A DNA stretch of 64,000 bases from Candidatus Uhrbacteria bacterium (GTDB taxonomy: Bacteria > Patescibacteriota > Patescibacteriia > GWA2-47-26): NCBI GenBank assembly GCA_016187515.1, contig JACPJN010000006.1, positions 192,856 through 256,855 on the forward strand, in the 5' to 3' direction. Positions 1 through 64,000 of the stretch are shown here, piece after piece. Below the pieces are notes generated by a model, which worked only from the letters and a program-made list of their open reading frames with translations, did no database searches and was not told the DNA's origin. A program made the translations under genes and the position numbers. Numbering within the stretch: the first letter of the stretch is position 1; each line of letters starts with the position of its first letter.

Positions 1-1590
1 CGCCATGATCTCATCCCCGTTTACCAGCGCTTTCGGACTGATTTGCTTTTTCTCAATTGCCGCGCGCATCCGTTCAATACGCGCGATCATGCCGCGCAGA
101 TTGGAAAGATCCGGTTGAGCCGTGACCAGGTCACCGGTCGCAGTGGCCTGGTCGTAAGCGCGCGGAATTGCTGCCGACCCGTCGCAAAAAGCCAGCCGGA
201 GCAATTCCGGTCCCGGGTGTTTCGGATTGAAAAAATATTTCTCCACGGTTGACGCCTTGAGATCCTCCGGATCGCTGTGCAAAAGTAAGAGATGCGAATT
301 TATCAGCCAGTGCAGTTTATCATAATCCACGTGGAGCAACCCTTCTTCCATAATGGAAAGGGTGAGCCGCCGCGCGATCTCGCGCGCCAGTCCGGCGCCG
401 ACCTCGGCATGCTCGTCAAATCTAATTCTATCCACCCCATCGTTTTCCGGGGTCTTGAGCATGGGCGGCTTGCCAACATCATGAAAAAGAATGGCCATGA
501 TGAGGAGGGCGTTGTAATGCGGATCGACCCCTCCCCGCGCCCCTCCCACAAGGGGAGGGGAATTTTGCTCAATTCCCTCCCCCTGGATGGGGGAGGTTAG
601 GAGGGGGTGGCCAAACAATCTCACATATTCCTCCGACCCCAATGCTTCAAGCGCGAGGCGCGTATGCGTCCAAACATCTCCTTCGCTATGATATTCCTCG
701 GGCTGGGGGCATCCTTTCATTTTCAAAAGTTCGGGCATCAGCGCCTCAAACGCGCCGGAAACATCATATAAATCAAACGCGCGTACCGGATCGGCGTAAA
801 AAGCGCGGGTCAGTTCGCGGCTAACCACCTCGCGCGGCGCGACAAACTCGGCTAGCGGAGAAAGTATCGGCCGCGGCGCGTCAGCGCGTTTATCGTTTAT
901 CCGCGGCATTACCGCTTTAAGCGCGTCCAGGGTTGCCCCTTCCGCGGAAAACCCCAGCTCGCAGGCAAACCGCAGCGCGCGCAACATTCTAGTATAATCC
1001 TCCTCAAACCGCGCTTTGGCATCGCCAACAGCTCGCACTACACGCGCCTCAATGTCTTTCATACCACCATACGGATCCACGGTTAAACCAATTTCTAATT
1101 TCGAATTCCTGCCCCGCACCGAGCTTTGCTCTGGTGCGTTGGGTCTAATCTCTAATCTCAACGCAACTGCATTTATCGTAAAATCCCTCCGCCCCAAATC
1201 TTCCTCAATCGGCAACCCATGATCCGACTGCACCTCCACATCCCGATACCCGCCGGTTCCCCAAGCATGCTCGGTACGCGGTAGCGCCACATCAAAGGCC
1301 TCCAGCCCGCTGGCTTTAAACTCCTCATACCCTTCGTCCGGAATAAATTTGTACACGCCGAAATTACGGCCTACTAAATTAACAATCCCCACGGTGCCCA
1401 AAAACTCCTGCAAATGCCGCGCCTGCACTCCGCGCACCACAAAATCATAGTCCTTGGTCGGCCGCGAAAGCGCCGCGTCCCGCACCGCTCCGCCAACCAA
1501 AAAAATCTCGGCGCTCGGATGCGCTTCAAGAAGTTTTTTAATCCATGAAAAATATGGATGTTCAAGAGTGGTGTGCAATGTTTCAAACAT
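1..1590 (-). CDS. cca: CCA-adding tRNA nucleotidyltransferase (NTase head plus HD domain). The C-terminal end runs off the window start.
   Basis: Minus-strand translation from the ATG at 1588-1590 reads MFETLHTTLEHPYFSWIKKLLEAHPSAEIFLVGGAVRDAALSRPTKDYDFVV (the GG..RD nucleotidyltransferase motif). An HD motif (LLIMAILFHDVGKP) follows. The frame stays open to position 1. It carries two in-frame repeat insertions (near 1090-1130 and 526-610). Confidence 0.7.
   Translation of the reverse strand, partial: MFETLHTTLEHPYFSWIKKLLEAHPSAEIFLVGGAVRDAALSRPTKDYDFVVRGVQARHLQEFLGTVGIVNLVGRNFGVYKFIPDEGYEEFKASGLEAFDVALPRTEHAWGTGGYRDVEVQSDHGLPIEEDLGRRDFTINAVALRLEIRPNAPEQSSVRGRNSKLEIGLTVDPYGGMKDIEARVVRAVGDAKARFEEDYTRMLRALRFACELGFSAEGATLDALKAVMPRINDKRADAPRPILSPLAEFVAPREVVSRELTRAFYADPVRAFDLYDVSGAFEALMPELLKMKGCPQPEEYHSEGDVWTHTRLALEALGSEEYVRLFGHPLLTSPIQGEGIEQNSPPLVGGARGGVDPHYNALLIMAILFHDVGKPPMLKTPENDGVDRIRFDEHAEVGAGLAREIARRLTLSIMEEGLLHVDYDKLHWLINSHLLLLHSDPEDLKASTVEKYFFNPKHPGPELLRLAFCDGSAAIPRAYDQATATGDLVTAQPDLSNLRGMIARIERMRAAIEKKQISPKALVNGDEIMA
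526..610. repeat. GC-rich palindromic element inserted in-frame in cca
   Basis: It contains ccctccccgcgcccctcccacaaggggaggggaa ... ccctccccctggatgggggagg. On the coding strand it translates to ...SPIQGEGIEQNSPPLVGGARGG.... Confidence 0.6.
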
Positions 1591-1600
1591 GGGATCAAAA

Positions 1601-1674
1601 TGCGAGCGCCTGGACTCGAACCAGGAACCGCCAAGGTATAAGCTTGGAGCTCTAACCAATTGAGCTACGCTCGC
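1601..1674 (-). tRNA. tRNA-Ile with anticodon UAU. No CCA is encoded.
   Basis: The reverse complement folds as a cloverleaf: acceptor GCGAGCG, D-arm GCTC/GAGC, anticodon stem CCAAG/CTTGG with loop CTTATAC (anticodon TAT), T-arm CCTGG-TTCGAGT-CCAGG, discriminator A. Confidence 0.7.
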
Positions 1675-1797
1675 ATGTTTCACCATCCTACCGCATGGAT
1701 GGGAAAAATTCAAGTGTAAAAAAGCCAGCGTGTACCGTACCCGCGAGGGGTTGGGTAAAACGCCGGCGGACTTGGCTGAACTTGACTGAAGGAGCGC

Positions 1798-2244
1798 TTA
1801 CTGCGCCGCGGCCACTTGTTCGAAGCGGGGCTTGATCGCCTTCGCGAACCACGGATTCGCTTCGGCGTACTCGTAGATGATCTGGCCACAGCGCGCCTGC
1901 TTGCCCAAGTTGCTCAAGAGCAGCGCGTCGCTGTCGTGGTAGCGGTCGACAATGACGCGCAGAATGACCCAGACCATGAAACTGGCCATGATTCCTCCAG
2001 TCGCGGCAAGCGCCATGGACTTGAGGAAGCCCAGATTCGGGAGGTAGTGCAAGACGATGGGCATCATCCCGACAACACCGCAAGCAACCAAGAACATGAT
2101 GGACATGCCGAGGGTTATCTCCCTGTCGTGCATCGCCTTGATGCACCGCAGGGTCTCGCGCACGAGCGTGCGTTCGGTTTCCGGCAAGTCGTCCACGCGG
2201 ACGGTGATCGTACGTGGACCAGTACTGGTGCCCAAAAACAGCAT
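1798..2244 (-). CDS. hypothetical small membrane protein (two predicted TM helices)
   Basis: A 148-aa ORF with hydrophobic stretches (IMFLVACGVVGMMPIVL, ALAATGGIMASFMVWVIL). The overlapping + strand ORF 1816-2502 looks like a GC-rich antisense artefact. Confidence 0.4.
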   Translation of the reverse strand: MLFLGTSTGPRTITVRVDDLPETERTLVRETLRCIKAMHDREITLGMSIMFLVACGVVGMMPIVLHYLPNLGFLKSMALAATGGIMASFMVWVILRVIVDRYHDSDALLLSNLGKQARCGQIIYEYAEANPWFAKAIKPRFEQVAAAQ

Positions 2245-2342
2245 GGCGTTCTCCTTTGCGGTTTCCCGCGTTTGGTCGTCAAGCTGGCCCTGACGACTGT
2301 CTTCTTTATACAGGATTTGGGTTTTTATGTCAAGCGTTTGAT

Positions 2343-2383
2343 TAAAAACAAAAACACTCCGACCACGGTCGGAGTGTTTTTGG
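2343..2383. terminator. Bidirectional rho-independent terminator hairpin just downstream of tRNA-Val
   Basis: A perfect stem ctccgacc-acg-ggtcggag (2357-2375) is flanked by tgtttttgg on the + strand and by tgtttttgttttt on the minus strand. Confidence 0.5.
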
Positions 2384-2455
2384 TGCGCGATGAAGGGATC
2401 GAACCTTCGGCCTTTCCCATGTCAAGGGAATGCTCTACCACTGAGCTAATCGCGC
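2384..2455 (-). tRNA. tRNA-Val with anticodon GAC
   Basis: The reverse complement reads GCGCGAT-TA-GCTC-AGTGGTA-GAGC-A-TTCCC-TTGACAT-GGGAA-AGGCC-GAAGG-TTCGATC-CCTTC-ATCGCGC-A. The anticodon loop TTGACAT gives GAC. Confidence 0.8.
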
Positions 2456-2600
2456 AAAAATTTCGTCATCCCGAGCGGAGCCGAGCCCGATGTGAGGCAT
2501 AGTCGAGGGATCTCACACCCCGCATACTTGTACCGTGTGAGATTTCTCCACTTCGCCCCGATTGCGATCGGGGCTTCGGTCGAAATGACGAGGTGGAAAG
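2456..2600. repeat. Structured ~145-nt element with terminal inverted repeats (tttcgtcatcc ... gaaatgacgagg) and two internal hairpins
   Basis: The termini tcgtcat/atgacga pair. The internal stems are gtgtgagat/atctcacac and ccccgat-tgc-gatcgggg. It shares the 'gtcatccc' start with the element at 41165-41228. Confidence 0.3.
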
Positions 2601-2629
2601 GATGGCAGAAATAGTATAGTGTATTCTTA

Positions 2630-3793
2630 TCAATGCGGCAAGAGTTTTAGCATGCCGTTGAGTTTGTCGACGACTTCGCGTTCGGCCGAGATGAGTGTGT
2701 GATTCAAAAGGCAGTAGTTGGTCATGGACGGGGAGGTGGAAAGCATTTGCCAGGGAAGCGCATGCACCCCGTCATGGCGGGTGGATTTTTTTGTGGCCAG
2801 CATGACGCAAATTTTGCCCTCGCTCTCTTCGTGGATAAGCGCTACAAGCGACGCCTCGGGCGAAGTAAAAATCAGTTCTTCAATGACGTCCGGCAGTTCA
2901 CGCACATCCCCGCCGCTCTCCAGAATTTCCCGCATGGTTAAGGTTGACCAGGTGAGTTTTGTAAACGGGTCGTGTTTCAGGTGCGCCAGCGCGCGGCCCC
3001 ACAGCCGCAAAGAGGCCAATGAACGCGAGCGGAAAATATTTTTCATAATCTCCTCGCGGCGGGCGCCCAACTGAATAAGCTCCGCGGCCAGCTTCAGCGT
3101 ATTGGGCGTGGTGGCGGGATGTTTAAAGCCGCCGGTTTTCAAAAATATCGCGGCAAAAAGATTAGTGGCGATCTGCTCGTCAAAATGCGGTCCGCCGATT
3201 TTTTTGAACAGCTCGGCCAGAATCTCTCCGGTGGCCGAAGCGTTCATCTCAACCAGATTAATCTGCCCGTACTGCTCATTTTGAGCGTGGTGATCAATGT
3301 TCAAAATGGGGGTCTGGTAAAAAAGATCCGCGTGGTCTTCAAAAAGTTTTCCCAGCGCCGGAAGATCCGGCGTATCCAGGGTAACCACCGTGTCATAAGG
3401 ATACGCTTGCCGGTGAATCGACAGATCTTCCGCGCGAACCGCGCCAGAGGCGGGGGTCAGATAAATTTCCAGCGCCCCCTTTTTCAATCCGTAACTCCAC
3501 TCCTTGATGGGGGCGCTTTCCGTATTGATGCGGACCGTATACCGGCTGTCGCGCGAAATTTCCGGACGAACCATTTGAATGTGCGGAAGAAACGCAAAAC
3601 GCGCGGACGGACTAAACCCGTCCGAGACCACTTCCACTTTCTTGCCCAGTTTATCCAAATACCGATACAAGGCCAGCGCGCTTCCCAGCGCGTCGCCGGA
3701 TTCTTTGCTTTGCGCGTTAAACGGAAACGCAATCAGCGTCCGGTCTGATTCGGAAAGCCGCTGGGAGATTTGTTGCAGTATTTCTTGAGCCAT
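2630..3793 (-). CDS. DHH-family phosphoesterase (NrnA-like oligoribonuclease/pAp phosphatase)
   Basis: It has the DHH motif NIDHHAQN and a GGxxH-like region. I place the start at MAQEILQQ (3793) rather than the ORF-track start, because the latter lies inside the upstream repeat array. Confidence 0.65.
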   Translation of the reverse strand: MAQEILQQISQRLSESDRTLIAFPFNAQSKESGDALGSALALYRYLDKLGKKVEVVSDGFSPSARFAFLPHIQMVRPEISRDSRYTVRINTESAPIKEWSYGLKKGALEIYLTPASGAVRAEDLSIHRQAYPYDTVVTLDTPDLPALGKLFEDHADLFYQTPILNIDHHAQNEQYGQINLVEMNASATGEILAELFKKIGGPHFDEQIATNLFAAIFLKTGGFKHPATTPNTLKLAAELIQLGARREEIMKNIFRSRSLASLRLWGRALAHLKHDPFTKLTWSTLTMREILESGGDVRELPDVIEELIFTSPEASLVALIHEESEGKICVMLATKKSTRHDGVHALPWQMLSTSPSMTNYCLLNHTLISAEREVVDKLNGMLKLLPH

Positions 3794-3799
3794 AGGATT

Positions 3800-3885
3800 G
3801 TTGATTGAGTAAATCAAGTAAATCAAGCGAGACAAGTAAATCAAGGGCATGATTTACACTTGATTTACCTGCTTTACTTCAATAC
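3800..3885. repeat. Array of direct and inverted 10-nt repeats (gtaaatcaag / cttgatttac) immediately upstream of the DHH gene start
   Basis: It reads gtaaatcaag gtaaatcaag cgagacaa gtaaatcaag ggcatga tttacacttgatttac. That is four direct copies plus inverted copies. Confidence 0.5.
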
Positions 3886-4043
3886 TTCAAAATCAAAGTA
3901 CTATACTCGCCTACCGTTTTTCCGTCAAGGGTGCGCCTGTTGACAATATAATGACCGTCTTCTTTTTTTGACATTAAAAAACCGGCCCAGTCGCGTGCGA
4001 CTGCGCCGGGTAGAACGGAAGATGCGCCGGATTGCCGTCAGTC

Positions 4044-4418
4044 CTAGCCGTCCTCAATCGCCTGCGCAAAAGCGGTACCCACCCCGGACGGAACAGCCAG
4101 CACCCCAAACCGCATGATTCTGAATATGGCCGGCGAAGGACGGTTGGGCAGGGTCACCTGAAAACAGTGGCCTTCCTGCACCCGCAAGAGTTCCCAAAGC
4201 CGGTAAGCCGCGGCGTACGGACTCACGGTATTGCCCAGCACGCCGGCGCGCAGGCGAAACGGGTCGGTCTCGCTCCCCGTGCCTTCCACCATCCCCAGAT
4301 TCGGACAATACTGCCGCGCTTGTTCAATTTCTTGATACGGATTAAAGATGGGCCTGATCTGTCCGCTGTCGTCGTTGGAGATCGCGATTGCCGGCGGAAT
4401 GATTCCTTGGATCCTCAT
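4044..4418 (-). CDS. hypothetical protein
   Basis: A 124-aa ORF of mixed composition. The overlapping + ORF 4032-4445 is Arg/Pro-rich and looks like an artefact. Confidence 0.3.
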   Translation of the reverse strand: MRIQGIIPPAIAISNDDSGQIRPIFNPYQEIEQARQYCPNLGMVEGTGSETDPFRLRAGVLGNTVSPYAAAYRLWELLRVQEGHCFQVTLPNRPSPAIFRIMRFGVLAVPSGVGTAFAQAIEDG

Positions 4419-4460
4419 GGGTTATCCTCCTTACTGCCACCATAGCACCAGCCGCTCCGC

Positions 4461-4489
4461 TTGTCAAGGCCAAAAAAACCGGATATTAT
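4461..4489 (+). promoter_or_regulatory. sigma70-like promoter for valS: TTGTCA, 17 nt, TATTAT
   Basis: ttgtca sits at 4461-4466, then a 17-nt spacer, then tattat at 4484-4489. That is about 12 nt upstream of the valS ATG at 4502. Confidence 0.4.
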
Positions 4490-4501
4490 AGATGAATCAT
4501 T

Positions 4502-6982
4502 ATGTCCAAAGAAATTCCAAAGCAATACAACGCCTCCGAGCATGAGGATTCCATATATAAAATGTGGGAGGCCTCCGGCGCGTTTACGCCAGAGGCGGCA
4601 AAGAGCATAGGGCGTATAGCAAAGAGTAGGAACCCTAAGCCCTCAGCTCTAAGCTCTAAGCCATTTTGTATCATCATGCCTCCGCCCAATGCCAACGGCG
4701 CTTTGCATATTGGCCATGCCTTTGAAGTCGCCTTGCACGATCTTTTGGTGCGCTACCACCGCATGCGTGGCGATAAAACTCTTTGGCTTCCCGGCGCGGA
4801 TCATGCCGGCTTTGAGACCCAAGTGGTGTATGATAAAAAACTGGAAAAGGAGGGCCGTAATCGCTTCAAAATACCGCGAGAAGAATTGTGGCAAGAAATC
4901 TGGAACTTTACGCAAGAAAATAAAAAAACCATGGAGGGACAGCTGCGCAAACTCGGCGCCTCTTGTGATTGGTCGCGCGAAAAATTTACCCTTGATCCTG
5001 ATATAATTAAAACTGTTTATGCGACGTTCAACCAGCTCTATGTCGATGGGCTTGTCTATCGCGATAACCGCATTGTGAATTGGTGCACAAAGCATCAAAC
5101 CACTCTTTCAGATCTTGAAATAAAGCACGTTGAGCGCAAAGACCCGCTTTATTACATCAAATACGGTCCAGTAACTTTGGCCACAGTGCGTCTGGAAACA
5201 AAATTTGGCGATACCGCAGTGGCGGTACACCCGAAAGATAAGCGATATAAAAATTTAATCGGCAAGGAGATCGAGATCAAAACGTTACTTGGCCTGACAA
5301 AAATCAAAGTCATTGGCGATAAGGCGGTTGATCCGGAATTTGGAACCGGTGCGGTAAAAGTAACGCCGGCGCATGATCCGAATGATTTTGAAATGTGGAA
5401 AAGGCATGAACAAGAAATTCCAGGACCAAAATCGGTTATTGATCAATATGGTCGCATGGAACTTGTAAGCCGCTGGCCGGACAATCCGGCTGCGAAAAAA
5501 TACCATGGCATGAAGGTGCTGGAGGCACGTAACGCTATGGAGAAAGACATGCAGGAGCAAGGATTGATGAACAAAATTGATTCGGAGTATGTACATAGCG
5601 TTGCGACCTGCTATAAATGCGGCAACATTGTGGAGCCAAGAATTTTACCACAATGGTATGTCCGCATGACGGCTCCGCCGTCAGCGGGAAATCACAAATC
5701 ACAAATCACAAATCACAAATCTCTGCGCGATATTGCAGTTGAGGCGGTAAGGAAAGGCGAAATTAAAATTATTCCGAAACGATTTGAAAAAATCTTCATG
5801 CATTGGATGAAAAACTTGCGCGACTGGAATATCAGCCGTCAAATCGTGTGGGGCATTCGGATTCCGGCGTGGTATCGGTCTACGGTTCCTCCCCTTAGGG
5901 TAAGGGGAAGCGAGGAGGGGTTACGAGACGTTCATAACCCACCCCAATCCTCCCACGCCTTTTGGGAGGGAGAAACGGAAATTTATGTAGGCGCCAAACC
6001 ACCAAAAGGCGAGGGTTGGATCCAAGATCCGGATGTCTTTGATACTTGGTTTTCCTCCGGCCAGTGGCCATTTGCTACTCTTGGCTATCCGCATGGCAAA
6101 GATTTCAAAGAATTTTACCCGACCGATGTCATGGGGCCGGCGTACGAAATTCTTTTCTTCTGGGTGGCGCGGATGATTATGCTTGGTCTTTATCGCACCG
6201 GAAAAATTCCTTTCAAAACCGTGTTTCTCCACGGTTTAGTACGCGATAAGGACCGACAAAAAATGTCCAAATCTAAAGGAAACGTGATTGACCCTTTGGG
6301 AGTTGCGGATTTATATGGCACGGATGCCGTGCGTATGGCGCTCGTTTCTGGAACGGCTCCGGGTAATGATCCGACCATTTCCGAGGAAAAAATAAAAGGC
6401 TACCGTAATTTCGCAAACAAAATCTGGAACGCGAGTCGGTTTGTGCTGATGAATCTCGACCCGCTTTTTGTCATTCCGAGCGAAGTCGAGGAATCTCACA
6501 TGATGAAACACGGCAAGCGCATGGCAGGGCAAGGTGTGAGATCTCTCACTGGCGTTCGAGATGACATTGTGTTGAGCGCAGCCGACAAAAAAATCCTCAA
6601 AGAACTAGAGGCCATGGCCAAAAAAGTAACCCGCCATTTGGATAAATTTGAATTTCATCTTGCGGGAGAAACTCTCTACCACTATTTCTGGCATACCTTT
6701 GCGGATAAGATTATTGAGCAAATGAAACCGCGGCTACAGGGAGAGACCCCTCCTAACCTCCCCTCCGAGAGGGGAGGAAACGAATCACTTTCTCCCCCTG
6801 CCCGAGGGGGAGTTAGAGGGGGTGGGAGCGATCGTCTCACCGCCCAATATATCCTCTACACCTGTCTGACCACCTCCCTCAAGCTCCTCCACCCCTTCAT
6901 GCCGTTTGTTACGGAGGCGGTGTGGCAACAATTACAGCACAAAAAGAAAACCATGCTTATTACCGAATCTTGGCCGGTATGA
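4502..6982 (+). CDS. valS: valyl-tRNA synthetase
   Basis: The class I HIGH motif reads PPPNANGALHIGHAF, and KMSKSKGN is present. The gene carries one heptamer repeat insertion at 5688-5722 and two palindromic insertions at 5888-5975 and 6746-6827. Confidence 0.85.
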   Translation: MSKEIPKQYNASEHEDSIYKMWEASGAFTPEAAKSIGRIAKSRNPKPSALSSKPFCIIMPPPNANGALHIGHAFEVALHDLLVRYHRMRGDKTLWLPGADHAGFETQVVYDKKLEKEGRNRFKIPREELWQEIWNFTQENKKTMEGQLRKLGASCDWSREKFTLDPDIIKTVYATFNQLYVDGLVYRDNRIVNWCTKHQTTLSDLEIKHVERKDPLYYIKYGPVTLATVRLETKFGDTAVAVHPKDKRYKNLIGKEIEIKTLLGLTKIKVIGDKAVDPEFGTGAVKVTPAHDPNDFEMWKRHEQEIPGPKSVIDQYGRMELVSRWPDNPAAKKYHGMKVLEARNAMEKDMQEQGLMNKIDSEYVHSVATCYKCGNIVEPRILPQWYVRMTAPPSAGNHKSQITNHKSLRDIAVEAVRKGEIKIIPKRFEKIFMHWMKNLRDWNISRQIVWGIRIPAWYRSTVPPLRVRGSEEGLRDVHNPPQSSHAFWEGETEIYVGAKPPKGEGWIQDPDVFDTWFSSGQWPFATLGYPHGKDFKEFYPTDVMGPAYEILFFWVARMIMLGLYRTGKIPFKTVFLHGLVRDKDRQKMSKSKGNVIDPLGVADLYGTDAVRMALVSGTAPGNDPTISEEKIKGYRNFANKIWNASRFVLMNLDPLFVIPSEVEESHMMKHGKRMAGQGVRSLTGVRDDIVLSAADKKILKELEAMAKKVTRHLDKFEFHLAGETLYHYFWHTFADKIIEQMKPRLQGETPPNLPSERGGNESLSPPARGGVRGGGSDRLTAQYILYTCLTTSLKLLHPFMPFVTEAVWQQLQHKKKTMLITESWPV
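5888..5975. repeat. Palindromic element (ccccttagggtaagggg / ggggttacg type) in-frame in valS
   Basis: It translates to PPLRVRGSEEGLRDVHNPPQSSHAFWEGE. Confidence 0.6.
6746..6827. repeat. Palindromic element (cccctcc..ggagggg type) in-frame in valS
   Basis: It translates to ETPPNLPSERGGNESLSPPARGGVRGGGSD. Confidence 0.6.
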
Positions 6983-7824
6983 CCCCGCTTCGCACGTTTC
7001 TCACAATCGCTAGAGCATTGGCCAAAAGCCCCATGCATTTTTGGGATGAACAGGACCAAAAGACGTTACTCAAAGAAACCGATGACGCGGCCAAGCGACT
7101 GCTCAAAACATTGGAACAAAAAGACCTTAAAGATACACAGGCGTATAAGCATTTAGACGTGCTTGAAAAATCAGTTACGGAAAAAGAAATTGATGAGCTT
7201 GCTTTTTCGCAAGCCCTGGCGAATTTAGTGGAAGTATACCGCCAATCCCCGCCCACTGAAAATTTGCAAGAATTGCTGGAAGAAATCAACCCGTATGTCA
7301 TCAAGGCCAAACAGCGCGTGCTGGAATATCACATTGCGCTGGAGCAGCTTAGGAAAAAAAGCAAAAAAATGAGCGAGGAGGAAAAGCTCAAAAGCGATCG
7401 GGAAACCATTAAAAATGTGGGGGTATTCTATGTGCTGGAATACACCTTACAGGTACTTTGGGAATTTGCACACATTCCAGATGAAGATAAGAAAAAACTC
7501 CTGACTGAAGGGCTCAAAACCAAAGCGGGGAATTTGCCGGCCTACTTGCCGCTGGAAGACACCTTTCGCAAAGAGCTCTGCTACAAAATGTTTGATGAGG
7601 ATTTACGGGATAAATTACTCCACGCATTTTACGAATTGGAAGAAGTGTTATATAGTGAGGATCTGAAGGCAATCGGAGGCGCGCTCAAAGCATTCCATCT
7701 TGAATTACTCAAGGCCTTTCAATCCAAAGGCATGCAAACCTACAAAGCCGTGGCCTACGCGCCGTTTGGGAATGATGTGAGTGTGGAGGAATTGGTTAAG
7801 AAAATTGAGACGGTCAAGGTCTAA
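6979..7824 (+). CDS. hypothetical helical protein
   Basis: Its ATG at 6979 overlaps the valS TGA at 6980-6982 (an ATGA overlap). The protein is Lys/Glu-rich with predicted coiled coil. Confidence 0.5.
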   Translation: MTPLRTFLTIARALAKSPMHFWDEQDQKTLLKETDDAAKRLLKTLEQKDLKDTQAYKHLDVLEKSVTEKEIDELAFSQALANLVEVYRQSPPTENLQELLEEINPYVIKAKQRVLEYHIALEQLRKKSKKMSEEEKLKSDRETIKNVGVFYVLEYTLQVLWEFAHIPDEDKKKLLTEGLKTKAGNLPAYLPLEDTFRKELCYKMFDEDLRDKLLHAFYELEEVLYSEDLKAIGGALKAFHLELLKAFQSKGMQTYKAVAYAPFGNDVSVEELVKKIETVKV

Positions 7825-8070
7825 AAGGAACGGAAAAATACTATCCCTATATTGCATCCAAAGAGCTTAATCTGCAGATTTTGCCAAAATAAAATACAGC
7901 CCCTACTCCCTTGCGGGAGACGCCACCATGAAGGCGACTAGTCAGGGCTGTATCAATTCCACTATCACCATACCATAAGATACAATATCTGTCAAGACAA
8001 CGGTGGGGATAAGTCATGCATAGCAACAATATGATAACGCAATAACTTAATAACCAAATAACTCATCAAT

Positions 8071-8946
8071 ATGCCAACCCCGGGAGACGAGAAAAAACCA
8101 AAGCAAGAAAGACCTCAAGGACCAGAGACGCTGGAGGAGGCCGCGGCGCGCGCGGCCGGAGTAGCGCGGGCGGGAAGGGAAAAAGCGGCTGGAGCGGCGC
8201 TGGCGGAGGCGGAAAAAGCATGGGATCCAGACAAATTTCTCGCACAATTGACGAGTTATCAAGACAACCCTCAATTACCAGATTACGAAGAGAAGATGGA
8301 CGCGCTTGGAGATCAATTTCAGGAATTTGGGGAGCAGTACGCAGATCGTTGGCAGGAAATGATAGAGCAGGGATTGGGCGGAACGCCGGAAATGGTTGCT
8401 GTACTTCGAGAAAAACTTCGAGGAAAGTTGCTGGTAGATCTTGGAGGCGGATACACGCTTGGAGATGGCCCAAGAGGTATTATGCAGTCAATCATGCAAG
8501 ATGTGGCGCTGGAGCTTGGAGTTAAGGATTATGTGAATGTTGATCGCCATTTTACCAAACGAAGGGTATCCGCATTTTTTAATCCTACAGATGTGACGAG
8601 GAGACTTGGCATTGAACAGCCAAGAGGGATGCATGCGCTTTATGTGCAAGCAGATATGCTCGCTTTCCTTGCGCATATGCAGAGCGAGACTCCAAATTTA
8701 ACAATCGCGCTAAATGGTATTGATTCATTTGTGATTCCTGATCGGGCGCGCTTTGGCCGCGGTGATTCATATTTTCAAATGCTTGTGAAGGAGATCGCTC
8801 GTGTACTACCCAAAGGTGGAGTAGTGCTGACCCAAGGATCTGAAGACGCAACAAAGTATTTTGATGATGCTGTATTTGAAGCAGCGCCAGGATACTCAAA
8901 AGAAAAAGGTGCGATGTTTGAAGGGCAGGTGTGGGTAAAAAAATAA
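8071..8946 (+). CDS. hypothetical protein, paralog A. It has a shared N-terminal module and a possible Rossmann-like GGG motif (LLVDLGGGYTLGDG).
   Basis: The N-terminal ~45 aa (MPTPGDEKKPKQERPQGPETLEEAAARAAG...AALAEAEKA) and about 30 nt of upstream sequence are shared with the 9050 gene. Confidence 0.5.
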   Translation: MPTPGDEKKPKQERPQGPETLEEAAARAAGVARAGREKAAGAALAEAEKAWDPDKFLAQLTSYQDNPQLPDYEEKMDALGDQFQEFGEQYADRWQEMIEQGLGGTPEMVAVLREKLRGKLLVDLGGGYTLGDGPRGIMQSIMQDVALELGVKDYVNVDRHFTKRRVSAFFNPTDVTRRLGIEQPRGMHALYVQADMLAFLAHMQSETPNLTIALNGIDSFVIPDRARFGRGDSYFQMLVKEIARVLPKGGVVLTQGSEDATKYFDDAVFEAAPGYSKEKGAMFEGQVWVKK

Positions 8947-9049
8947 ATCATCTATGATATAGCGGTGTCGTGATATGCAATTTAAGAGGATGTATTTGAT
9001 TACCTGGATCCAGCGGGCTGCGATCCATAACTAATAATAACTCACCAAT

Positions 9050-10054
9050 ATGCCAACCCCAAAAGGCGAGAAAAAACCAACACCAGAACAGCCCAAAGGG
9101 CCAGAAACGCCGGAGGAAGTTGCGGTGCGCGTGGCGGGCGCAGTGCAGGCAGGAAAAGAAAAATCCGCCGCCGCGGCGCTGGCAGGGGCGGAGACCGAAG
9201 CACCGACGGCAGAGCGTGCTGAACAAGATCCTGCGGCGCAAGCCCGCGAGATTGCTCAAAAGTATCTTGACACAATTCCGGAGGCGGACAGAAAACTTAC
9301 TGACCCCAAACAGGTTGAAACTTTATTGTATGTCCTTGAAAGTACTTACACCCCTCCGGGCAGTCAACTATTTGCAAATGTAGATAGGCTCGGGAATATG
9401 CCTACACGTGCACGAGAAGCTTTTTTTAAAAAAGATGTTAAAGGGCTGGCGCAAGCATGGCGAGATTATGCTGACGATCCTGTTGGTGTTGCTAAAGAAG
9501 CCGATAAATTGAGGCAGATTGGCGCAAGTACTCTTCCGGAGTCGGTGCGCACAGCGCTACTCTCTATCATTTTGAAAGAGGGGGATCATTCCGTGGTTGA
9601 GATGGCAAAAGATGCCGCGGCAGCATTGGAGCAGACTGGTGATCTGGGAGCGTTAAAATCATTGAGGGAAAAATATCTCACACCTGAAGTATTCAAGGCG
9701 ACTTCCTTGCGGCAAGACGTTGCCCGTGAACTTCTTAAGGGGTTGTATCCGGATTTAATGCAACGTGAAGAAGTGGCATTCTTTGAGGAAATGAGTAGTT
9801 TGCCTGATGAAAAATCATCTGATAAAAACACCGTCGTGGCCATGGTCGAACGGTATGGGCAATTATTGGGTGATGCACCACTATCGGAGCGGGCTAGTGA
9901 TGAGTTAGAGGGTGCAATAAATCCGCAGGACGTCATCACTAAGATACAGGACGGTAGTATCCCAGAGCATGCTCTTGGGGCCGTTATTTCTGCGCTTCAA
10001 GTAGAAGCACGGTCCAAAATTGCTCAAAAAGCAACCTCGGCGGAGAAGAAGTAA
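9050..10054 (+). CDS. hypothetical protein, paralog B (shared N-terminal module, different C-terminal domain)
   Basis: It begins MPTPKGEKKPTPEQPKGPETPEEVAVRVAG...AALAGAE. The conserved upstream sequence is ataactaataataactcaccaatATG. Confidence 0.5.
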   Translation: MPTPKGEKKPTPEQPKGPETPEEVAVRVAGAVQAGKEKSAAAALAGAETEAPTAERAEQDPAAQAREIAQKYLDTIPEADRKLTDPKQVETLLYVLESTYTPPGSQLFANVDRLGNMPTRAREAFFKKDVKGLAQAWRDYADDPVGVAKEADKLRQIGASTLPESVRTALLSIILKEGDHSVVEMAKDAAAALEQTGDLGALKSLREKYLTPEVFKATSLRQDVARELLKGLYPDLMQREEVAFFEEMSSLPDEKSSDKNTVVAMVERYGQLLGDAPLSERASDELEGAINPQDVITKIQDGSIPEHALGAVISALQVEARSKIAQKATSAEKK

Positions 10055-10086
10055 CAGGTAATCGCCAACTCTTTACTAATTTGCAG

Positions 10087-10240
10087 TTGTACTATAAAAT
10101 AGTTGTATATGCCCCGTAGTAGAAGTTCGACAGCGACTGTTTCACTGCGGTGCATAGCACGAAATACCCTTCAGGGAGGTTATTCCCTGGAATAAACATT
10201 AACCCTTAAGTTCCAGTCGAACTTTCACTACGGGGTATGC
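10087..10240. repeat. Long near-perfect inverted repeat (19 of 20 bp arms) enclosing about 90 nt. It may be a structured RNA or the termini of a miniature element.
   Basis: The left arm is ccccgtagtagaagttcgac (10111-10130). The right arm is gtcgaactttcactacgggg. The middle contains the hairpin agggaggttattccctgg. Confidence 0.45.
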
Positions 10241-10479
10241 ACACTAACGAAACACTGCGCGGACGACTCCGCACCCCTAAAGAAGTAGAACTTGAAAAAG
10301 AATTAAACCTCCCTATCGGAAGCGAGGTAAGTATTAACATTATCTCGACAGCACCTTCTACAAGTGCGGCATTTATCCGTTTTAAGCGCGCCGTAGGGAG
10401 CTGGAAAGATATTCCAGAAGATTTTATCAAGCGTGTCTATGCCGATCGCCACTTCAGCACCCGCCGGGAACCCCAGTAG
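10237..10479 (+). CDS. putative AbrB/SpoVT(MazE/VapB)-like antitoxin remnant
   Basis: The segment ELNLPIGSEVSINIIS resembles the swapped-hairpin AbrB-type antitoxin core. It sits immediately upstream of the VapC fragment. This is a weak call. Confidence 0.25.
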   Translation: MHTNETLRGRLRTPKEVELEKELNLPIGSEVSINIISTAPSTSAAFIRFKRAVGSWKDIPEDFIKRVYADRHFSTRREPQ

Positions 10480-10487
10480 ACAATTTC

Positions 10488-10592
10488 GATTTACTTATAG
10501 GTTGTACCGCGCTTGTGTACAATCTTATTTTATTGACCAACAATCGAAAACATTACGAACTTATTGAGGGATTGCATATTGAATCTTTAGAA
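10488..10592 (+). pseudogene. VapC (PIN-domain toxin) C-terminal fragment
   Basis: It translates to [37 protein letters not shown], which is the typical VapC C-terminus (LIAATAL...LVTNN.KHF..I.GL). The N-terminal catalytic part is missing. Confidence 0.45.
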
Positions 10593-10596
10593 AATC

Positions 10597-10704
10597 CTTA
10601 AACTTCTCCACCCTTTCATGCCCTTTGTTACGGAGGCGGTGTGGCAGCGAATGCCCCACGCCCAAAAATCCATGCTCATAGTTGAGAAATGGCCAAAAAT
10701 GTGA
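10597..10704 (+). pseudogene. Duplicated 3' fragment of valS
   Basis: It encodes ...[34 protein letters not shown]. The real valS C-terminus at 6870-6982 reads [34 protein letters not shown]. The two are about 75% identical at nucleotide level over about 100 nt. Confidence 0.6.
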
Positions 10705-10758
10705 TACAATATGGAAGTCAACCACGAACTACTACATGCGAATATACACGAAATTTAA

Positions 10759-11941
10759 TATGCAACCGACAAAACAACAACTTGATGAACTACTGACGCG
10801 GGGAGTCGCGGAAGTGATTGACCGTGAACATCTTAAGGCGCGCCTGCTTAAAGGCGAGAAGTTGCGCCTCAAGCTTGGTATTGATCCGACTGGGCCGGAT
10901 TTGCATATTGGGCATGCGGTGGTACTTTGGAAATTACGCGCGTTTCAGGAACTCGGACATCAAGTTATAATTGTGGTCGGCGATTTTACCGCCACGATCG
11001 GCGATCCTTCCGGACATGATAAAATGCGCGAACCGCTCACGCCCGCGCAAATCAAAAAAAATCTTACTACCTTTAAAAAACAAGCGCTCATGGTGCTTGA
11101 CCCGAAACGCACCGAGTTTGCGCCGCAGACCAAATGGTTTGATAAAATGACACCCCAGGACATCATGGGCCTTACCACGCACTTCTCGGCATGGCGCATT
11201 CTTGAACGAGATCTTTTTGAAAGGCGGAAAAAAATGGGCGAGGAATTGAGTTTGCTGGAACTATTCTATCCCGTATTTCAGGCCTATGATTCCGTGGCCA
11301 TCAAGGCCGAGGTAGAATTCGGCGGAACTGATCAGACCTTTAATCTCTTACAAGGCCGGAAGATCCAACCACACTTTGGCCAAAAACCACAAGATATCTT
11401 CACGATGCAACTTCTTGAAGGCCTTGACGGTCGCAAAATGAGCAAGACCTACGGCAACACGGTAAACCTACTTGATGCTCCGGAAGAAAAATACGGAAAA
11501 ATCATGTCGTTGCGGGATGATCTAATGGTAAAATACTTTGCGCTTTGCACACGTCTGCCTTTGGATGAAATAACGCGCATCTTAAAGCAGAATCCCCGCG
11601 ACGCCAAAATGCGCTTGGCGCGAGAAATTGTGGCGCTATACCATGGAGCGAAAGCCGCGCAGAGGGCAGAGGATCAATTCGTGCGGACGTTTCAGAAGCA
11701 TGAAATTCCAAGCGAGATAAGCGAGATAAGGATTAAGGATCAAGTATTGAACATTGTTGAACTGTTGGTGAAAGCGAAGCTGGCGGAAAGCAAAGGTGAT
11801 GCCCGCCGAGTAGTTGAACAAGGCGGGGTGCAGGTGGATGGAAAAGTTGTCAAAGATCCCAACGCCGAAATCAAACTCGGGAAGCAAGGCGTGCTTCTCC
11901 AAAAAGGCAAACGGCATTTTGTGCGAGTGTATGGTGCTTAA
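10759..11941 (+). CDS. tyrS: tyrosyl-tRNA synthetase with C-terminal S4 domain
   Basis: HIGH motif (GIDPTGPDLHIGHAV), KMSKT, and an S4-like C-terminus. I place the start at MQPTKQQLDELL (10759). Confidence 0.85.
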
Positions 11942-13817
11942 TCAGGCACGAAAAGACATCCTAGCGATTCTCAATAAGGCGGGGGTTGCGGCAACGCCCG
12001 CTGATCTTGTCTTTCCGCCAGATCCGCAGATGGGCGATCTGTCGTTGCCGCTTTTTGCGCTGGCCAAGGAGCGGAAAATTGCGCCGGGGGCGCTGGCGCA
12101 GGAATTGGCACGGACATTGAAACCGGCCGGACTGGTGGAGCGCCTTGAGGCCGCTGGGCCGTACCTTAATTTTCGGCTGAAGCGGGGGGAAGTGGCTAAA
12201 ATGATGCTCACCCTCCCCTCAATCCCCTCCCGTCAAGGGAGGGGAAGCAAAACAAAATCCCCCTCCCCTAGTGGGAGGGGTCAGGGGAGGGGGAATCAGC
12301 GCATCATGATGGAAATGGTTTCTCCCAACAACAACAAACCTCTCCACCTCGGACACTTGCGCAATGCGTTTTTGGGCGAATCAGTCGCCCGTCTGCTTGA
12401 ATCGCAAGGCGCAAAAATTATTCGTACCTGTCTTTTTAACGATCGCGGACTGGCGATTGCCAAAGCCATGCTCGCCTACAAACTTTGGGGCCCGCCAAAC
12501 TTTCCATCAACAAAGGATAAAGTTAAGCGGGTAAACCAAAGTCTGCCAGAAAAGGGAGACCACTATGTGGTGCAGTGGTATGTGTTATTTGAGCAAAGAG
12601 CAAAGAGCAAAGAGCAAAGTGATTTACAAAAACAAGCCGAGGAATTGGTGCGCCTTTGGGAAGCCGGCGACAAAGAAACTCTCGCGCTTTGGAAAAAAAT
12701 GGCTGGCTGGGCGCTGGACGGCATCAATGAAACACTCAAGCGGATTGAAATTAAATTCAACACTATCTATTATGAGAGTGAGCTTTGGAAACAAGGGAAA
12801 AAAGTGGTTGAGCAAGGATTAAAAAAGGGTATTTTTAAAAAAGACGAGAGCGGGGCGGTGCTGGTGGAATTTGACTCACCCTCACCCCAACCCTCTCCCA
12901 TCAAGGGAGAGGGAGTAATCGGCAATCCCCCTCCCCTGGTGGGAGGGGTAAGGGGAGGGGGTTTACCCCCAAAAGTTCTTTTGCGCTCCGATGGCACGGC
13001 AATCTATGCCACGAGCGACCTAGCGCTTACCCCGGAAAAATTTAGAAAATATAAACTTTCGCATTCAATCTGGTGCGTGGGGCAGGAACAGGATCTTTAT
13101 TTGAAACAGCTTTTTGCAATTTTTAAACTGCTCAATTACAAATGGTCTGATTCCTGCGAACATTTAACCTACGGGCACGTCGCGCTTCCGGAAGGGCGCA
13201 TGAAAACGCGGGAGGGAACTGTGGTGGAAGCCGATAATCTTTTGGATGAACTTCACGAACTCGCCCGCAAAGAAACGCAAAAACGGCATAAAGGCCTTGG
13301 GCGCGAAAACCTGCATGCCCGAGCTGAAACAATCGCGCAGGCCGCGGTGCGCTATCATCTTTTGCGCGTTGACCCGAAATCCGGAATCCAATTTGACCCG
13401 CAACAATCACTCGCCTTTACCGGCGACACCGGGCCGTATCTGCTTTACACGTATGCGAGGATTGCAAGCATACTCCGGAAGGCGGAAACTAGAAATTTGA
13501 AATTAGAAACTAGAAAATCTAAATCACCAATCACTAATTTCCAATTTCCAATTTCGCAAAATGAGTGGACACTCATTTTGCTTCTTGCCCGCTTTCCGGA
13601 AATCATTACGCAGGCCACCAAAGATCGCGACCCATCCCATCTTGCAAAATATCTCTATAAACTTGCTCAACAATTTTCTGATTTTTACGAAAACTCGCCA
13701 ATTCTCAAATCCGCCGAACCCATCCGCTCCTTCCGCCTGGCCCTTATTTCCGCCATTCAAAAAACTCTTAAACATGGTCTGCACCTTTTGACCATTGAAA
13801 CGGTGGAGGAGATGTGA
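11931..13817 (+). CDS. argS: arginyl-tRNA synthetase
   Basis: The HIGH-like motif reads PNNNKPLHLGHLRN. The ATG at 11931 overlaps the tyrS end by 11 nt. It carries heptamer repeats at 12588-12620 and 13486-13550, and palindromic insertions at 12210-12297 and 12878-12965. Confidence 0.85.
   Translation: MVLNQARKDILAILNKAGVAATPADLVFPPDPQMGDLSLPLFALAKERKIAPGALAQELARTLKPAGLVERLEAAGPYLNFRLKRGEVAKMMLTLPSIPSRQGRGSKTKSPSPSGRGQGRGNQRIMMEMVSPNNNKPLHLGHLRNAFLGESVARLLESQGAKIIRTCLFNDRGLAIAKAMLAYKLWGPPNFPSTKDKVKRVNQSLPEKGDHYVVQWYVLFEQRAKSKEQSDLQKQAEELVRLWEAGDKETLALWKKMAGWALDGINETLKRIEIKFNTIYYESELWKQGKKVVEQGLKKGIFKKDESGAVLVEFDSPSPQPSPIKGEGVIGNPPPLVGGVRGGGLPPKVLLRSDGTAIYATSDLALTPEKFRKYKLSHSIWCVGQEQDLYLKQLFAIFKLLNYKWSDSCEHLTYGHVALPEGRMKTREGTVVEADNLLDELHELARKETQKRHKGLGRENLHARAETIAQAAVRYHLLRVDPKSGIQFDPQQSLAFTGDTGPYLLYTYARIASILRKAETRNLKLETRKSKSPITNFQFPISQNEWTLILLLARFPEIITQATKDRDPSHLAKYLYKLAQQFSDFYENSPILKSAEPIRSFRLALISAIQKTLKHGLHLLTIETVEEM
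12210..12297. repeat. Palindromic element in-frame in argS
   Basis: The sequence caccctcccctcaatcccctcccgtcaagggaggggaag...ccccctcccctagtgggaggggtcaggggaggggg translates to LTLPSIPSRQGRGSKTKSPSPSGRGQGRGN. Confidence 0.6.
12878..12965. repeat. Palindromic element in-frame in argS (second)
   Basis: It translates to SPSPQPSPIKGEGVIGNPPPLVGGVRGGGL. Confidence 0.6.
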
Positions 13818-13974
13818 CATAACACGAAATAGACACAGATCGTTAACGAATGAATCACAAATTAAAATAAAAAGAAAGGGAGTAACCTTCGGACAAAACC
13901 TTAGGCGTGCCCCTTCATCGTGATATCTAAACTATACCATAAGCCCTCCTGCTCTGTCAAGGGGCTCTAAACGC

Positions 13975-15225
13975 ATGCATATTGCCATTGACGCTCGAAT
14001 GTATGGAACCGCCCAGCGCGGGATTGGACGGTATTTGATGAAGTTGATTGAGGGGTTGGAGGAAATTGAAATTGCTCCCACCCCTCCGAACCTCCCTTCG
14101 GGCAGGGGAGGAAATTTGTACACCATTTTTTTACGCCGTGAAAATTTTGACGAATACCAGCCGCGCAATCCCAATTTCAAAAAAGCGCTTTGGAACGCGC
14201 CCTGGTACGGCTTGAAAGAGCAAATCAATTTCAAACAACTCACTGCTGTGAACTGTGAACCGATGGCTGTGAACTCAATATACCATTTCCCCCATTGGAA
14301 TGTCCCCCTTTTATTCCGCCAGCCATTTGTGGTAACTATCCATGACCTGGAACTTTTCTCATCCAATCGCACACGGGAGAATACAACGCGCGGACGACTT
14401 ATCTACTGGTTGAAATTTCAGGCCTTCAAAATAATTTTCCGCCATGCCGTACTGGCCGCCCGCGGAATCATTGTGCCGAGCAATTATGCGCGCGAGCAGC
14501 TTTTAGATCTGTATCCGCAGGCGCGGAAAAAAGTACGGGTGATCTACGAAGCACCCGCTTTAGTCAACAGTTCACAGTCAACAGTTCACAGTAAACCAAA
14601 GCAAGCCGTGAACCGTGAACCGCTGACTGATGACTACGTCTTGTACGTTGGCGCCGCCTATCCGCATAAAAATCTTCCCCGCCTATTTGAGGCGTGGAAG
14701 ATCGTACACGCGCAATTACCTGACTACAAACTTGTACTGGTCGGCCGGGAGGATTGGTTTTGGAAAAAACTAAAAGCACAGTGGGGGCATAACCCCTCCC
14801 ATCCTCCCCTTACCTTAAGGGGAGGAGACGATCGCGACCCACCTCTTAAGGTAAGAGGGGGGAGGGGGAGTTATGGCCAACAAAACGACATTATCTTTTA
14901 TGGCGAAACTACGGACGCCGAACTTACCGCCCTTTACCAAAACGCCGCCCTCCTGGTGCAGCCCTCGCTCACGGAAGGATTTTCTCTCCCTCCGCTTGAA
15001 GCGCTTGCCCACGGCACGCCGGTCGCGGTTTCCGACATCCCGGTACACCGCGAAATTCTAGGCCAAGCCGCGGCCTATTTTGATCCGAAAAATCCCGCCG
15101 CCATTGCTAACGTGATTATTCATACCCTGCGTAACCCGATAATCGCTAAGCTGCCGCGTACCTATTCTTGGCGCGAAAATGCCCAACAAACTCGGGCGCT
15201 GTACGAAACCGTCAAGATTGTGTAA
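13975..15225 (+). CDS. glycosyltransferase family 1 (GT4)
   Basis: The C-terminus has the E-x7-E region EGFSLPPLEALAHGTPV. There are palindromic insertions at 14088-14124 and 14788-14876. Confidence 0.7.
   Translation: MHIAIDARMYGTAQRGIGRYLMKLIEGLEEIEIAPTPPNLPSGRGGNLYTIFLRRENFDEYQPRNPNFKKALWNAPWYGLKEQINFKQLTAVNCEPMAVNSIYHFPHWNVPLLFRQPFVVTIHDLELFSSNRTRENTTRGRLIYWLKFQAFKIIFRHAVLAARGIIVPSNYAREQLLDLYPQARKKVRVIYEAPALVNSSQSTVHSKPKQAVNREPLTDDYVLYVGAAYPHKNLPRLFEAWKIVHAQLPDYKLVLVGREDWFWKKLKAQWGHNPSHPPLTLRGGDDRDPPLKVRGGRGSYGQQNDIIFYGETTDAELTALYQNAALLVQPSLTEGFSLPPLEALAHGTPVAVSDIPVHREILGQAAAYFDPKNPAAIANVIIHTLRNPIIAKLPRTYSWRENAQQTRALYETVKIV
14788..14876. repeat. Palindromic element in-frame in the glycosyltransferase gene (a smaller copy lies at 14088-14124)
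   Basis: The sequence cataacccctcccatcctccccttaccttaaggggagga...cttaaggtaagaggggggagggggagttatgg translates to HNPSHPPLTLRGGDDRDPPLKVRGGRGS. Confidence 0.6.
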
Positions 15226-15234
15226 GATAATCAC

Positions 15235-17478
15235 ATGCCCCGCAAAAAGGACGCGCAAAAACCCATCCCGTTATCAATCAATCCGCAGCAAGGCGAATCC
15301 TCGCCCCATTTGTTGAATTTGCGCTCCGCTTCCGCGGAGCAGCCGGTCTCCCATCCGAAAGCCGCCAATCGAACCCTGGAGGAAACCCTGGCCGATTTTG
15401 ATGATCGCTTGAAAGATGTGCCGGACTTGCTGAAAACCCGCGTTAAAAGCGCCTCGTCATCTTGGCAGCAATCCGTAGACGCCTTATTGGAACGCGCTTC
15501 ATCCTGGTCAAAAATAGCCCAGACCCGAATTGGTGAACAGGCCTCCTTGACCCGCAAGAAAATACGCAAAAAAGTCGCGGCCCCGCTGCTGCCCGGCCTC
15601 ACGACCGGGGTTTCCCAGTTTATCTTTATTTTTGCCATGGTCGCGCTGATCACCATTCCGCTCCAGGCCCTGCTGTTATACCGCGCCATCCAAAAAACCC
15701 AGTCCTCCCTGACCCAAAACCTAACCAACATCCGAAGCGAGGGTCTGGCCCTCCAAAACGCCCTGGAGAATAAACATTTTCAAGAACTGCCCCGCTCGCT
15801 TGCCGCAATTCTGGACAACCTGCGTAAGATGCGCAAAACCGCGGATCAACTCGGCCCCCTGCGCCTGCTGCTCCCGCCTCGGCTGCAGACCGACTACGCG
15901 CTGCTGCGCCTTAGCGAACTGACCCTGGCCTCGGTAACCCCCATCGCCGCCCAAACCCAAGACCTGGCTGACGGCCGGATTAGTTCCCCGACCCTCATTA
16001 ATAATATCCATCAAGAATTGGAAACGCTGCGGAAGAATCTTCGGCAAAAACGCGCTCCCGCGGCGCTAACCGGACTGACGGGATTAGTGGAAGCGGGACT
16101 GGCGCGGGCCGCTGATCTTTCCGCCGTCGTCTCCTATTTGGCCGGGTCACCGGAACCGCGGCGCCTGCTGCTGATTTTTCAAAACCCCCGCGAGCTGCGG
16201 GCCACCGGAGGATTTGCCGGTTCTTTCGCTTTGCTTACCGTGCGCGGCGGGATGATCGAGTCAATTGCGGCGCCGGAAGGCGGAACTTATGCCATTTCCG
16301 GCCAGCTCCCCTTACAACTCATCAGCCCCCAACCCCTGCACCTGATTAATCCGCGCTTCGAATTTCAAGATGCCAACTGGTGGCCCCATTTCCCTACCTC
16401 GGCGGCCAAAATCGCGGACCTGTTTCAGGCCTCCGGCGGCCCCACCGTTGACGCGGTTATCGCGATTACCGCGACCGTTGGCGAAGAACTTTTGCGTCTG
16501 CACGGCCCCCTTAAAGGCGCCGAGGGAAACCTGGACGCGGAACATTTTATTGATACGCTTCAGGAGGTCATTGCGAAAGATCGAGTCCTGGACCCCCGGG
16601 CCCCTAAAAAAGTTATTACCAAACTGCTCCCCGCGATGGTGGAAGTTGTTAAAAACAATCTTGCCAAACGTCCTTCTGAACTGGCTTCTACGACGCTAAA
16701 ACTGCTGGCGAAAAAAGATATCCAGCTCTGGGCCCGTGATGAAGAAATCCAAGCCGCGGTACGCCGGCTCGGCTGGACCGGAGAGTTGCATGCCGCCCCG
16801 GGAGATTATCTGGCTGTGATTACTTCCAACGTCGGGGGGGGGAAAACCGATAACGTGGTCAAAGAGGAAATTGAACAGGAGGCCACGATCTTATCCAGCG
16901 GCGTGATCCGGAAAAATTTGCGAATCAAACGCGTCCATCAAGGTGAGCGGGGCAGCGCGAAAACCGGTTTTCGGAACGTCGCGTACTTGCGCGTGTATGT
17001 TCCCGCGTTCTCGCGGCTGATCAAAGCCGAGGGTAATCGCCCGCCGCCGGCTTTCGCGTTTGAGACCCCGGCCAATACCCTGACCCCGGATCCGGATATC
17101 CGCGCCGCCGAATCAGCGATCTTTAAGGATCCCCAAAGCGGCGTGGAGATCTGGGACGAGCAGGGAAAAACTGTTTTCGGGCTTTGGCTCACGGTTGACC
17201 CAGGGGAAACCGCGCAAGCCACGCTCAATTTTGAGGTTCCGCTTCATAAAAATAATCAGACCATCCCCCCCTTTGCGAAGGGGGGGGCCATCCCTTACGC
17301 GCTGTTGATCGAACCGCAAGCCGGCAAAACTCCGCTCTTCAAAAGCGCCATCCAACTCGAGGAGACACTCCGCCCCCTCACGGTTACGGGTCCGGGCGCC
17401 TGGAGCGCGGCCGGTTGGACCTTTGAAGGCCCGCTGGACAAGAATATCCTGGTTGGCAGCATCCTCCAAACTTTATGA
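15235..17478 (+). CDS. DUF4012-like membrane-anchored protein (envelope-associated)
   Basis: One N-terminal TM helix. Motifs RELRATGGFAGSFALL and DANWWPHFPT are characteristic of DUF4012. There is a poly-G/C hairpin insertion at 17264-17298. Confidence 0.5.
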   Translation: MPRKKDAQKPIPLSINPQQGESSPHLLNLRSASAEQPVSHPKAANRTLEETLADFDDRLKDVPDLLKTRVKSASSSWQQSVDALLERASSWSKIAQTRIGEQASLTRKKIRKKVAAPLLPGLTTGVSQFIFIFAMVALITIPLQALLLYRAIQKTQSSLTQNLTNIRSEGLALQNALENKHFQELPRSLAAILDNLRKMRKTADQLGPLRLLLPPRLQTDYALLRLSELTLASVTPIAAQTQDLADGRISSPTLINNIHQELETLRKNLRQKRAPAALTGLTGLVEAGLARAADLSAVVSYLAGSPEPRRLLLIFQNPRELRATGGFAGSFALLTVRGGMIESIAAPEGGTYAISGQLPLQLISPQPLHLINPRFEFQDANWWPHFPTSAAKIADLFQASGGPTVDAVIAITATVGEELLRLHGPLKGAEGNLDAEHFIDTLQEVIAKDRVLDPRAPKKVITKLLPAMVEVVKNNLAKRPSELASTTLKLLAKKDIQLWARDEEIQAAVRRLGWTGELHAAPGDYLAVITSNVGGGKTDNVVKEEIEQEATILSSGVIRKNLRIKRVHQGERGSAKTGFRNVAYLRVYVPAFSRLIKAEGNRPPPAFAFETPANTLTPDPDIRAAESAIFKDPQSGVEIWDEQGKTVFGLWLTVDPGETAQATLNFEVPLHKNNQTIPPFAKGGAIPYALLIEPQAGKTPLFKSAIQLEETLRPLTVTGPGAWSAAGWTFEGPLDKNILVGSILQTL

Positions 17479-19253
17479 AGTACCGACCCTATTTTTCCGG
17501 ACGCGTACTCGACAAAGAGCTGCGTACTTTATTTGAAGAAAAGGGTAAACTTCCGGATATGTCCCATCTTGAACGTAAGCGCCATCGGCGCGTCATCCGC
17601 CTCCTGACGGGATTGGTCATTTTTTTTGCGCTGCTGACGGGCGCCTCTTGGGCCGGATTTTTCCTGTTCGGACCGCGCGGAAGCGGCGGAGAAGCCGCGC
17701 TCGAATTTAAGGGTCCGGAGGCGGTGGTCGCCGGAGTTCCGGTTGATCTTAAAGTCCATTACAAAAATCTGGACCGCGACCCGCTGGCTTTTGCCAATCT
17801 GGCCCTGCGGACTCCGGAACAGCTGTTTATCGAGCGTACCGAACCCGCGCCGACTAAAGATCGGCTGCGCTGGGAATTTGGAACGCTAAATCCGCGCTAT
17901 TCCGGAGCAATAAACCTGCGGGTTATCCCCTATGGAATTCAGGAAGAGCGCGTTGAGCTTACCGGCGTACTTTCTTACAAACCCGCCAACTTTAACGCGG
18001 AATTTCAAACTTCCGCCGCGCATATCTTCACGATCCGAGCCATCCCGCTTAATATCGCCTTGGATGGGCCAACCGCGGCCTCCCCGGGACAGCCGGCAAA
18101 ATTTGAAATTAAAGTCCGCAACCATACTGATGAAACGCTTACGGGACTGCGCGCGACGCTCTTATCTCCGGCCGCGTTTCTAATCGCCCCGTCAAAAGAA
18201 GAATCCGGGGCCGGTACTTTGGAGCTCGGCGCTCTTGAAGCGGGCCAGGAAAAAGAGTTTTCTTTTGAGGGAACTTTCCTGAATAACGCGCAAGGGCCCC
18301 AGGAATTTACCTTACGGTTGGAAATCAAACGCCAAGACGCGCTTTTCCCGGTTGGCGAGCTTAAACATACGGTTGAACTAGCCGCTTTACCGTTACAGCT
18401 GGAAACGCTGATCAATGAGACGCCGGATCTGGGGTGGATCCGCCTTAATCAGCCCATGCACCTGCGCGTAACTTTGAAAAACTCGGACAAAGATCCGCTA
18501 AAAGAAGGCCGGATCAAGGTGGCCGTCTCCGGGGACGTTATCGAATGGAAGCAGGCCCAAGCCGAAGACGGCAGTATCAGCCAGGACTCCCAAACCATTA
18601 CCTTCCCTCCGGCCGGATCGCTCAACTTCTTACCCGGCGAGGTCTATGAATTTAAAGCCCTGCTCCCGTTAAAACCGCAATCGACCCGCACGGCTTCGCC
18701 TTTTATCGAGATCGCGACCGACTTAAACTACGGATCAACGGTAATAAAGACCCCGGCGAAAAAAATTACTGTGGCTTCCGACCTGGCCATCTTGGGCGAA
18801 GCCCGCTACTTTAGCGGAGACGGAAAACCCGCCGGTTCCGGACCGCTGCCGCCAAAAGTCGGCGAGGAAACCCGGTATGAACTTCGGTTCCGGCTGAAAA
18901 ATACCTTCCACGATCTTGATCGTTTGGCAGTTTCCGCGCGACTCCCGGAGGGAGCGCGCTTCATCGCCCCGGCCGCCGTACAGTCCGGACGGCTGCGCTT
19001 TGAAGAATCCTCTCGCGAGATCCGTTGGGAAATTCCCCGCCTGCCGGTGACCACCCCGGAACTTACCGCCGGATTTAGCGTGGGGGTTACTCCAACCGAG
19101 CAAGATCGCGGTAGGATAATTCCGCTTTTGGGAGTAATCCGCGCCGAGGCGCTCGACAGCATTTCCCAAGTTAATTTTTCCGCCGACGCTCCGCCGGTTT
19201 CCTCGCTCCTTGAGGCCGACCCTTTTGGAAGTGGCAAAGGCGTGGTACAATGA
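17475..19253 (+). CDS. hypothetical membrane-anchored protein with repeated beta-rich (CARDB/DUF11-like) segments
   Basis: ATGA overlap with the upstream gene. It has an N-terminal TM helix followed by repeated G-x-x-x-F/Y-x-V motif blocks. Confidence 0.5.
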   Translation: MKYRPYFSGRVLDKELRTLFEEKGKLPDMSHLERKRHRRVIRLLTGLVIFFALLTGASWAGFFLFGPRGSGGEAALEFKGPEAVVAGVPVDLKVHYKNLDRDPLAFANLALRTPEQLFIERTEPAPTKDRLRWEFGTLNPRYSGAINLRVIPYGIQEERVELTGVLSYKPANFNAEFQTSAAHIFTIRAIPLNIALDGPTAASPGQPAKFEIKVRNHTDETLTGLRATLLSPAAFLIAPSKEESGAGTLELGALEAGQEKEFSFEGTFLNNAQGPQEFTLRLEIKRQDALFPVGELKHTVELAALPLQLETLINETPDLGWIRLNQPMHLRVTLKNSDKDPLKEGRIKVAVSGDVIEWKQAQAEDGSISQDSQTITFPPAGSLNFLPGEVYEFKALLPLKPQSTRTASPFIEIATDLNYGSTVIKTPAKKITVASDLAILGEARYFSGDGKPAGSGPLPPKVGEETRYELRFRLKNTFHDLDRLAVSARLPEGARFIAPAAVQSGRLRFEESSREIRWEIPRLPVTTPELTAGFSVGVTPTEQDRGRIIPLLGVIRAEALDSISQVNFSADAPPVSSLLEADPFGSGKGVVQ

Positions 19254-19364
19254 TCGTCCGGAATCAGGAAGTATGAATCAGAAAGTATGGGTTGAGTTGG
19301 TTGAAATGACGATCAAAGGCCCTAATTCGTAATTCATCATTCATAATTCGTTCAAACAAAAGCT

Positions 19365-21770
19365 ATGCCGACGCCAAAGACAAAACGAACTTCTAAAAAA
19401 CCGTCATCAACAACCGCGGCGGCCGTTACCGCGTCAAGCGCGCTCTGGCACTATGAGCACCAGCCGGAAACCTACCAGCCGGAAGCCGGCGATCCTGCCG
19501 ACAACCGCGCTCAAAGCGTCCCCATCAGCCCGACTGTAAATCACCAAACCCCGGATCGCTTATCAAAATCCTCAATCTGGCTTAAACTGCAGGCCCTGGC
19601 GATCTTCCTTTTTCCTTTCCTGGTCTGGCCCGGGAGCAGCTCGCCTTTGGAATTTTCCAAACAAACCTACCTGGCCATCCTGGTGGGGTTTACCCTGCTT
19701 GCGGTCCTAATTGACTCTTGGAAAAAACAATCCTTTAGCATCCTGGTCCGCCATCCGTTTTTATTTACCGGATTTACGGTTCTGGTCCTGGCCGCGGTCA
19801 GCGCGTCCCGTTCCGGACTGGCCGCGCTGGGAGTATGGGGATACGGCGGGACCGAATCGCTCTCGCTTATTTCTCTCGGACTGCTCGGACTTTGGACCCT
19901 GCTTATCTTTCATACCGCGCGCCGGTCAAAACGGCTGATCGTAAACGCGCTGATCGCTTCCGGCAGTATCTTGAGTTTAGTTACGCTGCTTGCTCTGCTG
20001 GGTCTGAATCTCTACCGCTTCATGCCCACATCCGGATTTAATCCGGCCGGAACCACTACCGCGGCTCTGTTAGTCGGCCTTGGCGCGCTGATTTTAGCCC
20101 TGGGTCTATGGCTAAACCGCCAATCGAAAAAATCCGCCATTATCTACGCGCTGGCGATAGTTCCGCCGCTGATCTTGCTTTTGGGCAGCGGATTCCGCGC
20201 GCCGCTTATCGCCGCCGCCTCCGGCTTGCTGGTGCTACTGATCATCCAGGCGCGCGCGGGAGTCAAATCCCCGGCCCGGCTCACGGTCCTGCTTCTTGGC
20301 CTGATTATCGCCGTGGTTCTGGCGATTTGGCCATTGACTGCTTTCCTGCCCACCCCCTTGGAAATCGGGCCATCTCACCCTGAAACTTTGTCCATCGCCA
20401 AACAAGCACTTGCTGTCCATCCCATACTGGGATCCGGGCCCGCCAGCTTTTCCGCGAATTACTTGCAGTTCCGCTCGTTACCGATTCTTCAAACCCCTTT
20501 CTGGAATGTCTCCTTTGATTGGGGTTCTTCGGCAATCTTGACGGCGCTTACCAACCTGGGCCTCCTGGGCGGCGGACTGCTCGTCATCTCCCTCCTTGCA
20601 GTGCTGATTTGGCACGGAGCCAAATTCTTCCTTGATAAATCCGGAGCCAGACCCGCGGATTATTCCGGAGCGCTGCTGGCCTCCGGAGCGGCCCTGCTTA
20701 CGGCCTTCGCGCTTTCGCCAATGTTATTTGCTCCGCAATTCTTCTTGGCCACGATCTTGGGGCTCATGCTTTCAATTTCCGCGCGTCCATTCAGCATCGC
20801 TCCCCCAAAGGCCGCCGCTTCAATTATAATGCCCGCCGTGGGAGCAATTGCCATCTTACTTATCGTTGGACTTTTTATCGGCCAGGGTCGGCGGGTTTTC
20901 GCCGAGGCGTTGGCGGTCCAGGGCGTGCGCCTCGCCCAAGAAAACCCGGCCGAAGCCCAGCTGAAAATTGCTCGCGCGCTTCGCCTGGACCGGCGGAATG
21001 ATTCTTATCTGCGGATGCTTACTGAACTGCAAAGGAGTATTCTAAACCAAAAATTAAACGCGGCCTCTGCCAGTCCGGACCAGCAAAACCTCGTTTCCGA
21101 AATTCGCGCGATCGCCGACGGAGCGCTGCAGACCGCTGAAGCCGGAACCGAGTTGGCTCCGCGCAATGTCTTAAACTGGGCAACGCTTGGCAACGTTTAT
21201 CTGGAGATCAGTCCGATTACCAGCGGGGCCTCCGCGGCCGCCGCAGCGGCCTTTGCCAAAGCGCTGGAGCTCTCCCCCGCTGATCCGTCACTGCTCGTCA
21301 ATCTGGGTATCGCGCGCGCGCTGGAGGCGCGCGCCGCGCCGGATTCGGAAAAACAAAAAAACGAGGAAGAGGCGACCAAGTCGCTACTTCGGGCCGCGGA
21401 GATCCGTCCGAACTTCCCGTTCGCGCATCTTGAACTGGCGCGGCTTTACGCGTCTTTGAATAAGACCGACGAAGCGATCACGGCCTATCGTAACGCGGAG
21501 ACCCTCGTCCCCCAAGACGCCGCGCTGCGCTATGAAGTCGGGTTATTCTTGCTGCAAAAAGATCGCCAAGACGAGGCGCGCGCGCAACTGGAGGCCGCTA
21601 TCGCGATTTCCGCCAATTTCTCCAACGCCCGCTGGTTTCTGGCGCAAATTCTGGAAGAGGAAGAAGATCTAAGCGGCGCGCTGGAACAAATCCGAAAAGT
21701 CCTTGAACTCAATCCGGAAAACGAACAAGCCAAAGACCGGCTAGTAAAACTCCAGGAGAAGATAAAATAA
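19365..21770 (+). CDS. O-antigen ligase (Wzy_C)-like polytopic membrane protein with C-terminal TPR repeats
   Basis: About 12 TM segments, then TPR-like repeats (YRNAETLVPQDAALRYEVGLFLLQ...). Confidence 0.6.
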   Translation: MPTPKTKRTSKKPSSTTAAAVTASSALWHYEHQPETYQPEAGDPADNRAQSVPISPTVNHQTPDRLSKSSIWLKLQALAIFLFPFLVWPGSSSPLEFSKQTYLAILVGFTLLAVLIDSWKKQSFSILVRHPFLFTGFTVLVLAAVSASRSGLAALGVWGYGGTESLSLISLGLLGLWTLLIFHTARRSKRLIVNALIASGSILSLVTLLALLGLNLYRFMPTSGFNPAGTTTAALLVGLGALILALGLWLNRQSKKSAIIYALAIVPPLILLLGSGFRAPLIAAASGLLVLLIIQARAGVKSPARLTVLLLGLIIAVVLAIWPLTAFLPTPLEIGPSHPETLSIAKQALAVHPILGSGPASFSANYLQFRSLPILQTPFWNVSFDWGSSAILTALTNLGLLGGGLLVISLLAVLIWHGAKFFLDKSGARPADYSGALLASGAALLTAFALSPMLFAPQFFLATILGLMLSISARPFSIAPPKAAASIIMPAVGAIAILLIVGLFIGQGRRVFAEALAVQGVRLAQENPAEAQLKIARALRLDRRNDSYLRMLTELQRSILNQKLNAASASPDQQNLVSEIRAIADGALQTAEAGTELAPRNVLNWATLGNVYLEISPITSGASAAAAAAFAKALELSPADPSLLVNLGIARALEARAAPDSEKQKNEEEATKSLLRAAEIRPNFPFAHLELARLYASLNKTDEAITAYRNAETLVPQDAALRYEVGLFLLQKDRQDEARAQLEAAIAISANFSNARWFLAQILEEEEDLSGALEQIRKVLELNPENEQAKDRLVKLQEKIK

Positions 21771-21793
21771 GATATTGGGAATTGAGGATTAGG

Positions 21794-21826
21794 AAACGGC
21801 TCACCCGGCCGGGTGAGCCGTTTTTC
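21794..21826 (+). terminator. rho-independent terminator
   Basis: A perfect 24-nt palindrome cggctcacccggccgggtgagccg is followed by ttttt. Confidence 0.6.
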
Positions 21827-21909
21827 AGTTTTGGCGGCAAATTCTTTGAAAATAAGGAAGAGGGCCTCACACGTAAGTATGAAAGCCCTCAATGGACGAA
21901 CCCTGGGAC

Positions 21910-22365
21910 TCATCGTCGGATTGCAATGAGCGATGCGCCGATGATAGCGAGTACCACGCCCAGAAACGACCAACCGTCGGTCTTCACAGAATTGAAATAG
22001 TTGGGTGCCCACCGCGACAGCAAGGCAGCGACGAGGAACACTCCAACGCTTGCTACATTGGCAATCGCGACTGGCAAACCGGGATTCGGAGCACCGGCTA
22101 CCGCACGGAATAGCAGAATGTTAGCGATTGCTCCGATGGTGAGACCGATCAGCAGTATTGCCAGCACAAGTTTCCCGGAGGGCACGATTGTGCTCAACGA
22201 CGAACCCCCGAAAAGCACGGACGTGATAGCAATTCCTAAGAAATACCAAATCAGAAACACATCTGGTTTAATCTGATAGTTCCGGTCGAAAAATCCGATG
22301 GCGAGCCACGCGGGTACGAGACACAACATGGCAACCACAGATTGTCCAAGCCAATTTCCGCTCAT
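21910..22365 (-). CDS. hypothetical membrane protein (about 4 TM)
   Basis: A 151-aa hydrophobic ORF. Local GC is higher than in neighbouring housekeeping genes. Confidence 0.5.
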   Translation of the reverse strand: MSGNWLGQSVVAMLCLVPAWLAIGFFDRNYQIKPDVFLIWYFLGIAITSVLFGGSSLSTIVPSGKLVLAILLIGLTIGAIANILLFRAVAGAPNPGLPVAIANVASVGVFLVAALLSRWAPNYFNSVKTDGWSFLGVVLAIIGASLIAIRR

Positions 22366-22646
22366 TATGGTAGCCCTCCTTTCAAGGTACAGTTTGATTC
22401 CACTTGGGCACGGTACCCAAGTTTACTCACAATGTAGCATAACTCATCCAATACGTCAATGAGCGGCGCATTGCCGCTCATTGAAAGAAATCAATATAAA
22501 AAAATTTCTTTTCCTAAAGTATGGTTCAAGCCGATATTTTTCGCCAGGTTCTTTGGTAGTTTTTATCGGTGCGGCTCCACCGCCTTCCCAAATTTTCGCG
22601 GGGGGGATTTTTTCGGAAAAATGCGTTCGGACTAATTCAAGAATAC

Positions 22647-22692
22647 TGCTCCCAGTAGGAATCGAACCTACATCCTAGGATCCGGAATCCTA
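22647..22692 (-). pseudogene. tRNA-Arg(CCG) 3' fragment (anticodon arm, T-arm and acceptor 3' strand only)
   Basis: The reverse complement reads TAGGA-TTCCGGA-TCCTA GGAT GTAGG-TTCGATT-CCTAC TGGGAGCA. No matching 5' acceptor strand is present. Its sequence differs from the intact tRNA-Arg at 23483-23554. Confidence 0.5.
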
Positions 22693-22713
22693 CTTTATGC
22701 CTTGATGCTCTTA

Positions 22714-22748
22714 TACTCATTTTAGGTGCGATCGCAAATAAATGAGTA
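22714..22748. repeat. 35-nt hairpin repeat, copy 1 (tactcattttaggtgcgatcgcaaataaatgagta)
   Basis: A perfect 9-bp stem tactcattt/aaatgagta with an internal gcgatcgc palindrome. Identical copies lie at 38495-38529 and 39188-39222. Confidence 0.6.
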
Positions 22749-22877
22749 TGGCATAAACCAAGGAAAAGGAATTGGGGTGTAAGAATTCCAAAGGAGAACG
22801 CCATGATTTTAGAAAAAACGAGAGCCCCGAGCGGAAATGAATTCCACAAGGGGCTCGTGATGGGAACCGCGCTCCTG

Positions 22878-23285
22878 TCACATGAACAGGTGAACGATCC
22901 ATCCGAAAAAAAGAGCGAGCGACGGCTTCACAACGGACATCGCGGTTCCTTCCGCGATTTTCTCGCCGAAGCTCTTTTCTTCTTTCTTGCAGTCGTGCAT
23001 ATGGTAGGTGAGGTATCTCACCACCATGGCGATGCCGATTGCCGGAACGATGTGCAGCGCGGACGCGCCGAAGGTCGGAACCACGAACCAACCCCACAGC
23101 ACGCTCAAGGCGTAGCCGTTGAAGATGGAGCTGAAGAACATCAGGACCCCGATCCCGACGATACTGCCGAGAACAGCCTTTGCAGTCATGTTTACCTCCT
23201 CAAGGTACTGAATTACCACGATTCCCTCGTGGCGAGGCGTACCGGATTCCATGGCTCTTGCCAGTATTCCGATGCCGTTAAGCAT
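22878..23285 (-). CDS. hypothetical membrane protein (3-4 TM)
   Basis: A 135-aa ORF lying between the two tRNA-Arg-derived direct repeats. Confidence 0.5.
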   Translation of the reverse strand: MLNGIGILARAMESGTPRHEGIVVIQYLEEVNMTAKAVLGSIVGIGVLMFFSSIFNGYALSVLWGWFVVPTFGASALHIVPAIGIAMVVRYLTYHMHDCKKEEKSFGEKIAEGTAMSVVKPSLALFFGWIVHLFM

Positions 23286-23382
23286 AGCATATTACGGGTT
23301 GTATGTCAAGCCCAAAACAAAAACCAGCATTTCTGCTGTTTTATGACCTAAATCTTATGAATTCAATACCGCACCATTCCAT

Positions 23383-23399
23383 TGCTCCCAGTAGGAATC
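23383..23399 (-). repeat. Second copy of the tRNA-fragment 3' end (tgctcccagtaggaatc)
   Basis: A 17-nt exact direct repeat of 22647-22663. Confidence 0.4.
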
Positions 23400-23482
23400 T
23401 CCGCCCGAGGCGCCCGCCCGCCTTGGGAGGGGATGCGCCTTTGGCGCAGAACCGCCCAGGATCCGCCCCGCGCTTTTTCTTT

Positions 23483-23554
23483 GCGCCCACGAGGAATTGA
23501 ACCTCGATCACAGGTTCCGGAAACCTGTACTTTATCCATTAAGCTATGGGCGCA
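23483..23554 (-). tRNA. tRNA-Arg with anticodon CCG
   Basis: The reverse complement reads GCGCCCA-TA-GCTT-AATGGATA-AAGT-A-CAGGT-TTCCGGA-ACCTG-TGAT-CGAGG-TTCAATT-CCTCG-TGGGCGC-A. Confidence 0.8.
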
Positions 23555-23634
23555 CAGGAAAGGTGCGGGGTATCCATTGTCCGCCGGAGGCGGATCAGCC
23601 TTTGGCTGAAACTATAGGAGCATGCCGATGACAA

Positions 23635-24672
23635 CTAAAAAATGTTTCTTCCAAGCCGATATACCATATACCAAAACTGGCTCAAGGGCAAGTCAAAAGT
23701 GCCGGGGTAGTTCACGACCTTGCCGCCGAATCCCATTTTGAACCGCGTCATGCCAGACCAATCGCGCACACCCTCACCCCCGCCCTCTCCCATCGAGGGA
23801 GAGGGAGAGTGAATGCCCCAGAAATCGTAAAACTTGTACCCTTCTTTTTTCACCTCCTGCATAATTTGCCAATGCAAAGCATACGGTCCCATCAATGCGC
23901 GATGTGCGTAGGAGGAGGCGCCGTGCAAATACGTGGCCGTGTCGCCAAAATATCCTACCATCGCCGCGGCAAGAGGAGTGGAGTCGGAGTAGGCGATGTG
24001 GAGGCGCATATGCATGCGATTGGATATTGGAGATTGGATATTGGATATTTGTTCCGAATCTCGAATCTCTAATCTCGAATCTCCCAGTATCTCCAGTATC
24101 TTCTCATAATACCCCCGCTCATGCGTCCGAAACTTATCGCGCTTCGCGGTTTCTTCAAGCAGCTTCCAAAATTTTTCAAAGTCATCTCGAATCTCTAATC
24201 TCGAATCTCTAATCTCGACGCCTCGCCGCAAGGCGAGACGTATGTTGTATCGCGTCTTTTCATGCATCGCAGCAAGCAGTTCTTCTTCGGATTGCGCAAG
24301 ATCAATGAGCAGCGTCTGCATGGGACTTACCGACTTTGTAGGACGGAGGACGGAGGACGGAGGACGGAGTTTTTGCAGTGGTTCCATACGCACAAATATC
24401 GCTCCATGTTTTTTTGCTTTTTCTATAATTCCATCGATTAGCGTCCCGCGCGGAATAAACCAATACTTCTTACCAAACGGCAGCGGCAGCTCAATCACTT
24501 GCGCCGCACTGTGAACTGCTGACTGTGAACTATTGACTAATCTGTACACTTGCCGTCCTACAGATTCCTGAAACTCCCCCCACTCCCACGACTGCAAAAA
24601 AATTCCCGCTTGGCTTGGCCTGGAAAGTAGGGATCCGTTCCAAATTTTTGGATCATTGGCCTCAACTAACAT
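23635..24672 (-). CDS. FemAB-family peptidoglycan interpeptide-bridge aminoacyltransferase
   Basis: FemAB-like segments KTRYNIRLALRRG, YLHGASSYAHR and YDFWGI. It is riddled with simple-repeat insertions (RLEIRD twice, DGGRS etc.). I place the start at MLVEAN. Confidence 0.6.
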   Translation of the reverse strand: MLVEANDPKIWNGSLLSRPSQAGIFLQSWEWGEFQESVGRQVYRLVNSSQSAVHSAAQVIELPLPFGKKYWFIPRGTLIDGIIEKAKKHGAIFVRMEPLQKLRPPSSVLRPTKSVSPMQTLLIDLAQSEEELLAAMHEKTRYNIRLALRRGVEIRDSRLEIRDDFEKFWKLLEETAKRDKFRTHERGYYEKILEILGDSRLEIRDSEQISNIQSPISNRMHMRLHIAYSDSTPLAAAMVGYFGDTATYLHGASSYAHRALMGPYALHWQIMQEVKKEGYKFYDFWGIHSPSPSMGEGGGEGVRDWSGMTRFKMGFGGKVVNYPGTFDLPLSQFWYMVYRLGRNIF

Positions 24673-24676
24673 ATAA

Positions 24677-24907
24677 TCACATATTTTCCAACAGTTCAAA
24701 ATATCTATCCCTACTCATCCTTGCAGTCCGCAAACAGTTCTTAATAATGAAAACAGGGATCTCGTCATAGGTCGGGATTACCACCGGCCTTAAGATCCCT
24801 AGTTTGGTAAGCACAATATGGCTTCCTTCTTGGCGCACTATGGTAAATCCATCCTGCTCAAAAACACGCACAAGTTTTTTGTAATGCAATGCAACAATCT
24901 TCGGCAC
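24677..24907 (-). CDS. hicA: HicA-family mRNA interferase toxin
   Basis: KKLVRVFEQDGFTIVRQEGSHIVL....IPTY.DEIPVFIIKNCLRTARM matches the HicA/YcfA consensus. Confidence 0.6.
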   Translation of the reverse strand: MPKIVALHYKKLVRVFEQDGFTIVRQEGSHIVLTKLGILRPVVIPTYDEIPVFIIKNCLRTARMSRDRYFELLENM

Positions 24908-24919
24908 ACTGCTTGCAGA

Positions 24920-25222
24920 TTATGAAACCGCAACACTCATCTTCTCAATCGCAAGTATCTCCGGAGCTCGCCATCCTTCCACACTGCGCACATAGCCGGA
25001 CTCCTCAAGAATATCGCGGAGCGTTCCCATGCGTTCAGCTTCATCAACAAAAAGTCCCATCGCTTCGCGCAGATTCTTACGTGCCTCATCAATGGTATTT
25101 CCCATGCTTGAAACGTCTAATTCCGGCGCCCAAGCCACAAAATGTCCGCCATCCCTCCATATTTCAGTGGTGAAATTAATTGCCGCATTCATATTATCGT
25201 ATTTTACCATCACCTTTTCCAA
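24920..25222 (-). CDS. hicB: HicB-family antitoxin
   Basis: The HicB N-domain pattern reads Y...E.W..DGGHFVAWAPELDVSSMGNTIDEARKNLREAM. It lies immediately upstream of hicA with a 12-nt gap. Confidence 0.6.
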   Translation of the reverse strand: MEKVMVKYDNMNAAINFTTEIWRDGGHFVAWAPELDVSSMGNTIDEARKNLREAMGLFVDEAERMGTLRDILEESGYVRSVEGWRAPEILAIEKMSVAVS

Positions 25223-25230
25223 ATGTCAAA

Positions 25231-25785
25231 CTAGCGTTTCCCCAAGATCTTGAGCGCGGCTTTGATTTTGTCCTCTGTACTTTCCGCCTCACCCACAGAT
25301 TGCAACGCTTCGCTGGCCTCGCGCTGAGAATATCCTAAGCGACGAAGTGCGTCAATGGCTTCTTCGGTGAACTGTGAACTGATGTCTGATGTCTCAATCG
25401 TTCCTTTGAGCTCCAGCACGATTTTTTGCGCGGTTTTCTTGCCAACTCCGGATACGGTGGAGAGCAATCCCGCGTCTCCCCGTGAGATAGCGTCCCGCAC
25501 TCGCTCCGCCCCGAGCGACAGTACATGCAAACCCATCCGCGGACCAACGCCCGAGACCCGCATTAAATCATCAAACAGCGCGTGCTCTTGCCGCGTTAAA
25601 AATCCAAACAACTCGCGCTTGTCATCGCGAATATATTCATGTGTGTAAAGCTCAACTTCTTGTCCGACCTTCAACCGCTCCGCCGCGGGAGCCGGCATAA
25701 ACACTTCATAACCCACATTATCAATCACGACGACAGCTCCGTCTTTTTGCAAAAATTTCACTTGGCCCTTGAGATAAGAGATCAT
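25231..25785 (-). CDS. ruvA: Holliday junction branch-migration complex subunit RuvA
   Basis: MISYLKGQV...LTRQEHALFDDLMRVSGVGPRMGLHVLS gives the HhH motifs. The protein is 184 aa. Confidence 0.8.
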   Translation of the reverse strand: MISYLKGQVKFLQKDGAVVVIDNVGYEVFMPAPAAERLKVGQEVELYTHEYIRDDKRELFGFLTRQEHALFDDLMRVSGVGPRMGLHVLSLGAERVRDAISRGDAGLLSTVSGVGKKTAQKIVLELKGTIETSDISSQFTEEAIDALRRLGYSQREASEALQSVGEAESTEDKIKAALKILGKR

Positions 25786-25813
25786 AAAGCGGTCACCTAC
25801 AAATTAGATTGTA

Positions 25814-28800
25814 TCATACCTTTCTCATTCCCACCCATATTTTATTGTTGTTTTCAAGGGGGATTTCGTATGACCAGGACATCTCTTGCGGCGCGTTTAC
25901 AAGTTTCACCGCGCGGGCCAGGACTGCTTTGCGCAGTTGTTTTTGATATTCTTTGACAACACCCCTCACCCCGCCCTCACCCGGCCTTTCGGCCACCCTC
26001 TCCCGCGGGGAGAGGGGAGGGTGAGGGTTCATGATTGCAATCAGTATGTCCACCTTGTCGGACGGCGTCAGTCCTGCGGCTTTGCGCGCGTCGTTGATCA
26101 GGCGCGTAAGTTCGCGAGCGAGGCCTTCTTTTTTAAGTTCCGGGGTGAGTTCGGTATTGAGTGAGACGGTGAGATTGCCGTCGGTTTTAGTGATCCAGCC
26201 GCCCCCTCCCCTCGCCCCTCCCACCAAGGGAGGGGAATTTCCAATCGTTTCCTCCCCCGCGACAGTCTCCCTCTCCCCCTGTGGGAGAGGGTTGGGGTGA
26301 GGGGTGGAGGATTTAGGAGGGGGGACAATCGTCACCTCCCTCACATTCACCTCCTCCGCAATTAATTGTAGCAAAACATCGCGATTCGCACTTTCTAATT
26401 TCCAATTTCCAATTTCCAATTTCCCCAATGGTTGTCTCACCTTCAACTTCGCTTCCGCCCGCGCCGCGTGCGCCAGCTCCACCACCTTACGCGCCGCGCT
26501 CATCTCTTCAAGCAGCGCCGTATCAATTTTTGCTTTCTTGAGTTTTGGCCAGTCGGATAAGTGAACGGATATTGGATGATTGGATGATTGGATGATTGGT
26601 GATTCATTGTCTTTTCGAATCTCTAATCTCGAATCTCTAATCTCCCGATACACATGCTCCGCCAAAAACGGCATAAATGGGGCAAGCACTTGCGACAGAG
26701 TATGTAGAACGTAGCGGGTAGTGAGTAAGGCGACGCGCTTCTCGCTTTTCTTTCCCTTAAAACGATCACGACTGCGGCGAAGATACCATTGGGAGAGATC
26801 AGCGATAAAATCCTGTATGGGCCGGCTGGCCTCGGATAATTTATATGCCTCCATATTCTCGGTCACCTCCTGAATCAGTTGATGCAACCGTGCGGCAATC
26901 CATTTGTCCAATATATGTTTAGAATTTGGAATTTTGAGTTTGGAGTTTGTTTGGGATTTGGGATTTGGAATTTGGAATTTTTCGTCTTGTGGTGCGTACA
27001 ATTTATAAAACTCCACCACATTCAAAAGCATGCTGACTACTTTATTATACATCTCGCGCACGCCTGCCTCCGAGAAATTTAAATTCTCCGCGTGCATGAC
27101 CGGAGAAGTCGCAAAGTAATAACGCAAGGCATCCGCGCCATACTTATTTATTACCGCCTCCGGTTCCGGATAATTTTTAAGGCGCTTGGCCATTTTTTTG
27201 CCATCTTCCGCCAGCACAATGCCATTGACAATCACGTTTTGAAACGCCGGCACGACTTTGCCAATCGGGATAGCTGGCGTTTTGCCGCGGGTAAGCGCCA
27301 CGGCTAGCACATGAAGCGTATAAAACCAGCCGCGGGTTTGATCCTGTCCTTCAGCAATAAACTCCGCTGGAAACGCCGCCTCAAACCGATCCTTATTTTC
27401 AAACGGATAGTGCATTTGCCCGTAGGGCATGCTTCCGGACTCAAACCAGCAATCTAATACTTCCGGAATGCGCTTCATTGTTCCTCCGCACTGCTTACAA
27501 GGAAAAGTTAATTCATCAACAATATGTTTATGCAAATCACCCACTGATTTCTCCACCAATTTTTCCAACTCTGCCACAGAACCGACAACGATAATGTTTT
27601 GACATTTGGAATTTGAATTTTGTTTGTCATTTGTAATTTGTAATTTGTAATTTCCGGTTTGGCATCGCCAAACCGGCAGCGGCGTTCCCCAAAAACGATT
27701 GCGTGAAATCGCCCAGTCGCGCGCGCCTTCAAGCCATTTGCCAAAACGCCCTTCCTTAATATACTCCGGCACCCAATTCGTCTTTTTATTGGCTGAAAGC
27801 AAAAGCTTTTTTAATTCGGTCACGCGCACAAACCAGCTGGAGGTTGCGTAATTCAAAAGCGGGGTATCACAGCGCCAGCAATGCGGATAGCTATGCGTGA
27901 TTGGCTCTGCGCGAAACAATTTGCCGCTTCCGCGCAGCCATTCTACAATTTTTTCATCTGTGGCGCCGGGATTGTCTTTGGGCTTAACTTCCCAACCCTT
28001 GAAATCCGCGACCTCCTCCTTAAAGCGGCCGTCCATACCCACATGCTGAACCAGCGGAATTTTTTGCTTTTGTCCAACCTGATAATCATTCTCGCCAAAA
28101 GCCGGCGCAATATGCACAACACCCGTACCATCTTCGGTCGTAACAAAATCTCCGGCCACCACCCGAAACGCGCGCTCGGTATCTTTATAGTATGGAAATA
28201 ATGCTTCGTATTTTAGCCCAACCAAGTCCTTGCCTTTAAGCTCTTTTACCACCTCGTATCCTCCACCAAGCATGGAAAGTCGCGCTTTGGCCAGAATGTA
28301 GTATTCGTCACCATTCGTAACCCCCCTATCCCCCCTTACCCTAAGGGGGGAATTTTCTGCGGCTCCCTCCCTTAAAGTAAGGGAGGGCTGGGGTGGGTTA
28401 TGAATCTTCACCACCACATAATCAACATCCGGATTTACCGCCAGAAGGACATTCCCCGGCAATGTCCATGGGGTTGTCGTCCAAGCCAGAAGATAAGTTG
28501 GTAAGTTGTAAGTTGTAAGTTGTAACTTACTACTTACTTGCTTACTACTTACAACTCGGAATTTCACGGTCACCGCCTTCTCTTTTACATCTTTATAGCC
28601 CATCGTTACTTCAAAATTTGAAAGCGGAGTTCCACAACGCGGACAAATATGCATGGCCTTGTATCCTTCATAAATCAACCCTTGTTTCCAAAGTTCCTTA
28701 AACACCCACCACACGCTTTCCATGTACGAAAGATCCATGGTTTTGTAGTCGCGCTCCATATCCACCCAGCGTCCAATGCGGCGGATTGTCTTTTTCCACT

Positions 28801-29173
28801 CTTCCACATAAGTCAGCACGGCCGCGCGGCAGGCCTCGTTGAATTTGGTTACCCCACAGACCTCAATCGCCTGGCGACTTGATAAATTTAAGTTCTTTTC
28901 CACGATATTTTCAACCGGAAGCCCATGGCAGTCCCAGCCCCATTTGCGCTCCACGCGATACCCGCGCATTGTCCAAAACCGCGGCACAATATCTTTCATC
29001 AGCGAAGCGACAATATGCCCGTAGTGCGGAAGGCCGGTGGCAAACGGCGGGCCGTCGTAAAACACAAAATCGCCGCGGGGCGCGGGTTTTTCCAGTGATT
29101 TCTCAAACACGTGGTGCTCGTCCCAGTATTTGAGTATTTCCTCTTCAATTTCGGGAAATTTTGGTTGAGCCAT
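25814..29173 (-). CDS. ileS: isoleucyl-tRNA synthetase
   Basis: HIGH motif (PHYGHIV) and KMAKRLKN (KMSKS). It carries at least 6 tandem-repeat insertions and 3 palindromic insertions. I place the start at MAQPKFPEIEE. Confidence 0.85.
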   Translation of the reverse strand: MAQPKFPEIEEEILKYWDEHHVFEKSLEKPAPRGDFVFYDGPPFATGLPHYGHIVASLMKDIVPRFWTMRGYRVERKWGWDCHGLPVENIVEKNLNLSSRQAIEVCGVTKFNEACRAAVLTYVEEWKKTIRRIGRWVDMERDYKTMDLSYMESVWWVFKELWKQGLIYEGYKAMHICPRCGTPLSNFEVTMGYKDVKEKAVTVKFRVVSSKQVSSKLQLTTYNLPTYLLAWTTTPWTLPGNVLLAVNPDVDYVVVKIHNPPQPSLTLREGAAENSPLRVRGDRGVTNGDEYYILAKARLSMLGGGYEVVKELKGKDLVGLKYEALFPYYKDTERAFRVVAGDFVTTEDGTGVVHIAPAFGENDYQVGQKQKIPLVQHVGMDGRFKEEVADFKGWEVKPKDNPGATDEKIVEWLRGSGKLFRAEPITHSYPHCWRCDTPLLNYATSSWFVRVTELKKLLLSANKKTNWVPEYIKEGRFGKWLEGARDWAISRNRFWGTPLPVWRCQTGNYKLQITNDKQNSNSKCQNIIVVGSVAELEKLVEKSVGDLHKHIVDELTFPCKQCGGTMKRIPEVLDCWFESGSMPYGQMHYPFENKDRFEAAFPAEFIAEGQDQTRGWFYTLHVLAVALTRGKTPAIPIGKVVPAFQNVIVNGIVLAEDGKKMAKRLKNYPEPEAVINKYGADALRYYFATSPVMHAENLNFSEAGVREMYNKVVSMLLNVVEFYKLYAPQDEKFQIPNPKSQTNSKLKIPNSKHILDKWIAARLHQLIQEVTENMEAYKLSEASRPIQDFIADLSQWYLRRSRDRFKGKKSEKRVALLTTRYVLHTLSQVLAPFMPFLAEHVYREIRDSRLEIRKDNESPIIQSSNHPISVHLSDWPKLKKAKIDTALLEEMSAARKVVELAHAARAEAKLKVRQPLGKLEIGNWKLESANRDVLLQLIAEEVNVREVTIVPPPKSSTPHPNPLPQGERETVAGEETIGNSPPLVGGARGGGGWITKTDGNLTVSLNTELTPELKKEGLARELTRLINDARKAAGLTPSDKVDILIAIMNPHPPLSPRERVAERPGEGGVRGVVKEYQKQLRKAVLARAVKLVNAPQEMSWSYEIPLENNNKIWVGMRKV
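26200..26326. repeat. Largest palindromic element (~125 nt) in-frame in ileS. Further copies lie at 25961-26030 and 28318-28402.
   Basis: It contains ccccctcccctcgcccctcccaccaagggaggggaa...ctccctctccccctgtgggagagggttggggtgaggggtgg. Confidence 0.6.
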
Positions 29174-29240
29174 AACGAGAAACAGTGTATCGCATTTATC
29201 TGCTTTTTGCAATCGCTCGGTCGTGGTATACTGTGGAGAT

Positions 29241-29759
29241 ATGAAACCAACCATTTACCTCGGCGGGGATCATGCCGCGTTTGAGCTGAAGGAAAAAATC
29301 ACGGCGTATTTGAAAACGCGCGGCTATATAGTGCGCGATTTCGGGCCGCACACGTATGATCCGGATGATGATTACCCGGATTTTGTGATTCCAATGGCCA
29401 AAGCAGTTGGGCGCGCAGGACCCCTCCTTAATCCTCCCCTTAAAAAGGGGAGGAAAAAAGTTGAGGTACGCGGCATGGCGCTTGGCGGATCCGGTATCGG
29501 CGAATGCATCGCGGCCAACAAAGTAAAAGGGGTACGCGCGGTGCGCGCGTGGGATAAAGTCAGCGCAAAGATGAGTAGATGGCACAATGATACCAATGTG
29601 CTTTGTCTTGGCGGCGGGAAAACCATGGACAAAACGCAAAACGTCGGCCTCACCTTTGCCCAAGCCAAACCAATTATCGACACTTGGCTGACCACTCCCT
29701 TCTCCAACGCCCCGCGACATGTACGGAGATTGAAAAAAATCTCAAGGATTGATAAATAA
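29241..29759 (+). CDS. rpiB: ribose-5-phosphate isomerase B
   Basis: IYLGGDHAAFELKEKI...DDYPDF...GGSGIGECIAANKVKGVRA...RWHNDTNVLCLGG matches the RpiB/LacAB family. It is divergent from ileS. There is a palindromic insertion at 29421-29458. Confidence 0.75.
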   Translation: MKPTIYLGGDHAAFELKEKITAYLKTRGYIVRDFGPHTYDPDDDYPDFVIPMAKAVGRAGPLLNPPLKKGRKKVEVRGMALGGSGIGECIAANKVKGVRAVRAWDKVSAKMSRWHNDTNVLCLGGGKTMDKTQNVGLTFAQAKPIIDTWLTTPFSNAPRHVRRLKKISRIDK

Positions 29760-29773
29760 CTCATCATCACGAT

Positions 29774-29959
29774 ATGGAAAATAAAAAACCTACAAATGTG
29801 TACGATGAAGAATATGATAAGATAATAAGAAATTTTTACGCAAAACGGGAAGCAATGTTCCGGGAACTTATCTCGATCATACATGGCAAACAAATGCTCA
29901 CCGACACTGAAGTCCAGCACATCATCACCATGGAACCCTTCCCGCAGTTAAGCGTATAA
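29774..29959 (+). CDS. hypothetical small protein
   Basis: A 61-aa ORF with no homology recognised. Confidence 0.25.
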   Translation: MENKKPTNVYDEEYDKIIRNFYAKREAMFRELISIIHGKQMLTDTEVQHIITMEPFPQLSV

Positions 29960-30019
29960 AATTTTACTCTCGCAATAAAACCCGCCCGTTGAAGGCGATT
30001 TTTGTTTTTAAAATAATAA

Positions 30020-30500
30020 GCGCCCGGATGACCGTGAAGTCAGAGCCGGGACGCGGAAAGTAACGCGAGGGATTGTTGCGGCATTGGTACTCCCCCTAGA
30101 GAGAATTGGCACCGCATTTCCTTTGTACATGCCAAACGACGAATCGGTCATTGACCCCCGGTTTTGACCCGGACAGTTGTGCGTCTATTCTGCACCACCT
30201 TATACAGCGCCGCAAGGCAGGGTACCGACCTATGGCCTCTTCATCCGATAGTGGTGTCGCGGACGGAAAGCGATCGCGCACGCATCCCTCGACTCTGGGT
30301 CCAAACAACAGCATCTCGCGGCAATTGCTACTGCTACAATACGCTGAAGCGTGACTGATACAATACGCGGGGAGACACTCCTCCTGCCAAAGTTTTCGAA
30401 GCAGCTTTTTCCAGAGTCTTTCCCAAAGGCGCATGGGTCCTCCTGTTTATGGTAGCCCCTTGTTCATTATTTTGCCAAGTTTTCGACAATTTGTCAAGGG
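30020..30500. ncRNA. candidate structured non-coding RNA (identity unresolved)
   Basis: About 480 nt with no credible ORF. It is GC-rich with many long-range complementary segments (for example gagggat/atccctc, and gtgcag-aatag-acgcac as a hairpin). In minus-strand reading there are patches resembling bacterial RNase P RNA (CCATAGG, TAAGGTG..GTGCAGAATAGACGCAC, CCCGGCTCTGAC). Confidence 0.2.
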
Positions 30501-30561
30501 CGGGGTACAATGGAAGCATTCGTGAGTTATTCGTCTCTTATTTGTGAGTTATTTGTGTTTT

Positions 30562-31308
30562 ATGAAAGAAATAATCCCCACCATTCTTGTGCAAGATCGT
30601 TTGGAGTTTGAACGGCGGCTTGGTATAATGGAGGGGAAGATTCCGGTTGCGCAGATGGATATTATGGATGGGAAGTTCGTTAAAAACACCACCTTTTCCG
30701 ACCCGAAAATCGCCGCGCGCTACCAAGTGGACTATGAGTTGGATTTGATGGTGGCCGATCCTGGGCCGGTGCTGGAGAAGTGGCACGACACCCTCCCCCC
30801 CGCCCGTGGCGAGGCTCGCCTTTGGCGGCAGCCCCCTCCCATTAAGGGAGGGGGAAAAGTGGTACGAGCGTTTGTGCATGCCGAGATAAAAAAACCTCTG
30901 GCGTCGCTTCTTGAAAAAATAAAATCGTACGGCTGGGAAGCCGGGATTGCGCTCAATCCGGATACAGGGTGGGAAGTGGTGGAGCCGTATATCGCTCGTA
31001 ACCCCTCCCGACCTCCCCTTACCCTAAGGGGAGGAGAAACTGTGGACTCCATACTTTTTATGACGGTCTATCCCGGGCAAAACGGCGCGGCGTTTCAGCC
31101 GAAAGTAATTCCGAAGATTACGCAGTTTCATAAAGCGTATCCAAAGATAATAATTGAGGTGGACGGCGGAGTAAACGAGAAGACCTTACCCCGCCTACTC
31201 ACGGCCGGCGTTACTCGTTTTGCGGTTGGCAGTGCGATATGGTCCGCGCCGGATCCCGTTGGAGAATATAAAAAACTTTTTCAATTAACAAATAACTCAC
31301 TAATATAA
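30562..31308 (+). CDS. rpe: ribulose-phosphate 3-epimerase
   Basis: It has DIMDGKFV and the end-motif VDGGVN. There are two palindromic insertions at 30790-30858 and 30999-31038. The leader carries 11-nt repeats. Confidence 0.75.
   Translation: MKEIIPTILVQDRLEFERRLGIMEGKIPVAQMDIMDGKFVKNTTFSDPKIAARYQVDYELDLMVADPGPVLEKWHDTLPPARGEARLWRQPPPIKGGGKVVRAFVHAEIKKPLASLLEKIKSYGWEAGIALNPDTGWEVVEPYIARNPSRPPLTLRGGETVDSILFMTVYPGQNGAAFQPKVIPKITQFHKAYPKIIIEVDGGVNEKTLPRLLTAGVTRFAVGSAIWSAPDPVGEYKKLFQLTNNSLI
30790..30858. repeat. Palindromic element in-frame in rpe (second copy at 30999-31038)
   Basis: ccctcccccccgcccgtggcgaggctcgcctttggcggcagccccctcccattaagggagggggaa. Confidence 0.55.
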
Positions 31309-31377
31309 ACGAATGACCCACCTATAGGAATTCGTGAGCCATACGTCTTCTTATTCGTGAACCATTCGTCAATTCAA

Positions 31378-31470
31378 TATGAAGAAATTATTTTGGATCC
31401 TCATTGGTCTCGTGATTGCGCTGACGGTGGTAATTCTGGTGCTTGCCTTGGTCGCGGCGCTTCGCGCTTA
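31378..31470 (+). CDS. putative 30-aa single-TM peptide
   Basis: MKKLFWILIGLVIALTVVILVLALVAALRA*. It is flanked on both sides by attcgtgag repeat arrays. Confidence 0.3.
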
Positions 31471-31568
31471 AACACAAATAGCTCACGAATAGAAACGAAT
31501 AGCTCACGGATATATTCGTGCGCCATTCGTAATTTGTGAGTTATTTGTAACCAATTCGTGAGCTATTC

Positions 31569-32432
31569 GTGCATATGCATATTCATGACGATAAGATCAA
31601 GGAGTTAGAAGAGAAAGCTCTCCAGGTGCGCGAGCTTATCATTGATATGCTTGTCGCGGCGGGCTCCGGCCATTCGGCCGGCCCCTTGGACATGGCCGAC
31701 ATTTTTGTCGCGCTATATTTTCATATTCTGCACCATGATCCGAAAAACCCGGACTGGCCCGAACGCGACCGGCTGATTTTATCCTGCGGCCATATTTGTC
31801 CGGTGCGTTATGCAACTATGGCGCTCGCGGGATATTTTCCAATTGAAGAATTAAAGACGCTGCGCAAGTTCGGCACGCGCCTGCAAGGGCACCCGGAACG
31901 CCTGCGTCTTCCCGGATCCGAGACCACTTCCGGCCCGCTTGGCGCCGGACTGGCACAATCCTGCGGCCTGGCCTACGCCGCGCGTATGGACGGCAAGACC
32001 TGGCGTACTTATTGCATTACCTCGGACGGCGAGCATGAAGCCGGATTGCATTGGGAAGCCGTGCTGTGGGCCGGAAAATATAAACTTTCTAATTTGACGT
32101 GCATTGTAGACCGCAATACCATTCAAATTGACGGCGGGACCGAGGAGATCATGCCGCTTGAACCCCTGCGCGCCAAATACGAGGCCTTTAATTGGCATGT
32201 GCTGGAAGTCGGCGGGCACAATCTGGAACAATTTGTTGACGCGGTGGAAGAAGCCAAATCCATTTTGGAAAAACCCACGGTCATCATCGCGCACACCATC
32301 CCCGGCCGCGGCGTTTCGTTCATGGAGAAAAAATTCGAATGGCACGGGATCCCGCCGAATAAAGAACAAGCGGCCCAGGCATTGCGTGAACTACGCACTC
32401 TTGGAGGTAAGATTACTTCGGAGCACGAGTGA
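31569..32432 (+). CDS. tkt: transketolase, N-terminal (TPP-binding) subunit
   Basis: GSGHSAGPLDMADIFVALYF...GHPE....TTSGPLGAGL matches Transketolase_N. This is the split form. Confidence 0.8.
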   Translation: MHMHIHDDKIKELEEKALQVRELIIDMLVAAGSGHSAGPLDMADIFVALYFHILHHDPKNPDWPERDRLILSCGHICPVRYATMALAGYFPIEELKTLRKFGTRLQGHPERLRLPGSETTSGPLGAGLAQSCGLAYAARMDGKTWRTYCITSDGEHEAGLHWEAVLWAGKYKLSNLTCIVDRNTIQIDGGTEEIMPLEPLRAKYEAFNWHVLEVGGHNLEQFVDAVEEAKSILEKPTVIIAHTIPGRGVSFMEKKFEWHGIPPNKEQAAQALRELRTLGGKITSEHE

Positions 32433-32482
32433 TATTTGACTAATGGCTCACAAATGCGTAACAAATAGCTCACGAATAACAA

Positions 32483-32911
32483 ATGAAAGACGAATTACTC
32501 ACAAATAAAGTGCTGCATGCGGAATTATCGTACAAATTCGTTTCACTGGCAATTGAAGTCAGTAAAAAGTATGGCTATCTTCATAAAGAACAAGTGTATC
32601 AAAAAGTTATGGAGGAGTTGCTCGCTAAAAATGGTATTCCTTTCATCGCCCAGCCAAGGATTAATGTGCATTCGCTCGATACGGGTAAATCTTTAGCGGT
32701 ATATGTTCCGGACATATTAGTAGATCAAAAGATCATCGTAGAACTCAAGGCATTGCCATTTGTTCCTAAACCGCAGATTAACAAGTTAGAACAATATCTA
32801 AAAACATCCCGCTATGAGGTCGCTTATATGGTAAACTTCGGCACGCCAAAAGCACAGATTGTCAGAAGAATTTATACCAATGATCGAAAACCATTTGTGA
32901 GCCATTTGTAA
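32483..32911 (+). CDS. GxxExxY-family protein (PD-(D/E)xK-like)
   Basis: ELSYKFVSLAIEV...YGYLHKEQVYQKVMEEL...IIVELKAL...VNFG matches the GxxExxY family. It is inserted between the two tkt halves. Confidence 0.7.
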   Translation: MKDELLTNKVLHAELSYKFVSLAIEVSKKYGYLHKEQVYQKVMEELLAKNGIPFIAQPRINVHSLDTGKSLAVYVPDILVDQKIIVELKALPFVPKPQINKLEQYLKTSRYEVAYMVNFGTPKAQIVRRIYTNDRKPFVSHL

Positions 32912-32934
32912 TTATTCGTGAGTAATTTGTCACT

Positions 32935-33927
32935 ATGCCGGTAAGCCAAACTGCTAAATTAGTGCCCACACTGTTTGACACCCAGTCCCTCAAACAAGTA
33001 CCCACCAGAGATGGCTACGGTCTTGGCATAGTTGAAGCCGGAAAGGAAAACCCCAACGTCGTCGTGCTTTGCGCGGATCTTACCGAATCCACGCGGAATT
33101 TGGAATTTAAAAAACAATTTCCCGACCGGTTTATCCAGTGCGGGGTGCATGAGCAATTTCTGGCTGCCGCCGGAGCCGGGCTTGCGCTGGCCGGAAAAAT
33201 TCCGTTTATCTCCTCGTATGCGATGTTTTGCCCGGGCCGCGCCTGGGAACAAATCCGCACCAACATTTGTCTTAATGAGGTAAATGTCAAAATCGCCGGG
33301 GCCCACGCCGGGGTCTCCGTCGGCCCGGATGGCGCAACGCATCAAGCCATTGAGGATATCGCGATCATGCGCCCGATTCCCAATATGCAGATTATCGTGC
33401 CCTGTGATATGATTGAGACGCGCAAAGCCACACTCGCTGCCGCGAAACTCCCCGGCCCTTTCTACGTGCGCTTCGCGCGCGAAAAGTCGCCGGTTTTTAC
33501 AACCGAAGAAACGCCTTTTGAATTCGGGAAGGCCACGGTGTTTCACGATGGGAGCGACGTGGCAATTGTGGCCTGTGGACCGCTTGTCCATGAAGCAATG
33601 CTTGCCGCGCGAGAACTGGAAAAAAGGAAAATCTCCGCGCGGGTCATCAACTCGCACACTGTAAAACCCCTTGATGAAGACACAATACTAGCCGTGGCAG
33701 AAGAATGCGGCGCAATCGTTACAGTAGAAGAGCACCAAATCACCGGCGGACTGGGCGGGGCGATTGCAGAGTTTCTGGTCAAACACGCGCCAGTGCCGAT
33801 CGAAATGATCGGTATCCAAAACTTATTCGGCCAAAGTGGAAACCCTCGGGAACTTTTAGAACATTACGAACTCACCGCCCCGCATATCGTAGAATCCTGC
33901 CTAAGAGTACTGGCAAGGAAAAAATAA
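32935..33927 (+). CDS. tkt: transketolase, C-terminal (pyrimidine-binding) subunit
   Basis: ...CGVHEQFLAAAGAGLALAGKIPFISSYAMF...GPDGATHQAIEDIA matches Transket_pyr plus the C-terminal domain. Confidence 0.8.
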   Translation: MPVSQTAKLVPTLFDTQSLKQVPTRDGYGLGIVEAGKENPNVVVLCADLTESTRNLEFKKQFPDRFIQCGVHEQFLAAAGAGLALAGKIPFISSYAMFCPGRAWEQIRTNICLNEVNVKIAGAHAGVSVGPDGATHQAIEDIAIMRPIPNMQIIVPCDMIETRKATLAAAKLPGPFYVRFAREKSPVFTTEETPFEFGKATVFHDGSDVAIVACGPLVHEAMLAARELEKRKISARVINSHTVKPLDEDTILAVAEECGAIVTVEEHQITGGLGGAIAEFLVKHAPVPIEMIGIQNLFGQSGNPRELLEHYELTAPHIVESCLRVLARKK

Positions 33928-34061
33928 CCCTCTCTTTAACATACCTTATGGCCTTCCACCCCAAACCCTCCCGTCCAACGGCTTTTCTTTTTCCGCCCTT
34001 GCGCGCGCCGGAGGAAAAAGGCGATTTTCGCCAAGAAATTTCCTGGCGCATCTTTCGCATC

Positions 34062-34661
34062 ATGGCCGAATTTATTGACGGTTTTCAGTTTTTGGCCGAC
34101 CTTAAAAAAGAAGTAAGTTTTTTCGGCTCCGCGCGGTTCAAGCCGTCCAACAAGCACTACCGCGAAGCGGAGAAACTCGCGCGGATGCTCGGCAAAGCCG
34201 GATTTACCGTAATTACCGGCGGCGGTCCGGGAGTGATGGAGGCGGCGAACAAGGGGGCAATTGAAACCGGCGCGGAGTCGGTCGGACTGAATATTCAGCT
34301 CCCGAAAGAACAGCGGGTTAACCGGTATGTAAAGCATGGCATTGGTTTCCATTATTTTTTTACCAGAAAAGTTATGCTCTCGGCTTCGGCGCAGGCCTAC
34401 GTATTCTTTCCCGGCGGATTTGGAACGCTTGATGAAATGTTTGAACTCATTACGCTTATTGAAACGGAAAAAGCCGAGCGCATCCCTATTGTACTTATCG
34501 GCAAGGATTACTGGAGCGGACTGCTTAGCTGGATTGAAGAACAAGTATATAAAAAACACCACGCGATAGAAAGGGGAGACATGAAAATTTACACGCTGGT
34601 GGACTCGGTGGAGGAGGCGTATGAGATTGTGGTGAAGTCAAAAGAACGAGCGTATTTCTAG
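34062..34661 (+). CDS. LOG-family protein (cytokinin riboside 5'-monophosphate phosphoribohydrolase-like)
   Basis: SFFGSAR....VITGGGPGVMEAANKGA...PGGFGTLDEMFE is the TIGR00730 signature. The ORF-track start at 33705 overlaps tktC by 220 nt and is rejected. An alternative start is 33948. Confidence 0.7.
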   Translation: MAEFIDGFQFLADLKKEVSFFGSARFKPSNKHYREAEKLARMLGKAGFTVITGGGPGVMEAANKGAIETGAESVGLNIQLPKEQRVNRYVKHGIGFHYFFTRKVMLSASAQAYVFFPGGFGTLDEMFELITLIETEKAERIPIVLIGKDYWSGLLSWIEEQVYKKHHAIERGDMKIYTLVDSVEEAYEIVVKSKERAYF

Positions 34662-34677
34662 TGATGAATCATGAATT

Positions 34678-35067
34678 ATGAATCAAGAATCAAGGGGATT
34701 GAAATCGTTTACTGATCTCAATGCATGGAAAGAAGGACATGCACTCGTTCTACAAATTTACAAAACAACAAAGGCCTGGCCGAAAGAGGAAGTGTTTGGA
34801 CTAATAAGCCAGATACGTCGCTGTGCAGTATCAATTACTTCCAACATTGCCGAGGGTTTTAGCAGACAATCGTATAAAGAAAAAGTACAGTTTTACGCAA
34901 TCGCACTCGGATCAGTCACCGAACTTCAAAACCAACTCCTGATCGCGAAAGATGTGGGGTACATCGCTATTGACAATTTCAACACAATTGCACAACAGTC
35001 AATCAAGGTACACAAAATTATCAATGGTCTGGTCAAAAGCTCAAAATCCATGATTCATAATTCGTGA
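34678..35067 (+). CDS. four-helix-bundle protein of the '23S rRNA intervening-sequence protein' family (TIGR02436)
   Basis: ...AWKEGHALVLQIYKTTKAWPKEEVFGLISQIRRCAVSITSNIAEGFSRQS.KE...F. It is bracketed by tgattcat/atgaatca repeats at 34663-34700 and 35043-35083. Confidence 0.75.
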   Translation: MNQESRGLKSFTDLNAWKEGHALVLQIYKTTKAWPKEEVFGLISQIRRCAVSITSNIAEGFSRQSYKEKVQFYAIALGSVTELQNQLLIAKDVGYIAIDNFNTIAQQSIKVHKIINGLVKSSKSMIHNS

Positions 35068-35083
35068 TTCTTGATTCATCAAT

Positions 35084-36061
35084 ATGCTCAATCTCCTCTC
35101 CATTGGCGACATTAAACTGGATACTTTTGTAGTAGTACCGGAAACCTCCAGTTTTTGTAAACTGCAAATGCCGGAGTATTTGCTTTGCTTTAATTATGGC
35201 GAGAAAATTCCGGTCGGCGCGGTGGAATCGCAAATCGCCGGAAGCGCGCCAAACGTCGCGGTCGGACTTTCGCGATTAGGGTTTAAGACCAGTGTATTTA
35301 GCTTTATGGGACAAGACGGCATTCATAAGCTCGCGCTCGATGTGCTTAAAAAGGAAAAAGTGGACGCGCGTCTGATTAAGACCTTAACGGGCGCGAAAAG
35401 CAGTTTTTCCGCGGTGTTAAACTATAAAGGAGAAAAGACCATTTTGGCCTCGCACATTTCATACCCTTACGCCCTTCCGAAGCGCTTGCCGCAAATGGAA
35501 TGGATGTACGTGTGTGAAATGGGACATAATTACAAACGGCTTTACCGTGAAGCGGCGCGCTGCGCAAAAAATAGGCCGCTAAAAATCGGGTTTAACCCGG
35601 GCGCTATTCAAATTATGGAACGCGATAAAGCGCTTTATGAGCTGATCGCGCAAACCGAGGTGTTGTTTGTTAATGTTGGCGAAGCGCACGCCATCTTAAA
35701 ACAAGAACGCCAACCCCTGCCCATTGAGCGCGTCGCGTCAGAATTGTATAAAATGGGGCCAAAAATTATCGTCATTACCGACGGCCGCAAAGGCGCCTAC
35801 GCCTTTGACGGGAACCAGCTGGATTTCTGCCCAGTATTTCCTTCCAAGCGCGTGGAGGCAACCGGCGCCGGAGATGCCTTTGCAACCGGCTATCTTGGGG
35901 CGCTGATGCGCAAGATTGGCCATCGGGAAGCGCTGCGCTGGGGCGCGGCCAACGGGGCGTCGGTGGTCGGTTTTGTCGGGCCGCAACCCGGACTTTTGAC
36001 CCTTCCGCAGATGCGCGCGACTTTGCGCAAGCACGCGAATATAAAAGCCGTGAAAAGGTAA
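35084..36061 (+). CDS. PfkB-family carbohydrate kinase
   Basis: Ribokinase-like fold with the C-terminal GAGDAFATGYL motif. Confidence 0.7.
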   Translation: MLNLLSIGDIKLDTFVVVPETSSFCKLQMPEYLLCFNYGEKIPVGAVESQIAGSAPNVAVGLSRLGFKTSVFSFMGQDGIHKLALDVLKKEKVDARLIKTLTGAKSSFSAVLNYKGEKTILASHISYPYALPKRLPQMEWMYVCEMGHNYKRLYREAARCAKNRPLKIGFNPGAIQIMERDKALYELIAQTEVLFVNVGEAHAILKQERQPLPIERVASELYKMGPKIIVITDGRKGAYAFDGNQLDFCPVFPSKRVEATGAGDAFATGYLGALMRKIGHREALRWGAANGASVVGFVGPQPGLLTLPQMRATLRKHANIKAVKR

Positions 36062-36104
36062 AAAAATTGACACCGCCCATGCATATATAGTATGCTACGG
36101 GTAT

Positions 36105-36374
36105 ATGGCCCACACCAATCTTATCTCGCAAATCAGCACCGCACGCTTAAGCCGTGATCTTGAAGAGATTGATCGGCTGCTGCATCGTATTAAAAAACAT
36201 ATTGACACTTTGCCGCCTCACACTGCAGACGCTAACCTATCCAGCGTATGGAAACGCACTGCCGGTATTATTTCCCAGGAACGTGCCGAGGAAATTATTG
36301 CGTCAATCGCCCAATCGCGTAAGAAGTGGAGTGATAATTCCGCAAGAATAGAACAGATGTGGCATTCCGAATAA
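36105..36374 (+). CDS. hypothetical small protein
   Basis: An 89-aa ORF. There is a TTGACA...TAGTAT-like promoter upstream at about 36066-36095. Confidence 0.35.
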   Translation: MAHTNLISQISTARLSRDLEEIDRLLHRIKKHIDTLPPHTADANLSSVWKRTAGIISQERAEEIIASIAQSRKKWSDNSARIEQMWHSE

Positions 36375-36465
36375 TCATAAGCTATGAGCTTTCATTACCA
36401 AAAACCTCCGTGATTTCAAAGATATTCCTGATCTCGTGGTCCGGGATCATTTTTAGCGTCCTCTC

Positions 36466-37356
36466 ATGGTAATGTCCCTGCACTCCACACTTATCCGTGC
36501 CGCGAAAGAAAAATGGGCCGTACCGCATTTTAATGTCGGCGACTTTGAGCAGTTTCGCGGGGTGTGTGAAGCGGCGGCAAAGTTGCGCGCGCCGGTCATG
36601 ATCGGCACTTCCGAAGGCGAACGCGATTTTTTAGGTCTGCCCCAGTCGGTCGCGCTGGTAAAGGCGTTCCGCGATCAGCTGCATCTGCCTATTTTTCTTA
36701 ATGCTGATCATACCCGAAGTGTACGGGCCGCCAAAGCGGCCATTGACGCCGGGTACGACAGTATCCATATTGACCTTTCGCGAGAGCCGTGGAACACGAA
36801 CCTTAAGGGTACGCGAGAAATAGTGCGCTACGCGCGTGAAAAATGTAAAAGGAAAAATGTAAAATGTAAAATTAGTGTTGAAGGCGAATTGGGCTACATT
36901 GTAACTGAATCATCAAAAGTGTATAAAAAGAAAATTTTGGTTGACCCTTCCACCTTTACAAAGCCGGAGGAGGCAAAAAAATTTGTGCGGCTTACCGGAG
37001 TTGATCGTTTTGCGCCGGCGGTTGGAAATTTGCACGGCATCGCCGCAAACAAACCAAAACTTGACTTTGTACTTATAAAAAAACTACGCGGTATAATTCC
37101 GATGAATGTCGCGCTGGTGCTTCACGGCGGATCCGGAAATAGTCCGGCGGCGTTTAAAAAAGCGATCAAGCTCGGTATCAACAATATCCACATTTCCACC
37201 GAACTGCGCATCGCGTATGTGAAATCCGAACACGCCTCGCTCCATCGCCAAAAAAACGAACTCGCCCCGTACAAACTCGCCGCGCCGGTAGTTGAGGCCG
37301 TGCGCAAAAAAGCCGAATATTTTATTAGATTGTTCGGGGCCTATAATAAAGCATAG
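36466..37356 (+). CDS. fba: class II fructose/tagatose-bisphosphate aldolase
   Basis: ...PHFNVGDFEQ....LNADHT....HGGSG. An in-frame repeat aaaatgtaaaa sits at 36838-36870. Confidence 0.75.
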   Translation: MVMSLHSTLIRAAKEKWAVPHFNVGDFEQFRGVCEAAAKLRAPVMIGTSEGERDFLGLPQSVALVKAFRDQLHLPIFLNADHTRSVRAAKAAIDAGYDSIHIDLSREPWNTNLKGTREIVRYAREKCKRKNVKCKISVEGELGYIVTESSKVYKKKILVDPSTFTKPEEAKKFVRLTGVDRFAPAVGNLHGIAANKPKLDFVLIKKLRGIIPMNVALVLHGGSGNSPAAFKKAIKLGINNIHISTELRIAYVKSEHASLHRQKNELAPYKLAAPVVEAVRKKAEYFIRLFGAYNKA

Positions 37357-37357
37357 T

Positions 37358-38443
37358 ATGTTTGATGTCATTACAATAGGAAGCGCGACCCGCGACGTGT
37401 TTTTGTTTGTCCAAGCGCTTCATCCGCATCGGGAATCAGACGCGGTAAGTAAAATTGAGGCCTGTCTTCCCTTCGGCGCTAAAATTGATATTGAACGCCT
37501 TGCTTTTGATACCGGCGGAGGAGCAACCAACAGCGCCGCGACGTTTGCGCGGCTGGGAAAATTTGAAGTTGCGGCGCTCACGCGCATAGGACAAGACAGC
37601 CGCGGACAAAGTATTTTAAAAGTGCTTCACGCCGACAACATTGATACTTCGTTGGTGCAAGTCACCAATAAAGATCATACCGCTTATTCTTCAATCCTTT
37701 CTCCAACCCACGCGCATAGTGAGCGCACGATTTTGGTCTATCGCGGGGCATCCTCATGCATTGAGAGCAGTAAAATTCCGTGGACTAAACTGCGTGCCAA
37801 ATGGTTTTATATATCTTCGCTTGGCGGCGATCTGTTACTTTTAAAGAAACTTATCGACCATGCTCGAAGGATAAAAGCTCAAGTCGCCTGGAATCCCGGC
37901 GGTCAAGAACTCTCCAAACTCACCCCTCCCCTTAGGTTAAGGGGAGGTTGGGAGGGGTTACGACAATCAATTGACTTCCTCATCCTCAACCGTGAAGAAG
38001 CCGCAAAACTCACTGGAAAAAAATTCGATGACACCAAAGGATTGCTTCGCGCGCTGGCGCGTACTACACACATCGCAGTCATGACCGACGGCCCTAAAGG
38101 CGCGTATGCCATCGTAGGTTCACAGTCATCAGTTCACAGTTCACAGTATCGTAATTCAAAAACTAATTACCCAATTACCAAATTACCTAATCACCAAACG
38201 GCCTACTTCGTCCCCTCTGTCGGCCACAAACCGGAAAATCTCACCGGCGCCGGTGACGCTTTCGGTTCCGGCTTTGTAACCGGCTGGATCAAAAGCCGCG
38301 GCGATATCAAATACGCCTTACGCTTGGCTTCGTTCAATGCTGACAGTGTAGTCCAACACGTCGGCGCGAAAAACGGAATTCTTGAGAAAATTCCTTCCGC
38401 AAAGCAGCTGCAAAAGTTGCCCGTAAAGACACTGCACATTTAG
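37358..38443 (+). CDS. PfkB-family sugar kinase (second copy)
   Basis: I place the start at MFDVITIGSATRDV. The C-terminus has a GAGDAF motif. There is a palindromic insertion at 37921-37962 and tandem repeats at 38120-38200. Confidence 0.65.
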   Translation: MFDVITIGSATRDVFLFVQALHPHRESDAVSKIEACLPFGAKIDIERLAFDTGGGATNSAATFARLGKFEVAALTRIGQDSRGQSILKVLHADNIDTSLVQVTNKDHTAYSSILSPTHAHSERTILVYRGASSCIESSKIPWTKLRAKWFYISSLGGDLLLLKKLIDHARRIKAQVAWNPGGQELSKLTPPLRLRGGWEGLRQSIDFLILNREEAAKLTGKKFDDTKGLLRALARTTHIAVMTDGPKGAYAIVGSQSSVHSSQYRNSKTNYPITKLPNHQTAYFVPSVGHKPENLTGAGDAFGSGFVTGWIKSRGDIKYALRLASFNADSVVQHVGAKNGILEKIPSAKQLQKLPVKTLHI

Positions 38444-38494
38444 CACCCCATTTCAAATATCCCATCCAGAAGACAACCTGGAAAGATTATGCTA

Positions 38495-38529
38495 TACTCA
38501 TTTTAGGTGCGATCGCAAATAAATGAGTA
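38495..38529. repeat. 35-nt hairpin repeat, copy 2
   Basis: Identical to 22714-22748. It overlaps the 5' end and leader of the PaaX-like gene. Confidence 0.6.
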
Positions 38530-39130
38530 TGAGAAAGCGCGTACGCGAGTGAGTATGAAATCAAAATTTAGACAATTTCAAATCGTCTTGCTGCAAATCT
38601 ACGCCGGATATCGCGAGCTTGATCATGCGCTTGCCTCATACAATCCGCGCAGCCACACACCTGGCTGGGATGCCACCGGCTATGCAGAGGACGCGCGCAA
38701 ATATGCAAAGCGGGATATAAAGCGACTCCATCGCCATATTGATTATCTCAAACGAGTCGGCTATGTAGAGCGCGTCCAAGAAGGTGAGGAGCAACTCTTG
38801 AAATTAACGGCCAAAGGCAAATACGAACTTCTTCGTTTGCGCTTTGTTGAACACCTGATGCAACAAAAGAAAGAGTTATGGGATCGCAAATGGTGGATCG
38901 TGATTTTTGATATTCCGGAACAAATGAAAAAGTACCGCAATTTTTTCCGCCTCCTTCTCAAAAAGAATGGTTTTAAAATGGTTCAGCGCTCGGTATGGAT
39001 CACGCCCTACAATCCGCGACCTTACATTAATGATCTTTTAGTATACCTTCGCCTTTCTAAATACTTCGAAATCATTGAAGCCGACTGCGATCGTTGTAGC
39101 CCAGCGCTTTTTAAAAAATTCAAACCGTAA
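38507..39130 (+). CDS. PaaX-like transcriptional regulator: N-terminal winged HTH plus a PaaX_C-type C-terminal domain
   Basis: The wHTH region reads IDYLKRVGYVERVQEGEEQLLKLTAKG. The C-terminal part WDRKWWIVIFDIPEQMKKYRNFFRLLLKKNGFKMVQRSVWITP follows the PaaX C-domain pattern (W.G.W.L...IPE...R..L...L...GF..L...VW). The true start may be MKSKF at 38557. Confidence 0.5.
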   Translation: MRSQINEYEKARTRVSMKSKFRQFQIVLLQIYAGYRELDHALASYNPRSHTPGWDATGYAEDARKYAKRDIKRLHRHIDYLKRVGYVERVQEGEEQLLKLTAKGKYELLRLRFVEHLMQQKKELWDRKWWIVIFDIPEQMKKYRNFFRLLLKKNGFKMVQRSVWITPYNPRPYINDLLVYLRLSKYFEIIEADCDRCSPALFKKFKP

Positions 39131-39187
39131 ACAATATCTGCATAAGGACACCGCTTATACCCCTGCTAAAAGAAGCGAAAATCTCTG

Positions 39188-39222
39188 TACTCATTTTAGG
39201 TGCGATCGCAAATAAATGAGTA
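39188..39222. repeat. 35-nt hairpin repeat, copy 3
   Basis: Identical to the other two copies. It lies 58 nt after the PaaX-like stop. Confidence 0.6.
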
Positions 39223-39287
39223 TGCAATGAACAATGGTGAAAGATAATTTAGGGTAGTGAACTACGGACATTAAGAAGATTCCTCAC

Positions 39288-39321
39288 AAAAAAAGAAGCC
39301 CCGCGACGGATGCCGCGAGGC
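39288..39321 (-). terminator. rho-independent terminator of the GC-rich minus-strand ORF
   Basis: The minus strand reads gcctcgcggcatccgtcgcggggc followed by ttcttttttt. Confidence 0.45.
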
Positions 39322-39422
39322 CGGGATGCGCGTCCTTCGACGTGGCAGGAGCCACAGAAGTAAAGGGCTTATCCGCCATTATGGCAGGCGGATCATTTGG
39401 AAGGTGCTGTGGAACTCTTGGG

Positions 39423-39935
39423 CTACTCGCGCTTGAGCGGATGATGCATGATGGCCGGATCCAGTTCCAGGATGCGTCGCCCTACGTCCGCTTCATCCAG
39501 CTCGCCTCGAACGAGCGCGGCCTGTACATCCGGACGGATCTCGGCAACGGTTTCGGCAATTTCCGCCATGGTCGGTTCCGACTCTTCACCGGTGAGGATT
39601 CCTTCGCCGTTTCTCGTCGAAATGTTGTACTGCCCTTCGAGATACAGCGTGAACGAGATGTGGACGCCATCGATCGCAAGGATGCACAGTTCGAACTCCC
39701 ACACGGTGCCCAAGTTGTCCTCGGAGCTGAGGCCGTTGATCACGCCCACGATCTCGCGCTCGTTGCTGTCCTCGTCGATCGCCGAGAAAACGACGGGGTG
39801 GCGGACGAAACGGTTAGGATCGTCGAGTGGACGTGATCTGTATTTCAGGCAACATTCCGTTACCGTATCACGCCGGTAGGTGAGACTGAGTTCAAGGTCA
39901 CGACGCGACGGACCACGAGTGATTTGCAGTGCCAT
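39423..39935 (-). CDS. hypothetical acidic protein on a GC-rich (~58%) insert
   Basis: A 170-aa ORF preceded by a strong Shine-Dalgarno (gtaaGGAGGtgccgtATG) and followed by its own terminator. Its composition is distinct from its neighbours. Confidence 0.55.
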   Translation of the reverse strand: MALQITRGPSRRDLELSLTYRRDTVTECCLKYRSRPLDDPNRFVRHPVVFSAIDEDSNEREIVGVINGLSSEDNLGTVWEFELCILAIDGVHISFTLYLEGQYNISTRNGEGILTGEESEPTMAEIAETVAEIRPDVQAALVRGELDEADVGRRILELDPAIMHHPLKRE

Positions 39936-40063
39936 ACGGCACCTCCTTACAGAACGCTCCCTGAGTTAGTGCAGGAAGCAAACACCCTGAGCACGGCCTG
40001 AAAGCCGCGCCGACCTGACCATACGGCCAGGAATTCTGTGTGTATAGTAGCATACCTTTTCCA

Positions 40064-40092
40064 TTGTGTCAAGAGGCGGAGCGTGGTAGAAT
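40064..40092 (+). promoter_or_regulatory. sigma70-like promoter: TTGTGT, 17 nt, TAGAAT
   Basis: It is followed by atttgtgag repeats in the leader before the ATG at 40137. Confidence 0.35.
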
Positions 40093-40136
40093 ATTTGTGA
40101 GTAATTTGTCTTTAATTCGTGAGCTATTTGTGCAAT

Positions 40137-41162
40137 ATGCCCAAAGTATTTATCACCCGCCAGATTCCGGATCAAGGAATTAAGATGCTGAAAGATAAAA
40201 AATATTCCGTGTCGGTTTATCCAAAGGATGAAATTATTCCGCGCGCGGCGCTTTTGAAAGGCGTAAAGGGGGTAGATGCGCTATTGCCGATTCTTACTGA
40301 CCACATTGATGCCGAGGTGCTGGAAGCGGCTGGAGCACAACTGAAGATTATAGCCAACTATGCCATTGGCACTGACAACATTGACCTTCAAGCGTGTCAA
40401 AAGCGCAAAATACTGGTTACGAATGCTCCGGGTCCGGAAATCGTGCAGTCCGTGGCCGAGCACACGTTTGCCCTGATGCTGGCGCTCGCGCACCGGATCG
40501 TGGAAGCCGATAAATTCACGCGCGCCGGTAAGTATCGCGGCTGGGGTCCGCAGATTTTACTGGGTACTGATGTCTATGGTAAGACCTTGGGCATTGTTGG
40601 GCTTGGCCGCATCGGGTTTGCCGTAGCTGATCGCGCCGTTAAAGGATTTGGCATGCAAATAATCTATCACGATAAGGAGCGCGATTTAAAGTTTGAGAGA
40701 GATTTTTCCGCCTACGGCGGATCCGCCTCGGGCGGAGAGAAACAATATGGCGCGCGCTTTGTAGATTTATCCACCCTTCTGAAACAAGCTGACTTTGTCT
40801 CGCTCCATGTGCCGTTTTTGCCTTCCACGCGGCATCTCATTTCCACACGTGAGCTCGCGCTCATGAAACCAACCGCGTTTTTGATTAACACCGCGCGCGG
40901 CCCGATTGTGGACGAAAAAGCGCTCCTGCAAGCGTTAGAGAAAAAGCAAATTGCCGGCGCGGCGCTGGATGTATTTGAGTGCGAGCCGTCAATTGATTGC
41001 GATATCAGCGATCACCTTGAACTTAAAAGCTTCGATAATGTAATTTTGACTCCGCACACGGCCTCGGCCACCGTTGAAACCCGCCAAGCCATGAGCGCGA
41101 CCGCGGCGCAAAACATCATCGCGGCGCTGGAAGGGGAAACCCCGTCCAATTTAGTAAAGTGA
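40137..41162 (+). CDS. D-isomer-specific 2-hydroxyacid dehydrogenase (glyoxylate/hydroxypyruvate reductase-like)
   Basis: NAD-binding GLGRIGFAVADRA. Catalytic His/Glu/Arg region ...RGPIVDEKAL...LTPHTAS. Confidence 0.75.
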   Translation: MPKVFITRQIPDQGIKMLKDKKYSVSVYPKDEIIPRAALLKGVKGVDALLPILTDHIDAEVLEAAGAQLKIIANYAIGTDNIDLQACQKRKILVTNAPGPEIVQSVAEHTFALMLALAHRIVEADKFTRAGKYRGWGPQILLGTDVYGKTLGIVGLGRIGFAVADRAVKGFGMQIIYHDKERDLKFERDFSAYGGSASGGEKQYGARFVDLSTLLKQADFVSLHVPFLPSTRHLISTRELALMKPTAFLINTARGPIVDEKALLQALEKKQIAGAALDVFECEPSIDCDISDHLELKSFDNVILTPHTASATVETRQAMSATAAQNIIAALEGETPSNLVK

Positions 41163-41164
41163 CA

Positions 41165-41228
41165 CACTCGTGTCATCCCCGACCTGATCGGGGGTCCATG
41201 GATTCCCGCTTCCGCGGGAATGACAATA
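41165..41228. repeat. Double-hairpin element gtcatccccgacctgatcgggggtcc..ttcccgcttccgcgggaa
   Basis: Two perfect stems: cccgatc/gatcggg-like and ttcccgc-ttc-cgcgggaa. It has 'gtcatccc' in common with 2456-2600. Confidence 0.3.
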
Positions 41229-41230
41229 TT

Positions 41231-41554
41231 ATGACTCGCTTTACCATCACCTGTTTTTGCGGTCGAAAACATATAAAATTCCGCTCTCCAAAAAATTATA
41301 GCGCCGGGGTTATTGCTCGGCTCTATTGTTCATCATGTTCAAAAAAAGCGCCTCGGGAGGCGCTGATCATCGAAGTAACTGGTCTTTACGAGTACGACGG
41401 CCGCTACGCGATTACGTGGAATCCGGCGATACTGGCGGCGCTTGATCCCCAATACCGCGCCCGTCCGCGCTGGAAGGAAGATTTTTTCGGGAAAAGAAAA
41501 CTCATCTTTGACTTTATCCCGCCCGGCGCGCGGGGTGTTTTTAGAGTGGGATAG
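41231..41554 (+). CDS. hypothetical Cys-containing (zinc-ribbon-like) protein
   Basis: The sequence MTRFTITCFCGRKHIKF...LYCSSCSKK has the pattern C..C....C..C. Confidence 0.4.
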   Translation: MTRFTITCFCGRKHIKFRSPKNYSAGVIARLYCSSCSKKAPREALIIEVTGLYEYDGRYAITWNPAILAALDPQYRARPRWKEDFFGKRKLIFDFIPPGARGVFRVG

Positions 41555-42383
41555 TCATCCCATCGTAGGCAATCGCCACCTTAGCGGTGAGGTTTTGTTT
41601 TCTGCAATACTCCGCAACTACGCGGGCGGCTTCGGGATACGGAGGATAATTGTGGCTAATTTGAGTTAAGTAGAGCTTCTTTACGCGCAGCCGATCCGCC
41701 AAAGCAATGGTCTCATCTAAAGTGAAATGCGTCGGGAAATGAGTATCAAACCAGAAACAGCCATCCAACACGGCATGTTCGGCCCCGGCAATAAACCGCT
41801 CGGCAGCTTGTGGCACACTTTTAATGTCGCTGGCATAGACAAGTTTATCACCGATCCGATAGCCAAGGGTTGGAAAGCCGGGTTGTGCGCTGTGCTCCAC
41901 GCGAAATGGCATAACCTCCAAACCAAATACCTTGAGTGCGTGTCCGGCGGTAATTTTTTGAATCGTCATCCACGGCTTAGTATCTTCCAGAATGAGGCGC
42001 AGACGGCGCCAGGTCCCCTCTTCCACATACAGCGTAGCCGGATGTTTTTGCTTGCGTAAAATATCATCCAAATCAAAAAGACCCCCGACAGCGTCGCTAT
42101 GCGCATGGGTCAAAAACAGCGCGTCCACCTGGTAGGTTTTGAAACGCTCCAGCTGGCGCAGAACATCCGGGGAAGCGTCAAAAAGTATTTGCTTGCCATC
42201 CACCCTCAAAAGCGCCGAACTGCGGCTCCGCCGCGAGCGGCTCCCGTCCTTGCGGGCATCCGTACACACCCGACACTGACAATATATCCGCGGAATCGGT
42301 GAAGCCGGCCCGGTACCGAAAAGGGTAAGTTGCGTTGATCCCGCGCCTTTCTTGGACAAATTAAAATGAGATTTATTCAGCAT
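41541..42383 (-). CDS. MBL-fold metallo-hydrolase (PhnP-like)
   Basis: LTLFGTG.....LFDASPD....LFLTHAHSDAVGGL gives the HxHxDH-type motif. Confidence 0.65.
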   Translation of the reverse strand: MLNKSHFNLSKKGAGSTQLTLFGTGPASPIPRIYCQCRVCTDARKDGSRSRRSRSSALLRVDGKQILFDASPDVLRQLERFKTYQVDALFLTHAHSDAVGGLFDLDDILRKQKHPATLYVEEGTWRRLRLILEDTKPWMTIQKITAGHALKVFGLEVMPFRVEHSAQPGFPTLGYRIGDKLVYASDIKSVPQAAERFIAGAEHAVLDGCFWFDTHFPTHFTLDETIALADRLRVKKLYLTQISHNYPPYPEAARVVAEYCRKQNLTAKVAIAYDGMTIPL

Positions 42384-42515
42384 AAATATTTTTAGAATTT
42401 ATCTAGATAACCTATAAGTCAAACTGAATTAGTGGCGCAAAGCGCCAAAGTCCAAGTAAGGCGCGGGATTGACATAATGGATTATTCATGGTACCATAAC
42501 TTCCACAACATAAAA

Positions 42516-42591
42516 GGGCCCGTAGTTCACTCGGTAGAACGTCTCATTTGCAATGAGAAGGTAGGCGGTTCGAATCCGCCCGGGTCCACCA
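42516..42591 (+). tRNA. tRNA-Ala with anticodon UGC. CCA is encoded.
   Basis: GGGCCCG-TA-GTTC-ACTCGGTA-GAAC-G-TCTCA-TTTGCAA-TGAGA-AGGTA-GGCGG-TTCGAAT-CCGCC-CGGGTCC-A-CCA. The G3:U70 identity pair is present. Confidence 0.85.
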
Positions 42592-42604
42592 TAAGCTATC
42601 TTCT

Positions 42605-42919
42605 ATGCCTCGTGATAGATTCCCTCATTCGCAATCCGATACACAACCACCCGGTGACGCTCAACGCTTATCGGGAGAAAATCCTATGGCAGAGCAGCGA
42701 AGATTACGCAGCATGTATACCGACTTGTTGGAACGAATCCAATTAACCAAGGCACGGCTTAGCGGTAAGCGGCAAGCGCTTAAAGATGATCCGCAGGCCT
42801 TGAGAGAGATTGATGACCAGCTCGCGGCGGCGCAGGATATTGAAAAACGCGTGGAAGATAATTTAAAACAACTTGGCTCCGATTCTCTCTACGGAGAATC
42901 AGATCTTCGTCCAAATTAG
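42605..42919 (+). CDS. hypothetical coiled-coil protein
   Basis: A 104-aa ORF. A likely internal start is MAEQRRLRS. Confidence 0.35.
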   Translation: MPRDRFPHSQSDTQPPGDAQRLSGENPMAEQRRLRSMYTDLLERIQLTKARLSGKRQALKDDPQALREIDDQLAAAQDIEKRVEDNLKQLGSDSLYGESDLRPN

Positions 42920-42922
42920 CGC

Positions 42923-44326
42923 TCAAAGCAATTTTTTCTGCGCGGCTTTTTCTTGCTCATCAAAAATATTTACCACCCCGTACTCGCCGTCATAACCGGG
43001 CGGATCGATTTTAACTTTTCCATCGCGCACTCTTTTTATTGCTTCCGCCAGGCGCGGCGAGGCAATAGCCGCGATCTCTTGCGGCAGTAGATTCAAAAGT
43101 AAATTCAGCTCTGTCCCCGCTTTCGCGACTAAATCCCAATACACTTTCTTCACGCTTTTCGCGCTTCTTCCTTTTACTCCTTCGGCTTCGGCAATAATTT
43201 TATCCAGTTCAATAAGCGGCCAAAATTGCGGGTGCGCGAGCGGAACACGGCCGGCTGGCTCATTGGCCAACTCCTCCACGCGCGAAAGCACGCCGACGGT
43301 TACGAGTTTTTTGCATTTCGGACAAATGCCGCCTAACTTCTTGGTTTCTTTAGGATGCAAGCACGCTTTACACGCGCGATGGCCGTCATAATGATAACGG
43401 CCTTCGTCGGGAATGAACTCCAGAGTGCCGGACATCCGCAATCCGCCCCCTCCCCTAACCCCTCCCACCGAGGGAGGGGGATCCTTTTTTACTCCCTCTC
43501 CCTTTATGGGAGAGGGCTGGGGTGAGGGTGGTTGCGTCAACTTCGCAGGTGCAGCATTGCGTATCGCCTCCATGATGGCATCGTACGACAGCGCACTCTC
43601 GCTTCCCTCAAACACGGTTGCCTCTCTTCCCAGGTTTGGCAATGAGTGAGCATCGGCAAAAGAGACCAGCGCCACGCGGTCAAGTTCGCGCACGCGCCAG
43701 CACATTGGCGGATCGGCGGACAGCCCGGTTTCAATGGCAAAAATATGCGGAGTCAATTCTTCAAAACACTCTTTAATGGAATCAAACCCGGAATTGGATC
43801 CGAAGATCGCAAACCAAGGAGTAAAAGCATGCGCCGGGATCATCACATTGCGCGGGTCAATCCCTAAAATAATTTTCAACAGCTCTTTTGAGCTCATGCC
43901 GATGATGGCGCGCCCATCTGATCCTAGTTTGCACCCGCGCGTGAGTAGCGCGGCATTTATTTCCCCCGCCACCTTTATCGAAGGCGCGTAAATACAATGA
44001 TGCACCCTTCTCACTTTGCGTGCACCTTGAGAGTAAATACACGCCAGCTCCGTGCCCAGCATGAAAAGCGTGGGCTTTTTAGGCAGAGGAATTGGCGGGG
44101 GCGAGGTTGGCGCGCCTCCATCCCGCAACACATACAAGCTCTCTCGGCCGCTCGGAACTAACTTTTCCTTGATCTCCTCAAACCATTTTGTATGCGTAAA
44201 GTCGCCGGCAGAAACAATATCCACGCCTTTAACCCGGCACCAGGCGTCGATATTTTCAAGGGTAAGCGCCGGTGAACACGCGCGGGCGTATTTTGAATGC
44301 GTGTGGAGATCGGCAATGAATCGCAT
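42923..44326 (-). CDS. PHP-domain nuclease, Endonuclease Q-like, with a C-terminal Zn-ribbon
   Basis: N-terminal MRFIADLHTHSKYARA (PHP His motif). C-terminal CKACLHPKETKKLGGICPKCKK. There is a large palindromic insertion at 43444-43533. Confidence 0.45.
   Translation of the reverse strand: MRFIADLHTHSKYARACSPALTLENIDAWCRVKGVDIVSAGDFTHTKWFEEIKEKLVPSGRESLYVLRDGGAPTSPPPIPLPKKPTLFMLGTELACIYSQGARKVRRVHHCIYAPSIKVAGEINAALLTRGCKLGSDGRAIIGMSSKELLKIILGIDPRNVMIPAHAFTPWFAIFGSNSGFDSIKECFEELTPHIFAIETGLSADPPMCWRVRELDRVALVSFADAHSLPNLGREATVFEGSESALSYDAIMEAIRNAAPAKLTQPPSPQPSPIKGEGVKKDPPPSVGGVRGGGGLRMSGTLEFIPDEGRYHYDGHRACKACLHPKETKKLGGICPKCKKLVTVGVLSRVEELANEPAGRVPLAHPQFWPLIELDKIIAEAEGVKGRSAKSVKKVYWDLVAKAGTELNLLLNLLPQEIAAIASPRLAEAIKRVRDGKVKIDPPGYDGEYGVVNIFDEQEKAAQKKLL
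43444..43533. repeat. Palindromic element in-frame in the EndoQ-like gene
   Basis: The sequence ccgccccctcccctaacccctcccaccgagggaggggg...ccctctccctttatgggagagggctggggtgagggtgg encodes PSPQPSPIKGEGVKKDPPPSVGGVRGGGG on the minus strand. Confidence 0.6.
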
Positions 44327-44338
44327 AATTCTAGAACG

Positions 44339-45103
44339 CTACAATCCTCTCTCCCCCGGCCCAACATACTCCGCCTCCTCCTCCGTAAGCCGGCGCAAAC
44401 CGTTTTTACTCATCATTTCCTCGTAAATATGGGCGACCAGCCCGGGCACACGTCCAACAATGAAAAAACCTTTGGCCACTTTCCAATCAAATCCCATATC
44501 CGAGATGATGGCGCCCATGGCGCCGTCCACATTCAGCGGAAGTTTTTTTGAAGAAATCGCATTGATCTCCTCGCTCGCCTTCCGGGCAAACGCGCAGTGC
44601 TGCCCATAAAATCCGGTTTCCTTCGCAATCTCAAACAACGCTTCAGAGCGCGGATCATGGTCTAAAATTTTATGCCCATATCCGGGAATACGAATTTTTT
44701 CCTTGCGCAGGCGCGCGACCAGCCCGGCCGCATCCGGCTCGCTGGCGTGCTCTTGAAAAAATTTCGCCGCGTCTTCAATCGCGCTGCCGTGGAGCGTTCC
44801 CATCGCAAGAATCCCGGCCGCCAGCGCGGTATGCAAACTGTTGCCGGTGGAGACCACCGTGCGCGCGGTCATGGCCGAAGACACTCCGATCCCGTGATCA
44901 ATCGCGGCGGTAAACAAGGCATTCATCATCCGCGTTTCCCTGGCCTTTGGCAACTCTCCTTTAAGTACCAAAAAAATCACTTCCACAAAACTTTTTTCGC
45001 GGATAAGCTCTTTAAGATCATATCCATAAATTAACTCTTTTCCGTCTTGGACGTGACTGATGGCTGTGCTCCATTGCATAATTGTAAAATTTTTACGCGC
45101 CAT
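44339..45103 (-). CDS. citrate-synthase-like small protein (citryl-CoA lyase-type)
   Basis: A 254-aa protein with the citrate synthase signature region IPGYGHKIL and the catalytic His/Asp context. Its size matches CCL, the AclA C-domain homologue. Confidence 0.55.
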   Translation of the reverse strand: MARKNFTIMQWSTAISHVQDGKELIYGYDLKELIREKSFVEVIFLVLKGELPKARETRMMNALFTAAIDHGIGVSSAMTARTVVSTGNSLHTALAAGILAMGTLHGSAIEDAAKFFQEHASEPDAAGLVARLRKEKIRIPGYGHKILDHDPRSEALFEIAKETGFYGQHCAFARKASEEINAISSKKLPLNVDGAMGAIISDMGFDWKVAKGFFIVGRVPGLVAHIYEEMMSKNGLRRLTEEEAEYVGPGERGL

Positions 45104-45116
45104 TACGCGCTGCGCT

Positions 45117-46013
45117 TCATGAATAATCCTTTACCAACTCGGCCAATTGTTCATATTGTTCCGCGATCATCACCCCCGCATCGGCCAGCGCTTTTTCTTT
45201 TTCGGCCGCGCCGCGCCCGCGCTCCACAATCGCTCCGGCATGTCCGATATTCATCCCGACCGGCAGCGCGCTGGCGAATTTGCCCCCCACATACACTGCC
45301 AGCGGTTTGGTAAATTCTTTATTTTTCAGCATATCCACGATCTCAAACTCATAACTTCCGCCATGCTCGCCGAAAATTACGACGGCCTTGGTTGAATCAT
45401 CTTTCGCAAATAATCGCAGCAGATCTTTGTAGGTCGTGCCCAGGAGTAAATCTCCTCCCACATGCACCGCCGCGCTTTGCCCCATCCCGGCGCGCCGCAC
45501 TTGCCAGGCCACTTCATTGGTCATCCCGCCGGAACGCGAAATAATGCCAATGCTTCCGGGCGTAAAAATCTCGTCCGTAAGATTTTTCGGCCCGCCGACC
45601 ACCCCGATGCGTCCGACGCCCGGCACAATGTAGCCAAGCGATGCCGGACCAATTATCTGAATTCCTTTTCCCTTGGCCGCGGCAAAACAATAGGCGGTAT
45701 CTTGAATGGGAATTCTCTCGACAATCACATTAATTTGCGGAATATTATTTTCTATTGCTTCCAGTATAGCAGATTTGGCGGCAAATGGCGGCACGTAGAT
45801 CGCACTCACCTCCACACCCCCTAGAATATCCACGGCCTCTTGGACTGAATTGAACACTGGCTTGCCTAAAACGGTCTCCCCGCCTTTTCCCGGACGCACG
45901 CCGCCAACCACCCTGGTTCCATACTCCAGCATCGCCGCCGCCGCCTTCTGCCCTTCTTTGCCGGTAATGCCTTGGATCAGCACTTTTGTATCATTGTCTA
46001 TCAAAATCCCCAT
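45117..46013 (-). CDS. succinyl-CoA synthetase alpha-like (CoA-binding) subunit (SucD/CcsB/AclA-N-like)
   Basis: VLIQGITGKEGQ, SRSGGMTNE, and the phospho-His loop GHAGAIV. Confidence 0.75.
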   Translation of the reverse strand: MGILIDNDTKVLIQGITGKEGQKAAAAMLEYGTRVVGGVRPGKGGETVLGKPVFNSVQEAVDILGGVEVSAIYVPPFAAKSAILEAIENNIPQINVIVERIPIQDTAYCFAAAKGKGIQIIGPASLGYIVPGVGRIGVVGGPKNLTDEIFTPGSIGIISRSGGMTNEVAWQVRRAGMGQSAAVHVGGDLLLGTTYKDLLRLFAKDDSTKAVVIFGEHGGSYEFEIVDMLKNKEFTKPLAVYVGGKFASALPVGMNIGHAGAIVERGRGAAEKEKALADAGVMIAEQYEQLAELVKDYS

Positions 46014-46059
46014 ACCTGTGCTTAATTTCTCAATGCTAATGACTTAATTATCAAATTAC

Positions 46060-47211
46060 TTAATTACTATGAGCTACCATCTCCGTCAGAACTTTTGCCG
46101 TCTCGGACATGCTGATTTCCTTTCCGAACAGTTTCATCTTGAGATTATTGCGTTTCGCGCACGCTTTGAGAAGCGCCAGGCCTTCTTTTTCATACGGCCC
46201 CGCGCGGCGCGCCACAATCGGATACGCCGGTCTTATTTCATCAAGCGCGTCCGCAATTCCTTGAAACGTGTCTTTCACGCTGGTAAAATTCGCAACCCCG
46301 CCGGCGATCCAAAGTCCGCGCAGGCCCGGCTTGGAAAGCACAATTTTTGCAAGCGCGTATACTTTTTCCCGCGGAGGATTGCCGGAATACTCGGTATAGT
46401 TGGCGGCCTGAAGTCCATGCTTTTCAAGCGCGTCCATATTCGCAATGCTGGCCCCGCCGCCGGAAAACAAAATCGCGATATCGCCGTCCATTTCAAGGTA
46501 CTTTCCGGCGGTACCGCGGTACCACGCCTCGCCTTCATCTATTTTCTTAACCTCCACTTCCCGTTTAGTGGGCAAACGTCCCAGCATGGTGCGCGGCGGA
46601 AAATTCTTCCATTCTTCATGGCGAAACCACGCGTCATCATCCAGCGCCACTTTCGCGTCGGCCGCGATCCAGCGGCCGTCTTTTGTCTTGACCAGTGGAT
46701 TAATCTCCGCCAGCCGAGCGTCTTCTTTTAAAAAACAATTCCACAATTCTTGCGCGCAAGGTACATCCACAGCAAGGCGATCACTCTTAATGCTTAATTC
46801 ATAATTCTTAATTCTTTCTCTCGGCACCTCTTCAATATCCACCCCGCCCTCTTCACTATAGATCAACACCGGCGCTTTCGCGCTGGTATCATAAGTAATG
46901 GAAACATAATGCTCCTGCGCAATATCTAATTTCTCTTCAATGCGCACCGCGGCAACATATTGCCCGCGGAGGTTTACGGAAAGTAATTCCTCCGCCGCCT
47001 GCCTCACTTCTTCTTCAGAAGAACAAAAACGAATTCCCGCGTTTTTCCCGCGCTTCCCGGAGAGCACTTGCGCTTTGGCCACCACCTCTTTTATCCCCAA
47101 CTCCTGATATTTACGAACCGGCTCCTCGCCGCGGTGAATACACAAACCCCGGGGAATCTTTATCCCGTGTTTTTGAAATAATTTTTTTCCTTCACATTCG
47201 TACAGGTTCAT
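46060..47211 (-). CDS. succinyl-CoA synthetase beta-like ATP-grasp subunit (SucC/CcsA/AclB-like)
   Basis: MNLYECEGKKLFQKHGIKIP...ATP-grasp....GGGASIANMD. I place the start at the MNLYE methionine. Confidence 0.65.
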   Translation of the reverse strand: MNLYECEGKKLFQKHGIKIPRGLCIHRGEEPVRKYQELGIKEVVAKAQVLSGKRGKNAGIRFCSSEEEVRQAAEELLSVNLRGQYVAAVRIEEKLDIAQEHYVSITYDTSAKAPVLIYSEEGGVDIEEVPRERIKNYELSIKSDRLAVDVPCAQELWNCFLKEDARLAEINPLVKTKDGRWIAADAKVALDDDAWFRHEEWKNFPPRTMLGRLPTKREVEVKKIDEGEAWYRGTAGKYLEMDGDIAILFSGGGASIANMDALEKHGLQAANYTEYSGNPPREKVYALAKIVLSKPGLRGLWIAGGVANFTSVKDTFQGIADALDEIRPAYPIVARRAGPYEKEGLALLKACAKRNNLKMKLFGKEISMSETAKVLTEMVAHSN

Positions 47212-47275
47212 AATTGGTAGTCCTCTCAATGTTCGTGCTTTTTCGTGTTCAAGTTCGTGTTCAAGGTTCGTGGCC

Positions 47276-47614
47276 CTACAACTCCATCCGAAACGCCGCG
47301 CCGTACTTTTTCAAGCCCAGCCGCTCATACAGCTTCTGCACTTTCGGACGCGAATCGCGACTGGTGGCGACTATTTTATAACACCCCCGCGCTTTTGCTT
47401 CTTCAACCGCCGCGCGTATTAACTGTGTACCAATACCCTTTCCACGATAGGACTCCTCTATAAATACATCTTCAAGTAATCCGTACGGCTGGTCATGCAA
47501 ATCGTTGGTAATCAGAAAAAGATAGGCGCGTCCAAACGCGCGCGCGCCTTCCTTGACCACGATTTTAATCGCGTAACTTTGCCGGGTTTCTTTTTCGATT
47601 TGCGTTTCAGACAT
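47276..47614 (-). CDS. GNAT-family N-acetyltransferase
   Basis: The acetyl-CoA binding motif A reads RGKGIGTQLIRAAVEEAKARG. Confidence 0.7.
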   Translation of the reverse strand: MSETQIEKETRQSYAIKIVVKEGARAFGRAYLFLITNDLHDQPYGLLEDVFIEESYRGKGIGTQLIRAAVEEAKARGCYKIVATSRDSRPKVQKLYERLGLKKYGAAFRMEL

Positions 47615-47617
47615 ACG

Positions 47618-48580
47618 CTAAACCGCAAGGTAATCCTTTAAAAACGGGCCGAGTTTTTTCGGATCTCCGCCGCCGCCTTCTTTTTCAAAATCAGCGCCCA
47701 GAACTGCTTTGGCTTTCACATTATCCTTATCTCTAACCATTGGCCTCCAGCGCTTCTTTTCCAATTCCCTTTTTTCCGGCGCGGAAAATTCATGGGTACT
47801 ATAGATGACCGCATCAAGAGGGCGGGGCAGATACTTCTGCAGTTGCGCGGCAAAATCACTTAACTTCTCCGGCCCGGTCTCTCCGTCCGCTTCATAGCAG
47901 CTGCCAATTATATACACGAGTTTTGCCTTGGAATACGCCAAGGCCTGCGCCGCTCCGCCAACCAGCATATTGGGAATAATACTGGTATATAAACTTCCGG
48001 GACCAAAACAGATGTAATCCGCGGACTCAATAACCTGTTTGGCATCTTTGGTGATTGCCGCTTCCGGTTCCAGCCAGGCCTTGACAATTTTTTTTGAACG
48101 ATCGTACTGCGGAACATCAATTTCGGCCTCGCCTTTGATGACCTCTCCGCTTGCCAGCTCCACGCACAAATCCGTCAAATCCATACTTACCGGATAAACG
48201 CGGCCGACCGCCTCTACGGCCTGCTCCAGCGCGCGCACCGCGTCCGTTATTGTTCCATACTTTCCGCCAAGCGCCAAAAAGAGATTGCCAAGATTATGCT
48301 GATCTAACGCGCCGGCATCGGCAAATCGATTTTTATAAAAAATGCTTTTCAGCAGCGCGTAGTCATAGCGCGATAAACTCAAAACCGCGCGCATAATATC
48401 GCCGGTCGGAATTACCCGCAGCTCACGGCGCAATCTGCCGGACGAACCGCCGGAATCACTGGTTGAAATAACCGCATTAAGTTCAATTTCATCAACCTGC
48501 GGTTTCAGCGCCTGCAAACATACGGCGGTTCCATTCCCTCCGCCGATAACCACAATTCGCTTTTTCGCCTCCTGATTCAT
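47618..48580 (-). CDS. YvcK/CofD-like (UPF0052) gluconeogenesis-factor family protein
   Basis: IVVIGGGNGTAVCLQAL....VISTSDSGGSSGRLRRE...IPTGDIMRAVL. Confidence 0.7.
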   Translation of the reverse strand: MNQEAKKRIVVIGGGNGTAVCLQALKPQVDEIELNAVISTSDSGGSSGRLRRELRVIPTGDIMRAVLSLSRYDYALLKSIFYKNRFADAGALDQHNLGNLFLALGGKYGTITDAVRALEQAVEAVGRVYPVSMDLTDLCVELASGEVIKGEAEIDVPQYDRSKKIVKAWLEPEAAITKDAKQVIESADYICFGPGSLYTSIIPNMLVGGAAQALAYSKAKLVYIIGSCYEADGETGPEKLSDFAAQLQKYLPRPLDAVIYSTHEFSAPEKRELEKKRWRPMVRDKDNVKAKAVLGADFEKEGGGGDPKKLGPFLKDYLAV

Positions 48581-48606
48581 AATTCTTAATTCTTAATTCG
48601 CAATTT

Positions 48607-50463
48607 TTATTCCACCGTCACGCTCTTCGCCAAATTTCTCGGACGATCGACGTCCCGTCCCAGCAAAGCGGCCATATAGTACGCCAACAGCTGCAACGGA
48701 ATGGTGTTGATCAGCGGCGCGGTGAGTTCCATGGTTGGCGGCACATAGATTACATCTTCGCTCAACTCCCGCGCCCAAACATCGCCTTCGGTTGCCACGA
48801 TAATCACGGGCGCCCTTCTGGATCGAATCTCTTCAATATTGCTGCACATTTTAGAGTACATCTGGTCTTGTGTCGCGATCGCCACCACCGGAAAATTTTT
48901 GGAAAGCAGCGCGATCGGGCCATGTTTCATTTCTCCGCCGGGATAGGCCTCGCTGTGAATATAGGAAATCTCTTTGAGTTTGAGCGACCCCTCCAGCGCT
49001 ACGGGAAAATTTATCCCTCGTCCGAGGTACAGCGCGTGTTCGATGCCTTTATACTTTTGGGCAATACGCTCAATGTCGCCGCCGCGGGACAAAATTGTTT
49101 CAATCTGGCCCGGGGCCTTGGTAATTGCCTGAAGCAGCCGCTGGCCGGTTGCCACCGTGACTCTTCTTAGTCGTCCAAACTGCAGCGCGTATAAAAGCAG
49201 TACCGCGACCATATTGGTATAGGCCTTAGTGGACGCGACCGCAATCTCCGGACCAGCGTGGATATAGGTCCCGCCATCGGATTCCCGCGCGATAGTGGAT
49301 CCGATAACATTCACGATACCGCGGACGTACGCGCCCTTGCGCTTTGCTTCGCGCAGCGCCGCGAGCGTATCCGCGGTCTCTCCGGATTGCGACACCGCAA
49401 ACACGAGCGTATGTTGGTCAACAATCGGATCGCGATAGCGAAATTCGCTGCCCACATCAATTTCGGCCGGTATTCCCGCTAACCGCTCAAAAGCATACTT
49501 GCCAACCATCGCGGCGTAGGAAGCCGTACCGCAGGCGATCAGCGATACGCGCTTAACTGCCCGCATTTCATCTTCGCTCATATTCAGTCCGCCCAGATGC
49601 GCGGCGCCTTCTTCCATATTAAAACGGCCCCGAATCGCGTCTTTGAGCACGGTGGGCTGATCAAAAATTTCTTTAAGCATAAAGTGCGGATACCCTTGTT
49701 TTTGCGCTTGCTCATCATTCCAGTCCAGCTCTTCAATATGCTTATCCACGATCGCGCTTTTCAGATTCACCACCGGCAGACGATCACGAAACACCGTCGC
49801 GATTTCCCCGTCATTCAAAAATATGACGCGCTTGGTATAGGGCAGCATGGGGGTGGCGTCACTGGCAATAAAATGTTCGCCATCGCCGACCCCGATCACC
49901 AATGGACTTCCTAAACGCGCGGCAACAATCTCGTCCGGGTGCGCGCGGTGCATGACTGCCAAACCATAAGTTCCGCACGCATGCTGAAGCGCGGAGCTTA
50001 CCGCGGCGCGTAAATCCCCTTTATAATGAGTTTCAATAAGATGCGCGAGAATTTCCGAATCGGTTTTGGATTGCAGCGCGTGTCTTTCACCAAGACGCGC
50101 GCGAATCTCGCGATAATTTTCAATAATGCCGTTGTGCACCAGCATCAGGTCGCCCGTGCAGTCCGTATGCGGGTGCGCGTTTTCTTCGGTAATCCAGCCG
50201 TGAGTGGCCCAGCGGGTGTGCGCGATGCCCAGGGTGCCGCCAGTCAATTTGCCGCCTTGCCGCACCCGTTCATCCAGCGCGTCAATTCTACCCACGCTGC
50301 GCACGCGCTCCAGCACTGGACTACTATACTCTAAATTCTGCTTTCTAGATTCTAAGATGGCGACTCCCGCGCTGTCATACCCGCGATATTCAAGACGGCG
50401 CAGGCCTTGGAGTAAAATCGGCAGAGCCGGCTGCTTCCCAATATATCCTACAATCCCGCACAT
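48607..50463 (-). CDS. glmS: glutamine--fructose-6-phosphate aminotransferase
   Basis: MCGIVGYIG at the N-terminus (Ntn Cys1), two SIS domains, and C-terminal ...SVTVE. Confidence 0.85.
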   Translation of the reverse strand: MCGIVGYIGKQPALPILLQGLRRLEYRGYDSAGVAILESRKQNLEYSSPVLERVRSVGRIDALDERVRQGGKLTGGTLGIAHTRWATHGWITEENAHPHTDCTGDLMLVHNGIIENYREIRARLGERHALQSKTDSEILAHLIETHYKGDLRAAVSSALQHACGTYGLAVMHRAHPDEIVAARLGSPLVIGVGDGEHFIASDATPMLPYTKRVIFLNDGEIATVFRDRLPVVNLKSAIVDKHIEELDWNDEQAQKQGYPHFMLKEIFDQPTVLKDAIRGRFNMEEGAAHLGGLNMSEDEMRAVKRVSLIACGTASYAAMVGKYAFERLAGIPAEIDVGSEFRYRDPIVDQHTLVFAVSQSGETADTLAALREAKRKGAYVRGIVNVIGSTIARESDGGTYIHAGPEIAVASTKAYTNMVAVLLLYALQFGRLRRVTVATGQRLLQAITKAPGQIETILSRGGDIERIAQKYKGIEHALYLGRGINFPVALEGSLKLKEISYIHSEAYPGGEMKHGPIALLSKNFPVVAIATQDQMYSKMCSNIEEIRSRRAPVIIVATEGDVWARELSEDVIYVPPTMELTAPLINTIPLQLLAYYMAALLGRDVDRPRNLAKSVTVE

Positions 50464-50570
50464 AAATTCTGGCTTAGGGAACTGTCGGCAACAGCCCCTT
50501 GAACAAACGAGGGGGCGCGGGAATTACACGCGCCCCATTCCAACTACTCGATGATAAAGAAACTCTGTAC

Positions 50571-51548
50571 TTATCCCTCCACGCTGCGCCCGATCAAATG
50601 AGCAATCACCCCAGCGAGCTTTCGCGGAGAATGGCGAACCAGCGGCGGTTCCGAAAGGTAGTCGCCGCCTCGCAGGGTACGGCCTTCCAGCCGCGCAAGA
50701 TCGCCGGCCGGGATCGGGTAAGCGCGATCCTCTTGGGCATACTGTTCTGCGCGCTGCTCATCCAGAACGCCGGTATTATAGAGGACGCAATCAATGCGAT
50801 TCTTCAGATACTGCTCCAGTGTATCCACCAGTTCAGGCACGGTAAAACCGTCGGTCTGGCCTTTCGTGGTCACCAGATTACAAACGGCGATAATCCGCGC
50901 TCTACTTTCCGCGATGGCCGCTACGACCCCGCCCACGAGCAGGACCGGCACCACGCTGGAGAACAAATCTCCCGGACAGAGAATAATGTAATCCGCGCGG
51001 CGAATCGCCTCGGCTGCCGCGCCCAGCATCAGCGCGTTTGGTTTGAGCCATACTTCCCGAATCCGGTCATGGTCGCCAAGCATACCGCGCAGTTCGTCAA
51101 ACTGCGCTTCCCCATGGATCTCGGCTCCGTCAAGAGAACGTCCATGGAGGGTAATACTTCCGACGGTCACCGGCAGGACGTGGCATTCCGGGGAAATCTG
51201 CAAGATTTGTTCCAGATACGCGATCGCCTCCAAAAAACTGCCGGTGGTCTGGTGCAAAACAGTGAGCAGCCAGTTACCCGCGTTGTCGCCTTCCAAAGAT
51301 CCGCCGGCAAAGCGATGACGAAGCAGGGTGCGCGCGGAATCGCCCGGAAGGCCAGAGAGCGCCAGCAAACACTGGAGCACATCCCCGGGCGGAAGCGCGC
51401 CGTACTTGTCGCGCAAGCGTCCGGAACTGCCTCCGGAATCGGCCATGGAAACAATGGCCGTAACGTCCACGCCGGCAATGAGCTTACAGGCGCACAACGT
51501 CATGTAGTGGCCGGTACCGCCTCCCAGCGTGACGACTTTCGCATTCAT
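50571..51548 (-). CDS. YvcK/CofD-like family protein (second paralog)
   Basis: VVTLGGGTGHYMTLCA...VSMADSGGSSGRLRDKYGALPPGDVLQCLLAL. Confidence 0.65.
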   Translation of the reverse strand: MNAKVVTLGGGTGHYMTLCACKLIAGVDVTAIVSMADSGGSSGRLRDKYGALPPGDVLQCLLALSGLPGDSARTLLRHRFAGGSLEGDNAGNWLLTVLHQTTGSFLEAIAYLEQILQISPECHVLPVTVGSITLHGRSLDGAEIHGEAQFDELRGMLGDHDRIREVWLKPNALMLGAAAEAIRRADYIILCPGDLFSSVVPVLLVGGVVAAIAESRARIIAVCNLVTTKGQTDGFTVPELVDTLEQYLKNRIDCVLYNTGVLDEQRAEQYAQEDRAYPIPAGDLARLEGRTLRGGDYLSEPPLVRHSPRKLAGVIAHLIGRSVEG

Positions 51549-51889
51549 GATTTCAGCCCTCCCTGATTGTGCTGGCGCGGACCATCTTCGGCCTGCCGAA
51601 GAAAATCATCGGCACACTCCCGCGCCCAACGATTCACGTGGTCTTTTCTTGCGCCAACTCGGAAAGCAAATCCGCACCCTTCATCTCCGGGTACCAGATT
51701 GCTCTTGCATACCCAGAAACGCGATCCCAAACGGCGTACCGTAATCATCTCGCGATCGCGGGCAAGGTAGCAGCAGCAGACCGGACAAGAACGCTGGGGC
51801 CGTCCGTTGAGTAATTTCCCCGTTACGCTAATGGTCCCCAGTAGCGGTAGGTATGACCCCCGCACCGGTTTTAGCGGTGTTTTTGGCAA
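51545..51889 (-). CDS. hypothetical Cys-rich protein
   Basis: 114 aa with CPVCCC....VCK....GCGF. There is a 4-nt overlap with the downstream YvcK-like gene. Confidence 0.35.
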   Translation of the reverse strand: MPKTPLKPVRGSYLPLLGTISVTGKLLNGRPQRSCPVCCCYLARDREMITVRRLGSRFWVCKSNLVPGDEGCGFAFRVGARKDHVNRWARECADDFLRQAEDGPRQHNQGGLKS

Positions 51890-51948
51890 GGTGCGATTAC
51901 CTCCTTAATCCGTGTCTCGCTAACGCCTTGCGTCAGCGCGACACGGAT

Positions 51949-52761
51949 TCAAATAGGCAACCGGCGGGTATGCCAGCGCGCCAGCTCGTCAATCTTATCC
52001 TGCATGATTTTTTCCGCGATTTGCAGCTGCTCCGGCGTATTGATTCCCAGCGCTTCCTGGGGATTTTCAAGCTGGATATCCCTGACCAGCCGCCCCTCCC
52101 TAAGCGCCAGATCCACCAAATCAGTCAGATAATATTCATGCTGAACATTTTCGCGCGACAACTTGGGAAGCGCCGACCAAAGCCAGCCGGCGCGGAAAAT
52201 ATAATAGCCCGGATTTACTTCGGTAATCGCGCGCTCGGAAGACGCGGCCTCTTTTTTCTCAACAATCGCAACCAGCTCTTCTTTCGGCCCCCGGATAATC
52301 CGGCCATAACATTCAAAAAGATTAAACCAGTCGTCAAAATGCGGCAAGCGCAGCGTGGCTAAAGTCAGATCGGCTCCGCTTTGCAAATGATTGACCACCA
52401 ATTCATCTATGGTGCGCGCGGAAACCAGCGGGTGATCGCCGTAAAGTACCAGGATATGATCGTACTTAAGCAATTTTTCCTTTGCCGAAAGAACGGCGTG
52501 GCCGGTTCCCAGTTGAACTTCTTGTATCGCGTAATCGCAGACCGGACCGATCCGATCGCGAATAACGTACAGATCCGGCGCGATGACGATAACCGGCTTG
52601 GTCGCCACCACGCTCTCTTTCAAGCTTTCAATCAGATATTGCAAAAGCGGTTTTCCCAAAAGGGGAATCAAAACCTTGGGCTGATCGATAGTCGCGTTAA
52701 GCCGCTTGCCCTTTCCCGCGGCCAGGATCACAATGCCGATATTCTTCAAAGGGTCAACCAT
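51949..52761 (-). CDS. sugar-1-phosphate nucleotidyltransferase (GlmU N-domain-like) without an acetyltransferase domain
   Basis: The G-rich NTP-transferase loop reads GIVILAAGKGKRLN. The ORF is 270 aa with no left-handed beta-helix repeats. Confidence 0.65.
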   Translation of the reverse strand: MVDPLKNIGIVILAAGKGKRLNATIDQPKVLIPLLGKPLLQYLIESLKESVVATKPVIVIAPDLYVIRDRIGPVCDYAIQEVQLGTGHAVLSAKEKLLKYDHILVLYGDHPLVSARTIDELVVNHLQSGADLTLATLRLPHFDDWFNLFECYGRIIRGPKEELVAIVEKKEAASSERAITEVNPGYYIFRAGWLWSALPKLSRENVQHEYYLTDLVDLALREGRLVRDIQLENPQEALGINTPEQLQIAEKIMQDKIDELARWHTRRLPI

Positions 52762-53486
52762 AATTTTTCAAAGACCATCCGGTGCGCATGGGCAATGTTA
52801 GGATCTTCTACCACCACGCCCAAAGGCGTGGACGCGCTATCAATACTGATATGCGCGGTTTTCGGACCATAGATTAAAGTATAGGCCGGAGAGCCGCCGT
52901 CTTTGGTCAGCCACTTGCGTTCCGACAAAGGATGTTCTTTGCCGCCCTCGCCTAAAGCGATCACTTTGACAATAATGCCGCGCTTGATTCGCTCGCGGGT
53001 AAAATTTGGAAAACTTTTATGAAGAAAATCTCGCAGATTCGCCGAAGAGTACACATAGTATTCTTTCTGCTTTTCTTTGCTCATGGTGGCCAGCACTCCT
53101 TGAAGGATATTTTTTACACCCGGGAATCCTTCGTAGTAGCGCGCCACGGGCTTGCCGCCACCGCGGTTGTACATGGATTGGAGTTCGGGGATAATCGTTT
53201 GGATACTCTGTCGCAGCCGGCTCAATTCTTCAAGGCGTCCATCTAAGTGCCGTTCCAATTTCAAAGGATCCTCGGCAAAAAAGTACTGATGCTTTTCTTT
53301 GTGGTGATAAACTACCAATCCTTGCTTCATCAAATGCTTCAAAATGTCGTAAGTGGTGCCGCGATTGATGCCGGTGGCCTGCGCGATCTTGCGCACCGGA
53401 GAGGGCCCCAGCGAAAGCAAAATCAAATACACCCGAATATCTTTTTCGTCAAAACCGAGTTTTTTGAGAATTTGGACAATGTCCAT
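52746..53486 (-). CDS. TrmB-family sugar-responsive transcriptional regulator
   Basis: N-terminal wHTH (LGFDEKDIRVYLILLSLGPSPVRKIAQATGINRGTTYDILKHL) plus the TrmB C-domain. Confidence 0.65.
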   Translation of the reverse strand: MDIVQILKKLGFDEKDIRVYLILLSLGPSPVRKIAQATGINRGTTYDILKHLMKQGLVVYHHKEKHQYFFAEDPLKLERHLDGRLEELSRLRQSIQTIIPELQSMYNRGGGKPVARYYEGFPGVKNILQGVLATMSKEKQKEYYVYSSANLRDFLHKSFPNFTRERIKRGIIVKVIALGEGGKEHPLSERKWLTKDGGSPAYTLIYGPKTAHISIDSASTPLGVVVEDPNIAHAHRMVFEKLWLTL

Positions 53487-53655
53487 AGCGATTGGAAATT
53501 GGATGATTCGAAGATTGGGAGATTAGCAATTAGAGCCGTAATTAACAAATTATCCAATTATCTAATCTTCCGCCATAATTGTCAAGAAATTCCCTGCACA
53601 ATCTGTGGATAAGTCAAAAACCGTACAAAATAGGGGTTTATCTAGTATTTTTATG

Positions 53656-54456
53656 TCAGGCGTTTTCAGTCAGAATATTAAATGAAAAATCTACCACAAG
53701 CGGATAGTGATCCGAGGCGCGATTGGTCTTCGCGCTACGAATGACCTGAGCATCAGTAAGGAATGGCGTGATGCTTTTGGAAACAAACATATAGTCCAGC
53801 CGTAACGGAGCCGCATGGGCAGGATCCGTATTTGCCGGGGTCGGCACCGTGGCTACAAACGGCTTGCCAAGCAGGCGCATCACATCGCAGTAGCCGTACT
53901 GCTCAAGAAAAGAGATGCAATCAAATTGCAACGCCGTGTCTCCGAATTTGGTAAGTCCGACCTCGCGAAACCTAGCGAGTAATTCTTCACGATTATACGG
54001 ATCATAAGGCGAAAGAGAATTGAGATCACCCATGATGATGGCGTTGGGGTAGGATGCAAGCAGATTAACAACACGCGTAAGTTCGGCAAGACGATCATGT
54101 TCTGACCTTGGATTAAGATGCATAAGCAAAATCGCAATCTGCCCTATTGGATTACATTGATACACCGAAAGAAGCGCGGAATGCCAAAATCCTTCGCGCA
54201 GTTCCTGCTGGCGCAGCGGCTGGACGCTACTCAACATCGCAAGATCATACCTGGTATTTGATTTAATAAATTGGGAAAAAGTCAGGGCAACACTTTTTGA
54301 AAATTGTTTGAGAATGCGCTCTTTATTAATACCCCATCCTATCACTTCAAGTACACCAAGAATATCCGGGCGGGCTTCGCGCACGGCCGCAACAAGCGCA
54401 TCAAGCCGCCCTTCACCGCCGCGATAAATATTGTAGAGCATGAAATAATGAAGCAT
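53656..54456 (-). CDS. endonuclease/exonuclease/phosphatase (EEP) family protein
   Basis: ...IMGDLNS.... and C-terminal SDHYPLVVDF. Confidence 0.65.
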   Translation of the reverse strand: MLHYFMLYNIYRGGEGRLDALVAAVREARPDILGVLEVIGWGINKERILKQFSKSVALTFSQFIKSNTRYDLAMLSSVQPLRQQELREGFWHSALLSVYQCNPIGQIAILLMHLNPRSEHDRLAELTRVVNLLASYPNAIIMGDLNSLSPYDPYNREELLARFREVGLTKFGDTALQFDCISFLEQYGYCDVMRLLGKPFVATVPTPANTDPAHAAPLRLDYMFVSKSITPFLTDAQVIRSAKTNRASDHYPLVVDFSFNILTENA

Positions 54457-54557
54457 ATTATATTGAATATTACTATTTTATCCCCATTTTATCAACACAA
54501 TATCAGTTGACATCTAATCCTTACTAATGATGAAGTACTCAGAGGATCATAGCCCTG

Positions 54558-55469
54558 ATGAAGGAGGATACCGTGAAAGAGCTCCACTGGTCGCGAAACG
54601 TTACCTTTGAACGTCTAGGAGGCATGGTGCGCAAGGTTATGAAACCGTTTCGTCTTTTGTCAGAACATGAGTTGCAAGAACTTGCATCAAGGATCGAGGA
54701 GTTCTACCGTCGTATCACCAGGTGGGGTATCGCGACACCAGCCACACTCTATACGCTAGTAGAACTGATAGAGGAGAAGAGATGTGTAGTTGAGTATGCT
54801 ACGGACGTGGGGGAAGACTGCAACAAGATCCTCCGCAGAAGCCCAGAACGTTTCGTTGAGATAGTGACAGGGATCGTCGTAGGTTCGCTCCCGCTCCTTC
54901 AAACCGATCAAAAAGAGGTTGGGTTCGACTCACATCCTACCAATTGGTGTCGCGATGATGCAGGTAGGTTTACCTACGTCGACTTCAAACCGCCGCGATA
55001 CTACGACGAACAAAGCGCTACTCACTGGGTTGGTTTTCCCCAACCGGAGGATCCCGAGGACGTTCGTATTGGTACCTGGCGCTACTACAGTCGTGAAGGA
55101 ATTCTTCGGAGACTCAACTTCACCTGCGAGAGGTACGGCCCCGGAAAGGGACGAGCGACTATTCTCGACACACTCGACAATACTGATCCAGTCTGTGGCC
55201 GGTGGGCGCGAGAGTACCTTGATTCACTCCCTCCCACTCGCGTGCGGCGCGATCCCTGTCTGTTCCGAAGTGAGGTAGAACGTCTCTCTCCTGATGATAC
55301 CGACGACTTGCGCGAGTTGGCAGTGGTCGCGGTAGAGTTGTTTGATGCGTCATCACAGCTCCTCGAAGAGGTTCTCACACTTTCCCATGTGAGCTATCGC
55401 CGTCCGCGCGCAGATCGTCACGCCGGGTTTGAAAAAGCTCGCGCGCTCCTTCTCCAGCTACACTCCTAA
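54558..55469 (+). CDS. hypothetical protein (GC-richer island)
   Basis: A 303-aa ORF. An alternative GTG start at 54573 is preceded by a canonical AAGGAGG Shine-Dalgarno. No family recognised. Confidence 0.45.
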   Translation: MKEDTVKELHWSRNVTFERLGGMVRKVMKPFRLLSEHELQELASRIEEFYRRITRWGIATPATLYTLVELIEEKRCVVEYATDVGEDCNKILRRSPERFVEIVTGIVVGSLPLLQTDQKEVGFDSHPTNWCRDDAGRFTYVDFKPPRYYDEQSATHWVGFPQPEDPEDVRIGTWRYYSREGILRRLNFTCERYGPGKGRATILDTLDNTDPVCGRWAREYLDSLPPTRVRRDPCLFRSEVERLSPDDTDDLRELAVVAVELFDASSQLLEEVLTLSHVSYRRPRADRHAGFEKARALLLQLHS

Positions 55470-55520
55470 TCGAAGAGAGCTGAACGCCCCCCTACCCACA
55501 ACGGCAGACGGGGCGGTTTT

Positions 55521-56396
55521 TTATGTGGGGCCATGAGTCACAATAAACTGCGTAAGGTGATGAAAATCTTTTGATGAAATACTTGCCTGACCCAGTTTAA
55601 TTTCAGAATGCCAAGTCGGGCCATGAAAATCCGAACCTCCCGTAATAAGCAGCCCTTTACGCTTTACAAATGCTAGCAGAGCCTTGATCTGTGCAGGGGT
55701 ATGGTGTGACGAATACACTTCAAGACCATCAAGGCCGTCATTTCGCAAACGTTCGATAATGTCAAATATACGCTTCATAAAATGCTTATTTTCAGCAGTG
55801 CGTCCCTTGTCTGCGGGGTGAGACAAAATTGCGACACCTCCGGCCCGGTGAATCAATCGAATTGCCTGTTTAGGAGAAAGCATCGTCAAGTCATATGGCG
55901 TCACAAGGCTGCCTTGTTTAGTCAGCATGGCCTTAAATTCGCGAGCACGACGCGGATATCGTTTCACCAGTGCACGATAAATATCAAATTTTACTAACGC
56001 TCCTTTTGGCTTAAATTTACGCAATTCAGCAATGGTTATCCTAATTCCCTCTTGGGCATATAGCCGATCAAGCATCTTTGAGAGGCGACGCTCGTACCCG
56101 TCAATAGTGCGTTTTAGCCCTTGCGCAAGGATAGCGCGTTTGAATGTCTTCGCATAGCCGAGAATATGCAGATTGATTTCATCATAGTTCGTGGTAATTT
56201 CAAGCCCTTCCAGCGTGGTGAGGCCGAATTTTGATGCGGCTCTAAGCGCCGCATCAAAGTGAGCGATGGCATTGTGATCAGTTACGACTACTCCGGCCAG
56301 ACCTTTATTTTTTGCCATACGCATAATTTGAAGAGGCGTATACTCCCCATCGGAAAAAATCGAATGCGCCTGAAGATCAAAACCGCCTTTAATCAT
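55521..56396 (-). CDS. PHP-domain metal-dependent phosphoesterase (TrpH/YciV-like)
   Basis: DLQAHSIFSDGEYTP....TDHN...GGSDFHGP. Confidence 0.65.
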   Translation of the reverse strand: MIKGGFDLQAHSIFSDGEYTPLQIMRMAKNKGLAGVVVTDHNAIAHFDAALRAASKFGLTTLEGLEITTNYDEINLHILGYAKTFKRAILAQGLKRTIDGYERRLSKMLDRLYAQEGIRITIAELRKFKPKGALVKFDIYRALVKRYPRRAREFKAMLTKQGSLVTPYDLTMLSPKQAIRLIHRAGGVAILSHPADKGRTAENKHFMKRIFDIIERLRNDGLDGLEVYSSHHTPAQIKALLAFVKRKGLLITGGSDFHGPTWHSEIKLGQASISSKDFHHLTQFIVTHGPT

Positions 56397-57418
56397 ACAA
56401 TTTTTCTTATCTCTTTAATAATGCGCCGGATGTCATCACCTTGCCTTACTATATCATGATACAGGACAACTTGCCCTTGCGCGCGAGCGAGATTATGGGC
56501 TTGGCGCGAGGGATACCGTTTGGAATCCCACCGAAAATAACAGTCCTCAAAAATATCCCGAACAAATCGAGAAGCAAGTTCAAGCGGAATGAGCTGAAGC
56601 GCTTGAGGAAGCAACTCCCATTCTTCGTCGTTTAAAAAATCTTGCGCGCCCGCACAATATCCTTCAAGCCCGGCTTTAAAATACGGCAGTGAAAAAGTAG
56701 TCATTTCTGCCGATTGCGTTCTTATTTGACACCATGAGCGAAACGCTCCGCCAAGCTCGTAGAGTACATTGTACTGATTTCCACAATCATCAAAATCAAC
56801 CATAGTGCGCGCCATCAGACCATCTTCCGTGAAAATGAAATTGGAAATTTTTGGATCACCGTGATTGATAGTATGGCGGAGCGATTTCGGGAGATCCAGG
56901 GAAGGGAGCACATCAATGACAGGGAGAAGTACTGCGATTTCGGGATCACTATTGCCTGCCGCCGCATGCTGGTATGCTTGAAATAGAGCAGGTATGTTGT
57001 GTTTGATTGGACGGACATGTTTAAATGTATATTCTACTCCCTGCAAGATGCCATGGTAGGTTCCCAAAATCTTTCCGGCTTCATACGCAATCGTGGGTAT
57101 ATCAACAGATTCATATACATGGCCATGAACATAGGTAAAGAGTCGCCAAAATCTAGCACCGTCTGGAACGTAGAGGGACCCGTTGTTGGCATGCACAATC
57201 TCCATCATAAAGCAGCCGTGCAAGCGGAGAAAATTCAATACCGTATTAGTATCCTCCATTACTGCTGGTGAAAAAATTGGGCTCACATGTTGTAAAATAT
57301 ATCTACCACGGGAAGCGTCAACTTTCCAAGTATCATGAATAATACCAGCACTCAGTGACTCAACCGTGTATACCGTACCGATATCGTATGAATGTAGTGT
57401 GCTATATGGTGTTTCCAT
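56393..57418 (-). CDS. phosphotransferase (APH/choline-kinase fold) family kinase
   Basis: It has the Brenner motif INHGDPKISNF and a DFDD metal site. I place the start at METPYS (57418). The longer ORF-track start overlaps the upstream terminator and the HAD gene. Confidence 0.55.
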   Translation of the reverse strand: METPYSTLHSYDIGTVYTVESLSAGIIHDTWKVDASRGRYILQHVSPIFSPAVMEDTNTVLNFLRLHGCFMMEIVHANNGSLYVPDGARFWRLFTYVHGHVYESVDIPTIAYEAGKILGTYHGILQGVEYTFKHVRPIKHNIPALFQAYQHAAAGNSDPEIAVLLPVIDVLPSLDLPKSLRHTINHGDPKISNFIFTEDGLMARTMVDFDDCGNQYNVLYELGGAFRSWCQIRTQSAEMTTFSLPYFKAGLEGYCAGAQDFLNDEEWELLPQALQLIPLELASRFVRDIFEDCYFRWDSKRYPSRQAHNLARAQGQVVLYHDIVRQGDDIRRIIKEIRKIV

Positions 57419-57451
57419 AGTGATTGTCTCTACTCTAGCATATCGGCGCAT

Positions 57452-57478
57452 AAAAAAGAAGGACGCGATAGGCGTCCT
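57452..57478 (-). terminator. rho-independent terminator after the HAD gene
   Basis: The minus strand reads aggacgc-ctatc-gcgtcct followed by tctttttt. Confidence 0.5.
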
Positions 57479-57500
57479 AAAAAGATCAGCGTGGGCGATA

Positions 57501-58376
57501 TCAACTGGCCAAGTAAGTAAGTATCTCCTGGATACCCTCGTGCCCACCACTGCGCGCAACAAACCCACCGCGCCCTTGCACAAGGGTAACTACTTCAGCG
57601 ATGGCACTTGCAAGCGTGCAAGGATATCCCACTGCCGTAAGCAAATCCATGTCGTTACTATCGTCTCCGATCATAGCAACATCTTGAATATTCACTCCTA
57701 GACGCTTCAGCATGAAATTGACTGCATTTCGCTTTCCGCTGGCCGTAGGAAAACATTCTAGGGTTGCACCGTATGTCCACAGCATCGTCAGTCCCACAGG
57801 CAGTTCCCTCTGCCGCAAAGCTTGGTACGCATCATTATCGGGCACAGAGCCGCTCGGAGGCGGATGTATACGAAACGAGGTATCACGCTCTTCAGAATCC
57901 GTGAGAAAACCCTCTGCGCGGAGTACTGCCTCGAAGTCCCATAGTGTTCCTGAACGACTTGGAGGGCTCCCAACCCAAGGCGCCAACAAGGAATGCCATT
58001 CCACATCCCTCGAGCCGTCCGCATGTAAAATTATTCCGCCATGCTCGAGGATTGCAAGGCCGTGGGGAATAATATTGGCAAGGATCCTGTAGTTTTTTGT
58101 CCTCCTACCTGTCACGAGCACCACAGGTATATGACTTGCCTGAAGTGCCTGAAGTCGTGCCACAGTGCCGGTTGCTACAGCACGCGTATTGCCGCATGCG
58201 ATCGTACTGCCATCAACTCGGATGTCCTTATGGACAAGGGTCCCATCAATATCACTAATGAGCAGGCGTATACCCATCAAACTCCTCCTAGTATCCATCC
58301 TAGCACATCTTAAAATACTGTCAACGGATAATTGACAAATTGTACTTCTGAGCGTACTATAAAACATAGCAATCAC
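57501..58376 (-). CDS. HAD-IIB (Cof-type) sugar-phosphate phosphatase
   Basis: Motif I is LLISDIDGTLV. Motif IV is GDDSNDMDLL. Confidence 0.7.
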   Translation of the reverse strand: MIAMFYSTLRSTICQLSVDSILRCARMDTRRSLMGIRLLISDIDGTLVHKDIRVDGSTIACGNTRAVATGTVARLQALQASHIPVVLVTGRRTKNYRILANIIPHGLAILEHGGIILHADGSRDVEWHSLLAPWVGSPPSRSGTLWDFEAVLRAEGFLTDSEERDTSFRIHPPPSGSVPDNDAYQALRQRELPVGLTMLWTYGATLECFPTASGKRNAVNFMLKRLGVNIQDVAMIGDDSNDMDLLTAVGYPCTLASAIAEVVTLVQGRGGFVARSGGHEGIQEILTYLAS

Positions 58377-58384
58377 GACAATCT

Positions 58385-58906
58385 ATGCCAAAAGAACTTA
58401 TTCCAGTAGTGGATAAAAATGATCGAGTGCTCCTATACCTTCCATCGAAACTAATTCACACGCAAGAACTTCGGCATCGAGAAATCGCAGTTTATTTAAT
58501 CAATGCGGCCAAACAAACTTTAGTGCAACAGCGCGACGGGGGCTATCTTGACCATTCGGTTGCCGGACATGTTCGCAAAGGGGAAACTTATCTTCAAGCG
58601 GCACTGCGAGAGATAAAAGAAGAGATACGACTCCGTTTGAAGCCGCGCGATCTTAAACGGCTCGGAAAATTTTATCACCGCACACTTTCACCGCAGAAAG
58701 GATATTACAACGATCGTTTCTTCGCTTTGTATGTGGTACGGCATCACATTGAACTTCAAGATGTTCATATTAATAAACATGAGATGGACGGGCTAGAACC
58801 GATGTCTATCAACAAAATCAAAACCCTGATGAAGGAAAAACCTAAACAGTGTAAGGGCGGCTTTCTCGTCTCTTTTCCTATTTTTTTGAAATACTATAAA
58901 GTATGA
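58385..58906 (+). CDS. Nudix hydrolase
   Basis: The Nudix box reads GHVRKGETYLQAALREIKEEIRL. Confidence 0.7.
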   Translation: MPKELIPVVDKNDRVLLYLPSKLIHTQELRHREIAVYLINAAKQTLVQQRDGGYLDHSVAGHVRKGETYLQAALREIKEEIRLRLKPRDLKRLGKFYHRTLSPQKGYYNDRFFALYVVRHHIELQDVHINKHEMDGLEPMSINKIKTLMKEKPKQCKGGFLVSFPIFLKYYKV

Positions 58907-60078
58907 AATCTCTTATTGTTTTTACCGGCGGGGGGCTGGCGCCGGCGTTAAATCCGACGATCTATGGGGTCGTAACGGCCGCGCGGGAAAAGGGCTGGCG
59001 CGTGCTGGGCGGACTTTACGGTTGGCAATCGCTTTTGGCCGGCGGACGGCATGTAGATTTAACCAATCTCAACATTGAATCGCTTAAAGAAAACGGCGGC
59101 ACGATTTTGCGTTCTTCACGCACCAATCCGTATGCCACCCCGGACGGCGCGGAGCAAGTAAAACGCACCATCCAAGCGCTGGGCATTGACGCAGTAGTCG
59201 CGATCGGCGGCGATGACACCTTGGGCGCCGCGGCAAAACTTGCCGCTGAAGGAATCCCGATTATCGGCATTCCCAAAACCGTGGATAATGATTTGCCCGG
59301 CACTTATTTCACTCCGGGCTTCCCATCTGCCGCATATTATCTGGCCACTTTTGTCAATGAGATCAAACGCGACGCGGCCTACGCGCTGTCGCGAATTTAT
59401 ATAATTGAGGCCATGGGTTTCAAAGCCGGATGGCTAACTTGCGCTGGCGTCCTCGGTGGCGCAGACATCGTTTTGCCGCCAGAGTGGAAAATTTCTTGGA
59501 AACACACGCTTGATCTGCTTTCGCAGCGCTACAAAGACAACGGCAACTTTGCGGTAGTCGTAGTATCGCAAGAAGCGCATTTTGATGAACCGCTCCAAGG
59601 ACTTAGCGAGCAACAACTTGGCGATGAGCATGGTCATGTGCGAAAAAGTTTTATCTGCCTTACTCTGCGCGATAAAATCCGCGCTGATCTGGGCATTGAA
59701 GCCAAAGCGCTCTACCCGGGAAATTATGTGGAAACCGGAAAACCGATTGCGCTTGACCGCGACCTCGCCATCGCGCTTGGCCGCCACGCCGTTGCTCTTA
59801 TTTCGGATGGCGTACAAGGCGTTATGACGCGGATCACGCGGCCAGATCCTGCGCAACTCCATCTCACGGTGGACACTCTGCCTTTTCCAGAACTCGCGCT
59901 CCAAAAGCACCGCCCGCTGGAGCAGGATATGTTTGATATCGAGACCCTGCTGCCTACCAAAGCATTTTTTGACTATATGACTCCGCTGACCGCGGATTTT
60001 ACGCAGTTAGGAGATCCGGATTATCTTGGACTTATGCAAGAAATCACCGCGATTGACAAAAATAAAACCAGGGGTTAG
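58903..60078 (+). CDS. pfkA: 6-phosphofructokinase (PfkA family; ATP or PPi dependent)
   Basis: LIVFTGGGLAPALN...IGGDDTLGAA...GIPKTVDNDL. ATGA overlap with the Nudix gene. Confidence 0.75.
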   Translation: MKSLIVFTGGGLAPALNPTIYGVVTAAREKGWRVLGGLYGWQSLLAGGRHVDLTNLNIESLKENGGTILRSSRTNPYATPDGAEQVKRTIQALGIDAVVAIGGDDTLGAAAKLAAEGIPIIGIPKTVDNDLPGTYFTPGFPSAAYYLATFVNEIKRDAAYALSRIYIIEAMGFKAGWLTCAGVLGGADIVLPPEWKISWKHTLDLLSQRYKDNGNFAVVVVSQEAHFDEPLQGLSEQQLGDEHGHVRKSFICLTLRDKIRADLGIEAKALYPGNYVETGKPIALDRDLAIALGRHAVALISDGVQGVMTRITRPDPAQLHLTVDTLPFPELALQKHRPLEQDMFDIETLLPTKAFFDYMTPLTADFTQLGDPDYLGLMQEITAIDKNKTRG

Positions 60079-60102
60079 GATTAGCAATACAGGAGGTGTA
60101 CT

Positions 60103-61278
60103 TTGTACGGAACTTCAAACGGAGATATCCGAGACGTTATGCGCCGCAAGGTAGTATGTCTTCCTTCCATGAATGTGGAAGTGTCGGCGCCGGTAACCGC
60201 GGCTGAATTTCGGGTCATCCAAGCGCAAAACCCGCGTGGCATACGCCGAGATGCCAAAAATTCGGTGCGCGGGATAGACACCTTTGACGCCCCGATGGAT
60301 CACAGCGGCGGAGTAGGATTCATCATTACCTTGGCTACCGGCGAGAGAGTGAACTTTGTGGCAACCGGTACAACGCCGATTGCTGGCGGCAGTTCATCCA
60401 ATATCGCCCATGCGTTAGTTGCTCTTGACATTCAGGATGTGGGGCTGGTGGGCGCAGTGGGTGACGATGCGCATGGTCGCCATATCATCTCCACCCTGCA
60501 CCAGAGCGGCTTGAGCAAGCTAACGCTTTTCAGGCGTGAGGCAACGGCGACAAGTTTGATACTGCGCGAACCAGACGGAGTCGCTACTTTGTTCGCTTGC
60601 AAACCGCCGTATCATACTTCCCCGGAGATTCTGGCCAAGTTGACCGACGTCTGTCAAGCTGAAGTACTGGTTGTCAGTGGCGTACGTTGGCCGGATTTTC
60701 CCTTGGTGCAGGCGCTTTGGCAGGCAGCTTCGCCACGGGTACGTGCGCTTTCCCCGCATATCAGCTTGGTTGCTGACAGCGACGAAAATCGGCAGCATTG
60801 CCTTGAGCTTTGCAAAAACGCGGACATTGTTCATCTGAATGATGATGAAGCTGCCCACCTTTTCCAGTTGCGTGGAGCGAGTGGGAGAATCGCGTTCCCG
60901 GATGATGATCAGCAAGCCGAGCAAATGATGCGCCAACACGTGGCTCCTTTGGGAGCGCACATTTTCTGCATCACGCGCGGGGAGCGTGGAAGCATCACTT
61001 ACGATAACCAACACAAGCGCGTGGTACTCCAAGCGGTTCCCGAGCGTATTGAGGGCGGTAATCGTGTGGGAGCCGGAGATGTACACCTGACCACGCTTAT
61101 ATACTACCTGTACCTGCGCGGAAGGACTATTGACCTGCTGTCCGCACTTAAAGTTGCGGCGCGGGTGACGGCCGCAAAAATCGCTGCCGGCGATTCGCGT
61201 CCCTGGGCGGGAATTCCGGATTCAGCCACGCGCAAGCCGTGGGTACGCGAAGCCGAGGCGCGAAACAGCGCGTCCTAA
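60103..61278 (+). CDS. PfkB-like carbohydrate kinase (GC-rich)
   Basis: Ribokinase-like with GAGD motif (NRVGAGDVH) near the C-terminus. Local GC is about 58%. Confidence 0.55.
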   Translation: MYGTSNGDIRDVMRRKVVCLPSMNVEVSAPVTAAEFRVIQAQNPRGIRRDAKNSVRGIDTFDAPMDHSGGVGFIITLATGERVNFVATGTTPIAGGSSSNIAHALVALDIQDVGLVGAVGDDAHGRHIISTLHQSGLSKLTLFRREATATSLILREPDGVATLFACKPPYHTSPEILAKLTDVCQAEVLVVSGVRWPDFPLVQALWQAASPRVRALSPHISLVADSDENRQHCLELCKNADIVHLNDDEAAHLFQLRGASGRIAFPDDDQQAEQMMRQHVAPLGAHIFCITRGERGSITYDNQHKRVVLQAVPERIEGGNRVGAGDVHLTTLIYYLYLRGRTIDLLSALKVAARVTAAKIAAGDSRPWAGIPDSATRKPWVREAEARNSAS

Positions 61279-61300
61279 AGTTAGTAAGGAGAACCGCACG

Positions 61301-61330
61301 CTGGCGTAAGGAGAACGCCAGCTTTTTTTA
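61301..61330 (+). terminator. rho-independent terminator
   Basis: gctggcg-taaggagaa-cgccagc followed by ttttttt. Confidence 0.5.
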
Positions 61331-61423
61331 TCGCGTACTTCGGCGTACGCTCTGTGCACGAATCAACGAATGTTCCTACGAATCCAACGAATTTGCTGTG
61401 TACAACAAAAAGCACCCCTGATA

Positions 61424-61543
61424 TGCCGGCATAGCCTACTTTCCCGGGACCGGATTGGGTCCGAGTATCATCGGCCTTGGATGCTTTCACTTCCGTGTTC
61501 GGAATGGGAACGGGTGGGTCACACCGAAATTAAACACCGGCAA
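61424..61543 (-). rRNA. rrf: 5S ribosomal RNA
   Basis: The reverse complement reads TTGCCGGTG...CCGTTCCCATTCCGAACACGGAAGTGAAAGC...GGAAAGTAGGCTATGCCGGCA. Helix I pairs its ends. Confidence 0.75.
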
Positions 61544-61799
61544 ATCTGGGGTGCTTTTTAGTATTGTTGTAAGAGTAATCACATCGCTCGCTCCGCTCGC
61601 TCTGTGTACGAATTACAAATCTTGTACGAATATTACGAATGTTGTCAATTCAAATTCGTAGTATTCGCAACGCCATTCGTTGATTCGTACACAGGAAGCG
61701 CCGGAGGCGCTGAATCCAAATTAGTGCTTCAGTGCTTTTGGATCGATTAGTACCGCTCGGCTCAAACCGTTACCGGTCTTACACCTGCGGCCTATCGCC

Positions 61800-61920
61800 A
61801 GCGCTCCGCGCTGCAAATCCCAAATTACAATTTCCAAATCCCAAACAAATTTTAAATCCCAATTTCTAAATTCCAATTTTGTGATTTGGAATTTATGATT
61901 TGGGTATTGTTTGTAATTTG
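61800..61920 (-). repeat. AT-rich simple-repeat expansion segment inside the 3'-terminal 23S rRNA region (H98 variable region)
   Basis: tttggaat/aatttggg-type repeats are inserted between two conserved blocks: one ending ...ccaataaccaagcacc and one starting ggccgcaggtgtaagaccgg. Confidence 0.5.
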
Positions 61921-62005
61921 GTGCTTGGTTATTGGAATTTCCAGTGCGAAGCACTGGTTTTACCTGGTCATCTCCCAGGGATCCATAAGACCTAATCTTG
62001 AGGAC

Positions 62006-62044
<39 letters not shown>

Positions 62045-62169
62045 AACGCTGCTACCGAGCAATGCCCTTGGTAGAACAACTCGTACACAGGAGGTTCGTG
62101 CCTTTTGGTCCTCTCGTACTGAAAAGGCGCCCTCTCAAGTCTTTACGCCCGCGGCAGATAGGAGACCGA

Positions 62170-62922
62170 CAAATTTGTTATCCGCCTTAGGCGGAGCATG
62201 GACATTTCTGCCATGCTCTGCATGTCGCCATGCAGTTCGGACTATATCTTCTTGTCAACATGGTTGACGAGTTCGACGTATAGTCTCTGAGGGTTTTACT
62301 TTATCTCATCTAGTGGTCGCTTTCGATAGCGACCGGCACCATTCATAGTATATGCAAGTTTGATAATTTTCATCAAACCGTCTTTCCTTCGGTGTTGATT
62401 ATCTGACATCATGCGAACTACTTCCGCAAATATCTGAAAATCTTTTACCTTTTCCGTACACAGTGCATGGGCACGGAAAAAAGGAATAATTTTGGTGAGG
62501 AGATCGTTGCGATCTCGCACCACATATACATAGGTACTGTCTCGTGGATTTGTTGGATGATTTGCCTTCACATATCCGCAACGAAAGAATGAAACAAGCG
62601 CATCAAGCACTCGCCGACTTGATATTCGTTGTGACACATGAAATTCTGGAATAATTTTCCAGCCGGTTGTCATGCGCGGGTCTTTATACGCCGCGATATG
62701 AAAACTCCCTTCCCCATCAACAAAACCAGTTACGTACCATGGTTTTAGACGATAACGTAATCTTCCCTGCTGATTATCTGCACTCAACACTTTTTCACCT
62801 GACATACCTCTATAGTATACCAGGTAGTGTGAGATTCTTCAAACTCCTACTCCTGTTTGGAGTTTTGCCAGAACTTCCAGCATATAGTCGAATTTATAGA
62901 CAGCAAGGTCTTACTGTCTCAC
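62170..62922 (-). mobile_element. group I intron in 23S rRNA (after about U2604, E. coli numbering) carrying a LAGLIDADG homing endonuclease gene
   Basis: The exon junction is GTGAGACAGT|...|TCGGTCTCC. The intron ends in G (caaatttG). A conserved core AAGATATAGTCC sits near its 3' end. Confidence 0.55.
62296..62805 (-). CDS. LAGLIDADG homing endonuclease (intron-encoded)
   Basis: The LAGLIDADG motif reads YVTGFVDGEGSF. The protein is 169 aa. Confidence 0.8.
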   Translation of the reverse strand: MSGEKVLSADNQQGRLRYRLKPWYVTGFVDGEGSFHIAAYKDPRMTTGWKIIPEFHVSQRISSRRVLDALVSFFRCGYVKANHPTNPRDSTYVYVVRDRNDLLTKIIPFFRAHALCTEKVKDFQIFAEVVRMMSDNQHRRKDGLMKIIKLAYTMNGAGRYRKRPLDEIK

Positions 62923-62933
62923 GCATGTATTCC

Positions 62934-63164
<231 letters not shown>

Positions 63165-63177
63165 TGGCGAACAGCCA

Positions 63178-63224
<47 letters not shown>

Positions 63225-63633
63225 TACATTAATCCATAATTTCGTATGGTGCAGACTATATCTTCATCTTGCTCTGGATCGTAGTCCCGCGGACGCGGGA
63301 CATAATCTTCAGTTTGATGTTAGCAAGCGTCGGCGTATTATTCCTCTCCGCCACATGGCGGATATGGAATCTCCCCTTTCGGGTCAGTCGTTACGGGGTC
63401 ATTGTGAACATTTGACACTTGACCTTTGACATTTGACCAACCACTAAAAAGGTTGTCAATTGTCAGGTGTTAGATGTCATTTGTTACAAGCGGACTTCCC
63501 ACGGTATTGCCCTTCCGCTTGAGGCGGAGTCGGGGTTCACCGTTATAAGCCGATTTTATGGTCTCTATCTAACTATTTTGGTTTGACGAAAAAACCAGGA
63601 AACAAATCACTTTGCATGCACCCCGATATGTTA
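63225..63633 (-). mobile_element. group I intron in 23S rRNA at the L2449-equivalent site (no ORF)
   Basis: The exon junction is GGTTTGGCACCT|...|CGATGTCGGCTCATC. The intron is about 409 nt with the AGATATAGTC core element. Confidence 0.55.
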
Positions 63634-64000
63634 AGGTGCCAAACCTCCTCGTCGCTATGGGCGCTTGGAGGAGATCAGCCTGTTATCCCCGGAGTAGCTT
63701 TTATCCGATGAGCTTCAGCGGTCCTATGACCGACTGTCGGATCACTAACTTCTACTTTCGTATCTGCTCGTCTTGTAGGACTTGCAGTTAAGCCAGCTTT
63801 TGCGTTTGCACGTCATGCTCGATTTCCATCCGAGCTAAGCTGACCTTTGTAAACGCCTCCGTTACCTTTTAGGAGGCATCCGCCCCAGACAAACTGCCTA
63901 CCAGGCCCTGTTCCTCGGCGTCGATTCAGGCGCAAAGGTAAGGAGCAAATTATAGAAAGGGTGGTGTTTCATTGTCGCCCGCCTAACTTTTTGGACACCA

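Follow-up and report, generated by a model that had tools for sequence, protein, structure and literature searches.

RAYTs are Y1 (IS200/IS605-type) transposases, and the MITE-like palindromic elements of compact genomes include the Rickettsia palindromic elements and the Neisseria Correia elements. In REPtrons, or RAYT-REPIN systems, reportedly described by Nunvar in 2010 and by Bertels and Rainey in 2011, a single small gene is said to lie between inverted copies of a repeat. The intervening sequence (IVS) in the 23S rRNA of Coxiella burnetii is 428 nt long, with a terminal inverted-repeat stem of 28 bp, and has tandem heptamers ahead of the S23p start codon, with RNase III cutting at the first repeat; S23p itself is probably not expressed and is expendable according to the authors (PMC4990558).

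The window, i.e., the whole stretch of 64,000 nucleotides analysed here, comes from an uncultured Uhrbacteria (CPR) bacterium in which transketolase is encoded by separate tktN and tktC genes of a sugar-metabolism operon, and the profile matches agree with the split read earlier from the letters alone. The longest tktN ORF begins at 31569, but the true start is likely the ATG at 31575, because an independent gene call on L081 starts there and relatives share an MPHIHD-type N-terminus. The genes of the operon, the two small genes between them and their repeat arms are as follows.

31575-32432, plus strand: tktN, host gene (PF00456, E 1.9e-60)
32433-32934, plus strand: entire GxxExxY cassette, 502 nt, filling the space from the tktN stop (32430-32432) to the tktC ATG (32935)
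32439-32508, plus strand: GxxExxY 5' arm, tandem units in GCTCAC(G/A)AAT orientation, spanning the ATG and codons 1-9 (MKDELLTNK)
32483-32911, plus strand: GxxExxY/PDDEXK_3 ORF, 142 aa, identified by profile matches, PD...ExK catalytic set intact
32884-32935, plus strand: GxxExxY 3' arm, tandem units in ATT(C/T)GTGAGY orientation, spanning the last codons (PFVSHL and stop)
32935-33927, plus strand: tktC, host gene (PF02779 and PF02780)
33948-34661, plus strand: host gene for a LOG/TIGR00730 family protein, between tktC and the 4HB gene
34659-34702, plus strand: 4HB 5' arm, 7-nt units GAATCAT, GAATTAT and GAATCAA, spanning the ATG and codons MNQESRG
34662-35083, plus strand: entire 4HB cassette, 422 nt, filling the space from the LOG stop (34659-34661) to the pfkB ATG (35084)
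34678-35067, plus strand: four-helix-bundle (4HB) ORF, 129 aa (PF05635/TIGR02436)
35041-35084, plus strand: 4HB 3' arm, reverse-oriented 7-nt units TGATTCA, TAATTCG, TGATTCT and TGATTCA, spanning codons SMIHNS and stop
35084-36061, plus strand: pfkB-family kinase, host gene, 3' of the 4HB gene

The ORF at 32483-32911 matches TIGR04256 (GxxExxY) at 2.2e-21 (76 bits, cutoff 35) and PF13366 (PDDEXK_3) at 5.5e-22. The AlphaFold model of its product (pLDDT 92.5), Foldseek matches of that model to lambda exonuclease, Cas4 and restriction-enzyme-like folds, and the invariant residues E36, D77, E87 and K89 bear out the PD-(D/E)XK fold that had been expected. Its arrays are composed of 11-nt ATTCGTGAGCN units in tandem, and the 3' array ends 4 nt upstream of the tktC ATG; to the arrays already seen on either side of this gene we add that the two arms have opposite orientation, with sub-arms mutually complementary at 86-94%. 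The 4HB ORF matches TIGR02436 (1.4e-35) and PF05635 (1.9e-37), its product is a homolog of the proteins solved as 2GSC and 2RLD (crystallised relatives have five chains per entry), and no known catalytic motif was found in the protein. The inverted repeats reported to bound it are inverted tandem arms of the 7-nt unit TGAATCA, 44 nt each (34659-34702 and 35041-35084), which are 77% complementary (88% over a 25-nt core), the 3' array ending 4 nt upstream of the pfkB ATG.

In both cassettes the arrays reach about nine codons into the ORF at either end and thereby include its start and stop codons. Computed RNA folds (MFE and centroid) pair the arms across the ORF and enclose the start codon. Among the arm mismatches G:U pairs are not in excess (66 G:U vs 83 A:C) and transversions form the majority, and selection for an RNA stem is thus not demonstrated; the conserved feature may be the orientation of the units, e.g., as putative protein-binding sites. 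The cassette ORFs, with dN/dS of 0.03-0.06, are under strong purifying selection. The cassettes have a GC content of 38-40% vs 50-55% for host genes, and the GC of the 4HB gene is lower than that of its host in all 43 loci compared. An assembly artefact was rejected, because independent contigs from several sequencing runs carry both cassettes without a single base difference.

In the window, ATTCGTGAG with at most one mismatch has 26 matches vs 14.6 expected, a number reached by none of 100 shuffles, and 15 of the 26 lie within 30518-32922; ATGAATCA has 11 matches vs 2.3 expected, four of which adjoin the 4HB gene. The inverted-repeat score of the flanks is 48 for the 4HB gene and 38 for the GxxExxY gene (median of 61 window genes, 16). 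In the window alone, tktN (58) and rpe (42) also look flanked, and it is from comparative sequence data only that the small genes, rather than tktN or rpe, are identifiable as the cargo.

Among homologs, as the sequence-only reading would have it, the repeats accompany the genes: inverted flanks were found at 58 of 63 unique 4HB loci vs 14 of 201 neighbour genes, at least two GAATNAN units on both sides at 52 of 64 4HB loci vs none of 201 controls, and inverted arrays at all eight readable GxxExxY homolog loci (for one of them only the 5' side could be read). Around divergent 4HB paralogs the inverted arrays are built of other units, the unit of the GxxExxY loci drifts along with protein identity, and units vary between cassettes within single genomes (the window, L088, L145, L163 and L090). 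The sequence of the units goes with the clade of the encoded protein and not with the host. Genomic contexts are varied (110 cassette-neighbour proteins fall into 80 clusters) and include nusG/rplK and tRNA synthetase neighbourhoods; 44 of 51 cassettes share the direction of both neighbours, and none of 20 4HB loci checked lay within rRNA. That both families are hitch-hikers of rRNA intervening sequences agrees with the literature for the 4HB family (PMC4990558, PMC11270868) and found no confirmation for GxxExxY.

The closest syntenic relatives, relatedness being gauged by a few proteins and not by a species tree, have precisely empty junctions at the tkt locus. At tktN/tktC these are L169 (TAAacttATG), L171 (TAAatATG) and L172/L173 (TAAtATG), and at LOG/pfkB L170 (TAGtATG) and L172 (TAGtacaatccATG). 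At the LOG/pfkB junction each of four genomes has a cassette of its own: besides that of the window, a 48%-identical 4HB gene with TACGTAG units exactly at the window's insertion point (L169), a second PDDEXK_3 gene that follows LOG and carries CACGGAT units (L088), and a member of the GxxExxY clade with 88% identity and ATTCGTGAG units (L177). One GxxExxY clade, together with its units, occupies tktN/tktC in three genomes (the window, L088 and L179, the last with 93% identity) and LOG/pfkB in L177. Between the window and L088, amino acid identity is 84.5% for GxxExxY, 61% for tktN, 67% for tktC and 70% for LOG, and nucleotide identity is 0.80 in the cassette vs 0.62-0.65 in the flanks; synonymous divergence is saturated in the flanks and reaches a dS of 1.5 in the cassette, so that no recent transposition event has been caught. 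No target-site duplication was discernible at the compared junctions, no transposase or integrase was seen near any locus examined, and no conserved host target sequence is common to the insertion sites.

The empty junctions, the turnover of cassettes, the presence of one clade at two junctions and the clade-specific units uphold the proposal of genes that travel along with the repeats around them, and both small genes are quite probably mobile cassettes that move together with these repeats. Overall, the observations are probably best explained by one class of small, IVS-like mobile cassette at stop-start junctions of operons, for which we propose the architecture of a tandem array of 7-11-nt units, one small ORF and an array of the same units in opposite orientation, with the ORF start and stop codons within the arrays. 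Gene and arrays appear, from the comparison of loci, to be inherited and relocated as one unit.

Arrays and hairpins also occur in the window without the small genes; the energy and z-scores given are from RNA folds.

30518-30561, plus strand: forward-only ATTYGTGAG array, directly 5' of the rpe ATG (30562)
31309-31370, plus strand: between rpe and the 30-aa ORF, short hairpin without an ORF, made of ATTCGTGAG-type units (z = -4.5), conserved in L170
31472-31574, plus strand: ORF-less hairpin of ATTCGTGAG units, reverse array then forward, from the stop of the 30-aa ORF to the tktN ATG (-46.1 kcal/mol, z = -7.6)
40093-40136, plus strand: forward-only ATTYGTGAG array, leader of the 2-hydroxyacid dehydrogenase (2-HADH) gene (ATG 40137)
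61595-61700, minus strand: 23S-5S spacer, hairpin without an ORF, made of TACGAAT-type units (z = -7.5)
61800-61945, minus strand: 23S rRNA gene, within its 3' part, IVS-like hairpin without an ORF, made of short A/T-rich units (z = -5.9)

ORF-less hairpins share contigs with the cassettes whose units they match. The junction between the 30-aa ORF and tktN is empty in L169 and L171; in L172, L170 and L088 it is occupied by hairpins made of other units. A palindromic element lies in-frame inside the IleRS protein of this genome. Arrays adjoin unrelated genes as well, in ORF-less hairpins and, in a single orientation, in 5' leaders.

The hairpin arrays could themselves be primary, either as selfish MITE-like palindromes or as host structures at operon junctions that process or stabilise RNA, with the small genes inserting or homing into their loops; the arrays would then be a target and would not belong to what moves. 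Such an order of events would suit the presence at the 30-aa-ORF/tktN junction, across four genomes, of hairpins without an ORF in at least four unit types, the frequency of hairpins at gene junctions, in the rRNA operon and even within coding regions, and the sharing of one structural niche by two unrelated protein families. It is nevertheless unlikely, given that unit sequence tracks the protein clade over many hosts and differs among the cassettes of one genome, that the ORF start, stop and terminal codons consist of array units, and that the GxxExxY clade retains its units at another junction. For some arrays a host-level role is hinted at, because L169 has nearly the same array in its 2-HADH leader (2 of 46 positions differ) although the coding DNA is only about 75-78% identical. 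Forward arrays stand directly 5' of the rpe, tktN, tktC and 2-HADH ATGs, before which inspection of the sequence revealed no Shine-Dalgarno-like motif, and arrays in general might be regulatory or 5'-leader elements (operators, translation enhancers) of a sugar-metabolism regulon with the small genes between them by chance. We consider this quite improbable, since the operon of relatives is without arrays at these junctions, the arrays go with 4HB and GxxExxY genes into unrelated contexts (see above), and leader function leaves the reverse-oriented arrays upstream of the cassette ORFs unexplained.

Patchiness could also result from repeated loss of ancestral, vertically inherited cassettes. 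The copies are old, because their synonymous divergence is high (dS about 1.5), and the window, L179 and L088 share the tktN/tktC junction; loss would, however, require precise restoration of TAAnATG-type junctions in several lineages, and it becomes very improbable in view of four different cassettes at one junction, one cassette clade at two junctions, a cassette far more similar than its flanks between the window and L088, and a cassette GC consistently below that of the host. It seems scarcely credible that the units are integron-like and moved by a trans-acting site-specific recombinase recognising folded hairpins: they are small single-ORF units with palindromic, recombination-site-like structures, and different cassettes substitute for each other at one point, but no locus examined has an integrase nearby, the ORF has repeats at either end and not a single attC-like site, and the cassettes are single and in housekeeping operons, not arrayed downstream of an attI.

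If the small genes are mobile cassettes that carry their own repeats, RNase III may cut the stem of the arms and the cassette would leave the polycistronic transcript, by analogy with the Coxiella and Leptospira IVSs; such excision would account for the tolerance of a cassette between essential cistrons. The GxxExxY protein, a putative active PD-(D/E)XK nuclease, would recognise the palindrome of its own 11-nt arrays and drive homing- or transposition-like copying, and the ORF-less hairpins could be its non-autonomous derivatives or its targets. The 4HB protein (Avd-like) would bind its own heptamer arrays and may need a nuclease in trans. We infer these specific steps, RNase III excision and self-recognition of the arrays by the proteins, each tentatively, and regard each as rather doubtful.

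Compared with known systems, the 4HB cassette is nearest in form to the Coxiella IVS in its length (422 nt vs 428 nt), in the tandem heptamers directly upstream of the start codon and in its PF05635 ORF; it shares with the Coxiella and Leptospira IVSs the terminal inverted repeats and their long stem, and with 23S IVSs a sporadic occurrence, which suggests horizontal spread, and a GC content below that of the host. It differs in that the cassettes lie between protein-coding cistrons and not in helix 9, 25 or 45 of the 23S rRNA, that their ORFs are under strong purifying selection whereas S23p is deemed expendable by the Coxiella authors, and that a second cargo family, a PD-(D/E)XK nuclease, is built in the same way from 11-nt units; processing by RNase III is a feature of Coxiella that we transfer to these cassettes by analogy. 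With RAYT-REPIN systems they share a single small gene between inverted repeat copies, a repeat that is scattered intergenically as hairpin-forming doublets and an apparent co-evolution of protein and repeat, but in place of a Y1 transposase they encode a PD-(D/E)XK nuclease or a four-helix bundle, the flanks are tandem arrays of 7-11-nt units instead of single REP palindromes, and the genes shift location between genomes. Like MITE-like elements, the ORF-less hairpins are inserted at gene junctions and here, too, in-frame in proteins (e.g., IleRS), although they consist of tandem short units of widely varying sequence and have ORF-bearing versions. Free-standing homing endonucleases resemble the cassettes in being small nuclease genes amid (here palindromic) sequence, with precise presence or absence, patchy phylogenetic distribution and AT-rich composition; in contrast, the cassettes have no common host target at their insertion sites, the gene takes its flanks along when it moves, 4HB is no known nuclease and the nuclease role of GxxExxY is a predicted one. 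The DGR accessory protein bAvd shares the fold family of 4HB (PMC10053308), the match to PF22296 (bAvd) being weak (1.3e-5; score 26.1, below the Pfam threshold of 40), but neither a reverse transcriptase nor a template or variable repeat lies near the 4HB gene. The 4HB cassette reads as an IVS-like unit that resides in an mRNA operon instead of in rRNA.

The pentose-phosphate and sugar operon of this Candidatus Uhrbacteria (CPR) genome extends over 29.2-41.2 kb of the window, and at two of its stop-start junctions the spacer is occupied by a small gene bounded by inverted arrays of short tandem units.

Genes, arrays and hairpins of the operon
rpiB: first in the gene order, before rpe
30518-30561: forward-only array directly before the rpe ATG
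30562-31308: rpe
31309-31370: short hairpin after rpe
31379-31471: conserved 30-aa ORF between rpe and tktN
31472-31574: ORF-less hairpin of ATTCGTGAG units at the 30-aa-ORF|tktN junction (-46 kcal/mol, z = -7.6)
31575-32432: tktN
32483-32911: GxxExxY/PDDEXK_3 gene
32935-33927: tktC
33948-34661: LOG/TIGR00730 gene
34678-35067: PF05635 four-helix-bundle (4HB) gene
35084-36061: pfkB
Downstream of pfkB: FBA, second pfkB (37292-38443), PaaX-like gene and 2-hydroxyacid dehydrogenase (2-HADH) gene (40137-41162)
40093-40136: forward-only array directly before the 2-HADH ATG

The assignment to Candidatus Uhrbacteria is based on proteins under that label that are identical or 99% identical to those encoded here. 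The product of the 30-aa ORF is hydrophobic (MKKLFWILIGLVIALTVVILVLALVAALRA), and its position and sequence are kept in all Uhrbacteria relatives examined (loci L169, L170, L171, L172 and L088 of other genomes). The array before the 2-HADH gene consists of ATTYGTGAG units and closely follows a promoter-like TAGAAT. No Shine-Dalgarno-like sequence is visible before the array-preceded genes between 30518 and 35084 (rpe, tktN, tktC, pfkB and the two small genes), the ATG of which lies 3-6 nt past the last unit; a Shine-Dalgarno-like role of GTGAG was rejected, as its position does not support it.

The spacer from the tktN stop to the tktC start is wholly occupied by the GxxExxY cassette, i.e., the gene with its arrays (32433-32934, 502 nt). 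Its 5' array (32439-32508) is composed of tandem units of ~11 nt in the orientation GCTCAC(G/A)AAT and its 3' array (32884-32935) of their reverse complement, ATT(C/T)GTGAGY (unit of the protein's own arrays: ATTCGTGAGC). The spacer from the LOG stop to the pfkB start is occupied by the 4HB cassette (34662-35083, 422 nt), with the 7-nt units GAATCAT, GAATTAT and GAATCAA in the 5' array (34659-34702) and their complements in the 3' array (35041-35084). In both cassettes, the start codon, the first ~9 and last ~9 codons and the stop codon are themselves array units, and the Pfam domains span only residues 14-128 of 142 (GxxExxY) and 13-117 of 129 (4HB). The unit motifs of both are over-represented and clustered in the window, and the inverted-repeat scores of the flanks are 38 (GxxExxY) and 48 (4HB) compared to a window median of 16. 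Misassembly was ruled out as the source of the repeats because independent contigs of several sequencing runs are base-identical over the region. On these grounds, the two repeat-bounded small genes described in the sequence-only reading are confirmed. On the window data alone, tktN and rpe also look 'flanked' by inverted repeats, and with arrays beside other genes as well, comparison with other genomes was needed to settle which genes are the cargo.

Syntenic relatives were found by exact-protein look-ups (five genomes with the same operon, tktC 79-86% identical to that of the window). The search for empty tkt sites proposed in the sequence-only reading succeeded: the tktN|tktC junction is empty in L169 (TAAacttATG), L171 (TAAatATG) and L172/L173 (TAAtATG), and in L170 it holds three unrelated ORFs. 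The LOG|pfkB junction is empty in L170 (TAGtATG) and L172 (TAGtacaatccATG), and in L169 it contains a different 4HB gene (117 aa, 48% identical to the window's) with inverted TACGTAG-type units on both sides, the adjoining host bases being those of the window insertion (TAR-tg ... caat-ATG). L179 carries a GxxExxY gene (93% identical) at tktN|tktC, and in L177, the pfkB of which is 83% identical to the window's, LOG|pfkB (the site of the 4HB cassette in the window) is occupied by a GxxExxY gene of the window type (88% identical), its arrays being of the ATTCGTGAG type. The more distant genome L088 has a GxxExxY cassette at tktN|tktC and, after LOG, another PDDEXK_3 gene with CACGGAT units ahead of it. 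Thus, a site is either precisely vacant, filled or filled anew, and members of one cassette clade sit at two different junctions; presence or absence is polymorphic and precise at a defined site, as with homing endonuclease genes. No target-site duplication was discernible between filled and empty junctions, the host spacers of which are only 1-8 nt long. Judged by sequence comparison, the cassettes are shown to be discrete units that, along with their arrays, have evidently relocated to, or replaced each other at, stop-start junctions.

tktN and tktC abut in most genomes. In the species-representative genomes, the best tktC match was only 69% identical, and the tkt junction was mostly empty or held unrelated genes. 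Unrelated genes are also inserted at tktN|tktC in other CPR lineages (L023, L025, L027, L030, L047, L050 and L068; also L170); some encode membrane or secreted proteins, L047 has a GIY-YIG-like ORF and L050 a pair resembling a toxin-antitoxin system. Insertions apparently recur at this junction.

The cassettes also differ from their flanks in divergence and composition. Between the window and L088, the GxxExxY proteins are 84.5% identical, compared to 61% for tktN, 67% for tktC and 70% for LOG; nucleotide identity is 0.80 in the cassette vs 0.62-0.65 in the flanks, and dS is 1.5 in the cassette and saturated in the tkt genes. From these values, the cassette is evidently not merely inherited along with the flanking genes. 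The cassette ORFs have 38-40% GC amid a neighbourhood of 50-55% and stay at 36-39% in hosts differing in GC content; for the 4HB ORF, GC was below the surroundings in 43 of 43 other loci. The dN/dS of the GxxExxY gene is 0.03-0.06 and there are very many full-length 4HB homologs (61-81% identity), which indicates that the cassette ORFs are functional and their proteins evidently under selection. Between L179 and the window (32076-33556), nucleotide identity is 0.75-0.87 on the tktN side, 0.78-0.92 in the cassette and ~0.70 on the tktC side; as a co-conversion gradient this asymmetry is only weak, and the upstream flank could have been co-transferred with the cassette.

To see how general the architecture is, 80 metagenome loci with 4HB homologs were surveyed. 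Significant inverted repeats surround the 4HB gene in 58 of the 63 unique loci, compared to 14 of the 201 neighbour genes, most of these 14 being either genes next to a cassette or further 4HB paralogs. The sequence-only reading would lose ground if arrays lay equally often beside unrelated genes: within the window alone this is partly so, but at the homolog loci at least two GAAT[ACT]AN units were present on both sides of the 4HB gene in 52 of 64 cases and in none of the 201 controls. The neighbours are diverse (110 proteins in 80 clusters), both of them read in the direction of the cassette in 44 of 51 cases, and the cassette spacers are almost all array. None of the 20 loci checked for rRNA context had it. 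Divergent 4HB paralogs are bounded by inverted arrays of other units (TTAGGATTA, TTAAGNNA, CATTTAAG and AAAATCAAA). Of the GxxExxY homologs, that of L176 lies between nusG and rplK, that of L178 follows a tRNA synthetase gene and that of L174 follows the gene for a giant surface protein; all have inverted arrays, the unit drifting with protein distance (ATCCGTGAGCC, ATCAGTGAGTT, ATCTGTG). Units differ among the cassettes of one genome, and one protein clade retains its units across genomes.

The GxxExxY protein matches TIGR04256 (76.4 bits vs a cutoff of 35) and PF13366 (78.8 bits vs 22). A PD-(D/E)XK fold, which had been anticipated from the sequence, is borne out by the residues E36, D77, E87 and K89 (invariant in 24 sequences) and by an alignment-based AlphaFold model with a pLDDT of 92.5 (the single-sequence model, with a pLDDT of 45, was unusable), the top PDB matches of which in Foldseek were lambda exonuclease, Cas4 and restriction-enzyme-like proteins, at a modest E of ~1e-3; a PDB sequence search gave no significant match. 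The 4HB protein matches TIGR02436 (121.8 bits vs 24) and PF05635 (128.1 bits vs 33.8) and is homologous to 2GSC (2.6e-19) and 2RLD, each deposited with five chains; its match to bAvd is weak. Neither protein matches the anti-phage models of PADLOC. In the predicted RNA folds (MFE and centroid), the 5' arm pairs with the 3' arm across the whole ORF, enclosing the start codon (-119 kcal/mol, z = -1.7, and -110 kcal/mol, z = -3.6). An excess of G:U among the arm mismatches, as a signature of RNA-stem selection, was absent in 63 loci (66 G:U vs 83 A:C and 272 transversions), so that constraint at the RNA level is not demonstrated; the conserved feature of the arms may be unit orientation and identity.

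Hairpins and inserts of several kinds were found elsewhere in the window.

Other inserts and RNA features in the window
3808-3878: palindromic insert
5694-5725: palindromic insert (gene 4502-6982)
7889-7954, minus strand: Rfam DUF3800-IX sRNA match (51 bits vs a gathering threshold of 36.8)
12211-12293, 12921-12967 and 13485-13555: palindromic inserts within ORFs or at ORF ends (gene 11814-13817)
14798-14866: palindromic insert (gene 13975-15225)
25814-29254, minus strand: IleRS, 1146 aa vs 1006-1065 aa in close relatives
25970-26017, 26231-26320, 26594-26638, 27611-27658 and 28304-28390: lineage-specific in-frame inserts of IleRS
28504-28556: hairpin in the IleRS gene
61424-61541, minus strand: 5S rRNA gene
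61595-61700: hairpin of related units in the 23S-5S spacer (z = -7.5)
61740-64000, minus strand: 3' part of the 23S rRNA gene (model positions 2164-2912) with ~1.5 kb of extra sequence
61800-61945: ORF-less hairpin of related units inside the 23S rRNA gene, in the extra sequence (z = -5.9)
62218-62487, 62934-63141 and 63233-63602: group-I-intron-like matches in the extra sequence
62296-62805, minus strand: LAGLIDADG endonuclease ORF in the extra sequence

Some of the IleRS inserts are AT-rich arrays of short units (AATTACA, GAGATTC), others are GC-rich palindromes coding for PLTLRGG- or PLPQGERE-like peptides, and the IleRS of relatives has different inserts at the same alignment columns; they resemble the in-frame palindromic elements of Rickettsia. 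Among the further inserts are GC-rich CCCTCCCC...GGGGAGGG hairpins, a hairpin of AT-rich units, a tandem repeat of four AATCACA copies and a hairpin of AGTAAATCA units. 'PPLTLRGG'-like segments are also present in rpe and the second pfkB.

The strongest rival explanation is that the hairpins are primary and the small genes home into them. ORF-less hairpins of four unit types lie at the 30-aa-ORF|tktN junction in the window, L172, L170 and L088 (the junction is empty in L169 and L171), and those of GAATNAN units (forward array, short loop, reverse array), found in the same contigs as 4HB cassettes, sit just upstream of start codons. The core claim of the sequence-only reading, that the genes travel with their flanking repeats, draws support from the empty, filled and refilled junctions, the occurrence of one clade at two junctions, and units that track the protein clade. 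For some arrays a host function is suggested: the 2-HADH leader array differs from that of L169 (11895-11941) at 2 of 46 positions (counted from the sequences), although the coding DNA of the two is only ~75-78% identical. This near-identity points either to constraint on their function or to concerted evolution among arrays.

We rate the cassettes as IVS-type elements (IVS, rRNA intervening sequence) that lie outside rRNA, include a second cargo family and have ORF-less derivatives. By analogy with rRNA IVSs, the stem of the arms would be a substrate of RNase III, the processing of which would make insertion between essential cistrons tolerable. The PD-(D/E)XK protein would act on the palindrome of its own arrays in a homing- or transposition-like manner, the 4HB protein would bind its own heptamer arrays, and the ORF-less hairpins would be non-autonomous derivatives or targets. 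It is conceivable, though we consider it rather unlikely, that a large class of minimal mobile elements has gone unrecognised in CPR bacteria, one in which a small protein (PD-(D/E)XK nuclease or Avd-like 4HB) specifically recognises the tandem-unit palindrome around its own gene and places copies of the gene, and of ORF-less derivatives, at stop-start junctions, within rRNA and even, in frame, within proteins. If true, the long-unexplained bacterial rRNA IVSs and the orphan 'four helix bundle' and 'GxxExxY' genes, which number in the thousands, would share a common origin and mechanism with some of the peculiar insertions seen in CPR proteins and rRNAs.

Both families, PF05635 ('23S rRNA IVS protein' or 'four helix bundle protein') and GxxExxY, are very abundant (7,577 relatives of the 4HB protein were returned by one search), and outside rRNA they have one architecture in common, inverted tandem-unit arrays with a unit sequence tracking the protein clade. 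Together with the empty, filled and replaced sites, this turns a vague association into a testable model (protein acting on its own palindrome, stem processed as in IVSs). For annotation, it means that PF05635 and GxxExxY genes within operons (tkt; nusG-rplK in L176; cmr, PMC3936711) may be insertions rather than functional partners, and short repeat arrays can break assemblies. It also provides a way into the question of how CPR genomes, despite being extremely compact, accommodate insertions between and even within essential genes. In a literature search, no description was found of this architecture outside rRNA, nor any link of PF05635 or GxxExxY to tandem-unit inverted arrays in CPR.

Among known systems, classical TIR transposons and MITEs share the terminal inverted repeats, but the cassettes have no known transposase, their ORFs being only PDDEXK_3 or PF05635; REPtrons (RAYT flanked by REPs) differ in the Y1 (IS200/IS605-like) transposase gene, which the cassettes lack. 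PF05635 genes have been reported to be wedged between cas genes, e.g., cmr3 and cmr2 in Pleurocapsa PCC 7327 (PMC3936711), which may reflect the same insertion behaviour. Insertions in CPR rRNA sometimes encode the PF05635 family (PMC11270868), and the origin and mobility of rRNA IVSs have not been settled since their first description (PMC4990558). The 23S IVS of Coxiella burnetii (428 nt) has a 28-bp stem of terminal inverted repeats, a GC content below that of the genome and an RNase III cut at the first repeat (PMC4990558), and the 4HB cassette matches it in size, stem, heptamers and ORF family. As in ORF-bearing IVSs, the terminal inverted repeats of both cassettes form a predicted stem around the ORF, although both lie between protein-coding genes and not inside a 23S or 16S rRNA helix. 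The heptamer arrays of the 4HB cassette and of 52 of the 64 homolog loci are as in Coxiella (PMC4990558), whereas the GxxExxY cassette, otherwise of the same design, has 11-nt units instead, and its cargo is a nuclease.

Follow-up and report, generated by a model that had tools for sequence, protein, structure and literature searches.

Three adjacent genes in a stretch of 64,000 nucleotides from Candidatus Uhrbacteria (the window) encode relatives of the two subunits of citryl-CoA synthetase (CCS) and of citryl-CoA lyase (CCL). With modest confidence, we lean toward reading this trio as a split ATP-citrate lyase (ACL), which feeds acetyl-CoA from scavenged citrate to the N-acetylation of amino sugars. 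Homology, clade membership and the conservation of residues and of gene order were observed directly; the substrate, the direction of the reaction, co-transcription and the acceptor of the neighboring acetyltransferase we infer from homology and gene context. The CcsAB/Ccl-type enzyme had been proposed in a preliminary description of the window, and it is supported by Pfam and NCBIfam scans, scores against PDB entries, the tree of the β subunit and the motifs and indels of the α subunit. The CPR-like origin proposed there also holds, as identical proteins are deposited under Candidatus Uhrbacteria. The enzyme type itself is already known: CCL and CCS are the names given to these proteins by PGAP/NCBI and IMG, and a 2022 preprint lists homologues of both in CPR, so that calling the route unexpected was an overstatement. 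On the other hand, the gene context, that is, the CCS/CCL trio behind a GlmS block, appears to be new to the literature. The preliminary description had missed this conserved linkage to UDP-GlcNAc genes immediately upstream.

Probable identity of the three proteins

All three open reading frames are intact, co-directional and adjacent on the minus strand, located as previously described. The gene for CCS-β (CcsA-like large subunit, 383 aa, with an ATP-grasp and an ACL-type citrate-binding domain) occupies 46060..47211, and its ATG at 47211 has the Shine-Dalgarno sequence GAGAGGA just 5' of it. The TTG at 47229, which had set the outer limit of the module, falls within the ribosome-binding site of the β gene. 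CCS-α (CcsB-like small subunit, 298 aa, 45117..46013) consists of a CoA-binding domain and the phospho-His loop GHAGA, found as claimed at residues 257-261 (H258). A stop codon and 13-37 nt separate it from the gene of the putative lyase (Ccl, 254 aa, 44339..45103), which has a truncated citrate-synthase fold with H105, H144 and D193 and carries the reported signature IPGYGHKIL at residues 139-147. Homologues and the NCBI gene call start this protein at M9 (MQW..., ATG at 45079), and its true length is probably 246 aa rather than 254 aa. The Pfam E-values across the three proteins (1e-23 to 1e-42) are far beyond chance. A fused AclA-type architecture was rejected, because α and lyase are separate genes here and no fusion was found in 61 related loci.

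The β subunit matches Pfam ATP-grasp_2 and Citrate_bind (E = 4e-29 for the latter) and stays under the NCBI SucC cut-off (229 bits vs 370). Its best solved relative is the large subunit of citryl-CoA synthetase from Hydrogenobacter thermophilus (6hxq_B, 223 bits; about 45-50% identity in the alignment), compared with 166 bits for the β subunit of succinyl-CoA synthetase (SCS) and 145 bits for AclB. In a neighbor-joining tree of 132 sequences, it falls with H. thermophilus CcsA and Chlorobium AclB in a 69-leaf clade (92% bootstrap; the CCS/ACL-type clade comprises about 69 clusters at 50% identity) and all SCS references are outside, which is the opposite of a placement within SCS. Some databases name this protein 'succinyl-CoA synthetase beta'. 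Its citrate-site motifs are EYSG (G277), ANFT (N308, T310) and RRAGP (R335, R336), and these five residues are invariant across 120 β homologues. ANFT and RRxGP occur in nearly all members of the CCS/ACL clade, with a few exceptions, and are absent from SCS sequences, which instead carry FGGI(V/T)RC and VRLxGT at the equivalent carboxylate-site motifs; FGGI(V/T)RC is absent from the window β. The citrate contacts of human ACLY, which we take to be G309, N346, T348 and R379, have conserved equivalents in β, and the arginine neighboring the R379 equivalent is conserved as well.

The α subunit (Pfam CoA_binding and Ligase_CoA) is likewise under the SucD cut-off (278 bits vs 336), but the total score alone does not separate the two candidate families, archaeal SCS-α being best with 230 bits and CcsB reaching 199. 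Its proposed placement stands by motifs and indels and remains ambiguous by score: YVPP, SRSGGMTNE and two insertions are common to the window α and the CcsB type and not to SCS-α. These sequence features support a CcsB-type small subunit despite the ambiguous total score. A SucCD identity for the pair was rejected on the two cut-offs, the differing motifs and the position of β outside the SCS clade.

The lyase reaches 296 bits with NF004869, the NCBIfam model for citryl-CoA lyase, and so passes its cut-off of 212; an identical protein is already named citryl-CoA lyase by NCBI. Against the solved CCL 6hxp, from H. thermophilus and 50% identical to the window lyase, the score is 246 bits, and no citrate or methylcitrate synthase gives more than 84 bits, again the opposite of a placement within those synthases. 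The Pfam match of the lyase lies in the C-terminal part of the Citrate_synt profile (positions 163-354 of 357). H105, H144 and D193 are invariant in 114 lyase homologues and in H. thermophilus Ccl. Citrate or 2-methylcitrate synthase was rejected as its identity, given 254 aa vs about 370-430 aa and 109 bits vs a cut-off of 421 for the best citrate-synthase-type model.

Gene neighborhood and its conservation

The trio closes a co-directional block on the minus strand. The block is headed by a TrmB-family sugar-type transcription regulator (52746..53486; Pfam TrmB), followed by a 270-aa GlmU-like protein with the sugar-1-phosphate uridylyltransferase domain only (51949..52761; GlmU model positions 3-242 of 447), a YvcK/GlmR-like CofD-family protein (50571..51548; TIGR01826, 238 bits vs a cut-off of 196), the glutamine--fructose-6-phosphate aminotransferase GlmS (48607..50463; NF001484, 777 bits; TIGR01135, 755 bits), another YvcK/GlmR-like protein of this UDP-GlcNAc-binding family (47618..48580; TIGR01826, 205 bits vs 196) and, directly upstream of CCS-β, a mini-GNAT N-acetyltransferase of 112 aa (47276..47614; Pfam Acetyltransf_1). 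The best sigma-70-like site of the region, TTGACA-17-GATAAT with 11/12 matches, lies upstream of trmB on the same strand (53557..53585), though it counts as weak evidence because such sites are no more numerous in the region than expected from shuffling; promoter and terminator scans of the region gave nothing above chance. A PHP-type TIGR00375/MJ0043-like protein (42923..44326, minus strand; partial NCBIfam TIGR00375 match) begins 12 nt downstream of ccl. Such a gene lies downstream in many loci, and Pfam MJ0043_C is among the neighbors of L008-L010; it is a frequent and probably functionally unrelated neighbor.

The usual order in related loci is TrmB, GlmU (uridyltransferase domain only), GlmS, YvcK/GlmR-like protein, mini-GNAT, CCS-β, CCS-α and CCL, with TrmB recurring at the head. 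CCL is adjoined on one strand by CCS-β and/or CCS-α in 63 of the 80 best GTDB loci, though unrelated open reading frames are inserted among the three genes in many loci. On the same strand and upstream of the trio, 38/44 eligible CPR loci have GlmS, 42/49 eligible loci a YvcK-like gene and 39/54 a GNAT. This linkage spans loci whose titles name Magasanikbacteria, plus one each for Uhrbacteria, Kerfeldbacteria and Parcubacteria, and the order from GlmS through YvcK, GNAT and CCS to CCL is kept down to 47% CCL identity. In other related lineages the trio is part of different amino-sugar clusters: in glycan clusters it is flanked by an LbH acetyltransferase and a DegT aminotransferase (L094, L096), or it lies at the edge of a nucleotide-sugar cluster (L093 and L095, the latter from Sungbacteria). 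The GlmS linkage is missing in some relatives, including L013, L020 and L024, and malic enzyme is encoded downstream in seven loci. Synteny within one radiation is partly inherited, not independently selected.

The LbH acetyltransferase domain is absent from the GlmU-like protein of the window and from all 29 homologous GlmU-like proteins in related loci (251-284 aa); therefore, a separate acetyl-CoA-dependent transferase would be needed. The mini-GNAT is proposed as the candidate consumer of the acetyl-CoA made by the module, with its acceptor suggested by gene context. Its AF2 model (pLDDT 95) shows the GNAT core without the N-terminal b1-a1-a2, which are the usual acceptor-binding elements. 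Sequence-profile and fold searches returned generic GNATs, and GNA1 enzymes only among these: GNA1 of six species matched (E 1e-13 to 1e-5) alongside polyamine, aminoglycoside and N-terminal acetyltransferases.

Proposed route and alternative explanations

By analogy with the H. thermophilus and ACLY enzymes, ATP bound in the ATP-grasp domain of β would phosphorylate H258 of α, and the phosphate would pass to citrate in the citrate-binding domain of β (G277, N308, T310, R335/R336). Attack of CoA on the citryl-phosphate would give citryl-CoA, which the lyase (H105, H144, D193) would split into acetyl-CoA and oxaloacetate. The position of the trio at the end of a conserved UDP-GlcNAc operon suggests that it supplies acetyl-CoA for acetylation of this sugar, namely N-acetylation of glucosamine phosphate for the synthesis of UDP-GlcNAc and peptidoglycan precursors. 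A supply of acetyl-CoA from citrate had been suggested in the preliminary description and is compatible with the evidence, and a comparable role, providing acetyl-CoA and oxaloacetate, has been put forward for Nanohaloarchaea (PMC4766312). Oxaloacetate would be disposed of elsewhere, and malic enzyme is near the module in several relatives; neither a citrate transporter nor an oxaloacetate-consuming enzyme was identified in the 64-kb window. The module would stand outside the TCA and reverse-TCA cycles in this CPR lineage; its genes are the final biosynthetic ones of the conserved block. That the window contains no other TCA genes, as previously stated, was borne out by a Pfam scan of nearly all open reading frames of at least 150 aa not within a longer one on the opposite strand. 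Moreover, aconitase, isocitrate dehydrogenase (IDH), 2-oxoglutarate:ferredoxin oxidoreductase and fumarate reductase were found neither in the window nor among the annotated genes that flank related CPR loci. The overall reaction is mildly exergonic toward cleavage, with -5.9 +/- 3.9 kJ/mol for CCS and -2.1 +/- 3.9 kJ/mol for CCL (PMC13147460, Table 1); being near equilibrium, its direction is not fixed by sequence.

Among the alternatives, the same citrate-cleaving enzymes may serve as a general catabolic or anaplerotic route, with oxaloacetate going to pyruvate or malate via malic enzyme, no specific tie to amino-sugar acetylation and an inherited glmS synteny. We consider this unlikely. The enzyme identity is the same as in our preferred reading, malic enzyme is near the trio in the seven loci mentioned, some CPR loci (L013, L020, L024) lack the glmS linkage, in DPANN loci fumarase and SDH, or POR, lie close to the genes, and a similar proposal was made for Nanohaloarchaea, for which the supply of acetyl-CoA and oxaloacetate has been suggested (PMC4766312). 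Against such a general role, the GlmS-YvcK-GNAT-CCS-CCL order persists to 47% CCL identity, with very short gaps in the window, and embedding beside sugar acetyltransferases recurs in two further types of cluster. We also know of few other uses for acetyl-CoA in CPR. Another alternative is that the module runs in reverse, combining acetyl-CoA and oxaloacetate via citryl-CoA into citrate and making ATP by substrate-level phosphorylation, as ATP-citrate lyase reportedly does in Desulfobacter postgatei. The small overall free energy makes reversal thermodynamically possible at suitable metabolite ratios, but tblastn and Pfam searches of the window and of the regions flanking related loci found no source of oxaloacetate and no downstream citrate-using enzyme (aconitase, IDH), and the neighbors consume acetyl-CoA rather than produce it, which leaves this direction quite improbable.

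A different pair of hydroxy acid and acyl-CoA, for example malate/malyl-CoA, citramalate or 2-methylcitrate, which would make 'citryl-CoA' a mis-assignment by homology, is also improbable as the substrate, although to our knowledge only the H. thermophilus enzymes of the CCS/CCL family have been characterized, identity to them is 50% for CCL and roughly 45-50% for β, and the CCS/ACL-type clade of about 69 clusters is large and mostly unstudied. The four presumed citrate positions of ACLY and the neighboring arginine are nevertheless invariant in the 120 homologues, and the lyase keeps the citrate-synthase catalytic triad and passes the curated CCL model. Finally, an ordinary SCS with citrate or methylcitrate synthase as remnants of a TCA cycle, or reverse-TCA carbon fixation, is largely refuted and very improbable. 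The best total scores of α, to archaeal SCS-α, and the database name of β would fit it. Both subunits, however, miss the equivalog cut-offs of SucC and SucD; β carries an ACL-type citrate-binding domain, lacks FGGI(V/T)RC and lies outside the SCS clade; the match of the 254-aa third protein is confined to the C-terminal portion of the citrate-synthase profile, and its scores are far under every citrate-synthase cut-off; and the scanned open reading frames of the 64 kb include no other TCA or reverse-TCA gene.

To return to the supply of acetyl-CoA for amino sugars, we tentatively extend it, at somewhat less than even confidence, to several CPR lineages (Uhrbacteria, Magasanikbacteria, Kerfeldbacteria, Parcubacteria, Sungbacteria). 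There, a split ATP-citrate lyase may have been recruited to make acetyl-CoA specifically for amino-sugar N-acetylation. It would be co-transcribed with a UDP-GlcNAc pathway that is split in a eukaryote-like way (GlmS, a mini-GNAT replacing the acetyltransferase domain of GlmU and a uridyltransferase-only GlmU) and, in other lineages, with diacetamido-sugar genes. With such a recruitment, these symbionts would rely on citrate from the host or the environment to build their cell walls and glycans, and citrate would be a possible metabolite exchanged with hosts. As far as we know, CPR are generally reported to be without the TCA cycle, pyruvate dehydrogenase and fatty-acid synthesis, and therefore the source of their acetyl-CoA, chiefly for acetylation of cell-wall sugars, is rarely addressed; a module hard-wired to UDP-GlcNAc genes would be a concrete and testable answer. 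An enzyme pair seen as a marker of reverse-TCA autotrophy would then have a different role here, which matters because metagenomic surveys count CCS/CCL or aclAB matches as evidence of carbon fixation.

Comparison with known systems

The closest known system is CcsA/CcsB and Ccl of H. thermophilus TK-6 (Aoshima et al., 2004), with the structures 6HXQ and 6HXP (Verschueren et al., 2019). It likewise consists of three separate polypeptides with matching domain content, among solved structures its CcsA and Ccl come closest to the window β and lyase, the CcsB-specific motifs and insertions recur in the window α, and the citrate-site and catalytic residues are conserved. On the other hand, the window α (298 aa vs 353) is without the C-terminal extension of CcsB, and ANFT of the window β is more ACL-like than ANNT of CcsA. 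H. thermophilus is an autotroph that uses these enzymes in its reductive TCA cycle, and the lyase gene of Aquificota stands alone, with no CCS gene within 10 kb in eight loci, whereas the window trio is contiguous, comes from a non-autotroph, has no TCA genes nearby and is appended to UDP-GlcNAc genes.

The overall chemistry is predicted from sequence to be that of ATP-citrate lyase, both AclB/AclA (Chlorobium limicola, 6HXJ) and the single-chain eukaryotic ACLY. The window β and ACL have in common Citrate_bind and the citrate-site motifs EYSG, ANFT and RRGGP, and the window lyase is homologous to the C-terminal module of AclA (78 bits). Unlike in ACL, the window α and lyase are unfused, and the scores to ACL are lower than those to CCS/CCL. 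SucCD and GltA share their superfamilies with the window proteins, namely the NDP-forming acyl-CoA synthetases and the citrate-synthase fold, as well as the phospho-His mechanism, but the window proteins differ from them in staying under equivalog cut-offs, in the carboxylate-site motifs and in the separate clade of β, and the lyase is without the N-terminal part of citrate synthase.

DPANN archaea (Nanohaloarchaea, Diapherotrites) are likewise small-genome episymbionts with CCS and CCL and without a complete TCA cycle (Vavourakis et al.). Unlike in the window, the lyase gene of the DPANN loci that were inspected is apart from CCS, adjoining fumarase and SDH or near POR, and not beside glmS or a GNAT. 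A Diapherotrites β is 49% identical to the window β.

Identity of the three enzymes

Three consecutive genes are present on the minus strand where the preliminary description placed them, for the putative β-subunit of citryl-CoA synthetase (CCS-beta, ORF 46060-47229), its α-subunit (CCS-alpha, 45117-46013, 298 aa) and citryl-CoA lyase (CCL, 44339-45103, 254 aa), and the GHAGA and IPGYGHKIL motifs noted there were both found in the proteins. The real start of CCS-beta is the ATG at 47211 (383 aa), since the alternative TTG upstream falls within the ribosome-binding site (GAGAGGA) directly before this ATG. The start of CCL in homologues and in the deposited protein is Met9 (ATG at 45079). In Pfam, CCS-beta consists of ATP-grasp_2 and Citrate_bind, the citrate-binding domain of ATP-citrate lyase (ACL), and CCS-alpha of CoA_binding and Ligase_CoA; the Citrate_synt match of the third protein is limited to the C-terminal part of the profile. 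Identical proteins have been deposited from a Candidatus Uhrbacteria MAG (355,817-bp contig), and the same stretch occurs in a series of sequencing runs (SRR121134xx). The window is CPR DNA.

With regard to CCS-beta, its scores were under both curated cut-offs for SucC of succinyl-CoA synthetase (SCS) (229 bits vs 370 and 224 vs 376). The best solved structure was the large subunit of Hydrogenobacter thermophilus CCS (6hxq_B, 223 bits), followed by Thermus SCS-beta (166 bits) and Chlorobium AclB (145 bits). For an alignment of the window protein with five references and 126 near-full-length matches, 1.84 billion cluster representatives were searched. EYSG, GGVANFT and VARRAGP occur in the window protein. 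ANFT (or ANNT) and RRxGP recur in the references for CcsA and AclB and in nearly all representatives that group with these, whereas the corresponding places read FGGI(V/T)RC and VRLxGT in SCS, in the references as well as in SCS-like representatives. In the ACLY-citrate structure of Sun et al. 2010, citrate is reportedly contacted by G309, N346, T348 and R379. These residues align with G277, N308, T310 and R336 of the window protein, which are, together with R335, invariant in 120 homologues. In a neighbour-joining tree (50 bootstraps), CCS-beta fell in a 69-leaf clade with CcsA and AclB (92% support), with all SCS references outside it. Supports within this clade were poor (0-30%), so that the tree does not rank the nearness of the CPR clade to CcsA or AclB. 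Two of the ten representatives looked up carry names, Sungbacteria and Diapherotrites.

CCS-alpha was also under its SucD cut-off (278 bits vs 336). The total score was dropped as a class test for this subunit, because SCS-alpha and CcsB tie (Aeropyrum SCS-alpha 230 bits, CcsB 199, Escherichia coli SucD about 200), and motifs and indels were used instead. The CcsB-type reference was the α-subunit of L091 (the L numbers denote related loci from other genomes), which adjoins an Aquificota-type CcsA and scores 393 bits to 6hxq_A. In the alignment, four features of the window protein are common to L091, a DPANN α-subunit and related α-subunits: YVPP (FVPAP in SCS-alpha), SRSGGMTNE (SRSGTLTYE in SCS-alpha), an insertion of 4-6 residues after GVVGG (absent from SCS-alpha), and KFASALPVGMNIGHAGA before the phospho-His loop, 3 residues longer than RTAPPEKRMGHAGA of SCS-alpha. 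Thus, by its motifs and indels, the α-subunit is assigned to the CCS type as well.

On the NCBIfam model for citryl-CoA lyase (NF004869), the third protein scored 296 bits, above the cut-off of 212, and it was far under every citrate and methylcitrate synthase cut-off. It matched the solved H. thermophilus CCL (6hxp) with 246 bits, and its assignment against AclA C-terminal domains rests on the margins to the top citrate synthase (84 bits) and the AclA C-terminal module (78 bits). H105, H144 and D193, equivalent to the catalytic triad of citrate synthase, are invariant in 114 homologues and H. thermophilus CCL. No fusion of the α-subunit with CCL was found among the related loci; long stop-to-stop ORFs that resembled the AclA arrangement were upstream run-on or neighbours split by an in-frame stop.

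Taken together, scores, motifs and the CCS-beta tree favour the earlier reading of the genes as CCS and CCL; CCS-beta groups apart from true SCS, CCS-alpha differs from SCS-alpha in motifs and indels, and the third protein scores far below citrate and methylcitrate synthase cut-offs. The three proteins are very probably CCS/CCL-type enzymes. Their novelty as enzymes is modest. The identical third protein is already named citryl-CoA lyase at NCBI, and several CCS-beta homologues at IMG are named citryl-CoA synthetase large subunit, though the window CCS-beta is a hypothetical protein at NCBI and homologues elsewhere are named succinyl-CoA synthetase beta. A 2022 preprint (10.1101/2022.10.25.513756) reports monophyly with CCS or CCL for sequences from CPR and DPANN that bear SCS or citrate synthase annotations. 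These annotations and published homologues place the three genes in a known enzyme system, not a new kind.

Gene order in the window and in relatives

The genes upstream lie on the same strand, separated by gaps of 3-107 nt except for one 400-nt gap and one 16-nt overlap. They encode, in order, a TrmB regulator, a GlmU-like protein of 270 aa with only the uridyltransferase part (positions 3-242 of 447 of the GlmU model), a CofD-like protein of the YvcK family (a UDP-GlcNAc-binding family), GlmS, a second YvcK-like protein and a 112-aa GNAT, followed by the three CCS/CCL genes. This UDP-GlcNAc context is an addition to the preliminary description. In a scan for promoters and terminators, counts were no higher than in shuffled controls, with one good site, upstream of trmB. 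On the other side, the gene 12 nt downstream of ccl (42923-44326, minus strand) encodes a PHP-type protein of 467 aa from the endonuclease-Q-like TIGR00375/MJ0043 family. The protein contains a Pro/Gly-rich insertion of low complexity, and many related loci have its homologue after the three genes.

A scan with the CCL alignment over one genome per GTDB species gave 350 stretches encoding a relative, and the neighbourhoods of the best 80 of these were counted by tblastn with the window proteins. By record title they are mostly CPR, the others including Aquificota, Zixibacteria and one DPANN locus. Many CPR-like contigs bear the placeholder title 'uncultured Gammaproteobacteria'; L011, L012, L015, L018, L021, L025 and others have the CPR-typical operon under such a title, and one is titled 'Candidatus Udaeobacter sp.'. 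Proteins of these records are 50-80% identical to those of Uhrbacteria or Magasanikbacteria, and these titles are clearly placeholders or wrong assignments.

One or both CCS genes adjoin CCL on one strand in 63 of these best 80 loci. GlmS lies upstream on the same strand in 38 of the 44 loci with enough upstream sequence, a YvcK-like gene in 42/49 and the GNAT gene in 39/54. The usual order is TrmB, HAD, GlmU-N, GlmS, (HAD), YvcK, GNAT, CCS-beta, CCS-alpha and CCL, in agreement with Pfam-annotated contigs, and it persists in relatives with CCL identities as low as 47%. Many loci titled Magasanikbacteria have this order, as do one titled Kerfeldbacteria and one titled Parcubacteria, and a locus titled Uhrbacteria has it in reduced form. 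The GlmU-like ORF measures 251-284 aa in 29 related loci and thus in none of them includes the LbH acetyltransferase domain. The eight Aquificota loci and all but one of the other CCS-less loci have ample flanks, with no CCS gene within 10 kb of CCL.

Among more distant relatives (50-52% CCS-beta identity), the three genes of L094 and L096 are embedded in a Wzy and glycosyltransferase glycan cluster, where a DegT aminotransferase gene flanks them at one end and genes for a GFO/IDH/MocA oxidoreductase, an LbH (hexapeptide) acetyltransferase and a glycosyltransferase flank them at the other. Those of L093 and L095 (Sungbacteria) border clusters of nucleotide-sugar epimerase and glycosyltransferase genes. 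These contexts are independent of the main order. In contrast to the CPR loci, those of DPANN type have fumarase and SDH flavoprotein genes near one and POR near another.

In many CPR relatives (L012, L022-L024, L026, L035, L036, L044, L049, L052), insertions of 0.3-3 kb with unrelated ORFs part the three genes, between CCS-beta and CCS-alpha and between CCS-alpha and CCL; the operon tolerates repeated gene insertion. Three inserts recur: immediately before CCS-alpha, a multi-pass membrane protein that begins with MYQKIK..YYQNSP; between CCS-alpha and CCL, a protein with VGF(A/V)PS.GLWF that is secreted or anchored; and, in L026 and L044, an ORF of 276 aa on the other strand. The inserted ORFs were set aside, since the proteins they encode are a mixed set (hypothetical, membrane or secreted) without an evident link.

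Proposed acetyl-CoA supply and alternative roles

Judging from homology to characterised enzymes and the conserved residues, the chemistry is most likely as follows. ATP in the ATP-grasp domain of CCS-beta would phosphorylate His258 of CCS-alpha, the phosphate would pass to citrate held in the citrate domain of CCS-beta, thiolysis by CoA would give citryl-CoA, and the lyase would cleave it by a retro-Claisen reaction to acetyl-CoA and oxaloacetate. Published estimates make both steps slightly exergonic towards cleavage (-5.9 +/- 3.9 and -2.1 +/- 3.9 kJ/mol; PMC13147460). An operon with GlmS, a GlmU lacking its acetyltransferase and a separate acetyl-CoA-dependent GNAT needs an N-acetylation step, for which the three genes after the GNAT gene may supply acetyl-CoA, as their context suggests. 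In two further cluster types, too, the three genes are found together with sugar N-acetyltransferase genes. We therefore lean, by a modest degree, towards a CCS/CCL system supplying acetyl-CoA for amino-sugar acetylation. Searches with the GNAT by sequence, profile and fold matched GNA1 enzymes of several species beside many other GNATs, and single-sequence and profile PDB searches, NCBIfam, AF2 and Foldseek all stayed generic as to its acceptor. Its AF2 model (pLDDT 95) has the GNAT core without the N-terminal b1-a1-a2.

The nearest alternative, citrate catabolism of a general kind without specific coupling, is considerably less probable. For Nanohaloarchaea, CCS, CCL and malic enzyme were proposed to regenerate acetyl-CoA and oxaloacetate (Vavourakis et al., 2016, PMC4766312). 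In seven of our loci (L021, L025, L042, L043, L044, L050, L053), CCL is followed at a distance of 2-9 kb by the gene of a malic enzyme, a possible sink for oxaloacetate, and none was found in the window. That the substrate is a different acid seems unlikely, given the aligned citrate contacts. An ATP-yielding operation in reverse is slightly less probable still. Plain SucCD with citrate synthase was rejected on cut-offs, motifs, tree and protein length, and ordinary enzymes of this kind or reverse-TCA autotrophy rank as very improbable. The remaining long ORFs of the window encode, by Pfam, tRNA synthetases, pentose-phosphate and glycolytic enzymes and glycosyltransferases, and no TCA enzyme was found among them, as the preliminary description had it.

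The link between acetyl-CoA supply by CCS/CCL and UDP-GlcNAc is a directly testable hypothesis on CPR bacteria. As far as our searches reach, the conserved joining of CCS/CCL to the UDP-GlcNAc operon of CPR bacteria is unreported: a full-text literature search of incomplete coverage found no paper tying CCS/CCL to glmS or UDP-GlcNAc. Autotroph surveys still confine CCS/CCL to Aquificaceae and Leptospirillum, and the presence of this 'autotrophy marker' in a UDP-GlcNAc operon calls for caution in metagenomic carbon-fixation calls.

Other features of the window

Transketolase is encoded by two ORFs about 500 nt apart on the plus strand, an N-terminal TPP-binding one (31569-32432) and one with the pyrimidine-binding and C-terminal parts (32935-33927), the latter overlapping an ORF of the SLOG/LOG-like 'lysine decarboxylase' family (33705-34661). 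A 207-aa protein (38507-39130, plus strand) has a central PaaX_M / Cas2-like domain, and no CRISPR or cas genes were found near it. A DUF3800-IX sRNA motif (Rfam, 7889-7954, minus strand; 51 bits vs a gathering score of 36.8) is flanked by ORFs without a Pfam match. ARAGORN detected a tRNA-Ile with the anticodon TAT (UAU) at 1600-1675 (minus strand); AUA is read in most bacteria by a lysidine-modified CAU tRNA. The 3' part of a 23S rRNA gene (61740-64000, minus strand), followed by 5S rRNA (61424-61541, minus strand), has up to three group-I-intron-like interruptions with Rfam Intron_gpI matches scoring below gathering, one of which contains a LAGLIDADG homing-endonuclease ORF (62296-62805, minus strand); intron-rich rRNA is typical of CPR.
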